DNA of 61,324 nt, counting the filler, from Fonticula-like sp. SCN 57-25 (Eukaryota): the NCBI GenBank assembly GCA_001724245.1. It is 11 parts of 11 records of this genome, joined end to end, with 100 filler letters (N's around TTAATTAATTAA, not from the genome) between each part and the next. Parts side by side here need not be neighbours in the genome. Positions count along the whole stretch, not along the records: positions 33,178 to 38,599 come from MEDX01000579.1; 10 more parts are not named here. One strand, written 5' to 3'. This document shows positions 1 to 61,324 of the stretch, piece by piece. A model generated the notes under the pieces. The model searched no databases, was not told where the DNA came from, and saw nothing but the letters and a program-made list of their open reading frames with translations. Within the stretch, counting starts at the first letter, position 1. The number at the start of each line of letters is the position of its first letter. Position numbers and translations under genes: made by a program.

Positions 1-1738
<1,738 letters not shown>

Positions 1739-1796
1739 TCGCGTCGAGCACCAGGCGGCTGCACAGGAATTGTGGCCACGTGGATTAATTCGTCGT

Positions 1797-1809
1797 TGAT
1801 GAGTCATCA
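1797..1809. promoter_or_regulatory. AP-1/Gcn4-type bZIP site in a ~140-bp divergent promoter
   Basis: Pseudo-palindrome TGATGAGTCATCA contains the ATGASTCAT consensus, between the kinase ATG (1738, -) and hydrolase ATG (1877, +). Confidence 0.3.
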
Positions 1810-1876
1810 GAATTGGTCATCCTCAAAGTCACGCATCGCGTCACGCATCTGCGCGGGCCGCCATTGATCGCTGAGG

Positions 1877-3445
1877 ATGCTGTCGCCTGTGGTGCTCAAG
1901 GTGGGCGCGCTTACGCTGTGCGGCCTAAAGTCCGCCGCGACTGTTCCCGCGCGCAGGACGATCCTCTTTTCGCACGCGACGGGCTTTTGCAAGGAAGTGT
2001 TTATTCCGATTGTCAACCAGCTGCGGCGGCAGGGCGTGGAGGATGCGGATCTGTTCATGTTTGACGTGCGCTCGCACGGCGACAGCGGTGTGGCAAACGA
2101 CGCCATCCTTGCGCCCAACAGTACGCGCCGATGCCATCCTAAAGAGTGCGCGCTGACGCTGCATGTGTGCCTAGCGGGGAACAACTGGTGGGATATTGGA
2201 TCCGATCTGATGTCCATCGCGACAACGCTAAAGCAGGGAAAGGGACCGGACCATGAACTCTATGGAGTTGGCCACTCGGGCAGCGGCACAGCAATGTACG
2301 ACATCTTCTATGGGCGGGGATCGTTAGATGTGTGGCACGATCTTTGTTCTGGATCTTGAAGATCATTGACCACGCTGTGATACATTCTATATTACATTGA
2401 CACGTGTATTGTGTGTTTTTCGTGTTTTTTGTGAATATTTTTCCGTGTTTTTCATGTCTTTTGTGTATATTTTTCCATGTTTTCCGCGCTAATTCTTCGC
2501 ACAGCCTGATGGCCGAGCGCCTCCAACCCGGTCTCTTCTCCAAGCTCATCGTCGCCGAGCCCATCCTCTACACTCGGCCAATGTCAGAGGCCGAGTCGGC
2601 GGGGTACTCAAACGTCCTCGCTGAGGGTGCGGCAAAGCGGCGCGCCTCTTTTTTGTCCCGCGAGGCGGTCTACGAGTCGTTCAAGAAGCGCCCGCTCTTT
2701 GCGACGTGGTCAGACGAGACGCTCCGGCTATACATTGTGCGCAGCCCTCTTTTGTTGGTCATATATATTGTGCCTTTGTTGCATTTTATTTGTTATTTTA
2801 AGTGTGTTTTTATCGTTCATTGAGCTTTTGATATTGCTTATTTTATATCAATTTTGCCTTTTAATGCTATTTTCTTACTTGGCATAATAGAAGCATGGCC
2901 TGCGCGACATGACCGAAGCTGAGCGCGCTGCGCTGCCGCCGGGCGACAATTCGACAGTCACACTAAAGTGCCGCCCCCTTCTCGAAATGGTACGCAATTT
3001 ATTCTTATTACTCGAGCACTGACAAGGTCGACAGGCGATGTACAATGGCGGCCCGGGGACGGTGACGATGCGCGAGCAGCTTGACAAGGTCAGTGTGCCG
3101 ACATTGGTCGTTTACGGCGCAGATACGACCACTTTGTACGCAATTTTGCCTTGTTTTTTCTTGCCACTTTTGTCGTATTCGCATGCTGAATATTGACTAT
3201 TGCGGTATCCTTTTCTCGATCTAGTGATGACGACTATTTTGAAGAGGTGGCGGCGTTGATCCCGCGCGGCTCGCTGCTCAAAATGAACGGCTGCGGCCAC
3301 CTGATGATCATGGAGAACCCCGCTGCCTTTGGTGCGCTTTGATGCCGATGCTTAATAAGATGTCCTGTGCTTACCACTGATGATGTCAGCGACGGCCGTC
3401 ATTGACTACTTTGCGCTGCCGACAAGGGCATCGCCGCGCCTTTAA
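1877..3445 (+). CDS. Alpha/beta-hydrolase (Abhydrolase_6/Lpx1-like), multi-exon, possibly peroxisomal
   Basis: Motifs ILFSHATGF, FDVRSHGDS, nucleophile elbow GVGHSGSG and GCGHLMIMENP. The C-terminus SPRL* resembles a PTS1. Confidence 0.75.
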
Positions 3446-4102
3446 ACAAGCCTGTTTTTGATACGATTTTCGGTATTGATTTATCATTACAATAAAGTAT
3501 ATTGATTACAATTGGACTATCTTTTGATATGAAATACAATACATGTGCCCCATTTTGCCTGCATTTGCTTATCGCCCTTATCGCTGCCGAGCCCGCGCAA
3601 ACATGCGCAAAATCACCCCCAACTCCGCCCCGGACTTGGGATCGACCAATCGTCATTCAGGCATCCCCTCTTTTATCTTTCTTTGGAAATCAGGCTGACC
3701 AATCACATTCGAGTCGTCGTGTGGACCTCGTGAAGACCAAGGACAAGGGAGCGGCAGCGGGCACCTTTCCCATCAGGACTGCCGCTTTGCTTGCTCGACC
3801 AAAGGCCGCGCGGCGAACGGTAAGCGGCGTGTTTTGTGGAAGAGTAAGCTGACTTTTTTTTGCTAGATTATTGGACTAGAAACTAGAAAGCAGAGTTGGG
3901 TTTTCCACGACTGCATTTCGCACTGAAGCTCGGTCCTTTTTCGCGGGGATCCTTTGCTTCTATTGAGTTGTAACGCGCGGCTTTTCCAGCGTCTCGTTAC
4001 ACTTTTGCCTCTTCTTGGCTATTTGCGTGCGGTGCTCTTTTCAGCGGTCACCCTACTGCCAATAGCCAAACTGCTCGGAATCGCGTGGCACCTTTTCGGA
4101 TA

Positions 4103-4264
4103 ATGCAAACTGCGCCCATCTGGGACCCGCCTACTGCTCTGATCAACACGCGTCAGATTTACTTTGGGTTTGCTCACACTCCTGTACGTCCCCTTTTCCT
4201 CGCTTGCGCGCGCTCTTTCCGGCATGCTGACGTGGCCGCTTAGATTCTGGGTGACGGGGGCTAA
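4103..4264 (+). other. Putative spliced uORF (33 aa) upstream of the PRL phosphatase
   Basis: ATG at 4103; intron 4184-4243 (GTACGT..GCTGAC..TAG); TAA at 4262-4264. A second leader intron candidate lies at 3820-3866 (GTAAGC..GCTGAC..CTAG). Confidence 0.3.
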
Positions 4265-4455
4265 GGGCACTTATAAGTCGTTTTCTCGCCCGAAAGGCAC
4301 ATAGAACTCGGCACACGCGTGTCAATTTTATATTAAATTTCATTTCCTTCTTTGCTTTTTCATCTTTTGCTGCTTTCCTCAAGAAAGCATATTTAAAAGG
4401 AGCCGTACGCGCATCCTTTTTCCCTTTTTTCCATCTCGTCAATCCGCGCGACGCC

Positions 4456-5210
4456 ATGGCTGTCCAGACCCCATCTGTGCAGCAGCTCCCCGCTGTCTCT
4501 GGCAGCGCCTCCTTCCAGTCACTCCGCGGCTCCTCTCTTGCCGTCTCGAGCTCGAGCGGCAGCCGCCTTTCCCTCGGCGAGCGCATCTCGCACCTCAACT
4601 ATGAAGGCATGCGCTACCTGATCACCGACTGCCCAACCGAGGCCAACGCCGGCGCCTACGTCGACGTACGCACAATTATATAGCTTTATTGGATGTATGT
4701 GACGCTTATTGTTGCTTAAAGGAACTTGTAAAGAGCAATGTGAAGCACTTGGTGCGCCTCTGCGAGGTCAACTACCGCACCGAGCCCTTTGTCGCCGCCG
4801 GCATCCGCGTCCACGTGCGCACTTTTTTCCCTTTTTTAAGTACAAAATGTACTAAAATGTACTAAAATGTAATATTTTTTCAGGATTTGCCGTTCAGAGA
4901 CGGCGCTCCGCCACCGGAAGGCGTTGTCAAAAAGTGGCTCGCGATCGTCGACGAGTACATGGGCAGCGAGAACCCCGAGAGCGCCACAATTGCCGTGCAT
5001 TGCGTCGCCGGGCTCGGCCGCGCGCCCGTCATGGTCGCGATCGCGCTCATTGAGCAGGGCATGAAGCCGCTCGACGCCATTGAGTTCATTAGAAAGCACC
5101 GCCGCAACGCGTTCAATAGCAGGCAGATTGAGTTTGTGGACGAGTACAAGCGGAGGCCAAAGATGAATACGTTTAGAAAGGGACTTTCAAAGATGTTTTC
5201 AAAGAAATAA
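4456..5210 (+). CDS. PTP4A: PRL-type protein tyrosine phosphatase (PTP4A family), 3 exons
   Basis: YLITDCPT, PFRDGAPPP and the active site VHCVAGLGRAPV, then RRNAFNSRQ; two GT-AG introns. Confidence 0.9.
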
Positions 5211-5439
5211 GCCATGAAATACTGCTTTAATGCAACTGCAATACTATCTATTATTCTACTAATGCTGATTTCCCAACATCATTCGCCTCTTTCTGGTGCT
5301 TTTCTATTCTATTATTTTTACTCTGATGCCGCGCGCCCCTTTGATTGGGGTTCGCGGCCAATGCTTTATGTGTAGTGAGCGATGCCGTGAGAGTACATGC
5401 ATTCCTAGTTTGTTATAATAAAAGAGTCCGCATCAACGT

Positions 5440-5539
5440 NNNNNNNNNNNNNNNNNNNNNNNNNNNNNNNNNNNNNNNNNNNNTTAATTAATTAANNNNN
5501 NNNNNNNNNNNNNNNNNNNNNNNNNNNNNNNNNNNNNNN
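5440..5539. other. Artificial contig-joining spacer (first of ten)
   Basis: N-run + TTAATTAATTAA (stops in six frames) + N-run. Identical spacers at 10979-11078, 16514-16613, 22037-22136, 27558-27657, 33078-33177, 38600-38699, 44106-44205, 49602-49701 and 55085-55184. Confidence 0.98.
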
Positions 5540-6654
5540 GCAGAGTCGGAAGAGTGGCGCTCGCGGGTGACGTCGGGGGAGATATGGCGGACAGTCAGGC
5601 AGGGGAGGAACTCGACACACTCCTTGTTGGCAATCCGAAGGCAAATGTCACTGCAGAAGTAGAAAAGAGAGATAGAAATCGACAGACAGGACGGCAAAGA
5701 GCAAAAAGACACAAAAAACGCGTTTAAATATTAGAAATGGTTCAAGAAATTCGTTATGCGCACTCGTAGAAAAAGTGCTCGCCAAAGGACGACCCGAGGA
5801 AAAAGTCCATCGCGTCGCGCTCGTTCTGGTTCGGCTGCATGCGGTGATGGATGAACGTGAGGTTCCGCTCGAGCGACGTCGCGTACGCGGCCATCCTATC
5901 GTCCATTCGGTCAGCATGCGCGCCACAGCACTGCCGCGGCGTACCAGTTGGCAACGTAGTGGCCGATGCGCGCGCCGACGTTGGGCACTACCGCGAGGTA
6001 CTGGCGGCACCCGCCGCAATAATACCGCTCAAGCTCGTCCATGGTCGCTGGGTCAGGGAAGCCGCGCGCGCTCGCCTTGTACAGCGGGTACGGGTCCGTC
6101 GACACGATCAGCGAGCGCAGATCCTGGCCGCCTGAGGAAAAATAGTTACGAAAATGCGCTTAACTAGAGGGAAAGAGAGGCAATGGCGAGCGCGTACGGG
6201 CGGGCGGGTATGTCTCTCCAAGCGGCGTCTCTTCCATTATTCGCATTGCTTCTGGGATGTGGCGCCGCTGCGGCTCATAGTCGGGCAGCAGATCGTCATC
6301 AAACACGTCAAAGTTGCCCGGTTCGGACGATGGCGATCCCTTTGGCGATGCCGCGGCATTGCCCTGGGCGGACGGCGCGGCCGTCGCCTGCTTCTCCGGC
6401 GCAATGGTAACGTGCTTGTCGTCCGGGCTGACGGTGAGGGCCTGGCGCATCGATCCCACTTGTTCGTCGAGGATGCGCGTCGGTGCCTTGGTTGTCCGCC
6501 AGGCAGAGGGCTTGATGACCGACTTCCAGTCTTGGCTCAGCGTCATTGTCGGCGTCGGCAGGTCGTCGCCGCGCAACTGGAGCAGGCTCATGTTGAAGAG
6601 CAGCATGAACGTGGCGGTCGCGCAGACCGCCAAAAAGAACGATCGTAGCCTCAT
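5540..6654 (-). CDS. Type II membrane protein, possibly a Golgi glycosyltransferase-like protein; truncated at contig edge
   Basis: N-terminal signal-anchor MRLRSFFLAVCATATFMLLFNMSLL, a Pro/Ser/Thr-rich stem, then a globular region across GT-AG introns. No diagnostic motif recognised. Confidence 0.45.
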
Positions 6655-7146
6655 GGGAACGTTGCTGCCGACCAGCGGCCGGTCACAGGAACAAGACGGC
6701 ATCGGTTTTTCGCTGGTTCCTGGCAAAACACGCTGCAAGGAGGCGGACTGGGGAACACTCCGCTCCACCACGAGTGCGTGAGGAGTGGCCAGCCGCCCCA
6801 CCCCACCACCCGCGTGAAGAAAGACTATTCACTTCATCGCGGTGACGCTTCTCAGACAGGGGCAAGTTGCAAGCATCCATCCTATTGACTTGAGGGGCAG
6901 CTATTGCCGTTCGACTTGCCCGCTCTTCAAGGAGTTGCCCGCCAAGTGGTTACCGCGATCACCCTTTGGCCGAGCGCGTTTGCACCATCTAAAGGGGGTA
7001 GGAGGCGCGCGCTTGCTGGCGAGGACGGCCGTAAATGTCCGCGCCAAAGGGCCCTTTTGAGCGGTTCCGCCAGTGGACGCAGGGATCCACCCCAGCGTCA
7101 TCGACCGCGGCGGGACGCGCTGCGGGAGCCCGATCAGCCGACGAGC

Positions 7147-10100
7147 ATGTCGACCGAAGCAGAGTACGTTCCTGGTACACTTTTTATATTTTGTGTTTCT
7201 GACGCACGGGGAACGCGCAGGAGATATTACAGGAGCTGGACGCGTCGGTGCCGCTCGCCACGCGGATCAAGCTCGTAAGGGAGCTCGCCGAAGTGGTCAA
7301 GGTCTACCGGCTCCAGGAGATTGGTAGCATATGGGCGGCCGTGGCGTCCATCGCCGTCGACGCGGGACCGCTCGGCTCGGAGGCGCGAGTTGCCGTTTTT
7401 ACATTTGTCTTGGAGCTTTTAGAGGGGCAGCTGGACACGGTGCGATTTTATTTTGTGTTTCGCGCGCACTAACAGGATCCCCTGATGCAGCTCCCCGAGA
7501 TCGTCCTTATGGACATGGCCGCCATGGCGTGCAACGGCGCGTCACTTGACGAACTTTTGTTGCGCACCAAAGTGCGTCGCTGACCATCCCCCCTCTGCGA
7601 TGCTAACTGTATCCGCAGGTTCTTCAGCGTCTCACCAAGGACGGCCGCGACATGCTGGTCGGCGGCCGCTCACTTCCGACGACGCTTCTCTCGTGGCTCT
7701 GGCTGCTCGTCCACGTCGACGTCGCCAAGCGCCGCGCGATGCATGCCGAAGTGAAGGCGGTCACCGAGCTGCTCACAAACCTCGTAAAGTCTAACTTTTA
7801 CGCGTTTGAGGTCGGCCAGGTGGAAGGAATGATTTCCGCCTTTGCCGCGCTGTGTGTGCGGCCGTCGTCGCACGCCGACATTGCGTCCGCGCTTTCCTTT
7901 ATGGACACGCTCGTGCGCTACGGGTCCGTTCCGACAGGCAGCCTGCCCGTCTTCGTCCAGTCGCTCTGCCGCGCCGTCAACCATGAGCGGTACAAACACC
8001 TGTTCCCTTATTTTTGTTCTGACGGATATCATTGCAGACACTGCCAGGATGCGTACAACATTGCCAAGCACTTGCTGAACGGTCAGCTCGCCTTTATGAC
8101 GATGCGCGTGCTGTGCGAGACGCTCGAGGACCCCGACAACCGCGCTGTCACCGGTCTCCTGCGCGGCGCCGTGTTCCTCATGGGTGCGCGCGCCACATGG
8201 TCATGTGTCTTTGCTAACGGATAACAAAAGGAATGGCGTCATGGGGCTCCCAGCGCGTCTCGCGCAACCTTTCCTTTGCCGCGCTTTTGCCGTCGCTTCT
8301 GCAGGCGGCGCAGTGGCACGTCCAGGCGGTCGACCACGAGCTCGTGCTCTCGCTGAGCCGCCTTGTGAACAAGTATGGCCGCGAGCTGAGCGCCGTCGAA
8401 TGGGACGTTGTTCTTGACCTGCTCTCCGCGCTGCGCTCGTACCTCGGGTCAGCGCACACGGATGACGGCAGCGGGCTCGAGGCAGCCGCCGACACGCTTG
8501 CGACGACGCCTGCTGCAGCGCTGCCGCAGGCCGCCCAGTCGCCTTTGACCGCCGCGCCGGCCATTGCGACGTCGCCCACGGCGGCATCCTCGCCGACCAC
8601 CGCCATGCATACCGGCGCGCCGTCGCTTGAAAAGGGCACGCACGCGATGCCAATTGGGCAGGTGTACGAGGGAATCCTGCTGCGCATCGAAGAGTTGATT
8701 GGCACGGACCAGTTTGCGGGCTCGCCCGGTCAGTTCTTTGATATCCTCGAGATGATGCGGCTGCGGTTGCCCGAGCCACTCGTGCTGCACCTGCTCAACA
8801 GGCGCATCGACGCGATACACCCAGGGCTTCCGACGTGGATCGAGGACGTCGAAGACCTTGTCGTCGCTTTTTACAAGGGCAATGGTGCGCATATCGTATG
8901 GTTTCCCGCTCGTTTTAGTAACATTTTGCTTAGAGCGCCCACGCGTGCGCCTCCGCGTGCTCTCTGCGCTGCAGAGTATTTTTGCGTCGACGCGCGAGAT
9001 CCACGCCGAGCCATTCATCGAGCACGTTATCATTGGCTGCCTTTCGCCGATGCTCATTTCTCCCTTGCCACGTGCACGCGCCGCGACGCTCATTGCCGCC
9101 GGCGACACGTCAAGGCCGCCGCTGACGCCCGACGCCGAAGTCGGCGCCGCTGCCGAGCAGAGCGTCGCCGACTCTGACGTTGACTTTGTCGCGCTGCAGC
9201 TCGTGATTGGCGTGACGACGCACTGCACGGATGCGGCGCTCTTTCAGCAGCTCATCGACATTCTCGTACAGTGCATCGACCACAGCAACCCCGAGACGTC
9301 GCGCGGCGCCGTCGAAGGTCTCATCACAGTCTTCAAGGCGGCGCTGTTCATGTCGGCGCCCGGTCTCGCTCGCCTCGTGTTTGCTCAAATCATGCGCTAC
9401 GTTGGCGTTGCTTCTGTCTCAGCGACTGCGCGGCTCGAGCTGCTGCGCTGCCTCCTGATGCTGCGCGCGGACGCGAGCGGGCGCCTCTACTTTTTCAGCA
9501 ATGGCAGTGCGGCGCAGGCGCGGCGAACTGAAGACGCGACGGCGCGCAGCCACTTTGTCATGTGTGCCGGCATGCCGTCGGCGACGGACGAGTCGCTGCT
9601 GCCCGTGCCGCAGTACCTCGCTCTGCTGGCCAAGCTGCTGCCGTCGCCGCCGTCGCCCGGCACACCCACTGCGCCCGCGCCCCCTGCGCCGTTCGCCATG
9701 GTGTTGCTCCTCCTGCAGCAGCTTCCCGCACAGATCAGCGACAAGGTACTTTTTGGCGGGTGCGACGCCGAGGTGCGCGACTTTGTCGGCGCGCTCTGCA
9801 AGGCCATCGACGGCAACGCGCTCGTCGACAAGTCTGAAGGCGCGCAGCAGACCGGCTCGGCCGCAAAGGTACGTGCAAGACAATTGAAGGATTTTTTCTG
9901 ATGAACACCCTTAGGTTGATACGTATGCGCATGCGTTCCAGCTGTTGTCGGTGATGGTTGGTTACAAGCAGCACCTGCTCAAATCGCAGCAGGACGAGAT
10001 GGTAAAGTGCTTTGAGCAGGGACTGTCGCGGTGGCACAGCACAGCAAAAATTTGCATCCACGCGCTCACCATATGCAGCCTCGAAATCCCTTCGTCCGTA

Positions 10101-10978
10101 CGCAAGATGCTGCCATCAATTCTCGCAAAGTTTGCGCAGATTTCGTCGAATCACGCGCTGTCGCTGCACCTGCTCGAGTTCCTCTCGGCGGCAATTCACA
10201 CTCCAGAGCTTTACGTCAACTTTGTTGAAAAGGACTACAAGATCCTCTTTGGGCTCGCGCTGCAGTTCATCGCCGCGCGGCCGCTCAAGGACAAGCCACA
10301 AGTCGCGAAGGCGGTAAAGGAAGGCGCCGCTGCGGCCGGCGACAAGAAAAAGGTCGACACCCCGACGACCGCCACCGCCGCTGCCACGCCAAAGCCCGAG
10401 GACCGCAAGGTGGACCACAGCGCCGCGGTGCTCGCGCGCTACGGCCACGAGCTCGCCTACCGTGTCATGGCCGCGTGGTTCATCGGCCTGCGCTTCCAGG
10501 AGCGGCGGAAATACGTCTCGTTCATCACCAACGGTACTTTTAGGCTGTTTTTGTGCACATTAGCCTCTTTTTTGCTGACATAAACCTCTTATAGGTATTT
10601 TGCACGCGAGCGCGGAAAACCCCGCCGGGATGGACGAGCGCGCCGAAGTCATGTTTGACATTATGGCGCGCCACGCGTACGCCAACCTTCAGAGCAAACC
10701 GACGCGCTCGTTCGTCGCCGAGCAGCTTCTCGCTGACGCAACGACTCGCTCGTGGCTGCACAACTCGTCGGTCGTGTCGCTGTCGGTCGGTCGGAGCGGC
10801 TGGTCCGAGCTGACCATTCGCCGCGCGTCGGGCACCGTCGCGTACCTCACGCGCCTCGAGAACAAGTGCGCTTTTGGTTGTTTATGTTGCGTTGCTGACG
10901 TGGTGATAGGCCGTCGCTGAGCGGAGAGTCGGACACGCTGTCGCTCGCCGCCACGCTCATGATGCACTGGAAGGGCGG
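7147..10978 (+). CDS. TSC2: Tuberin (TSC2) homolog, N-terminal two-thirds, multi-exon; Rap-GAP domain lies beyond the contig end
   Basis: DTLVRYGSVP, LLRGAVF.MGMASWGSQ and the tuberin domain AKICIHALTICSLEIPSSVRKMLPSIL..LEFLS, then SWLHNSSVVSL and GWSELTIRRASG. The exact start codon is uncertain. Confidence 0.85.
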
Positions 10979-11078
10979 NNNNNNNNNNNNNNNNNNNNNN
11001 NNNNNNNNNNNNNNNNNNNNNNTTAATTAATTAANNNNNNNNNNNNNNNNNNNNNNNNNNNNNNNNNNNNNNNNNNNN

Positions 11079-12781
11079 TGTGGGCGCGGCGGGCGTCTTG
11101 GGATTCCATTTGTTTTTCTTGGACCTTGAGGGTTTCGGCGCGGCGCTCTTCAAATTCGTCATAATTGCCCTATTAAAGTGAGAATAGGTTAGGAAAAAAA
11201 AGGTTTTTTGACCAATGAAAAAAGATTTGCCGCCAATTTCGTCGTTTTCGCGCTTTTTTCGGCCTTTTCCCGCCCCTTTTCCAACTTTTTCCCGCCCTTT
11301 TTTTCATTTCCCGCCCATTTCCCGCCCTTTTCGTACCTTGTAACGAGCGAGCTGCTTGTTTTGCAAATGCAAAATATCCGTAACGACATTATTGAGAAAG
11401 TCGCGCGCGTGCGACACGACAATCAACGTCTTTTTCCACTGCTGCAAATAGTCCTCAAGCCACAGCACCGCGTGCAAGTCAAGGTGGTTTGTCGGCTCGT
11501 CCAGCAGCAGCACGTCGGGCGCGATAAAGAGCGCCAAAGCGAGCGAGACGCGCATGCGCCACCCGCCGGAAAACTCTTTTGTCGGCCGCTGCTGATCTTC
11601 GTTGGTGAACCCGAGGCCGCTCAGGATCGCCGCCGCGCGCGCCACCGCCGAGCTCGCGTCGATTTCTTCGAGGCGAGTGTAGATCGAGTTGAGGCGCGCG
11701 CCAGACTCGTCGGTCGGCTCGAGGCCGTTTTTCTGGCGCTCGGCGTCGGCGGCCATGATGGTGCGCTCTTCTTGGAGAAGGGCCTCGCGCTCAATGTCGC
11801 TGTTCAGGACAGTCTGCAAAACTGACACGTCCGTGCCTTGGACTTCCTGCTCGATGTGGAGAATCTGGAGGTGAGCGGGGATGCCGGGGAACTCTTTGGC
11901 GGCAATGTGCTTGAGAAAGGTCGTTTTGCCGACGCCGTTGCGGCCAATGAGGCCAAAGCGGCGGCCGTAAGAGATCGTCACGGTCGCGTCGTCGAGCATG
12001 ATGAGGCCGCCGACGTCCATCGTGACCTTGTCGAGGTAGATGTCGACGGCGCCGCCGGCGACGATCGAGCCGAATTCGCCCTTTTCGTGCAGCACGACGG
12101 GGGCGCGCGTGAGCTTGGCGAGAAGCTGGAAAGATCGTCAGTGGGATGAAACAACATAAAAAGGAAAATGTACCTCATTGCGGTCGCCTGCGGCGGAGCG
12201 CTCGCTCTTGATGCCGCGGCGCTCGTTGCGCTCCTGCTTCTTTTCTGTACGACGGATTAGAATCGGCGCAGCAAAAAGGAGATTCGCGTACCGTTCTTGG
12301 CGCGCGCCTTCATGGCGGCTTCATCGAGGACAGCGTCATCGCCCCACGTCTCGATAAGCTTGTTCGTAAAGGCGTCCATCTTGAGGTTGAGCTCTTGGCG
12401 GATGCGCGCGCTCACATTGTTGTCAAACTCGCGGACCTTTTCGAGGATGATGACGGGCGCGTCCTACACGTACCAGATAAGTATGCGCGCCAATTCACCG
12501 CTCGCCGCGCGTACCAGCAGCTTGGGGCCGTCGCTCTCCGCTTCCTCGTTCTGGCCGGCGACATCACCGTGCACGGCCTTCGCGAGGCGCTTGACGACAA
12601 CGTCCACGTCAGCCTCGGCGACACCCGACTCGACCAGCAGAGGCGCAAGGCCGTCGTGAAGGTCCTCGCCGTTGAGCGACGCGTCGTCCAGGATCTGCGT
12701 CATGTACTCAATAATGGCATCGTCGACGCCCTTGCCGCCGTCCGGCAGCACCGCGCGGATCTTGCTGTCCGAGCCGCTCAT
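11079..12781 (-). CDS. ABC-F family ATPase (GCN20/ABCF3-like), 3'-truncated
   Basis: Walker A GRNGVGKTT, signature FSGGWRMRVSLA, LLLDEPTNHLD and VVSHAR; N-terminal VDDAIIEYM..IL; no transmembrane segments. Confidence 0.9.
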
Positions 12782-12995
12782 GAGATTGCACCTTGTGCAG
12801 GAGCGGAGCAGGCAGCGTGCGGTGTTCGTGTACGTTTCAAACCAACCTGCGTCCGTTTGAAACCGAAAAAAGTCGCGTCTACAGGGCTGCCGCAGGACTG
12901 TACGCGATGGCGGGCTCTGAAACCGCTGAAACCTTCTAATCTAGGCGGGGCTTCCTAATTAGGCAAGTACACTGAAGTGTTTGCTTTGTACCACG

Positions 12996-13762
12996 ATGTC
13001 GTCGATGGCGGTGCACTCTGCAACGGACGCGATGGAGGCGCTCTTTAGCAACTTTGAGGCTGATATGGCGGGCGTGGGCCACGAGAGTGATATTTACGTA
13101 CGCCTTGTGCTTTCCTTTCATCTCTTGTTTTGCCGCTTTGGTCATTGGTTTTGCCAGCGATGCTCACGTGGGTCACTTTGCAGGGGTACTGCCTGCTCTG
13201 CACGCGTCCCGTTCGCGATGGCACGCACATGGCGAGCGACAATGCCGTGTACCACACGTCGTGCTTTTCGTGCACCACGTGCGGCATGCACCTTGTCGGC
13301 CAAGAGTACTTTTGCATCGCCGGGATCCCGTACTGCAAGAATGACTTTGAGGCCAAGGCCTTCCCGCATCGCTGCGGCCAGTGCGGCGACCGCATCAAGG
13401 AGAAGCGCGTCGAGGTCGCCCAGGACGAGTATTTCCACCCCGAGTGCTTTTCGTGCAACGTGTGCAAGTGCGACCTTCTCGGCGAGCGCTTTGCGCGCCA
13501 CGAGGGCCGCTTCTTCTGCGCCGCCGATTATGCGATCGCGCGCGCGCCGACATGCTGCCGCTGCAACGAAAAGGTGATGCCCGTCGACGGCAAGCCGGCC
13601 GCGCTCCAGCTGGCGGGCCGCTCGTACCACAAGGAGTGCTTCAGCTGCGCCGAGTGCGCCACCGTGTTTGAGGACGGCAAGGCGTACCTCGACGGAGCCG
13701 AGGTGTACTGCCGCGACCACATGTCCGCCAGGCTCGCCGCTCAGCGCAAGCAAAAAGAATAG
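12996..13762 (+). CDS. LIM-only protein with three LIM domains (paxillin/leupaxin-like), 2 exons
   Basis: Three CxxC..HxxCFxCxxC..C patterns; ends in TAG at 13760-13762. Confidence 0.88.
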
Positions 13763-13911
13763 ACGCAGGACAGCATGCGCTTTATGTGGCCACATGGCCC
13801 TATATTTCATGAACCATTTAGTGAATGAGTTTTCCCGAGTATTCCACTGTATTTTATATGTTTCTAATTGTCGTTCGTATTACCCCCCCATGTATTTATA
13901 ATATATATTTG

Positions 13912-14845
13912 TCAATGTTGCCCTTCTTCGTGCGCGCGCTCGTCCATCAAAATCATATTTTGCACCTCCTGAATGCTCTTAAAGTACCTCACTGTCTTGA
14001 CGCGCAGCTCGAGCGTCGCATTCTCGTCGCACACGATCATTGCCCGCAAATGGTTCTGAATTGCCGACGCCGTCCACATGTGGCTGACGCCTTCCTCTAT
14101 ACACTTTGACAGCGCCAGCGCCTTTTGCGCTCCTGTTGCACGTGTCAGTACGCGCGACGGCGGTGTTTTCTCGAGCTGCGCACCCGTCATCATGACGACC
14201 ACTTCCCGCGCGTCCATGACTGTCCCGACGCCCATCGTGAGCGCGAGCTTGGGGACTTTGGCGAGCACGCCGCCAAATTTTGCCGCGTTCGCCATGATGG
14301 TCTCGTAGGCGAGCGTCTTGACGCGCGTGCGCGACGTGAGCGATGAGCCGGGTTCATTAAAGGCCATATGCCCGTCGGTGCCGACGGCTGCGGGATGCCA
14401 ATGAGCGCGCATGCCAGGGCGATCATCAAAGCGTACCGCTGAGAAGAAGCTCAATGCCGCCGTAGCGTGCAATTGTTTCCTCGTATTGCCTGCATTCCAA
14501 GTCTAGATGCTCTGCATTCCCGTCCAGGAGATGCACGTTCTCAGCCTTGATGTCAACGTGCTTGAAAAGGTTGTGCCACATGAAAGAGTGGCACGATTCT
14601 GGGTGATCGCGCGGCAGCCCAACATACTCGTCCATATTAAACGTTACTACATTCTCAAACGACACTTTGCCCTGCTGAAACAGCTCGACAAGCCGGTGGT
14701 AAATGTCGACGGGCGAGTTGCACATTGGCAGGCCGAGCACAAACGGCCGCATCTTGCTCGGCGAAAACTTTACAATCCTCTGGACAATATAATTGGCAAC
14801 ATACTCTGCAACCGAGTCGGGGTCAGGCTTGATCATTAACCTCAT
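13912..14845 (-). CDS. GNPDA: Glucosamine-6-phosphate deaminase homolog (divergent), 3 exons
   Basis: VVTFNMDEYVGLPRDHPES, DGHMAFNEPGSSLTSRTRVKTL and EEGVSHMWTASAIQ.H. Confidence 0.9.
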
Positions 14846-15063
14846 GCCGGGCGGTTATATATAAAGAATCCCTGCTGAAATGCGTCGATGGCGCCCACGG
14901 CCACTTTGCTGACACACCACTTTGAATTGCAATCAAAAGTGGCAATTTTGTGCCCGATGGCGCATTGAATGTCGGTCCAAAAGATATCAAAATAGGTGTA
15001 TTGGATAACTGCAATGGGACTAGACAAATAGCAAACGCAGATGCTTACGAGATATATCAACAA

Positions 15064-16513
15064 CTACGTTTGTTCTACCTGGATGGCGCGGATGTCCAGC
15101 CCGAGCCGCGTGACGCACGTCGCCGTCGCCTTCTCCTCATCCTCGTGGTACGCCACAGCGCGCATGCTCTTCAAGCCGCGCGGCAAATTGAGCGTCGCGA
15201 CCATCTCTACGTAGTACACGTCGCTCTCCTCGATCCATGTCGAGTTTCGCTTCATACCGTGATGCGCCTTTAGCGAGGTGATGTCCGCCGGCAGCATGTT
15301 GGCGGTGCTGGCCTGCCGAAGCGGGGTGGCCTGCGCGGCGACGCTCGCGACAGAGGGAAGAGGGGCGCTATGGGGTGACATGGGGACGGCGGTGGCGGCG
15401 GCCGGCAGCGTCGAGACAGGCGTGAGGCTCGCGAAACGCGCCTCTGAAGCAAAGGTGAGCAGGGAGAAAAGGGAAAAATGATGTAAATTTACACTAGAAT
15501 ACACACAAAAATACACCAAAAAGACATAAAATTACACCAAATACACTTCAACATAGTCTTAAAACTATAAAAAATGTGCCAAGTGCGTACGTGTCACAAT
15601 GTCGTAGAGGTCCTTGTAGAGCACCTTGTAGGCAGCCTGCTCGGCGTTCTTTAGACTTGTCGGGTCCTTTGCCTCGGCTGCACATCACCAAAATAAGTAC
15701 TTTTGCCTTCTTTTTTACAATAAAAACATACCCGAAAGCTTGCCAAAGGGCCATGTGACCGTGGCCTTGTACACTGCCCCGACTTGCTCAAGAGAGGTAT
15801 ACACATTCACCTGCGGGTAGATGTTGCGGCACACGTCCTGGATCGTCTTTGGCAGATCCTCCGACTCTGTCAGCAGCGGCACGAGGCGCTCGTCGCGCGC
15901 GTTCAGGTCGGGGAACACCTTGGCAAATTGCGCCGGGCCGACGCTCGCCTGCGCAGGGGTCGGATCGTGCGCGTAAAAGGATGGCGGCGTCGCGTAGTAC
16001 ACGGGCGCATCGCCCATCGGCCCGCCGCCGACATCATTGACAAGAAGCTCAAGCTGCTCGGCCATCGCCTGGTAGGCGGCGCGCTCGGCCTCCTTGAGCG
16101 TCCGGCCTTCGCCGTATGCTGACGGCATCGGTGAGCACGCGGTCACAGGGGATCGGATCAACTAGAGCGTACCCGGCGGCGGATCGCCAGCTGGCCAATA
16201 TACAGTGCACTGAAAGTTGCGCAGATGGTCGGGGCCATCAAAGCCGTGCTCGACGGTGCATTTTGTCCGGAACACGCGCAGGCAGAATTCGTGGAGCGCG
16301 TTTGCGGGGTTCCTACGCAGAAACGAGCATGAGAACAAGGGATCACGAGCGAATAGGGGGGCCATACCCTGAGCGCCAGCGCCTAAATGATTCAAACTCC
16401 TTGGCGTCCGGGCCAGACACGCCAAAGTACGTGAGGTACGGGTTGGTTCCGTGGCGACCAGAGCGGCTCGACATCGTTGCCTCGCTTTGCAGCCCGCTGC
16501 GGTCGAGTTGGTA
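15064..16513 (-). CDS. Protein with two putative double-stranded RNA-binding domains, 5'-truncated, multi-exon
   Basis: NPANALHEFC..GPDHLRNFQCTV..GEGRTLKEAERAAYQAM. A second degenerate repeat reads PKTIQDVC..YKATVTWP..SLKNAEQAAYKVL. Confidence 0.6.
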
Positions 16514-16613
16514 NNNNNNNNNNNNNNNNNNNNNNNNNNNNNNNNNNNNNNNNNNNNTTAATTAATTAANNNNNNNNNNNNNNNNNNNNNNNNNNNNNNN
16601 NNNNNNNNNNNNN

Positions 16614-16760
16614 ACGCCGATCAGCATCAACGCGACGCCGGTCGAGATCAAGCCCGTGCCCGTGTCGCTAAAGACCGAGGTCGACCCCAACGCAATGGAC
16701 GTCGACGACGACTACGACGCGCCGGGGCCCGCCACGAAAAAGGCAAAGGAGAGCTCGTGA
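16614..16760 (+). CDS. C-terminal fragment of an unidentified protein
   Basis: Open frame from the contig start to TGA: ..AMDVDDDYDAPGPATKKAKESS*. Confidence 0.4.
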   Translation, partial: TPISINATPVEIKPVPVSLKTEVDPNAMDVDDDYDAPGPATKKAKESS

Positions 16761-16947
16761 CCCCGCTAATGTGGCTTTCTTTTTTCACCCTCTTTGTTTC
16801 CTCTTCTTCTTGTGTTACCTTTGTGATCTGATGGTCTGATCTGTACAGTAGAGCAAAATCGATATGATATCTATTTCCTAAAGCGACACTTTCATATTGG
16901 CATTGCGGGCATTAACAGTGGAAACCCGAAAGCGCTGCCTATCCATA

Positions 16948-19090
16948 TCAATAGTACTTGACCTGGGTCACGGCGCGGATGAGGTCGCCAATGTGGACGC
17001 CGGCCTGCTCGTACGCCTCAATTGCAAAGTTGTTCTCCGCCGCCATAATGTCCATGGTGATCTCGTGGATGCGCATGTAGACGATGATGACATCGGCGAC
17101 CATGGAGATGACAAAGCGGGCGCAGGCGCCGACGACGCACGAGATGAGGTCCGAGGCAAACTCGCGGATGCTCTCGACGAGCGCGGTGGTCGAGCACGCC
17201 TCCATCGAGTCGGCGTAGCCCTCAATGCCCTTGCCGAGCAGGTTGAGGCCGCGGTACACATCGCCGGCGTCAAAGCAGTCGAAGGCCTCCTCAAAGTAGG
17301 CAAACGTCTCGGACAGGTTGTCGGTGCAGTTCTCAAAGTCCCAGCCCTTCTCGCCGAGGCCGACGGTGATGCCGTTGAAGAGCTGCTCCTGCGGGGTAAA
17401 GTCGCTGGTGCCCGACACCTTGACGAGGATGCGGAGCACGTCGATGGGCTTGCGGTTGACGAGGTAGCGGATCTCGTAGATGCCGTCGGGCAGGAAGAGG
17501 CCAAAGTTGTAGTTGCCCTCGGTGACAATGTCGTTGCCGGGGTTGAGCTCGCCGTTCACGTACACGTAGGCGAGGAACTGGTCGTTCTCGGCCTGCGGCG
17601 AGTAGACGGCCAGCCAGTCGTCGGCGCAGGCCTCGTCGTCGGGCACGTGCCAGCTGACCGACACGGGCTCGCCGTACGGCACGCGGCGCGGCTCGGCCTG
17701 GATGCTCTTGTGCTGCACAAAGATCTCGAGGTCGCCGTCGTGGCCGCGCGCGTAGGCGGTCCACCAGCCGCTGCGGTCGTGAACGACAAAGGGCTGGCTC
17801 GTGAGGCGGCCGCGCTCGGGGTGGCCGAGGCTGATCCAGTTGGACCAGCTGCCCCACATCTCAGACTGCCACATGTGGTACAGCTGACCATCAGCGCCAG
17901 TCACAAAGACCTCGAGGCCCTCGTGGATGTTGCTAGCAACAAACAGGTCGACCATCTCCTCGTCAACGGGCGCGGGGCAGTCGCCGCCAATCTCATAGTA
18001 GGCGCCCCAGGTGCAGAACGACCACGGGTTGTCGATCGTCACGCAGGTCGTCTGCCAAGTGTGCCACATCTTGTTGTTGCTGGAATGGGAAAAGCATAGG
18101 AAAAGGATAGGAAAAGGAAAGGAAAAGGATAGGAAAAGGATAGGAAAAGCATTGGAAAAGCAATGTGTAAGCGTCAATTAATTCGTAAAAAAGAAGGGCG
18201 TACGTTCCGCGGACAAAGACCTCGAGGACGCCGTTCCAGACGCTGCCCGACATCTTGTGGACGACGGGGTTCGAGTTGAAGGAAGGCTGCGACCAGCACT
18301 CCCAGAGCGAGTACCAATCATGCCAAACCTCGTCCTTGTGCTGCCACGCCTGGTACAGGCAGTTGTCATCGAGGACCGCAAAGGCCTCGAGAAGGCCAGT
18401 GAAATCGTTGAGGGCGACGGCGATGCGGCTCTTGGCGCGCCTCTCGCCAAACACGTTAACCGACCACGCGGTCCAGTCGCGAGCACCAGGCTGCGACTCG
18501 TGGGCCTCGTACACAAAGCCGTCGACATCGACGTAGACAAAGAGGCGGCCGTTCTTGGCGCGGACCGCGACGAGCTTGCCGGTGGCAAGGGCCTCGGCCT
18601 CGGGGATCACAGAGCCGACAAGGGTCCAGTTGGAGAAGGCATGAACGACGTCGGCCTGCTGGTAGATGGCGTAGACCTGGCCGTCGTTGGCGATGGCGAA
18701 CACGGCAATGAGGCTAGTGGCGTCGGCGACGGCGACGGGGGTGTCGCGGATGCCGAGGCCGTTGGGCGAGCCAAACTCCTCCCAGTCTCCCCAGCCCTCG
18801 CGGGTGGTCACCTGCCAGCGGCCCCACAGGTTCTCGTCATAGCCGCGAGCAAACACAGCCTTGAGGGTGGTGTGCGGGTCATCCGCCGCGGTGAAGGGAT
18901 CGCGATCACCCTCAACCGGGTGCACAATGTTGGAGCCACGAACATAGGGCTCCTCCTCGCGGTGCTGGCAAGTATGCAGCTCAAGCCAGCCGCTCGAGCC
19001 CACAAGCGACGTCGAGTTGAGCGAACCCTTGGCGTGCGCGAGCGCCGCAAGGGCGCACAGCGCCACGATCACCAGGCGCGCCGACGGCAT
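16948..19090 (-). CDS. Secreted Trp-rich beta-propeller (PLL/tectonin-like lectin) fused to an Ig-like module and a Cys-containing helical domain, 2 exons
   Basis: Signal peptide; repeats of the type xVFARGxDxxLxxxWQ..W.xW..LG; the module VSWHV..DDWLAVY..YEIRYL; intron 18080-18203. Confidence 0.7.
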
Positions 19091-19164
19091 TGTGTGTGAC
19101 CACTCTCGTGTTCAGGCGCGTGCACATGAATGCGACGCATATTTCCTTTTTGGGACGACCGTAG

Positions 19165-19196
19165 TGACGTAGATCGTGACGTCAGTAGTGACGTCA
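19165..19196. promoter_or_regulatory. Cluster of three CRE/ATF-like sites at 12-bp spacing
   Basis: TGACGTA(G) at 19165 and TGACGTCA at 19177 and 19189, in the divergent intergenic region between the lectin and NDR kinase genes. Confidence 0.45.
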
Positions 19197-19449
19197 GCAC
19201 TGTTGTGTGTCTCGAACGCGCGTCCACATCGCCAGAACGCTCCGCCCCTCGCCGCCGCCGAGGGTTTCATCTGTTTATTCTACACCGCCCCCTGAGCAGC
19301 GTGCTCCTATTTGGTTCCTGGTGGACGCGTATCAAGGTTAAGCGCGAAAGAGACTGTGATTTCACGAGGCTCTTTGTTGGCGATCAAGCACATTTTTTTT
19401 AGGTGATTGGAATTTTATACTTTTTGCCCACGAGTGGCGCCCGCAGATC

Positions 19450-21563
<2,114 letters not shown>

Positions 21564-21896
21564 TAATCATTCTCGTCGCCCGCCGCATTTCTCATATGTG
21601 TTTTCCCGCGTCTCTTTTGAATTATTTCCAATGCTTTCATCGCCGGCAATCGCGCACTTTTACAGGTGGCTGCACAACTGTTCGTTCCCCTCTGTGATTT
21701 TCGCGGCAAATTGCCAGAAAAAGATACTATTTTTGTCCTTGAGTTGTCCTTTTTCTCTGCTCTTTCCACCTTTTCATCCCCGCCGCCTTGGCACTCTGAA
21801 TGCATGGACCCAATACATACATTGATCATATTTTCATGCCTGCTGCGGCCCTACCTGGTATAAAAGCAAAGTACAATTGAAAATAATAACATTTGA

Positions 21897-22036
21897 CTAT
21901 GAGTCGGTTGAGTGCGAGTCGCCCTTGGTCTTGTTCTTGCGCGCCTCGAGCTCGGCGGGGAGCCGCGACTTTGGCCGGACAGTGTACTGGAAGAAAGTGG
22001 GGGCCTGGACGCGCACGCGGCGGGTGGTCTTGTCGG
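21897..22036 (-). CDS. C-terminal fragment of an unidentified protein
   Basis: GC-rich open frame from the contig edge: ..APTFFQYTVRPKSRLPAELEARKNKTKGDSHSTDS*. Confidence 0.4.
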
Positions 22037-22136
22037 NNNNNNNNNNNNNNNNNNNNNNNNNNNNNNNNNNNNNNNNNNNNTTAATTAATTAANNNNNNNN
22101 NNNNNNNNNNNNNNNNNNNNNNNNNNNNNNNNNNNN

Positions 22137-23670
22137 AAACCTCAAAGTGACAGAATTTTGGTCCCATCAAGTTCTTTACTCCCAGAACAACATGCCTGGC
22201 AAGACCACTTTTGAGAAACTTGAGGAAACTTATCCAAACCGTCTCCAACATGGGACAAAATATGAGAGCAACCCAACTACCTTACATACATTCAAAGAAG
22301 ACTTGGAACTATTGTACACAACGGTGCCCTTCTTCTCCCCATTTCCACTTATGGTTTCAAGTCGCGGTAGACCAGAGCAATGGAAAGTAGCTATGCAAAT
22401 GTACAAGGCACCAGCTTCCATTGGCACTCCATATATGACAATTGAGGAGCGTGCAGCGGTTTACGAGAGAATAAGCTCCCAACCGGATGTTGTTCAGATG
22501 GCCTTGCAAAAAAAGGTTTTCTCCATTTGTGACATCTTTTTCTCCCTCGATCAGACGTGCAAAACTCAGGAACAGTTGGCTATTGCAATGAGTGATTTGT
22601 TTTCTAAAATCTCAGTGGACCCACTAACCAAGGGAGAAGATGGAGAAACGTTGTTGCATTGCGCATGCCGAAACAACAAGACTGTCCGTAAAAAAAATAT
22701 TGACAGCACTGACAATTTGATCTTTATATAGTATTTTGTTACCTATCTGCTTTCAGAGATGAAAATCGACCTAAATGTTAGAAATGATCTTGGTGAAACA
22801 GCGCTTCACCTGTCCGCGGCATTGGGGCATACACAATTGGTTAATATTTTAGTCCGTTTTGGAGCTGATGTGTTAGCAAAAGATGGAAGAGGTTCTACTG
22901 TTTTTGAAATGTTGAATCTCAATGTGCAAGCTGCAATTCTTGGAAAACATATCTTAGGACAACGTGATGACAAGAATGCACTGAAGATTGCAAGACTGGG
23001 AAAGCCATTATTACGGCAGTTACTTTCCAGAATTGCTGCAAATGGGCTTACCAAACAATTTTTGCCACTATTTGACGAACTTGCTGAGCTATATCCCTCT
23101 TCAGAGAATGAATTTTGGTTTGAGAGAGATGGGTCTAATGGAAGGTCATTGGTAAGATGAATGAAAATATTTGTGTTATAATATGAGAATTAGTTTCATA
23201 CAGCTTGCCACTCTCTTAATGTCAACATGGTGGAAAGGTTACTGGATTGTAACTCTTTTTTCCCCTCCATAGATAGGGAAGGGCATGTACGAAGATTCTT
23301 GGAGACTCATCTGGATGAATCTAACAACACACCTATGCATCTCTGTTGCGAGAGGGTGTACCAGTCAGCAAACCGAGCCAAGATAATTAATGTATTGTTG
23401 AAATATAACACTAATTTGGATCTGCAGAATAAGGACGGTGATACTGTATTGCATCTGGCTGCGCGAAATATGTTTAAGAATGTGTGCAAATCTCTCATTG
23501 CAGCGCAAGCAAAGAGGGATATTTCGAATCACAATGGAGAGACTGCGCAGCAAATACTGAACCAGGTGGAACAAGAGCAAGAGGCAAAGAAGAGTGCAAA
23601 GCGAAAGACGAAAAGACAAGATAGCGTGGATTTGAAGCTTAACAAGAAACGACGAATAGAGGATAAGTAG
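22137..23670 (+). CDS. Ankyrin-repeat protein, 5'-truncated, 3 visible exons
   Basis: GETLLHCAC, GETALHLSA, NTPMHLCC and GDTVLHLAA repeats; basic NLS-like tail; TAG stop. Confidence 0.8.
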
Positions 23671-23797
23671 ATTGCAATGTTATGCGATTCCAACAAAATA
23701 TGCTGGCAACTTTTGCAACCATTGCTCTCCAGAATAACAAAATGAGTCTCTGTAGTCGCTGAGTGGTTGACTTGCGCAAAAATTTGATTGTGCCACA

Positions 23798-25550
23798 ATG
23801 CCCTCAATAAAAGTGAAGAAGCAAGCCAAGAGGACGCTAAAATTTATAAACCATGTATTTGGCACGCTCAAACCACCCTACAAGATACTCTGTATGTTTT
23901 TTTTTTCGCATGCATCACCCCTGCGAACCATTATTTGCTGTTATTGTTCTAATTGTTACTGTTGCTGTTGTTGCCACTGCTACTGCTATTGTTGCTACTG
24001 TTATACAGTTGATGCTGAGATGATTGCGACACTTGCCATGCAAAAAGTACCCTTCCGACAACAGATTGAAGAGCAATTGCCACCCAATCATGGTTTCAGT
24101 TGCAGTTCGTTAACAGCAAAAAAAAAGAAAGATAGACTCTGTCTCATTCTAATCACGTTACACAATTGCTCAAATCACACACGTTGCATGATTTCATTGC
24201 ATCTCACACGTGTGCGCATGCATTGCATCTCACATCTGCAACACATCACACATTGTTGAATTGCACCACATCACATTGTTCACATCTGTGACACCATTCA
24301 GTTACTACTAGCCAGGTGGTCGACTACTTGCGTTCCTTTGGGGACAAGTATTCCGATGCGATCACGCTCGCCAGATCGCTGCAACGACCGAACGCGAAGC
24401 GATTCTCGCGCGACACTCGGGAGGGCGATCTGTTCCAGGGGGGCAAGACGGGCAGCGCGCGCGTAGCGACCATTGAGGACGTGTACAGGAGCGTGTTCGA
24501 GCTGCTCGGCGAGAACAACGAGCAGCGCTTCGTGTGTGCGGTGAACGACGTGTCCCTGCGATACCACATCCGTCGCAAGTATCTGAATGTTATGATTCTG
24601 CGTGCGGATCGATCGGTGGTCCATTTTGAGCCACCGACGAGACAGCAGCTCAAATTTGCAGAAAAGGTTTGTCACATTTGTGACTTTCACTCCTTGTATG
24701 TGTGTGTGTGTGTGTTTGTTGTTATTTCACTCTTTGTATGTGTTGTTGTTTCACTCTTTGTATGTGTGTGCTCTTTCACTCCTTGTATGCACTGTTCTCT
24801 CAATGTATGTCTGTGCTTGCTCTTCCATCTCTCTCTCTGTATGTGCTGTTTATGTATGTGATGTTCTCTCTCTGTATGTGCTCTTCTCTCACACACACAC
24901 ACTCTCTGTATAAATTGTATCTCTGTTGTTATTAACCTGTGCACCAACAATAGTCCCAATCTTCGAACATTAAGAACTTCAATGCATTGAGTGACTGGGA
25001 ACGCGAGATGCTTGAAAAGTTGCAGGAGGGTGAAAATCCGACACTCAATGAAATACTTAAACCAGTGGATCAGAAGAGCAAGAAAGATCCTGTAGGCACA
25101 GCACAAAAGGGGGAGCAAAAGGACAAGAAGCGCCAACGAGAGGAGACTCTTGATACACTGGAAGAGGAAGAAATGGAAGGTCAACTGGAGCAAGAGGGTA
25201 GCGAAGAAGAAGCGAGTGAACAGGAGGATGAGCAAGAGCAACAAGTTATCGACGTGAAGCAGAAAGTAAAGAAGCAACAGACGCTCGAAAATTCAGCAAA
25301 GAAGCGAAAGGTGCTCACAAGTTCAGCAGAGAAACAACAACAAGTGACCAAGAGTTCAGTAGAGAAGCAAAGAGTGCCTGAGCAGCAAGGAAACAAACCA
25401 AAACTGTTCACAAAGAAGCTGCAAAATCTTGCAGCAGAAGAGGGCTCAGTAACAAAGGGACAGCAAGCAAGAAGTACCGCCAAGAAACCAACAGTATCAA
25501 AGCAAATGCGTATTAGAAACGCAAGACAAGCCGTAAAGCAACTAAACTGA
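23798..25550 (+). CDS. UTP23: UTP23/Fcf1-like PIN-domain rRNA-processing protein with a long charged tail, multi-exon
   Basis: The N-terminus MPSIKVKKQAKRTLKFINHVFGTLKPPYKIL|VD resembles UTP23. FVCAVNDVSLRYHIR matches the YxVATQDxxLR motif. Confidence 0.6.
24697..24907. repeat. GT/CT microsatellite-rich intron
   Basis: (TG)n, (TC)n and repeated TTCACTCTTTGTATGTG units. Confidence 0.7.
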
Positions 25551-25828
25551 AAACTCATAAAACGACCAATCCAAAAACACAAGACAAGCTGTAAAGAAAC
25601 TAAACTGAAAACACCACACGTAAAACAACCAAACTGAAAACACAAGAAATAAAACAACCAAACTGACAACATCACACGTTAAACAACCAAACTAGAACAC
25701 CAATGTTCAATCTGTGTGTTTCCTCGAAGCAAACCAAAACGAACAAGGAACTCCTACAATCAACTCGCGTGTCAACCTGTGTAAAATTTTTTTGCTTTAC
25801 TTATTTCCGTCGACAAAGCAGCAGTAGC

Positions 25829-27418
25829 ATGTTGTTGGATAGCTCCAAGGAAATAGTGGCTGGGATTGCAGCACTCTTCAAAGACGAAAGGACATCCGAT
25901 GTTACGCTGTACATTGGCGATGAGCGCACGGCAATCAAGGCACACCGCGTAATTCTGAGTCTCCAGTCCGACTTTTTCAAGGCCATGTTGTACAGCGACC
26001 TTCAGGAGGGAATCTCCCACGAAGTTGAAATGCCCGAACCGTTGAGCGAAGTGATTCCGGTTGTGGAGTTCATGTACACCAATCGGATTGAATTGGACTC
26101 TGATAACATTATCAGCATCCTTGGGGTCGCCCACAAGTACCAGGTGAAATCACTGTGCCATTTGATCGTCGCCGATTTGCACAAGGAGATCACCACAATG
26201 GACGGGGCGTTCCAGGTGCTCCAGATCGCCGACTACTACCAGCTCAAGCAGCTGGAACGCAGCGCACTGCGCTTCATTTTCGCCTCCTTTTCAATGGTCG
26301 TGAGGAGCGATGCGTTCCTGAAGCTCGAAATGCCGACCGTCATGAAACTGCTCAACGACGAGGAACTGTTTGCCTCGGAGCTCCTCATCTTCACTGCCGT
26401 CGATCGGTACATCCGGGAGAGGAACATTGAAGATGACGAGAAGAGGCACAAGCTGCTCTCCTGCGTGCGTCTGTGCTACGTGCCGCTCAAGGAAATGTTC
26501 ACCGTCATTCGTCCGTCGAAGCGCTTCTCGGAGCAGGCAATCTACGCGGCCCTCGAGTACCAGGCGAATCCACACACCTCGTCGTACATCTTCACGCCGA
26601 GGAAATTCGGAAGTGCCGCGGATACAGAGGAGTTGGTCTTTGGGAAGGCAGAGGGGAAGATTGTCCATGTGAGTGATCAGGAACCGAATAGAAATGCTGA
26701 CAATTTGCGAGATGGTTCAAATGATGGCTGGTATGTGCGGTGGGTTGGTTGGTTTGTGATGTGTGATGTGGTTGGTAATGTGTGATGTGTGGTTTGTAAT
26801 GTGATGTGTGCTTGGTTTGTATGTTAGTTTGTGATGTGTGGTTTGTTTGTGTATGTACTGTATTTGCATGTTAGTTTGTAATATGTGTGCTTGGTTTGTA
26901 TGTACTTTCTTTTCATGTTACTTTGTAATGTGTGTGTGTGTGCTCTTGAAATATATGTTAGTTTGTATGCTAGTTAGTGCATGTGTTTGATGTGGACATG
27001 TACCTGGTTTGCATGTATGAAGAGTTCTTTGCATGTATGAAGAGCTCTTGTTCTTGGAAGTCCAATTTTTCTAACCTATTACTGTACCTTGTTCCCCACA
27101 TAACACAGGGTTACCTACACGAACAATGATGCCCATGTTATCCTTGAGTTATCTGCTGTCACTAAGCTAACCAAAGTGAGAATGAGAAACTATTGCAGCA
27201 AGAAGTATAGCTTGTGGTACAAACCTTACGGGGAAGATGGCGACTGGACACAGCTCCGAGGAACTTCCTGGGAGAGCGTGGAATGGCACAAGGAATTCGA
27301 TGTAGAGTTGGACGGCGAGGAGCCCATTATCACCAGAGACATCAAGCTCATGGTGTCCGATGGAAATTACACAAGCTGGAAGATGATCAATGTTTACGGT
27401 CACAAGATGTGTGCATAA
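25829..27418 (+). CDS. BTB-BACK protein with a C-terminal discoidin/F5-8-like beta domain (BTBD9-like), 2 exons
   Basis: SDVTLYIG..KAHRVILSLQSDFFKAML; BACK domain LLNDEELFASELLIFTAVDRY; second exon 27109-27418. Confidence 0.82.
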
Positions 27419-27657
27419 AACCCTCGAGGGGCGTGTGTTTGCATAAATGGAGGACAGCTACAAGTGCGTTGTCCCTTCTTTTTTTTTAATCTCAACAAGC
27501 AACTGACCATAATCAAAAGTAAAAGATGTGAAAGCCTCATTGAACCAAGAAGCAGAANNNNNNNNNNNNNNNNNNNNNNNNNNNNNNNNNNNNNNNNNNN
27601 NTTAATTAATTAANNNNNNNNNNNNNNNNNNNNNNNNNNNNNNNNNNNNNNNNNNNN

Positions 27658-29006
27658 GGCCTGCTTGAGCGTGTTCTGAGCATCGATGCTGCGCGCCGAT
27701 CCTATCCGTTCTCTCACGCGGGGCAGCAGCTCGCCGACACGCACGTCAGCCTTGAAGGACGCATGCTCGTCACCCCGCGTCGGCCCAATGTTGATAATCG
27801 CAATGGGCTTTCCTTGCTCGGCCGCAGCCTTGACAAACCGGTACGATGAAAACACCTGCAGCGAACTGCCGGCCACAAGTAACCCGTCGCACTGCAATCA
27901 GGGTTAGACATGTCTGCTTTCGGGTGATGCTAAAGAGAGTGGCACTGCGTACCTGGTCGATGGAGGCAAACGCCCGCTCGACAACCGGTTTCGCAACGTT
28001 CTCACCGAAAAACACCAGTTTCGGCTTTAGAATGCCATCGCACACTGTTATAACAGACCGACAGTGTCAGAGTCACGTCGTTACCGTGCGCTGCTGCATA
28101 CCTGGGCACGTCGGCACGTTGAATGATGCGAAATCCATGCCCTGCATTTCCACGTCGCCGTCCGGTCGCGCAGAGAACGGGTCGGTCTCGGGCGTCACCT
28201 TTGCACTGCGCAAACATTGTCAATTCAAAGCAAACGAAAAACAAATTAAACGACAACTGCCATAACAATGTTAGAGCAAGCACAAGGCTCTCGTGCAGTA
28301 AGCACTCAATAAACGATGACAATGTCGCACCAGAATTCCGGGTTGGAGTTTATCAAAAGGCTCTGCATGACAGCACGCGACAGCTCAAATGCACACTGTT
28401 GGCATTTAATGACGTGCTGGTTACCGTGCAATTCAATGACATTGTGCGATCCTGCCTTCTGATGCAGGACATCAACGTTCTGCGTGATGACGAGCTTCAC
28501 ATGGCCGGAGCCCTCAAGATGCGCGAGCGCGTGATGAGACGCGTTGGCGGGTACCACGGAAAAAGAGTCCCATGCGGCCATTGAGCGCGCCCAAAAGCGT
28601 TGGCGAGTCAGCGGATTGCGCATGAAATCGCCAAAAGTCACAGGCTTGTGGCCGACAGAGTACGAGCCATTCGGACTGCGGTAGTCTGGGATCCCAGACT
28701 CGGTGCTGTGGGAAAGCGTGGTGAGACTTTGCAGGAATAGGAGTCAATATGAGTGAATGTACCTGACACCTGCGCCTGTGATAACGACAAGATGCCTGCG
28801 GGTACTGCAGTAAACACGCGATTAGGACACATTGACAAGGCGAGCAGCAAGCACAAATTAATGAGGTAGTACCGGACAAAGTCGGACACTCGATCAACCA
28901 AGCTGTCAGATACACCGTCGCCTATTGGTGCCGAAAAAGCACCACGCGCCAATACAGACGCAGTCCGCGAGGCACGCGACACAGGTGACACTAGCAATGA
29001 TCGCAT
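27658..29006 (-). CDS. SIRT4: Class II sirtuin (SIRT4-like), multi-exon, 3'-truncated
   Basis: Spliced [69 protein letters not shown] and INIGPTRGD. Confidence 0.9.
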
Positions 29007-29584
29007 CGCGTGGGTGCAGGTCTGCGAGGTCACCACGAAATGTTGTGTCAGCGTTGTGCATCTGATGACAAAAATCGAACAAAACTACACTGACTTTCGT
29101 GCAATGGATATCGAGTGTAGACAATGCACGCGACTGTTATAACACTGCTTTCTCTGATGCTCTAATGCGTGGCTTCGGTTGTGACGGCTTTGGGTAAACA
29201 AACTGACTGCAGCGGAGGCGACGGAACGTGAAACGTGGGATATGTGCAGCTTGTGATGACTGTGTCAATGTTGCAATGGATTGCTGCAAAACGAGGTGTG
29301 CTGAATGAATTGATGCAAAGATATGTGTGCTGTGTATGTGGAGCATTTCGTTGGATACTTCGGATAAGTACGTCAATCAGAATACGGTATAAACCATTGA
29401 AATTATGAGTGTCGCAGAACATTACGACGCATCATCCCACAAAAGAAACTCGTCCGACAATACACTTAAATAAAGGAATTGCAGTAAATTAAACAGTGCG
29501 GCATTAGATATTTGCATATCTCACGACAAGAAAAGGAAACGGAAACAGTCAAGAGGGTTGTTAAAAGGTCAAAGGCTACCTACC

Positions 29585-30060
29585 GCCTTGCTATAACAGT
29601 GTGTCGGACTTGTATTGTGTGACAATGAGAAGGAGAAGTGACGAAAGAATGGTACAGCAAGCCAATTCCACGCTATTGGCACTATAACGGCTCGTTGGAG
29701 ATATGGTGCGAGGTGTGCGCGTTTGCCAGTTGGCGTGGGCGTCCTGCCTGAGAGCTGTATCGCGCGCTATTGGTCCTGCGTGTGAGCGTCTGATAAGGGC
29801 AGAACGTCTGTGTGTGTGAATGCGGGTCAACGACGGTGTTGACCTCGATTAAGGTGCGTCGTTAAGGACGATGATCGACCATCAAGGGGTCGGTGAATCC
29901 TAATTGATCGCGTATAGCGGTCGCTCATATCCCCGCGAGTACGCGTCTTAGAGCGGTGATCAAGGGTGCGTTCGAGAGCTCGCGACGAGACGAGTCGAGT
30001 GCCATGTACAACGGAGTGCGCCTCCGAGAGGAGTGTCTGGTAGGTGTGGCCGCGGTAGTT
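29585..30060 (-). repeat. Left arm of a ~480-bp diverged inverted repeat
   Basis: Its reverse complement aligns by eye with 31767-32241, e.g. GACTCGTCTCGTCGCGAGCTCTCGAACG vs GACTCGTCTCGTCACGAGCTCTCGAACG. Confidence 0.8.
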
Positions 30061-31766
30061 ATGTTCCTTACACCGATGCCAATCATGATTCAACAATATC
30101 TTCGTATGCTGTTAAAAAGAAAACACGACGCATTCAAGATTATTAATTAACACAGAATTTGATGTTGACAAGTAGTCAGCGCCGGGTTGGGCGCGGCAGT
30201 CATGGGTTTCAAAGTAGTTCAGCATTGAATGCTGTGCAAATGAAACGACTGCCTTCATGCACGACCAGCGTTCGACTTCTTACATGGCGATCTGCGCCGA
30301 TTTCACCACCGTCACGCCGACTGCTGCTGCTTTTTAGGTGAGGGTTGAAAGGTAGAAAGTCTAGCGCGACAGACAGAAATGCGCGAGCGCTCGACTGTGC
30401 GCTTGGCTACCGGGATCTGCGGGGCACAAGCGATTGCGCTGCATGTGTATTCACTGCGCAACGATGCAGCTGCACGGATGCGCATGTTTAAAGTATAAAA
30501 GAGAATAGTTGGCGTACCGTACTATACCTACTTGTTGAATAGCCCGAAAAATACCATCGTCACAAAAGCACAAGCGTTGTACGATCTTGTAAGACCTGCC
30601 GCAAAGGTGAGAGTCAAAAAAACGCGTACCTTGCGCCATTGTGAGAACAATTTAATTTACCAGTGTATTTCCCTCGCTACCTATGAAAATATTTCATGCG
30701 GTTCCGCGAACACAGTTGTGCGACGAGAGGGCAGAGACTACTGGCGCCCCTGCGTCGCAGGTAGTCGCAGGTAGGAACGATTTTCATTCTTTAAAAGGCG
30801 CTGAAAATGGACGTGGGTCACTTCCTCGCTTTGCTGGTCTCGATAGCTGAGCAGGTGGGTGTCGCAGAGAGATGAAATCAAGGTGCGTTCCGACACACGA
30901 GACAAGAGGGATGGATAGAGAGAATCTCGTTGGACGGCTAGGTGCTGCGCTGGCTCCCATGCTCGGTGCCAGGCGAGGAAGATGAGGATGGTTGTTGAAG
31001 GATTGGGCAAGTTTCGAAAAACAGCATATCAGCTGGGTTTTTGGAAATAGTCAACGAGAGGGACTAGAGTGTGAGGTAAAAGAGAGCAACAAATTAACGA
31101 TACTGGCAAACGGTCTTTCAGCGGACAGAGACGCACTTGGGGTTGGGTAACCGAAGGGTCAAGCAGAGTTTCTCATGGCAGGCGCTGCATACTTCTCCGT
31201 TTGGAATATCGACTAGAGCGTTATTGTTTCTCATCTGATATTGCAATGGAATCCACACCAGGAACAGTGATTGTCCAATCATTTGCGGTCTATGCAAAAA
31301 CGAACGATCCAATTGGCAAGGGGCTTGACCAGAGGTCAGATCCCATTGGCATGGATCAAATTTCGACTCACGGAGCAACCCCGGCTTTTTGGCGACTCAC
31401 TCTGCCTTCCCACGCCCACTGCCAGGGACATTGAACGGCTTGTAGACCACCACGACGGACCGGCCCGGGTTTCGCGGTGCGCTCGGTGAGTTTTCAAGAG
31501 TCGGAATCCATTAACTACTGACTGCTGCATCGCCCCTTAACTTTTCGGGCAAGGAATAGAGGCTCTCAGCCCTATTCACCACTCCTCCCGCAACCAGATA
31601 CAGCTGGGCACCACAGACGTCGAGCCTCTGTCTTTTTGCAGAGGCCTGCTGCAAAGCTGCTACCCTAAAAATGCTTTTACGTCGGGCCCGACATCAAGTA
31701 TCGACACAGCACATATAAAATTATGTTGGGAGAACCTTGTTTTTTTGATTTTTTGAAAGTGCAGCG

Positions 31767-32241
31767 AACTACACCTACCGGCCACATCTAACAGGCACTC
31801 TTCTCGGAGGTGCAACTTCGCCGTGCATGGCATCACTTGACTCGTCTCGTCACGAGCTCTCGAACGACCCCTCAACCATCGCTCTACGACAAGTATTCGC
31901 GGAGATATGAGTACCCGCAACTCATGGTCAAATTAAATCACCATCCGATTCCGTCACTGTCGACCATAGGCCCAGGCGACGCCCCTCGATCGAGTCAACA
32001 CCATCGCTGACGCGCACACGCGCACACACCTGCCGCTTGTCAGTCGTAGGACCGATAGCGCGCACTACAGCTGGCTGGCGGATGCCCACGCCAATAGGAC
32101 AACGTACACGCCTCGCACCTAATCTCCGACTGGTCGAGCCCTTTGCATTAATAGGTAGAATTTGCCTCGTGGCACTGTTCTTTCTTGTGTTTTTTCCTTT
32201 GCGACTCAATATCCGTAAGCTCGGGCACACCGTCACAAGGC
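31767..32241 (+). repeat. Right arm of the ~480-bp diverged inverted repeat
   Basis: Collinear match to the reverse complement of 29585-30060, including CGACGC..ATCGAG.TCAACACC.TCG.TGAC and GCCCACGCCAA..CCTCGCACC blocks. Confidence 0.8.
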
Positions 32242-33177
32242 TATCATTTCAAGACCCCATAATTGCCCCCTCGTACACCTGCACGGGAATTTGTCCATTT
32301 CGCCGACTACTTTGCACGCGAGATAGAGACTGCCACCATTCCATCCATCTGTCACCATTGCACACTTATGTCATCATTCTTTCCTCTTCGTATATTCCTT
32401 TGTACCTGTCATCTCCTTGTCTTCGTTTTTGCTCTCTTGCCTCACGTTGAGCCCTACTCTGCAAGTCAATAAACATCTACAACCTCAGCAAGGTTTACCT
32501 CGTCCTTCATCACTGGCGTCCATCCGTGGCGATGCTGAACTATCTGAAGCATTTCATCCACATGATTTATATGCATCCGCTCGAAGATTTCGTTCCTTTC
32601 TGTTGCAGCCTTACTACAATTGGGATCGCTTTTACAAATGAATCAGTCACTGTAGCAGACTGCAATGTCGACAGAGTCAAAATCCAACGCGCTCACGCTG
32701 ATTTATGACCGTTGGCAGGATGAATCCACTCGTACACTTTTTCCTTTCTGGTTCATTAGGCATTGAGAATCGCAGAGCCCAACGAAGGAGAGAGTAGCCG
32801 TCAACCACAGTTGTGGGAATGTAATAAGATCCCCATCAAGGTGCATAGTAAGTGTTAAAAAGTATTATTTGGCATACACGACAACACAATCATGCATCGT
32901 ATCATCACGCAGAAACACAAAAACGCCCAACTTTAACTGTTGGACAAAACGAAACGATCAAAGGCACGATGACGCGTTAAACTGAGGCCGACGAATAATC
33001 ACTGGATGACGCAGCAGGACGAGTTGGCCTTCTTGGCTGTTGTATAGAAAGTCTTGGATTGCATGCTAAGGTCTTCGNNNNNNNNNNNNNNNNNNNNNNN
33101 NNNNNNNNNNNNNNNNNNNNNTTAATTAATTAANNNNNNNNNNNNNNNNNNNNNNNNNNNNNNNNNNNNNNNNNNNN

Positions 33178-33300
33178 ACGAACGCGGCAGCAGCAGTCTC
33201 AGCAACGACAATCGCGGCAACAACGAACGCGGCAGCAGCAGTCTCAGCAACGACAACAACGAACGCGGCAGCAGTAGTCTCAGCAGCAGCAATCGCGACG
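33178..33300 (+). repeat. Coding tandem repeat (ERGSSSLSN-like, three copies)
   Basis: ACGAACGCGGCAGCAG(C/T)AGTCTCAGCA occurs three times, in frame with the helicase. Confidence 0.8.
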
Positions 33301-36300
33301 AAAACAATTGCGGTAACGGAGTAATTGTTGCGAAAGCTTGTGACAGCTCGGCAGCTCTGGTTGCGAACGCCAAACGTCAACTGACAATTGTTCGCGAAGC
33401 TGTCTCCATGAAGTACTTTGGCCCTTCTTCACACTTGCGCGGTAAAGATCGTACCGAACTGCAAACACACTTTGAAGATTATGAAAAGGAGCTTGACAAA
33501 CGCAGTGCAAATGCTCATAGCGCCGATATTAAAGATGAAGAACTTGTGCGTTACCTTCGGCGCGAGGCAAGTCTGTTGTTGCGGGAGCATGCTGTTCGCT
33601 GGCATCGCAAAGATATTGAAGGCGCAGTGCTGAACAACGATATTGTCATCATTACTGGTGCCCCGGGCTGTGGCAAAAGCACACAGGTGCCCATCTTCGT
33701 CTCCGAACTTGACTGCATGAAAGACAAAATCGTGCTGTGCACGCAGCCGTACCGTATGGCGGCAGATGAGCTGTCAAAGTACGTGCGTAACATCTACAAC
33801 GGTTACTGTCATCGAGTTTATGAGCAGTTAAAGAGCGTAACTCAGCCGGAATATTGGGATCAACTTCGCGCCTGCAACGAAATCACGCTTGCTGGGGCTC
33901 AAGCTTTCGACGGGTCTTCAGGCGTGGCGCTTCTTGACACCGCATGTAAGGGTGCAAAAGACAAAACGCGCATTGCTTACGCGTCAGAGGTCAATGTAAT
34001 TAATGCGTACCGCATAGCGCGAGAAAACTTTACCCACAACAAGCTGGGTGACAAAAACGCCCTTGTACCGGACGCCTCTGTGGGCTGTCTGGTACTTGAT
34101 GAGGCACATACACGCTCAGTTGAAAGTGACATTTTGCTGTCACTCGTCCTTGAAGCTGTGTTTGCGGGCATCAAAGTTGTCATCATGTCAGCTACCATAA
34201 ACTCAGAAGCCCTTGAGGATTACTTCTTTCACTGGAACAATGACAACAAAAGCACCTCACTTCTTGTGAAGACAGTTCACATTACAGACAAGCGCAACTG
34301 GGTTGATGTTCAGTATAAGCCGCCTCTTGTGTCCTTTGCAGCACATACGCTTGCGAACTCGGTGGTGCACACTATTAGTGACTGTTTGCAAGGCAACCTC
34401 TGCGGACCGCTGACGGGCAACGTGCTTGTGTTCTTGCCAACAGACAATCATGTCGAGCAAGCAAAGAACCTGCTTGAGATATCTTTTTCTGCGCGTATAA
34501 TGCCCTACAACGCAAGTTTTAGGACTGTCACCTTGACTGACGCTGACGCCAGGTTAAAACCTGCGGAAAATCTCAGCGCAATTAATAATCACGCCAACAA
34601 ACACTGCGACTACCAGCGTGAAAACTGGCACAATGATGGTGGTGCGTTTGCAGCCCGAGGCCCAAAGTTTATCGTGTATCTGGCAACCGAGTTTGCTGAG
34701 ACATCATTAACAATTGACGGTGTCACTGTGGTCATCGACTCCGGACTGCGCTCGGCCAGCAACTTTAATCCTAAGACAAACCTTGTAGAAATCACGTTGA
34801 AGCCCATCTCGAAGGCCTCTGCCTAGCAGCGCATAGGACGTGCAGGTCGCACGCGTCCGGGACACTGTGTACGCCTATACAGCGAAGCTACGCTGAAGAA
34901 CTTTGCTGAATTCAACGTTCCAGCAGTCTTGTGTCAACCGCTGCAAAACACTGTGCTGTGCTTAGCGTCGTTACGCAAAGAGCCAGACGAATTTCAGTGG
35001 TTTGACGAGCCGCCACCGGAGTTGGTGCAAAAAGCGCGTGATGATCTCGTTGAACTTAAGGCCATTGACATAAAACCTTTCAAGGCAAAAGATTTGGGTA
35101 AGTTGAGTGTCGAAACCGGCTGTCCTATTAATCTCACTAAAGTTGTGGACGAAGGTCGCAGACTCAAGGGTGTTGAATTTGGCGTCGCTGTTGCTGCTGC
35201 TCTCCACTTTGTCCACATCTCCAATGCTTCTTGCGAATTAAATGTTGGTGCTGAAAGTACTGACAACTTCAGCAGCAGTCGTTCGTCGGTCAATGTTGAC
35301 GCACTTTGTGTGCGTGCAATCTTGACCTGGTGTAGGTTGCCGCAGTCGCAGAAGGCATCATTCAAAACGTCAAATCTAAAGCACTATTTTGAGCGTGCAT
35401 GTAACTGGTTTAATCACACGCTCGAGGCATTTTACCGTAAAATGCCAGATTGGCGCAAAGACTCCTGTCAGGCCGGCGACATTGTTGGTTTTGATGATGA
35501 TGACGTGTTTCGCTGCATTACAGCTGGATATTTTATGCATGCAATCTACGAGCTTAGCGACGATGAAGTTATGAAATCGTATCCTTACGCCCATTATGCG
35601 AGTACTCGCAGTGGCGAAATCCTTGTTGCCGCGAGCAATAAGTCACAAGTAGTACCTGCTCACAAAGAAAGAAAGTGGGCATTATATGTGTCTGCACACT
35701 CTTTCGACGGTCAGTGCATCATCACTGCGCCGCCTGTCCCTATCAAGCTTGAGTGGATTAAAAATCACAGCTAGGATTTCTACAAAAAGTGCGAAGAACT
35801 AGAGAAAACTACTGTTGGTATGAAAAGCACATTCTGCTCACTGCGTGTTGGCGAAGCAGACATACTGTTTCCAAAGGCGACTGATCGTGGAGACTTTGAA
35901 AAATCGTTTGAGTGTACCGTGGTTACAGGGGCAACTTTTGCAATTGTACGAGCACCTAAAGCTGATGACAAGGCTTCTCTCGCGTTTGCCCGGTTTGAAG
36001 AGCTGCGCAAGGCTATGCACAGGCGCAGTCTTGCCTAGAGTCGTCATATCGGCATAGGAGAAAAGCTGGTGGTGCTCTGCGACGACGGTTTTGAAGTGCA
36101 CGGAATTTTGCGCGATGGTGAATCTGCTACGGTCACTGTGCCGTACAATTCAAAGGTTGATGGTCTCGAGTACCAACACGACTCTATTGTACGCGACGCT
36201 TGTCTACCAATGGACTGTGACACATTGGTATTGAGTATCATATTGGTTGATGGCGACGAGTGTGAAGGTTACAGCAAAATGGCAAGGCTGATCTGCAAAT

Positions 36301-37784
36301 CCAAGGAGGATGCGGATCGCGTGCTTGCCAAACTGAGCAAGAATAGAACTGATGGTCGTCCTCTCACAATCGATGCCACAACGCCATCTGTTATAATCAT
36401 CCCGCTTAACAAAGAAAGCGCCTGTGGGATTGAAGTGACATCATATCCCAATGTAAGCGAGAAACATTGGACTTCGTCACGCGATTTCGAGCTGCCGCCT
36501 GCATTTGAGTCCGATAGCTTCAAGATACTTGCGCGAGCTGCTGATCGTGTCAAATCTAAGCAGTACGCGTTCATCGAAGGCAATGTTAATGTTTCTATCA
36601 AAGATTCCTCCAATTCTAAACATTAGTATGGGGGCGATCTCTCTCAGGTTTCATGCACGCTGCTCCAGATTGTACTACCAACTGCCGTAGGAAACTCGAT
36701 GTGGGATGAGATTCGGGATGATTTGCGTCAGTTTGCTGGGAATAATGTTTAGTACACTATTTTGCGTGCAGAGACAGCTGAAAAATGCATCGATAATTTC
36801 ACACTTCTTGTTGCGGTTTATGGCGATGTTGAAGAACGTGGCCAGAATGTTAAACTTGTCCAGAATTATTTCGGGAATAAGTTGACATATGTTTCCCATC
36901 GCATCAATCACGGCTTTCCATGCTTCAGCAGTTTTACTGGAAAGCGTCGCCTTGATCAGCTGTTCAGGAAGCATCGCTGCAAGAAAACGGCGGCGAGTAT
37001 GATCGAAGCCAATGATGCAAACAAGAACAAGCACATCACTCACGGGGAATGGAGGTCAACGCTGCCGGTTTGGGCTTGTGTTAACAACGAAAAAAACTCA
37101 ATTGATATGTATGGCAGTGACGAAAGTTGCGCTATGTTACGCAAAGATATCGAAAACTTTGAGGCGGAAATTGTTAAGTACACGAGGCGTTACATCGACC
37201 ATCGCATCAAGATCAAGACAACTGTTGCATATAAGAAAGTTAAAAAACTTATCCGAAACAGCGAGATTAAATTTTTTTGCTCTGAACCATCACATAATGG
37301 TAAAAGTTACATCGTCTACGTCTCAGGCTTCTTCAGACAGATTGCCAAGCTAAAGAAGATGCTGAGGCCGCATCTCGAAAAATCAAAGAAAATGGATTAC
37401 CGTACGCGCAACTCATGCTTTTGCTGTGGAGCTATTGTGTCCGACTCCAACCATGGCATGTGCTCAAGTGTGTGTGGCCACGTTGTTTGTTACATTTGCC
37501 TTTCTTCGAGTGTTATCAAAAAACTACGGCATAACGGCTGCAGGTGTTGCGCGCCGAAGTGCAACGAGAAGCTTCCGCTCAGCGACATCCCTTTCATCGC
37601 ATTCATCGCCGACGAACTTAAGGCAATTCTTAAATGCAGTTATGACAATTTTGAGTCTCAGCCTCAAGAAAAATGTGTCGTCAGGTGCCCCACAAAGGAT
37701 GGCTCCGAGCTGCAGCGCGCAGAGTCGCTTGCCAGCGCCCCAAGTATGTCGAAAGGGGAGGAGGAAGAAGAGGAGGACAAGTGA
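33180..37784 (+). CDS. DEAH-box RNA helicase with a C-terminal RING finger (DEAH11/12-like architecture); five in-frame TAG codons apparently read as sense; 5'-truncated
   Basis: One frame of 1534 codons with GAPGCGKST, LDEAH, MSAT, LVFLP, ATEFAETSLTIDGV and ASA*QRIGRAGR, then RING CFCC..CGHVVCYIC..C.APKC. TAG at 34824, 35772, 36036, 36624 and 36750; terminal TGA at 37782 with a second TGA at 37788. Confidence 0.9.
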
Positions 37785-38699
37785 CGTTGACCACGACGCG
37801 CAAGGTGCGACAGGAATGGAAAGTATCATCAGCGTGCTTAACTATATCACTTCGCCGCGGATTGGAAGAAAATCGCGCGATGATTGTGAGCTCCAATGAG
37901 AAGCAAACTACTAGCGCGTAACAACTGTTTGAAGCTGTGCGCGAATCCTGATCGGTTTACTAAGTTAGTTGTCTTAGTATTGCAGGAGATACGTCTTGTC
38001 AAGCCGCCTTGATTTCAATGTTTTTTTCCTGTCAAACTGCATATTATTAAAACTATGTGAAAAATTAGTTATTTTTGTCAATTTTATTGCACCGTTGTTT
38101 TCATCAATACATGACATATGTACTGAAATACATTTTACGATCCCCAACCGCAACTGATGGAGGGGCATGTTCCAAACGACTAAAACATCACTTGACGACA
38201 CATTAATGTCATCCTTCATGAGATTATTGTTGGCTATCATATTTAATCTCTAGTATTCACGCGAATATTGAACCCTCGCTGTCTTTTTCCTTGGTGAAGC
38301 TTGTGTATATGCTCGATTAGTGATTGTTCGCGATCCACCACAATTTTTTTCGTAAGAGTAACTATCATGTATTACGCAATCATGAAGAGTGACGTACGCT
38401 TTAAAACGCGCATATATCATATGAAGAACATATTAGTATCTTATGACAGAACTTAATTAAAATGGAGCGTTGTCTTGACCACAGCGCTTCGTACAAAGTA
38501 CATAACCCCTATGTAGCGTCAACTAAAAAACGCGATTTCGCGCTTTTTTTGCGACTTTGGCGCACTTTCGTAGAAGTTATCAAACTACGTGGTTTATTTN
38601 NNNNNNNNNNNNNNNNNNNNNNNNNNNNNNNNNNNNNNNNNNNTTAATTAATTAANNNNNNNNNNNNNNNNNNNNNNNNNNNNNNNNNNNNNNNNNNNN

Positions 38700-39320
38700 C
38701 GCCACGGGGCAGGACTGGCGCGCCATCGAGGCGGCCGCGCACGCGTACGTGGCCGTCAGGGGAGGCGGGGCGTACGGGCCGCTCGCGCGGTACCGCATCG
38801 AGCAGGAAGGTGGTGAAGAGTTTCTCTGCGGCGAGATTGAGCTGCCGCTCGCGGTCGGGACAAAGGGGGGGGCGCTGCATAGCAACCCGACGTACGCGTT
38901 TGCATTGGGGATTCTCGGAAATCCAGACTGCAAGACATTAGCAATGGTGCGCAAAAAGTTGAATGTGGTTCATGTGATGTGATGACGATGAAGATATATT
39001 GGTGTCTAGAATGAATGCTGTTGTGGTCTGTCTGAGTGCTTAAAGTGTGTTTCACGTGTCAATTATGTTCTCTTTACATTTTTCCCCCTTCTAACCATGC
39101 GCAGATTATGGCGTGCGTCGGCCTGGCTCAAAACTTTGCCGCGCTTCGTGCGCTGTCGCTCGAAGGCATCCAGCGCGGCCACATGGCGCTGCACGCGCGC
39201 AACATTGCCATCGCCGCCGGGTCGCCGCCCGAGCTCGTCGCGCAGGTGCAGGCTTTCCTTGTCGCGAGCAAGACGGTCAGCGTGCAGGCGGCAAAGGACT
39301 ACCTCGCGTCGTTAAAGTAA
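38700..39320 (+). CDS. Class II (bacterial-type) HMG-CoA reductase, C-terminal part, with a spliceosomal intron
   Basis: [26 protein letters not shown] and [29 protein letters not shown]; intron 38947-39104 (GTGCGC..CTAAC..CAG). Confidence 0.9.
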
Positions 39321-39476
39321 AGGTTTTGGGGCAGAGTCGGGTGAAAATCAATGTATTATAGCAATAAAGAGGCGACAGTGGCGCAGACGCGTCACTGAAG
39401 GTTTCTATCAAAAATGACACACAAATGTACACGAAATAGTTTAAAATAATGTGCTTTTGGTGATGGTCACGCATCC

Positions 39477-40205
39477 TCAAAGGACGCGCAGCTTGACGAT
39501 GGGCGATGCCGGGTTGATCCCCGAGAGCGGCCTGTGGTTCCGCTCCCTCAACGCGCGAAACATCTCTGCCTGTGAGTGGAAAGCGACCTTGTAGGCCGAC
39601 TTTTCCGGCGTGAGCGCGCTGACCGGGTAGCGATCCTTGAGCTTGAACCCGCGAAAGAAGCGCAGAATATCCTTGTAGTCGATCACGCCCGCGTCCCAGA
39701 GCACGAGCGCGTTCTCTGTCACGGCAACACTGCGGCTCGTCGTGCTCTGCAGGTTGATCGGGCTGACCGTCCACGCGTGCAGCCGCTGGCCAAAGAGGCT
39801 CCGCCCATGGAACGCCTTGACGACATCCCGCGCGGTCGCCTCAGAATCCAGCTCGACAAACCACCGCCCGGTCCGGTTGTAGTGCGGCGTCCGCGACTCG
39901 AGCAGCGAAAGTACTTGGCCGGGGAACTCGGCAGAGATCGCGCGGCGAACATCGATCGAGTTGCAAAACGGATTCACAAAGCGGATCGACACGACATTCG
40001 ATGCCCGGCGGTACAGCCGCTCGGGGACATCGGACTGCGGCATCGCGCGAGCGGGGGACGAGCTCGGCGGCGGATCAAGCTCGGCTTCATCCTCGTCGGG
40101 CTTCATCATGTGGTCGAGCGCCTGCGTCGGGTCCAGCGCGCCCGCTGCAGAGCTCAGCGCGCGGCTGCCGCATGCGCTGCGCGCGAGGCCCCGCCACACC
40201 AGCAT
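39477..40205 (-). CDS. Putative mitochondrial protein with two RRM-like folds
   Basis: Arg/Ser/Ala-rich presequence; TGRWFVELDSEATARDVVKAFHGRSLFG; AYKVAFHSQAEMFRALRERNH. Confidence 0.55.
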   Translation of the reverse strand: MLVWRGLARSACGSRALSSAAGALDPTQALDHMMKPDEDEAELDPPPSSSPARAMPQSDVPERLYRRASNVVSIRFVNPFCNSIDVRRAISAEFPGQVLSLLESRTPHYNRTGRWFVELDSEATARDVVKAFHGRSLFGQRLHAWTVSPINLQSTTSRSVAVTENALVLWDAGVIDYKDILRFFRGFKLKDRYPVSALTPEKSAYKVAFHSQAEMFRALRERNHRPLSGINPASPIVKLRVL

Positions 40206-40367
40206 CGTGACACGGGGGTGTGCTACCCATCCAAATCTACGGGGGATCGTTTATGGTCTACCCGGTGAGAGGCGGCTGTCAAGCTTTCACTGCTCTGCGT
40301 GCTTTTTATTGCTTTATTCTGCCGCCTTGTGCGCGCTGCAACAGTGCAGAAATACACAAAGAGTATA

Positions 40368-41365
40368 ATGTCACAGAGCATTATTGAAAAAGAGTTGTAT
40401 ATTCACGCCATACAACAACCATTGATGCGCGATTCAGCGCACTGCGAAATTATTACGATCGTCCCCCAGTCCGAGGGACCCAAGTGCATGTATTCTGGCA
40501 TCATATCTGAGGAGCACGGTTTCCTGGCACTGCCAAAGGATGTGTGGGAAGCGATGCCAGCGGACCGTTGCCCTTCGTCTCATCAGGCTGGCCTCTACCT
40601 GATGATCGGCAAGAACCGTGATGGGTACTTCACCAACGAGCTATTCATTGAGCACATGACGCGTGCCATGTTCATTCACGAGCATAACTGCCCAGGCAAA
40701 AAGGCCACATTCATGCTTGACTGGATCGGATGCCACCGCAAGGCAGACCCAAGCGCCATCGACGCGACCAAGATGAATGTTGGCGAGAACGGGAAGCAGC
40801 CTTTGTACGGGACGACGGTGTACGAAAGCGCGCAGGGGCCAGTGGAGCAATACATTGGGCGGAAGGGGATGCGCAGGGTGTTGGAAGAGAGGGCGTCGAC
40901 GTGATGGCGCTCAGGAGCAAGTCCGACATGGTGAACGCAATGCGAGCGATTGAGGATGTCGCAAACCATCCGCCTCCGCTCGTGGAAACCCTCGTGCAGG
41001 CTCGTGGACACAGAGTAGTCTGGATCCACAAGTATCACTGCGAGCTGAACCCGATCGAGCTCGCGTAAGGCATTGCCAAGCGGCTCTACCGGTACGCGAT
41101 GGGCTCGCTGCCAAACATGCGCGCGCTTGTGCCGCGAATGCTAGCGGCCATCGACGTGACCACCATTCGTCGATTCGCTCGGCGCTGTCGCGACTTTGCT
41201 CGCGCGTACCACAAGGAAGGTGAGCGTAGCCACATCCTCAGCTCTCAGCAGCTCGAGAGGGCGAGGAAAGTCTACAAGTCTCACAGGCGCATTTTACAGA
41301 GCACGCTCCATCGCGAGCTGAACGTAGGGCGGATGACGAGCTACCTGGCCAGACAATTGAGGTAA
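40368..41365 (+). pseudogene. Degenerate IS630/Tc1-type (DDE_3-like) transposase
   Basis: GKNRDGYFT, FMLD, KMNVGENGKQP, KGMRRVLEER and GHRVVWIHKYHCELNPIE. Frameshift near 40890; TAA at 41066-41068 where Trp is expected; no N-terminal DNA-binding region recognised. Confidence 0.72.
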
Positions 41366-41716
41366 TCGCCAACGACGGAGGTGACGACGGAAGCAAGGAG
41401 AAGACGATAACACCAGTGGTGACGCCTAGCAGATGGCAGGCTGCCAGAATGCTGCTTGTGCTTGCGTGATCATTTCCAGGTCCTCTCGCAGTGATCTGCT
41501 TGGTTGGATGAGACGTTTTCCATTTTCTCATCTGGTGAGACGATTTCTGCATTGGCTCACTTTGCTTTTTCAAGCCATAAAACCACGAAAAACACCCAAA
41601 AACACGTAAAATATGACTAAACACACAAAAACCATAATAAATACCCACTAAAACCAATGATAAAAAACGATAAAACTGCTTCATTTTTAATTTCTTTTCT
41701 GTACAAACACTTTTCC

Positions 41717-44105
41717 TCACCGCCTGTAGTACGCATCCTGCCCATACGCCCCCTGCTGCTGCTGCGGCTGCTGCTGCTGCGCGTACGCCTGCGCGTAATA
41801 CCCCCCGTACTGCTGGTCGTACTGCTGCGGGTACTGCTGCCCATACGCCGGCTGCCCATACGCCGGCTGCGCGTACCCACCCGCGTACATCTGCTGCGGC
41901 GGGTACGCCGGGTACTGCTGCTGCTGCTGAGTCTGCGTCGGCGGCGGCGGCAATGCTGGCGCGTCCGACGCGTGCCGCTTGAACCACTCTGCGACGTCGA
42001 AAAGACGCGGGAAAATGCGGTTGCTCATCGCGTGGCGAAATATGAAGCCCTTGGGGGTGACTGCGACGAATTCAAAGCGGGGGTTGTTTTCCGAGATTTG
42101 GTAGACGATTTCGAGGCTGCCGGTGCGCGCGCGGCTCAGGCAAAAGTAGTATGGGGCGCCGCCAGAAGCAGTTTCGGTGCGGCAGCGGTCCTCTGAAAAA
42201 GAAGAAAGGAAAGGTTAGAGTCATGTAGGGTGGAATCATAAGGATTACAAGGTGAAAAAGCGACAATCAAAAGAAAAAACAACTTAAAAAGGAGTCAAAA
42301 AGGACAATTTCCGTCACTTTAAAGTCAAGAAAAAAAGAAATTTGTTCCAATAATGTCAAAAAAGACACTTTCACCACAACACAATACACTTATCCTTTCT
42401 TCAACCCCCCATCAATTCTATTTTTCTCTTTCGTACCGAGCTGCTCACGTGACGCCACGACATACTTTCTAAACGCAAACGCATCCATATAATGATTCAC
42501 CAGCGGGTCAATGTACCTCGCCAGCAACTCATCCAAGTCATCAAACGACTCGTCCCCAATACGCGACTCGCCCTTAATACGCAACACCTTTCCAATCGTC
42601 CAAGGATGTTTTTTCTGCTCTTCAATAATGTCCACGTGGCGGTACACGTCATCAGATAGCTTGATGGTGGCGGTCAGCTGAGACGCGCCGCGCGTCGACG
42701 GCCGCACGAGGACCGCACCGGTGGCCTGCGAGGCGAGCTCTGATTGGGCCTCTTCCATGGAGCAGTTGCGGAAGCGGGGGTGCGAAAAGACGCGGGAAAC
42801 GAACGGGACGCGATCGGCGGCGGCGCGTTTGCGGCGAGCTAAGAAATGGGTAAGTAGGTGAAGTGAGAGGAAAGGGTGTGAAAAGGCCAGAAATGATCAT
42901 TTTTAGAGTCATTTTAAGAAAAAAAAGAGTCAAAATGACCCATTTAAGAATGAAAATGACCCACTTTAGACACTTTTTGAACACATTTTTGGAACCAAAT
43001 AACCCAATTTGAACACATTTTCCCTCTTTTTCGACCCTTTTCCCACAATATCTTTCCATTTCAACGCACCAGTTTCCTCGTCACGGAGTCTCTGAGCGTT
43101 GTTGTAGTAAGGGAGGTCGGCCAGACGGTCACCCGCACTCATCTTTACGCGGCTGATTCGCTCAGGGGACGCGTCCAACTTGACGCTGAAAATGTCTGCA
43201 TCAATCTAAAAGAACATTGTGTTAGAATAAAGTCGAAAAAGTGCGGAAAAGAACGGTGAAAAAAGCGATAAAAAGTGCCAAAAAAGTGCTAAAAACCACC
43301 AAAAACCATCACAAATCACCAAAAACCAAAACAATTCCCCAGAAAAACACCCACATAATTCCCCAAATTCGTACGTTTGTGACGCAAGCCTCGAGCATTG
43401 CACTCTCCTGCAGCACAACATTCTGCGGCACTCTATCCTCATAAATGCTTCCCGTGAGCCCGTTATCGAGCCTCACAAGGATAAAGTTTTTGCGCTGCTC
43501 GGGGCGCGGCAAGCCAACGACCGTTACGGGAACGATCGCGTCAAGGAAAAAGGACGTGCGTGATTCGCCAGTCAAAAGGTAAAACAGCTTCCATTTGCTG
43601 AAATTCATCATCAGAAATGGTCAGAAAAGGGTCAAAAGTAGATATAAAATAACACAAAAATAGCAAAAAAAAACACAAAAATAATGCGTACTCGATGCGG
43701 CGAAGGACGCGGGCGTCGTGGAAGGGCCACTTGAGCTCGGTGCGGATGTGCTCGAGGGTCGGGAGGCGTTCCCAGCGGTTGCGGCGGCGGAGTTCCTGGG
43801 CAAAGTGGGCAAGCGCAAGCTGGTCAAGCCTAGGAAAAGAGTTGGGAAGGTCAGAAAATTGATTGAAAAAAGGTTGAAAAAAGGTTGGAAAACATCGAAA
43901 AACATCAAAAACACATCAAAAAAGCAACGAAGAACACCCAAAAAGCATCAAAATCACACCAAAAACACCACTCACCATCCCACTAAATTCCACAACGTAC
44001 TTTGAGGTCTCGCCCTTGACTGACCACATGGTCTCCACTTGCGCCGACTGGTTCGCCTCATCCGGCCCCTGATCCAGCTCGAGCGCGTCCGTGACAATCT
44101 TCCTC
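41717..44105 (-). CDS. SPT6: Transcription elongation factor SPT6, C-terminal part (S1 and tandem SH2), multi-exon
   Basis: LFYLLTGES, VRLDNGLTGSI, VFSHPRFRN, VRPSTRGASQLTATIK, FDDLDELLARYIDP, SPKGFIF and WFKRH; Q/Y-rich tail. Confidence 0.87.
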
Positions 44106-44205
44106 NNNNNNNNNNNNNNNNNNNNNNNNNNNNNNNNNNNNNNNNNNNNTTAATTAATTAANNNNNNNNNNNNNNNNNNNNNNNNNNNNNNNNNNNNNNN
44201 NNNNN

Positions 44206-44841
44206 AGGTTGGTCTGCGGCGGCGATGCTGCACAAGGAGAGTTTGTGGTGGGTGGCTCGGACAGCGGCTCTTTCGGTTGTCCTGGCGCCGCTGGTACGCC
44301 GCATTTCTCGTTTTTGAAAGAGGATGCTGACTGTGGCATAGCTTGCTGTTGTGCGTGAGTATCTTCCTCAGATTGAGTGGGGCATCGTGAGCAGTTGCCT
44401 AATCATTATCGCTGCAACCCTTGCTGTTACAATTCTGATCTACCTCAATCTAAGGCGTTCAAGTGCGTTTTGCTTTGTGTTTATCAAATTGATTGACGTC
44501 GCGTGTTTTCAGCATGGGCGAGTAATACATTCATTGTGATGCCCGCTGATCAGGCCGCCGCTTTCGGGCGCTCTAGCGCCATATCCGTGTCGGTCTTGTC
44601 GCACGACATGGCTGAAGTTTGGCGCGTGCTCGTGTGGCTTGCCGTCGGTGCGGTAATAGACATTCTCGTTCTGCACTTTACGGGAAGCGCGGTTGCGCTG
44701 GTGCTGCACACGGGGGAGTGCGCGCTTCTCGCGTCCAGCAGCTCGCTCTTTGAGGCGCATTTGCCGCACCTCTTTGGATCGGACGATGAGGAGATTCGCG
44801 CAACTGTACCGCGCCCGTGGCCCTCCCGGATATTTTTGTAA
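44206..44841 (+). CDS. Unidentified multi-pass membrane protein, C-terminal part
   Basis: Hydrophobic exons linked by GT-AG introns; TAA stop; convergent with HIS2. Confidence 0.4.
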
Positions 44842-44899
44842 TCTAGCATTTTTCAACATAGACATTTTATTATACTTGAGAACGGCCAAACTGCGGCCT

Positions 44900-45896
44900 C
44901 TATGCTTTCGGCAAGGCATCCCAAAAAGCGTGATTTGTGATATCGTCGTACTGCGCAAGCTGCAATCCTTGCCCGTCTCTGCTCCGCCTCAAGGCATAGA
45001 CAGTGTTCACGCCGTGTTCGCGGAGGTAGTCGCGCAGCTCGCGGTACTTTACAGCGACGTGCTCGACGCGGTGGCTATCGTCCGAAAGGGTAAAGCGGCA
45101 GTTCGACCGCATGAGAACGGCCAGCGTATCTGCCATGGGGTACGGTCCGGGAAGCCCCTTGCGAAGCCCGGAAGAGTTCAGTTCTACGAGAGCGCCGATC
45201 TCGGCCACAAACTTGGCGTTGCGCTCGATCTTTTGGAGCACTTTAGCGCTCCACGTGCTCGACGGCCGAAACAGGCGGATAAGGTCAAAATGGCCAACGA
45301 CGTTGGGCCTGACGGCTTGAAGCATGTCGTACTGAAGATCAAAGTACGCGCAGAAGAGCGACTCGAGGTCGCCGCCGAGGTTCGCGAGCGCACGATCAAA
45401 GAGCTCTGGTGAAAAGTCGATCGGGATCCCGTTGACGTGGTGCACCGAACCAACGAGGTAGTCAAGCTGGAACTGATCTCTTACGAGCTTCGTTTGCGAA
45501 AGACTCTCGCCTACCAACCGGTCGGTGAGCCGCGCCAGATCAACTGCGCCACCGCACCATAAATGGATTCGGTTTCGCCACCGACTAGGATCTCGATCGA
45601 GTCCGCATATTTAGCCTGCAATGCTCGAGCAAGCTTGACATACTCGGCAAACGTCTCACTGAGCGCTGCCGGAGTAACGCCTTCAGCCACCTGATCGATT
45701 ACGTGTCAGCGATGGCGCGGTCAAGATCGAGACGCGCCTCCTCCTCATAAAGGTCTTCTGTTCGATACCGCGGCATGTGCTCCGACAGGCCAAACACCTC
45801 CATGTTCCTCTCTATCGCCGACCGTACCATGCTCTCGAGATCCCCCGACGCATGCTTGCAAAACTGGCCGCTGTGGCTGTGTAACGAAATGGGCAT
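44900..45896 (-). CDS. HIS2: PHP-family histidinol-phosphatase (HisJ/His2), multi-exon
   Basis: SLHSHSGQFCKHA, GLSEHMPR, DYLVGSVHHV, VVGHFDLIR, ELNSSGLRKG and LSDDSH. Confidence 0.92.
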
Positions 45897-46083
45897 CGCT
45901 CAAATGCTGACACACTGTTGGTGCATCAACAATGAACTCTAGCTATGAACGTGATGCGCAGCACTCTACACAAATACCACGAAAAAGTTGTATGGCCATA
46001 GTAACTTGCGTTAGGCTAATGAAAAAAAGCTGCAGGATAATTGTTTATTGCTACATGAACCATTGTACACTTGATCAATCCCT

Positions 46084-48414
46084 TCACATGCGCTGGCGCT
46101 TGCCCACGCCCTGAGGTGCGGGCCGCGCGTTGGCCGTAGCCTTGCGCTTCACGTTGGCCACCAGCGAAGCCAGTGACCGGTCGCGGGGCTCGTTGTCGCC
46201 AGTGGAAACAGGCACGTCCTCCTGCGCCCCAGAGCTCTTCTGGCGCCGCTGGCGCTCCTCGACGACCGACTGCATCGCCTTGGTCTTTTTGAACTGCGGC
46301 GCGCTGGGGTCGAGCGCGAACAGATGGCTATCGTACAGCGCAGAGAAACGCTCATCCTTGAGGTTGATCTTAAAGTCGTCCTTGGCGGCGTCCGCAAGGC
46401 GCTCGCGGTCCTTGGCCTTGATCTTCTTGCCCTCGACGCGCTGCGCCTTCATGATATCGCGCATGTTAAAGTGCTTGGCACCGGCAGCAATGCCCGCAGA
46501 AGAAGAATCGCCAGTGTCGAGCGTGAGCAGCTCCAGCTCGGCCTTCTTGACCGCATCCTCCTCGGAGGGACGCTTGGACTTGCCCTTGCCAGACTTTTCC
46601 TTCTTCTTTGACTCGCCCTTGGGCCGCGCCGCATCAACAAAGTCGTCACCGAGCTCTGCGCGGATCATGGCCTCCTCCTCCGAGTCCATGTCGCCGCCGC
46701 GCTCGCCTTCCTCGCCGGCGGCCGCCTCGCGAGCAGCGCGGCGCTTCTCGCGCCTCTTGTCCTTCTTGCGCTCGAGGTATTGCTCCCAAATAGTCTGGTC
46801 CGCCGTACGCTGCACCCATCGACCGTTAGACAATCAATCAGCAAACAAGGTAAACGTACATTCTTCTTCTTCTTCTCCTTGACAAGCTTGTCGGCGACGC
46901 CCGAAAGGCCGGCCGTAAAGGTGATTTCCATCTCCTCTTCGGGCTCCTCCTTTGCGGAAATCTCAGACAGCAGCGAGCGGTAGGCGTCGCGCTTCTTTGA
47001 CTTTAGCTTGACCTCCTCGCCGTCCTCGTCGCTGTCCTGGACCGTCTCGATGGGGCCGTCGTCGTCGTCGTCGTCAGAGTCGTCCGAATTCGCCAAGTAC
47101 GCCTCAAAGTCCATCTTTTTGATATCCTCCTTGTTGAACTTGCGCTTGGTCACCTGGACGCGTTCGTGGTCCTCGGCCTCCCACGTGAGCTCCGGGTTGG
47201 AGTGGCGGAGCGCCTTGGTCGTGAACACGGCCGGCTGGTAGTTTTGCGGCAGGTGCGAGGCGGTATCGCGCGGCTCGTCGTCAAACGTAACATCGTCCGG
47301 GATAAAGCGCAAATCAATCAGGTTCCCCGAGGACTCAAACTCGAGGCCGTTGCACTCGTCGTAGAGGTGCTTGGCGGTCTCGACGCTGTTGCATTCAACG
47401 ACCGCGTAGTAGTACCGAAGACGCTCGAGCTGGTACTTGCGGATGCGGGCCAGCTCAACGGGCCCGAGCTTGGAGGTCTCCACTTCGCCAACCATGCGCG
47501 ACACGTGGTGCTTCTGGGCGCGCTTCAGCTCCTTCATGCGAGACTCCTCCTTGCTGATCGCGTCCAGCTCGGCCGCGTCGTCCGTCACGGTGGCACCAAA
47601 GACTTCCTTCGGAGGGCCGTACTTTTCCTCGTGCTCGAGGCGCTCCTTGCCAAACTCGGAAGGGTACACGGTAACAAGCTTGACCGAGCCACCAGTAGGG
47701 CAGAATGACGAAAGCAGCACATAAAGGTTGACCGCACGGACATTGTCCCAGTCCATGTTGACCAGGGCAAGCCGCTTGGTGGCGTCTCCAAGAGGCACGT
47801 CAACGCGGTCCTATAACAAAATGTCTAAGTAAAAGAAAAATGGCATTTCCAAAGCGCACCAGCAAAGCGTCCTCCTCGGCTGTGATCATGTTCTCCTCGT
47901 CGGCCTCCTCCTCGTCGAAGTCATCGTCCGTTTCGTCCGACTCTTCCAGGCCCTCACCACGCGCACGATCAATAAACGACGCAGGCATGCCAGAACCCTC
48001 CTCCTCTTCCTCTTCCTCCTCCTCGTCGCTGTCCTGCTGGGCATCGCTTTCGACTTCCTCGCTCTCCCACTCGCCGGCGTCATCCTCATCGGCGACCTGC
48101 TCCTCTTCCTCGGCATCGCTGTCCTCCTCCTCGTCATCGTCGTCAAGACGGTAAAGACGCTTCATGTCCTCCGAGCGCTTGCTCTGCAGCGGGCGGCCAT
48201 ACTTGTCGACCCGCGGCGCGGCCTTGTCGCCCGCAAAGTCGGCGTCCTCAAACATGCTCTTGAAGCGCTCGTCCACCTTCACCTTCATGTCCTTCTTTGG
48301 TGCACGCTGAAAACGCGGGTCCTTGTGCACGCGCGCAAACCGCGAGTCCTGGACCACCTCAGTCTGCTGAGGCTGCGGCCTTTTGGGCTTGACATCCTTA
48401 CCCGGGCGACCCAT
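46084..48414 (-). CDS. ESF1: Pre-rRNA-processing protein ESF1, 3 exons
   Basis: DSRFARVHKDPRF, TKRLALVNMDWDNV, VYPSEFGKERL, YQLERLRYYYAVVEC and the NUC153 motif DERFSALY..FALDPS. Confidence 0.93.
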
Positions 48415-48712
48415 GGTGCGGTGCTCCTGCGCTCGCGTGGCCGATGCTGACTGCGCAAGTACGTGAAAATCACAGGTGAAATCGCATGTGATTGATGAGC
48501 CACTTCGCTGATTTTTCGCTGATTTTCTGATTCCCTCCTGACGCGCTGCTGATTAATCGTTTCTCGCTCCTGCCAGGTTTTCGACGACGCGTGGGTCCCC
48601 TCTCCAGAGTGTCCTTGCCGCCGACGCCACGCTAGAAGCCGAGCTCGATATTCTTTTACCCGCGATAGTTTAACGTATTACCCCTTTATCTGGTGGCTTT
48701 CTTGCCGCATCA

Positions 48713-49601
48713 ATGGATAACCGTACGCCTCTCAGACCATTTCCTTGCAATGAGGTGGACGTCATCTAACGCTCTCGTGCTTTGCACTGGTCTTTCGCGC
48801 GCTTTTCTTGTTAATTCTCGCTCTCTTGATCTTTCTTTTGTTTTATGACACAGAGGAGCACTCTGAGGGACATGGCGGCAACGAGCCTACTGTCGTGCCT
48901 GCCTCGCAGAAGAGCAGCTTCATCAGCTTTATGAAGACGGTACGTGCTTGCGTCACTCATTCGGATTGTGTCATGCGTACTGACTGCTGCTTGCAAGATT
49001 GCGACTACGTCGTCGGACCTGCATACGCTGTCGTGCCCCGCGTTCCTCTTGGAGGGCCAGTCCACCCTTGAACTGTTCCGCTCGTTTGCTGAGGCCCCCG
49101 CACCGTTCCTTAAGCTGGCCACCACCACCGACGAGGGCGGTACGCAGCCGGAATCCCCGCTTTCGCCCGCGAATGCTAACCTATCGGGCCGTAGAGCGCA
49201 TGCTTGCTGTTGTGGCGTGGTGGATCAACAACCAATGGCACAGCTACGGGTCGCCGTTCTCGGGCGGCCGCGCAGTCAAGAAGCCCTACAACCCTATCCT
49301 CGGTGAGCAGTTTACGTGCCACTGGGAGGACCCGGAGGGCGGCAAGACTGAGCTGCTGGCCGAGCAGGGTGCGTCAATGTTTTATTTTGTTTGCAAGGAA
49401 GCTCACCTTTGCGATAGTGTCGCATCACCCGCCGATGAGCGCCTGCTTTGTCAAGAACGAAAAGCTCCAAATTTACCTCAACTCGTCCATCGTCTCCAAG
49501 ACGCGCTTCCGCGGCACCGCCATCAAGGTGGAGAACTTGGGCCACACAACGGTACGGCTGCCCAAGTACAAGGAGGAGTACCGCATGACCAACCCCGACG
49601 T
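48713..49601 (+). CDS. Short oxysterol-binding protein (Kes1/Osh4-like), 3'-truncated
   Basis: DLHTLSCPAFLL, KKPYNPILGEQF and the signature AEQ|VSHHPP. Confidence 0.9.
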
Positions 49602-49701
49602 NNNNNNNNNNNNNNNNNNNNNNNNNNNNNNNNNNNNNNNNNNNNTTAATTAATTAANNNNNNNNNNNNNNNNNNNNNNNNNNNNNNNNNNNNNNNNNNN
49701 N

Positions 49702-50120
49702 ACGCTGCCGAATGTAAAGGAAATGATGATTAGCAGGCACTGGTAAAAGTCCCAGTAGTCTGGCGTTTCGCCGACCAATGCAGTGGCCATGCGCGTCGTC
49801 AATCCCGTCATGTGTGTCACAGCGCGCGCATACGACGACGTCAAAAACGACGCGTTAATATAGCCCGCCACCATCGTCAAGCCCACGCCGCCAATCAGCA
49901 CGGGCACGAAATCACGCCGGCCGCGAATCGATGGCGGCGCAGAGGGCGCCGTCGACGCCTCTGTAAGTACGGGCGTCACCGCCGGCGACGGCGGCGTGGT
50001 AGGAACCGGGCTCGCGTCCTCCTTGCCCGACGAGATCGATTTCATCTCCATTTCTTCCGACGTCATCTTTGCGGCAGGGCGGGGTGATCCCAGCGGGGAC
50101 TCCGTTCGCGTGCGAGGCAT
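49702..50120 (-). CDS. YoaK/DUF1275-family membrane protein, N-terminal part
   Basis: LTMVAGYINA..VTHMTGLTT..ISFTFGS pattern. Confidence 0.72.
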
Positions 50121-50610
50121 CTCCCTCTAACAAAAAGTCCAAAGCGCGCAAATTCTCCGCTCAAAGCACCAAACGCCAAGCGACGCGCTAGACAAAGACC
50201 GCAGCGGCCCCAATAAAGAACAATGCGAAGCAACGCGCCCCTTTTCCTCCTAGGCCGCCTTTGCTTTGCTTGGCTGCGCTGCAGGTGACCAACTTATCGA
50301 ATGACTTTAAAACTTGGTCTGAGCCCACGTGGACGCTTATCGGGCCAATCAGGTGCGTGCATTTCCAGAGTTTGGCAGATCGAAGCATTGTAGGAATCGC
50401 GTCGAGGCTTCCGCGAAGCGGGTCGCGCGGTGGGCTGAAAATAATGCATTTTTCGCCAAAAAGGGCAATAAAGCCATCTGGCTTTCATTATTCATGTTAT
50501 GGCATTGCTTTCTGTCTGAAAAGAGGCGCTGTATTTGTAAACGCCATTTCCTTATGATCGAGCAAGCAGAAATTACATATAAAATCTCCGGCAAAGGCAG
50601 AGTCGGTGCA

Positions 50611-51570
50611 TTAAATAGTATGGAGGCGTTCAACTTGGTACATTTTGAGGGCATGCTTTCCCGCGGGTGTCGCGCGGAGCCGCTCGCAGAGCGACGCGAA
50701 TTCGGCGGGCAGATCGTTCGGTCCAGGGAGGTAGCTGCCATAGTTTGGGCACGCGAGCACTGCGCACACAAAGTGAGTCATTTTTACTCTAGTTTTACTT
50801 TCAAATGAGCAATGGGTCGTACGCGGTGCTGCGAGGGAAGAAAAAGTGAGATCTGCCGCGGTGAATGCGTCGCCGCAGATGTACTGCCGCCCGTCGGACA
50901 GCCGCTCCGACACCTGATCAAAGATGTCGTCCACGTACTCGAGCGATCGCGCGTAGTTCTTGCGGTTGATGCCGAGCGCCTTGCGCATGAGCCACCGGAC
51001 GGCGGGGAAGCAGGTGAACAGCACCGCCTTTTCCCAGAGCGGCACGCGATCCGTGAGCGTCTTGTAGCAGAGGCTCGAGTCGAGTAGGTGAAAGTAGCAC
51101 AGCACGCGCACGCCAAAGCCCAGCCGGCGATTGAAGAGCGATTCCCACTCTTCAATCTCGCTCGCCACAGAGGGGGGGTAAAGACGCTGCGTGGCGGGCG
51201 CGAACGAGTCGACAAACTTTAAAATGTCGCCAGAGTCCAAAAGGCGCTGCAATGAATGGCCAGAGAGATCCAGAACAAAGACACGATCAGTCCCATACAA
51301 CTCAAGCAAATATATGCATACCGTTGTCCTGCTCTGAAAGATCGGCGTTGTGTTGCGCTTGCGCAGCAGCCACCACACTGGCAGCATGTGCGTCAGGGGA
51401 GCATGCCGGTCCTCCTTGTACGGGAGCTGGTAGCGATCGAGCGCCCAGCGCGCCTTTTCGCAATAGTGCGACACGCCAATAGTCACAAGCCGCCCTGAAG
51501 AGGCGCTGCTGGACGTGCTATAGAATGCAGCGCGCGCCTGCCTCGTCGGCGTCAACCTCGCTGCGGCCAT
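50611..51570 (-). CDS. Glutathione S-transferase-like protein with a putative mitochondrial presequence, 3 exons
   Basis: LVTIGVSHYCEKARWALD, LLDSGDILKF and YICGDAFTAADLTFSSL. Confidence 0.78.
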   Translation of the reverse strand: MAAARLTPTRQARAAFYSTSSSASSGRLVTIGVSHYCEKARWALDRYQLPYKEDRHAPLTHMLPVWWLLRKRNTTPIFQSRTTVCIYLLELYGTDRVFVLDLSGHSLQRLLDSGDILKFVDSFAPATQRLYPPSVASEIEEWESLFNRRLGFGVRVLCYFHLLDSSLCYKTLTDRVPLWEKAVLFTCFPAVRWLMRKALGINRKNYARSLEYVDDIFDQVSERLSDGRQYICGDAFTAADLTFSSLAAPRTTHCSFESKTRVKMTHFVCAVLACPNYGSYLPGPNDLPAEFASLCERLRATPAGKHALKMYQVERLHTI

Positions 51571-52076
51571 CCCTCCGGTTGACCTGCTGTTTACCGCAGG
51601 TTTTGAAAGGCTGACACAATTTCTTCACATGAAGAATTCTCTTGTTTTGTGAATGATTCGCGGTTGTATCTCGCAGTGTATCTCGCATTGTGATTGGTGG
51701 ACCACCGTCAAAACACTGACTCATCATGATCGTTGACCATTGTCAGTGCAGAGTGGTTAGTTGATTAGCGTCGCTGCAGGTGAGCCGCCTGTACGAGAGC
51801 GTGGGGAAGGCTACAGCGTGTCGTCACGCACCTGGAGATCTCTGCTTTGAGCGCATATCAAGCGGGTTTCGGTCTGGGCTATTTGAAACGTGCCTTTGAA
51901 GTAGGTTAAGTCGGGACGTTTGCTTGAGAGCAGATCTTTTTCCTGATTCGATCCGCAGCCTTTCTGGACAAATTCCTCTTTCATCGACGCCGGTCACGAC
52001 GAGCAATCTCGGCTTCTTGTCACCTCTCTTTTCTCTTTCTTGCTCGCTCGCGTTCTAGTCGGTGACGAAAGGGAGA

Positions 52077-53934
52077 ATGGGGCAAATTTTATCTTCCCCG
52101 ATCACTGAAAAGCACACGACAGCGGGCGGCAATGGCGACGTTGAGTATGCGGCATCGAGCATGCAGGGTTGGCGAGTGTGTATCCGCTCAATACAAAGAC
52201 TTTATTCGTGTTTATAGTCGTGTTGTGTTGTACTGTATTGTGCAATGCGCGTGTTTTGCTTCGTTTACATTATGATCCCCTCCCATTTGTTGGTTTCCTT
52301 GACTCTTTTCCCTAGCCATGGAGGATGCGCACACAACTCTCCTCGACTTTCTTCAGAACCAAGGCGTGCACTTTTTCGCCGTGTACGACGGCCACGGCGG
52401 CAGCGCCGTCGCCAAGTTCGCCGGCGCCAATACACACAAGATCCTCGCCAAGGAGCCCGCATTCGCCGAGGGCAAGCATGCCGAGGCCCTCGTGAGCGCC
52501 TTCCTCAACATGGACAATGCGATCCGCGTCGGTTCGTCACGCCTATTTCAGTATTTATGTCTATTTTATGCTCACTTTGCCCCTCTTTTCCCTATCATTT
52601 TTTCTGCTTTCCCTTTCACGCAGATCCAAAGTGTATAATTGACATGTCGGGATGCACGGCCGTCGTCGGGCTCCTGACCTCGTCCAAGGTGATCGTCGCC
52701 AACGCCGGCGACTCGCGCGCCATCATCTCCTGCAAGGGTGTCGCCAAGGCGCTCTCGTACGACCACAAGCCGCAGAATCCCGGTACGCATCGCGCGCCAT
52801 GCCGCATTCGGCTGACCATGATGATGATGCAGAGGAGTCAAGGAGAATCAGCAAGGCGGGCGGGTTCGTGCAGTATGGCCGCGTCAATGGTGCGCATTTT
52901 AAATATAAATTGCTTATGTTGCTCATGAATACTTGAAGGAAACCTTGCTTTGTCGCGCGCGATGGGCGATTTCTCGTTCAAGAAGAACCAGAATCTTCCC
53001 CCTCAGGAGCAGATGGTGACTGGTGCGCATTTCACCTCTTTATAAATATGCTTTTTGTGTCAATACTTTTTCACTTAATATTTTCTTTTGTGGGTGTTTT
53101 CTCTTTTTGTGTCGATATTTTTCCTCTATTTTATGAGCATTTTCTCTCTCTACATGTATATTCCTTTGTTTATGTCGATGATTCCCGCCACTTTCCCATA
53201 ACTTTCCCGCCACTTTCCCGTTCATTTCCCCCCTTTTAACCTCTTTTTTCTCCTTAGTCAACCCCGACATTATTGAGCACACCATCTCCCCCACCGACGA
53301 GTTCATTGTCCTCGCCTGCGACGGCATCTGGGACTGCATGACCAACCAAGAGGTCGTCGAGTTCATCCGCCCGCGCATCGCCTCTGGCACTCCCCTCTCC
53401 CAGATCGCCGAGGAAATCCTCGACCACTGCCTTGTCCCCGAGACCGACACGATGGGCATCGGCTGCGACAACATGTCCATCATCATCGTCTCGCTCGGCG
53501 CCGAAGCCGACGTGCGCGCGCGCTGCGCCGAGCCCGCCGACCCCGTCCCGCTCTCGGCGCTGATCCCCATGGCCGACATGTCTTCGCCGTTGTCGCCGCC
53601 GGAAGAAGAGACGCTCGCCGCGCGCGCCGTGTCGGTGACGCACTCGACGACCGAGACGCACTCGGTGACGCACTCGGCGACGCACACGCACACGTCGCAC
53701 TCGACGACCAGCTCGGTGTCGGTGAGCGTGCCGGGGGGGCGCGACCCGGCGTTCGTGGACGCGGTGCTGGCTAGCTTGGAGCCGCACGCGGACCCGAGTC
53801 TGTTGAGGCGCGCGCTGTATGCGCAGCACAGCTACGAGGATGAGGAGGCGGAAGAGTCGGAAGATGTCGAGGAAGATGATGAGAAGGATGGGCCCAAGGT
53901 AGAAGAGATCGTGGAAGATGGCGATATTATGTAG
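52077..53934 (+). CDS. PP2C/PPM phosphatase (Ptc2/Ptc3-like), multi-exon
   Basis: [56 protein letters not shown] and GCDNMS; TAG stop. Confidence 0.93.
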
Positions 53935-54372
53935 GCGCCAGGTGGCTGCGTTTGTGGTTTGCGTGGTGCTGCGGCTCGTTTTGTGGTGCCGCGTGGCGCT
54001 TTTCTACGCTTTTCTCTTTCCGTTTGTCTGATGAATACGTGATTTTTATACACTTTTTATTGCTTCTCGACCTCGCGCTCGGCGACACAGCCGCGCACTA
54101 GAACTTGCTCTACACTCTTACCTCCCTTCTTTTATCCCTGTCATTCGGTTTGCGTTGGTTTTTGTACTCGTTTCTTATTGATCTCCATGGATGTGGCCTG
54201 TATCGTAATAAGACATGAAAGCAGTTTGGGTGCCATTTGACGGGCCATGTTGACCAATCATATCAGAGAATTGGTGTTGCTCCACCAATCACATCAGAGT
54301 ATTGATGCAATCCAGCCAATCATGAAGCAGGTGTATGGCACTTCTTTCCTTGACTTGTCCCACACGACCGGC

Positions 54373-55084
54373 ATGGCTTACAAGGCGCACCCCGTGGGCA
54401 CCCCGCTCACCACCGACTACCTCGTCTACGTCGGTGCGCACGCCACTCGCGAGAATGTCGGTCAATTAACAGCCTTTTCTTTTTTCTTTGCCTTTTAGAC
54501 GGCGCCTCGAGCGTTGTGTCGCCCTTCCACGACATCCCTCTCTTTGCCGATGAGGCCGCCGGCGTGCTCAACATGGTCGTCGAGATCCCCCGCTGGTCCA
54601 ACGCCAAGCTCGAGATCAGCAAGACCGAGGCCTTCAACCCGATCAAGCAGGATGTGAAGAAGGGCAAGCTCCGCTTCGTGCACAACTGCTTCCCCCATCA
54701 CGGCTACATCTGGAACTATGGCGCCTTCCCCCAGACCTGGGAGAACCCCACCGTCGTCGATGCCGACACTGGCTGCGGCGGCGACAACGACCCCCTCGAC
54801 GTCTGCGAGATCGGCTTTTCCGTCGCCAAGACCGGCTCGATCAAGCAGGTCAAGGTGCTCGGCTGCCTCGCCATGATTGACGAGGGCGAGACCGACTGGA
54901 AGATCATCGCCATCGACGTCAACGATCCCCTCGCCAAGGACATGAACGACATCGAGGACGTCGAGAAGAAGATGCCCGGCTTCCTCAAGGCCACCGAGGA
55001 GTGGTTCCGCATCTACAAGATCCCCGATGGCAAGCCCGAGAACAAGTTTGCGTTCAACGGCGAGGCGCGCAACAAGGCGTTTGC
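54373..55084 (+). CDS. IPP1: Family I inorganic pyrophosphatase, 3'-truncated
   Basis: [40 protein letters not shown] and [10 protein letters not shown]. Confidence 0.95.
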
Positions 55085-55184
55085 NNNNNNNNNNNNNNNN
55101 NNNNNNNNNNNNNNNNNNNNNNNNNNNNTTAATTAATTAANNNNNNNNNNNNNNNNNNNNNNNNNNNNNNNNNNNNNNNNNNNN

Positions 55185-57616
55185 GTGCGTGCAGTGGATC
55201 TGTACATCTCCTCTGTCCACTCCTTTGATCTGGACTCGACGGTATCTGTGTTTGAGTCAACGATCCGGGTACTTGGCGGTCTGCTGTCCGCGCACACCAT
55301 CATTCGCGACGGCGCGTTTGGCGTGTCGATGCCGCACTACCGTGATGAGCTGCTTGGACTGGCGCACGACCTCGGCCAGCGTCTGCTTCCAGCATTCAAC
55401 ACGCCGACGGTACTTTTATGCGCTTGATAGAGTATGGAGCTGACACTCAGAATAGCACATTCCGTATCCCCGCGTGCATCTTCGCCGCGGCGTGCTACCT
55501 GACGTCATCGAGGAGACGTGCACGGCGGGCGCCGGCACACTTCTCCTCGAGTTTGCGACTCTCAGCCGGCTGACAGGTGACCCGAGGTTTGAGCGCGTTG
55601 CTCGGCAGAGCCTCTCTGGCATCTGGAAATACCGCGGTCCACTTGTGCGCATGATCGACTAACTATTACTGCGGTGCTGACGACCGCGCTCTAGGGCCTT
55701 CCCGGCAATGTGATCAATATCATGACGGGGCAGTGGACGCAGGGTGACACGGGAGTTGGCGCGGGCGTTGACTCCTTTTTCGAGTACGTGGTCAAAGGTC
55801 ACATTCTCCTGGGCGACCCCGAGCTCTTGGCGATGGCAGAAGATCTGTCGGCGTCGGTCGACAATCACATTTAGTGCGTATTGTCGACATTTATTTTGAC
55901 GCGGTTTGCTGACGGTATTTTTGTAGTCATGAGCCGCTGTTTCGGCGTGTTCACATGGGCACTGGACAGCCAATGACGTCATGGATTGACTCCCTCTCGG
56001 CGTACTATCCCGGCCTCCTTGTGCTTATGGGCGACGTTGCGGCCGCGTCCTCGTCGTATGAGACGTACTATGCGCTGTGGCAGCACTACCGCGGCCTCCC
56101 CGAGCGGTTTGACATTGTTATTCGTTCCCCTGCCATCCCTCTCTACCCCCTTCGCCCCGAGCTGATGGAGTCGACGTGGATGCTGTACCGAAGCACGGGC
56201 GACCCGTACTATCTGCACGCGGGCGCGCTCATGGTGCGCGACATTGAGGCGCTGGCGCGCACAAAGTGCGGCTTTGCGACGCTGCATTCCGTTCTTGACC
56301 GCTCCAAGGAAAACCGCATGGAGAGCTTTTTCCTCTCCGAGACGCTAAAGTATCTCTACCTGCTCTTTGACGACGACAACCCGCTGAACGACCGCCGAGG
56401 CATGCCGTACGTCATCACGACCGAGGGACACCTGCTGCGCACGCACCCGCCTGGCCGCCGCTACGACAGCGCGGGTGCCGCCGCCATCCCGCCGCCATCA
56501 AAGCCGCCCGTTTGCGTGCCGTGGCGGCGTGACTACTTTGGCGATGGCGACGGGTACATGCGCGAGGCCGCGGACGCGTTCGCGGCGCTGTTTGGCAAGA
56601 CGTCCCACGTGGCGAGCTCGCTCGCTGCGTCGTGGTCGGCGCGCGCCGTTCAGCAGATGCGCATGCGCGCTCGACCGCTGGAGGTGCCACGGCCGGCGCA
56701 GTGCCTCGCGTGGGCGGATCTGCCGCCTCCGCACCTCCCCGCGCGGGAGGACGGGTCGCCGCCACCGCGCATTCAGACCATGGTGGTGCAACCGGAACAG
56801 GCGGCGCTCGTGAATGTTGGCGAGAGCGCGACAGTCGTGCGCGGCACCGGTCGCGGCGAGTACATTGCATCACAGCTGCACAATTTGCGGCTTGAGCTGA
56901 TGAATGTGCATCCGGCGGGGGAGGCGGGCGCGAACCAGGTGCCGCAGCTGACCATCGTGTCCGCCGCGGGCGTGCCGCTCATCACTAGTGTCGACTATCT
57001 GCGCGTGCCCGTGCGGCCGCCGCTAGACATGGAGGAGCGGATCACGCGGCCGTTTGTCTGCGTGCTGCCGACCCACATGGCGGGCGGTGCATTGGGGATG
57101 GGCCGCTTCCCCCCGCTGCACGGCCGGTTGAACGGCGTGGGACCGGCCGCGTGGCAGATCGAGTGGCCGCTCGCAGCGCCGCTGAGGATGGCGGGCGGGC
57201 TCGCGTGCGGCGCGAGGGATGGGCGCGACTCTGTAATGCAACCGTGGACGGGGGCCGCCGTCATCATTCAGCGCGGCGAGTGCGATATTAGGGACAAGGT
57301 GGCGGAGGCGGTGCGGGAGGGGGCCGCAATGGTCATCATTGCCGATATGAATAACGACTGGGATATGGTGCCCATCGGCCAAGTGGGCGACGGATTGGAC
57401 GACGTGTTTGCGACAATCCCGTCTATTCTGATGCCGGCAGAGGCGGTCAAGGAGCTCACTGCCCTGCCGGTCGACCAGCAGTCGGTGACAGTATGGCCGT
57501 GCCCTTCCGCCGAGCACGTTCAGGATATTAAGAGATGGAGCCCACATTGGAAGTTGCATGTCTCAAGCACAACTGTCCATAATATTGTTTTTTATCCCGC
57601 ACCCATATATATGTAA
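55185..57616 (+). CDS. GH47 alpha-mannosidase-like protein with a PA domain (EDEM3/Mnl1-like), 5'-truncated
   Basis: [53 protein letters not shown] and TTEGH; PA domain [13 protein letters not shown]. Confidence 0.9.
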
Positions 57617-57899
57617 TATGTGATCATTTTCAGTTTTGTAGAGCGTTTTGTTATATGGTGTGATGTAATCTTACTGGCGGCCACCGCCGCTGCATGTATC
57701 CTTTGGTATTGTCGCTGTGTAGTGCGCAAAACCCACTTTTGCCATATTAATGAAGAGGCCATTTCTATTGTAGTACGGATATCGGCATGGATATGGATAC
57801 AAAAAAAAAAATCACTCGTGATACACGCCATATAGGCCCGCTATTAGTACAGCTGAAAAGAGTGTAGTCCAACTAGGCGCAACGGTGCGCTGCAACATT

Positions 57900-58598
57900 T
57901 CACTGCGCTTGCGGCTCTTCGTTGTTGGACCAAAGCGATTCGGACGCGTCCGGGGTCCATGAATCGGCCGTTCCGAGCAGGATCGGGTGCTCACCAATAT
58001 TCAGACTAGAGTCAAAGGCAATCGGCGCACTTGCGGACATCTGGTCGTTAGAGCTGTCGAGCAGCATAGAAGAAAATGCAGTAAACTGCTTGGCTGGATC
58101 AAAGCTATTGGCGGGGGCAGATTCCGGGATTACCGCAGCGGATGACGGCAAGCGCGGCGATACCACCCCAGGCGACACGTTGGCGCGCGGAGACACCGGC
58201 GCGCTTTTCACGATCACGGGAGCAGGCACGCGAAGCAGCGTCTGGTTGTTGTCCGCATGCTGGTCCGCATGCTGCATCGAGTCGACGTTGGGAGACGGAG
58301 TAGAGAAAGGAAAGCTATCCGTCGCAAAGAACTGGCCCGGCTGCGGCGGCTGCTGGCGCTCGAGCTCCTGGGAATATGCCTGCTGGCTTCGCAAGCCGCT
58401 GTCCAATGTTTCAAAGTTTCCATAGTCCATCTTGATAGACGATGCCACCGGCAGGCCCGCATACGCATCGTCCGCTACCATATTGGAAAACTGCTGGCGT
58501 TGGTTCTGCTGATGCTGCTGCTGGTTTCTAAGGTGCTGCTGAATCTGCTGCTGCTCGTAGTGCTGATGGAATTGCTGCTGGAATTGCTGCTGAATCAT

Positions 58599-58629
<31 letters not shown>

Positions 58630-60636
58630 AGCTGCTGCTGCATCAAAAGCAGCTGCTGAAAGGTCGGGTTCTGTGCGTATTGCTGCGTTGCGATGCCCTG
58701 CATCAGCTGCTGCATTTCCGACATTCCCGGCTGCACCCAACGTCAGAGACCAAATAAACAAGAAGCATTGAATACCATTTGTGCGTCGGGCGACGTTTGG
58801 AGAAGGGACGTCGCGGGGGAGGGAGATACCGACCTTCCAAGAGGGTTAAAATACTGATGTACCTGCGGTTGCGGCGACATCTGCGCATCACCAACATTGA
58901 AGGACTGCGTGACGATCGAGTTGGCAAGCTGTGCGTTCGACGACGATGAAGCGGTCGCCGCCGCCACTGCTGCCGCCGCCGCGATTGCCGCCGCCTGATT
59001 TGGTGATGGCGCGCCCACAGTGACGGGGCTCTCGAGGAGGGTTCGAATGGAGCAAACAAGCGCATCGGCCTTATCTGGCCCGCCAACCCCGCGATAGATC
59101 GCCATGAGTATTTCGAGCACCACGCTGGCGCCCGACTTGTGGCGAAACTACACAAGAAAGATCAGTTCCGGGCGAAAAGTAACGCAGGGTGCGCGTACCT
59201 TGGCGACAGTTCTTGGCATGTCGTTCGAAATGAATCCCTTGCGCTGGGAAAGGCATTGCATATGCAGCTGGGATACGTAGCGAACATCATCCGGGAGAAT
59301 GTACTTGTAGATGTTCTCGCCAACGAGGTCGGTCGGCAGGTAGCCCAAGAAGAGATGGATCTCGGGGCCAACATCGACAAAGATGCCCTGCAGGGAGAGG
59401 ACGCATACGCACTCGGTGTCCGTGCCGGTACCGAGCGCACTGCTCATCGGCGAGGCAGGCGACTGGATACTCTGAGGGATCTGCTCAAACTGCTCAGGCG
59501 AGATCTGTCCACCGTTCGCCAGCTTGTTGAGAAGCTGCAAGAAAAGGAGCTGCTGTTGTTGCTGCTGGTTTAGCCCAGGAACGGTCGTGTTGGACGAGTT
59601 TGCCGCAGCGACGGCCGCAGCCATGAGGGCCGTGTCGTTGACCATCGGCTGCTGAGGATGCGAATACAGGTTCCCACCCATGTGACCGGTCGGCATCATG
59701 CGAATGTCACCGACTCCACCGGCAAGACCATAGGGATTAGGAACGGGTCCCACGTGGCCTTTAATGCTCTTCGGTCGCCCACGCTTCTTATGCTCGACAT
59801 CCACGCACGTGGCGCTCTTGCCGAGGTGCACGCAGCGCTTGCACGGGCGATTGTTGTCGCAGGCGAGGTGGGCCCGTTTGCAATGTACGCAGGCCTTGAA
59901 CACAGGCTTGGGCTTGCTCTTGCTTGCAAGCGCCGCAGCAGACGCCGCGCTGAGGCCCATCAGACTAAAGTCGCTGCTACCGGCAAGCTCCGGCTTAAAG
60001 TCTCTCAGCCAATCAAAGGCGTTGGCCGACGGCTCCCGCTCGCTGCCGTCGTCGTCGTACTCGTCGTCAAATTCGTCGTACTCGTCAGAATAGTCTTCAT
60101 CCTCCCCATCTTCGAAACCCAAGGCATCCGCCGCCGCATCACCTGCTTCGTCGCCCGCAAGTTCACCGTCAGCGCCCGTGCGGCGCGCATTCCGGCGGCG
60201 CCGTTGCCGTGAAATACTCGCGTTCGAGGTCGACGCGGTCATGCGTGAGCCGCTCTGTTCGCCCGATCGCTCCAGAATCGGTGCAATATGAGAAGATGAG
60301 CCAGACCGCGGCATCGACGCGCCAGAGAAGCTGCCGCGCCGACGAGCCGTCTGGTGCATTGGCTGGGACGCTGAGCGAAGTGCCGAGGTAAAGTACGGAA
60401 ACGATTCAGACTGTCGCGAGGAAGAGGTATAAGGTGGTGGCGCGGCATTTCCAGACTGGCCTTGCGACGCCAGGGAGGACCCAGCAAAACTGGACTCGGA
60501 AGCAGCAGAGTACGGCGGAAGCTCGCGGTTAAGGGATCCGCGCGATTGCTGCTGCTCCGCTAGAAAGCTGNAGATCAAAATCGCACCTTCGCAGCGACGG
60601 ATCCGGTCGAATGGGCGCCGACGCCGAGTGATACAT
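57900..60636 (-). CDS. Zn2Cys6 transcription factor with a PAS domain and Q-rich tail (Ert1/AcuK/Rds2-like), multi-exon; start uncertain
   Basis: KACVHCKRAHLACDNNRPCKRCVHLGKSATC, KKRGRPK and PAS-like FLGYLPTDLVGENIYKYILPDD. A single N at 60571 lies within a probable intron. Confidence 0.82.
58599..58625 (-). repeat. (CAG)9 polyglutamine tract
   Basis: CTG run on the + strand within the Q-rich exon. Confidence 0.85.
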
Positions 60637-61324
60637 TTGAGACTTGCTTGTCGATTTTGAGCCCGGGCCACTTGAATGCTTTGAGTTTACAGCCGCATGA
60701 GCAGCGGCAGCGGCAGGGCCTAAGGCGCCAGGAAGAGGCGACGTGAGCTTCAGGTGACTACCAAAAGTGTCAGAAATTGTCGTCGACGAGTGGGCTCGAG
60801 GTATCTTTTCACTGTTAACACCGAGCGCGTGAGTAAAGAGCGACTAGGCTCGCGCACGAGGAGCGCGCAGGGCGAGCGCGCCAATAAGGCAGCGCAATCC
60901 GTACGAAAGCGACGTCGATAAAAACGGCGAATCGTCCATGGCTCACGAAAACAACCAAAAAGGAAACCGACAAAAGCAGCAACCAAAATTTGGCCAGCAA
61001 AAATGAGCTATCCTCGCACGCGCTGCGGTCTTGTGACGCGGCGTTACGGATGGGCGAGGCGGACTATAAATAAACACCTTTGCCACGAATTCGTGTTCTT
61101 TGCTACCAAAGCTGAGAAACCAACAAGTACAAAGGCAGAACTTGAGTAACCAAGCGCTCCTCTGTGACTCTTGAAAGGCGTCCCAGAAAAAAAGAAACTG
61201 CCGCGGCCCCTCAGAGAACGAACCGCACGCTGCCGTGTCAAGTCAGGACAGTTGGTCGGTTCAGTCAACGTAAACGTCGTGGTTTGCAGTTTGCAGTTTG
61301 CATTCGATTGATTGATTGATTTTT

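Follow-up and report, generated by a model that had tools for sequence, protein, structure and literature searches.

Five in-frame TAG codons in a DEAH-type helicase gene from wastewater communities point to UAG as a probable sense codon

Introduction

UAG is read as an amino acid in several nuclear genetic codes. In NCBI table 6, which is used by many ciliates, hexamitid diplomonads, some green algae and the aphelid Amoeboaphelidium, both UAA and UAG encode glutamine; diplomonad genes are typically intron-free. Another code belongs to the peritrich ciliates, which are typical of activated sludge. In this code, NCBI table 30, UAA and UAG both encode glutamate, according to the sections of the source reports used here (PMC11687900, PMC10553269). 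The sections used from PMC10553269 also describe an uncultured ciliate, Oligohymenophorea sp. PL0344, in which UAG encodes glutamate, UAA encodes lysine and UGA is the only stop, and they note that tandem stops are enriched under UGA-only termination. In the Blastocrithidia code, as given in the part of PMC12153298 drawn upon, UAR encodes glutamate, UGA encodes tryptophan and UAA serves as the stop.

Reassignment of UAG alone is described for Iotanema spirale (glutamine) and the rhizarian exLh (leucine) in the portion of PMC5304391 cited here, and for phyllopharyngean ciliates (leucine or glutamine) in that of PMC11687900. Thus, among the cases in these portions of the literature, UAG reassigned alone became glutamine or leucine, and UAG encoding glutamate was always accompanied by a reassigned UAA. 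Reassignment of UAG alone to glutamate is absent from the consulted sections of the stop-reassignment literature cited (PMC11687900, PMC5304391, PMC10553269, PMC12153298).

We analyzed a stretch of 61,324 nucleotides from the assembly of Fonticula-like sp. SCN 57-25 (the window), which contains a helicase gene with five in-frame TAG codons. A first-pass annotation had proposed that UAG is read as an amino acid, likely glutamine, in this gene.

Results

The window consists of 11 individual contigs, each about 5.4 kb long, that are joined end to end by artificial N44-TTAATTAATTAA-N44 spacers, and therefore the surroundings of the helicase gene in the window are not its neighbours. The gene is the only one on its contig (contig 7, positions 33178-38599; 5422 nt, GC 0.466), which is flanked by spacers at 33078-33177 and 38600-38699. 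The non-coding flanks of this single gene are 230 nt and 815 nt long. The 5ʹ leader carries a 36-nt tandem repeat of 1.9 copies (33219-33285, plus strand), and this repeat-bearing end showed a depth 7-fold above the gene in run X3. The 3ʹ flank (37785-38599, plus strand) is AT-rich and without a convincing ORF; a minus-strand ORF at 37977-38432 was considered and rejected as not gene-like. The final 96 nt of the contig (38504-38599) are part of a high-depth repeat, and contigs with this repeat had depths of 186 and 321, compared with about 5 for the helicase gene. The gene was also found on a longer contig of 17.8 kb, and a relative of it lies on a contig of 172 kb.

The coding frame of the DEAH-type helicase with its long C-terminal extension runs from 33408 to 37784 on the plus strand, as do all features of the gene below, and comprises 1458 codons and a TGA stop. 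Translation of 33180-37790 confirmed that one frame is broken only by TAG, at 34824, 35772, 36036, 36624 and 36750: the 1458 codons contain five TAG, zero TAA and zero TGA, while 40 to 116 stops occur in each of the five remaining frames of this stretch. The gene ends with the tandem terminator TGA-CGT-TGA (37782-37790), with the first TGA at 37782 and the second in-frame TGA at 37788, as had been annotated. The reading frame stays open up to the contig end at 33178, so that the previously given size of 1534 codons holds as a count from the first bases of the contig, and not as the size of the gene. The start codon is probably the ATG at 33408, the same point where the relative P0002 begins.

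The predicted protein carries motifs I, II, III and VI of SF2 DEAH/RHA helicases intact: motif I (P-loop), GAPGCGKST, at 33657-33683; motif II, DEAH, at 34098-34109; motif III, SAT; and motif VI, QRIGRAGR, at 34827-34850. The RecA-like core with motifs I, II, III and VI is shared with Prp43/DHX15-type DEAH/RHA helicases, and the best match with a solved structure was Prp43 (E 1e-42 to 3e-43, residues 225-566); one solved RNA helicase could be aligned as far as residue 793. Unlike Prp43/DHX15, the protein has about 900 family-specific C-terminal residues ending in a RING-like cluster, and no Pfam match to an HA2, OB or RING domain was found in it. The Cys/His cluster (residues 1337-1385, 37416-37562), C-x2-C-x15-C-x-H-x2-C-x2-C-x15-C-x4-C, lies 3ʹ of all five TAGs and is intact, and its Cys and His residues are invariant in both relatives that extend this far (3/3 sequences including the helicase). 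We call it RING-like by pattern only, as the spacing would fit RING (C3HC4); Foldseek with a model of the C-terminal 343 residues (mean pLDDT 60) gave no RING fold and only weak KH- or ACT-like matches, with query TM of 0.23 or lower.

Besides the five fragments of the gene itself that were deposited in public protein collections under the standard code (P0084, P0085, P0103, P0086 and P0089), P0002, P0003 and P0087 were the only close matches, with E of 5e-76 or better, among 1.84 billion representatives; P0353 was found in addition. The four relatives are 38-62% identical to the helicase, with P0353 at 62%. All six segments separated by the TAGs are colinear with the relatives (best E-values 0, 4e-54, 1e-20, 1e-19, 1e-8 and 3e-58), and the coordinates of the relatives jump by about one residue at the TAGs. 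As TAGs 1 to 3 are ungapped in the alignments, they are codons rather than introns. P0002, the full-length relative of 1506 aa, and P0087, of 781 aa, had each been predicted as a protein without interruption, which means either that other hosts of this helicase family have no need for a reassignment or that the codon is seldom used. A scan of metagenome collections returned only L001, an identical contig of 2673 nt spanning TAGs 1 and 2, plus the DEAH genes L002 and L003, both of them generic.

We then compared the residues opposite the TAGs. TAG 1 (codon 473, 34824-34826) lies directly 5ʹ of motif VI, as the first-pass annotation had noted; the relatives have E, K and T here, with E in P0353, and Prp43 has Q. 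The residues are E, S and P at TAG 2 (codon 789, 35772-35774), E and E at TAG 3 (codon 877, 36036-36038), A and H at TAG 4 (codon 1073, 36624-36626), where the stretch aligns poorly, and E in the single relative aligned at TAG 5 (codon 1115, 36750-36752). In total, the four relatives gave 11 aligned residues, which are not independent of each other: five E and one each of K, T, S, P, A and H, with neither Q nor W among them. The ORF of P0353 itself ends at a conserved Glu of P0001, P0002 and P0003. Log-odds at the five columns were 7.3 for E, 4.1 for K, -2.3 for Q, -17.9 for L and -19.5 for W. When control sets of five positions were drawn from the same alignment, the observed margin of E over Q was reached by 0 of 500 sets of true Gln positions and by 21% of sets of true Glu positions. 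The proposed glutamine was thus not borne out. With this alignment, glutamate appears the most likely residue, lysine or glutamine would be less likely, and leucine, tyrosine or tryptophan is very unlikely. The absence of TAA among the five codons of this one gene had p = 0.13 under CAA:CAG usage and p = 0.013 under GAA:GAG usage, and a reassignment of UAG alone is plausible on this gene.

These features resemble each of the known codes in part. Peritrichs and the helicase contig share a setting, as the contig is recurrent in wastewater and bioreactor runs, and the favoured Glu and the UGA terminator would fit table 30; the zero UAA among five under GAA:GAG usage and the balanced GC of the contig differ from it. 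Internal UAG, the UGA terminator and the intron-free gene agree with table 6, but Gln is disfavoured by the control sets and internal UAA is absent. The Blastocrithidia code (table 31) is alike in UAG encoding glutamate, and differs in that the helicase has no in-frame UGA and ends in UGA. With Iotanema, exLh and the phyllopharyngeans, the gene shares UAG as its sole internal stop-type codon; Leu is a very bad fit and Gln a poor fit here, and in these lineages, according to the sections cited for them, UAA remains the main stop, in contrast to the TGA end of the helicase, the one gene available for comparison. As to the PL0344 code, in the sections describing it, the probable Glu at UAG and the UGA end, with another in-frame UGA following two codons later, are alike. 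Unlike PL0344, the helicase lacks in-frame UAA in 1458 codons, and its contig has a GC of 46.6% compared with 30.6% given for the PL0344 genome in those sections (PMC10553269) and shows no ciliate signs such as telomeres or tiny introns.

Contigs from other public runs on wastewater or bioreactors carried all five TAGs without change. Contigs with 0 differences bridged TAGs 1, 2, 4 and 5 in X3, TAG 3 in X4 (record 13) and TAG 5 also in X5. A run of another study matched without a single difference over 2634 and 2469 nt, and identical pieces were present in three further runs; identical pieces in X6, which is labelled RNA-Seq and flagged "probably DNA", were left out of the evidence. The TAGs are not assembly errors. 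A diverged partial copy of the helicase, about 13% different, was also seen in X3 (record 4).

The ten other contigs of the window carry genes for tuberin, ESF1, GH47, GST, Zn2Cys6-PAS, BTB-BACK, ankyrin, sirtuin, PP2C and dsRBD proteins. The best match of ESF1 was Fonticula alba (48% identity, E 7e-90), and these contigs come from an intron-bearing relative of fungi. None of ten tested TAG-containing ORFs had a Pfam match requiring read-through, and three inspected in-frame TAGs were inside or at the end of introns of 48-54 nt. TAA is the terminator of two genes. About 650 homologue-aligned codons of ESF1 contained zero internal stops, for which the probability is 0.11 even at the TAG rate of the helicase. 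TGA as a sense codon on these contigs was considered and rejected, with the long TGA-open frames explained by GC-rich sequence and exons in different frames. Use of the ten contigs as same-genome controls was also rejected, as the tetranucleotide correlation of contig 7 with all of them was only 0.15-0.32, compared with 0.51-0.70 inside their main cluster. The other contigs differ in composition and lack sense TAG, and therefore provide no test of the code of the helicase. Were contig 7 part of their genome, a sense reading of UAG would become doubtful in that organism.

No tRNA gene was found in the whole window by ARAGORN, and Rfam gave 0 matches; the helicase contig carries neither a tRNA(CUA) nor a release-factor gene.

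Discussion

For the organism of the helicase contig, we favour UAG as a sense codon, with a probability of about 70%. As the earlier annotation had proposed, translation of UAG into an amino acid best explains an intact gene, colinear with its relatives and free of frameshifts, that is interrupted by one kind of stop in several runs. Under this reading, the contig (33178-38599) would come from an uncultured organism, eukaryote-like and living in wastewater or bioreactor communities, whose ordinary translation machinery would decode UAG as an amino acid and terminate at UGA. The helicase gene of 1458 codons would be functional and intron-free, and the five UAGs would be ordinary sense codons, occupying polar positions of weak conservation. 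The ribosome would presumably read UAG through a cognate tRNA with the anticodon CUA, and the release factor may have lost recognition of UAG. As it comes from one gene, the claim is a promising lead that falls short of demonstrating a code.

The alternative that survives best, though improbable, is a young pseudogene under the standard code: an intron-free helicase, possibly transposon- or virus-derived or a retro-copy, between repeats, with five chance TAGs, in a host that may be the relative of fungi behind the other contigs. High-depth repeats do flank the contig, X3 contains the partial copy described above, and the helicase differs from the other contigs in GC3 (0.50 compared with 0.66-0.79 in their genes), in the lack of introns where they have many, and in sense TAG, which they lack. 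The low tetranucleotide correlation with their main cluster speaks against such a host, and the helicase motifs are preserved, as is the distal Cys/His cluster. Under neutral decay, five stops would imply about 120-200 substitutions, all five would be TAG with a probability of 1-2%, and no frameshift would occur with a probability of 8e-4 to 8e-6 at the indel rate of the flank, so that the observed pattern has a probability well below 1e-3. A variant in X4, about 92% identical, bears on this point. Its long coding contigs had one 3-nt indel event per 172 substitutions, and its 3ʹ flank had 5 indel events per 51 substitutions, 3 of which were not multiples of three. The coding part is thus short of indels (Fisher p = 0.0037, or p = 0.043 with two short contigs added), although one short X4 contig of low depth (2.9) has two 1-nt deletions within the coding part, as decay would produce. 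Substitutions between the two variants were symmetrical (C>T 34, T>C 37, G>A 37, A>G 29), and RIP-type hypermutation was rejected (TpA/ApT 0.72, (CpA+TpG)/(ApC+GpT) 1.26). Therefore, there is no directional bias or hypermutation making TAG specifically.

Recoding of this gene under the standard code, by correction in the mRNA, such as A-to-I editing that turns UAG into UGG (Trp), or by programmed read-through, is quite unlikely. Such editing is known in some filamentous fungi, and UAG is the triplet favoured by stop-correcting A-to-I editing; that UAG alone is affected here and that the other contigs come from a relative of fungi (with ESF1 closest to Fonticula alba) would suit this explanation. 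By composition, however, contig 7 is not tied to that relative, and Trp is the worst fit at the five columns and occurs in no relative. The bases 3ʹ of TAGs 1 to 5 (C, G, A, T and T) have no read-through context in common, and five read-throughs per mRNA would leave almost zero full-length protein.

It is very unlikely that the contig is non-eukaryotic, from a bacterium, archaeon, phage or giant virus with sense TAG (phage-type Gln, or pyrrolysine). Bacteria also have DEAH/HrpA-type helicases, TAG-recoded phages are known from metagenomes and the gene has no introns; against this stand one gene in 5.4 kb with long non-coding flanks, the RING-like cluster in the protein, and scans of the genomes of 185,579 prokaryote species and of IMG/VR, in which no relative was found. 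Promoter-like sites (9, compared with 6.6 in shuffles) and terminator-like sites (8, compared with 6.5) were at shuffle level. A sequencing or assembly artefact or a chimeric consensus, which the low depth of about 4-6 in each run compared might suggest, is negligible given the identical sequence in another study's run and in further contigs.

A sense UAG thus remains the preferred reading. Its more specific form, an undescribed lineage of GC-balanced, intron-poor wastewater protists, unlike typical AT-rich ciliates, in which UAG alone has become glutamate while UGA is still a terminator, is possible but at present tentative and on balance unlikely.

Nuclear codes in which UAG and UAA diverge are rare, and their separate fates bear on the idea of mechanistic coupling between the two codons, as raised in the section of PMC11687900 cited here. 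Standard-code gene callers split the helicase into five fragments; the whole proteome of this organism is therefore probably mis-annotated wherever it was assembled. If the reading is true, the organism would add one more independent lineage to such codes, notable for its balanced GC, its UGA terminator and a probable glutamate, and it would be a case against AT pressure as the sole driver.

An open frame interrupted only by TAG

Translation of contig 7 (33178-38599) confirmed the first-pass annotation of a single reading frame interrupted by TAG alone. From 33180 to 37790, the frame contained TAG at 34824, 35772, 36036, 36624, and 36750 (TAG 1 to TAG 5), no in-frame TAA or TGA, and the terminus TGA-CGT-TGA at 37782-37790. 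The remaining five frames of this stretch contained 40-116 stops apiece. Codon use in the gene was balanced (GC3 0.50). The frame stays open to the first base of the contig; 1458 codons were taken, instead of the 1534 first proposed, because the start of the relative P0002 aligned with the ATG at 33408.

The assignment to helicases was retained. Pfam matched Helicase_C and DEAD, solved Prp43/DHX15 structures matched the core (E ~1e-43), and the motifs GAPGCGKST, DEAH, SAT, and QRIGRAGR were found; the product is a DEAH-type helicase. HA2 and OB domains had no Pfam match in it. TAG 1 is the codon immediately before QRIGRAGR of motif VI, as first noticed, and the Prp43 residue at this position is Gln. 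The C-terminal ~900 residues were family-specific and included a terminal Cys/His cluster with C3HC4 spacing, whose ligands were invariant in both relatives extending that far; a RING at this cluster was supported neither by Pfam nor by the structure model (pLDDT 60).

The family is very small. Apart from the gene's own five standard-code fragments, just three of 1.84 billion representatives were close matches (E <=5e-76): P0002 (1506 aa, 38% identity), P0003 (1119 aa, 42%), and P0087 (781 aa, 38%). Another relative, P0353 (503 aa), was 62% identical. Relatives were found neither in prokaryotes (two scans, genomes of 185,579 species) nor in viruses (three IMG/VR scans).

Genomic setting and independent data

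The window carried N44-TTAATTAATTAA-N44, a 12-mer between two 44-N blocks, every ~5.5 kb. This is an artificial six-frame-stop spacer, located at 5440-5539, 10979-11078, 16514-16613, 22037-22136, 27558-27657, 33078-33177, 38600-38699, 44106-44205, 49602-49701, and 55085-55184. The window thus comprises 11 separate, unrelated contigs (5.4-6.1 kb each) and is no continuous piece of a genome; nothing can validly be argued from genes that lie on different sides of a spacer. Contig 11 (6140 nt) was the exception to an otherwise descending size order, and contained a single ambiguous base, N, at 60571.

The helicase gene was alone on its contig (5422 nt, GC 0.466), both ends of which were multi-copy (33178-33358 and 38504-38599); the gene is placed between repeats of a repeat-rich genome. 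A longer contig that includes the gene measures 17.8 kb. The 5' leader (33178-33358), which contains a 36-nt tandem repeat, had a depth ~7-fold that of the gene. The last 96 nt (38504-38599) were part of a 1738-nt contig; in two runs, the depth of this contig was 186-321 and that of the gene ~5.

The TAG codons recurred in other data. Six studies contributed runs, of bioreactor and wastewater origin, in which words of the helicase contig were present. In the run X3, which belongs to a different study from the probable source of the helicase contig, contigs of 2634 and 2469 nt spanned TAG 1, 2, 4, and 5 with 0 differences. TAG 3 was spanned by record 13 of the run X4 and TAG 5 by record 19 of the run X5, both also with 0 differences. 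The metagenome contig L001 was identical across 2673 nt, and it may share a sample with X3.

In-frame TAGs examined in the other contigs lie in or at the end of introns

The remaining contigs carried intron-bearing eukaryotic genes. Tetranucleotide signatures of contigs 1, 2, 3, 4, 8, 10, and 11 (1-5439, 5540-10978, 11079-16513, 16614-22036, 38700-44105, 49702-55084, and 55185-61324) correlated at 0.51-0.70, and this GC-rich cluster (GC 0.50-0.61) contained intron-bearing genes for tuberin, GH47, GST, Zn2Cys6-PAS, PP2C, and dsRBD proteins. Contig 9 (44206-49601) correlated moderately with the cluster (r 0.33-0.49). The nearest match of its ESF1 gene (about 46063-48414, minus strand) was Fonticula alba (48% identity, E 7e-90), with fungi next. 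This points to the presence, within the record, of an uncultured organism related to fungi (a nucleariid or fonticulid-like amoeba). Contig 6 contained a sirtuin-like gene of at least three exons (27658-28743, minus strand), and no convincing ORF outside it.

Three in-frame TAGs of these contigs were within or at the end of in-frame introns of 48-54 nt: 59150-59200 (51 nt, minus strand), 22684-22731 (48 nt, plus strand), and 16122-16175 (54 nt, minus strand). Two of the introns start with GTACGC and one with GTCCGT, and all three have a CTGAY/CTCAC-like branch site and a YAG end. As they keep the frame and contain no further stop, they mimic a sense TAG. A Pfam match requiring read-through was found in none of the 10 TAG-containing ORFs. 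Two genes had a TAA terminator. The tetranucleotide correlation of contig 7 with every other contig was 0.15-0.32; with its composition thus apart, the other contigs are evidence neither for nor against the code proposed for its organism.

In the helicase gene, alignments with relatives showed no insertion at TAG 1-3. In-frame introns, which account for the TAGs of the other contigs, are thereby excluded at these three sites.

The gene shows little sign of decay

Substitutions between the gene and its X4 variant, described below, were symmetrical, and the RIP indices were negative. Neutral decay was weighed on several grounds. All six inter-TAG segments were colinear with a relative (best E 0, 4e-54, 1e-20, 1e-19, 1e-8, and 3e-58), and on passing a TAG the relative's coordinates moved on by roughly one residue. 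If this codon set changed by neutral substitution, 40-47% of nonsense hits would be TAG, giving P = 1-2% for five of five, and ~120-200 substitutions would be required for five stops.

The X4 variant, a ~92% identical second form of the gene, was compared by indels and substitution pattern, with 40 of its 232 differences listed individually. Its three long coding contigs showed 172 substitutions and one 3-nt insertion, versus 51 substitutions and five indels (3, 1, 13, 1, and 3 nt) in the 3'-flank contig (p = 0.0037, Fisher's test). A neutrally decaying gene would be expected to have 7-12 frameshifts at the flank rate, and the probability of none was 8e-4 to 8e-6. Two short low-depth X4 contigs had further gaps, including two 1-nt deletions, and the contrast weakened to p = 0.043 once they were included.

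In X4, the second variant was present beside the identical form and differed by 1.7% to 13% by segment (33329-36100 and 37858-38480). Such a mosaic pattern points to strains or paralogues.

We consider UAG as a sense codon the best explanation for the helicase gene, with a probability of about 70%. The case is a good lead based on a single gene.

Glutamate is favoured over glutamine

The residues of relatives opposite TAG 1 to TAG 5 were E/K/T, E/S/P, E/E, A/H, and E. Log-odds, based on the relatives' residues opposite each residue type of the helicase in the same alignment, were 7.3 for E, 4.1 for K, 0.75 for D, -2.3 for Q, -17.9 for L, and -19.5 for W. When sets of five known positions were resampled from this alignment, the observed E-minus-Q margin was reached by 0 of 500 true-Gln sets, and by 21% of true-Glu, 16% of Asp, and 1.4% of Lys sets; with five sites, this method identified E, Q, and K correctly in only ~40-50% of cases. 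Gln, first proposed as the likely meaning, is thus disfavoured, and Glu would be the favoured reading.

Among 338 other DEAH proteins, 309 had a recognisable motif VI, in which the residue before QR was Q in 114, E in 55, N in 31, K in 24, and D in 20, with Prp43 orthologues abundant in the set. P0353 has E at TAG 1. Its 503-aa ORF, as called, lies on a contig of 172 kb. The terminus of this ORF coincides exactly with a Glu conserved in P0001, P0002, and P0003 (WFxxP.E), which hints that the gene of this relative may have an internal stop codon where Glu is expected, as if that codon were read as Glu.

Comparison with known codes

The absence of TAA among the five had p = 0.13 under the CAA:CAG usage of the gene (11:22) and p = 0.013 under GAA:GAG usage (55:40). 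The gene terminated at UGA, and another UGA followed two codons later; tandem UGAs are described, in an excerpt of PMC10553269, as enriched where UGA is the sole stop. For one gene, both features are hints on the code.

Known codes were compared from excerpts of PMC11687900, PMC5304391, PMC10553269, PMC13685798, and PMC12153298. As described there, in UAG-only codes UAG means Gln or Leu while UAA stays the main stop (PMC5304391, PMC11687900), whereas in the helicase gene Glu is favoured and the stop is UGA. UAG and UAA both mean Glu in peritrichs (PMC11687900, PMC10553269) and Blastocrithidia (PMC12153298), and UAG means Glu with UAA as Lys in one ciliate (PMC10553269); these codes reassign UAA too, whereas the helicase gene has no in-frame TAA. 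Among the known codes compared in these excerpts, none is matched in full by the helicase gene.
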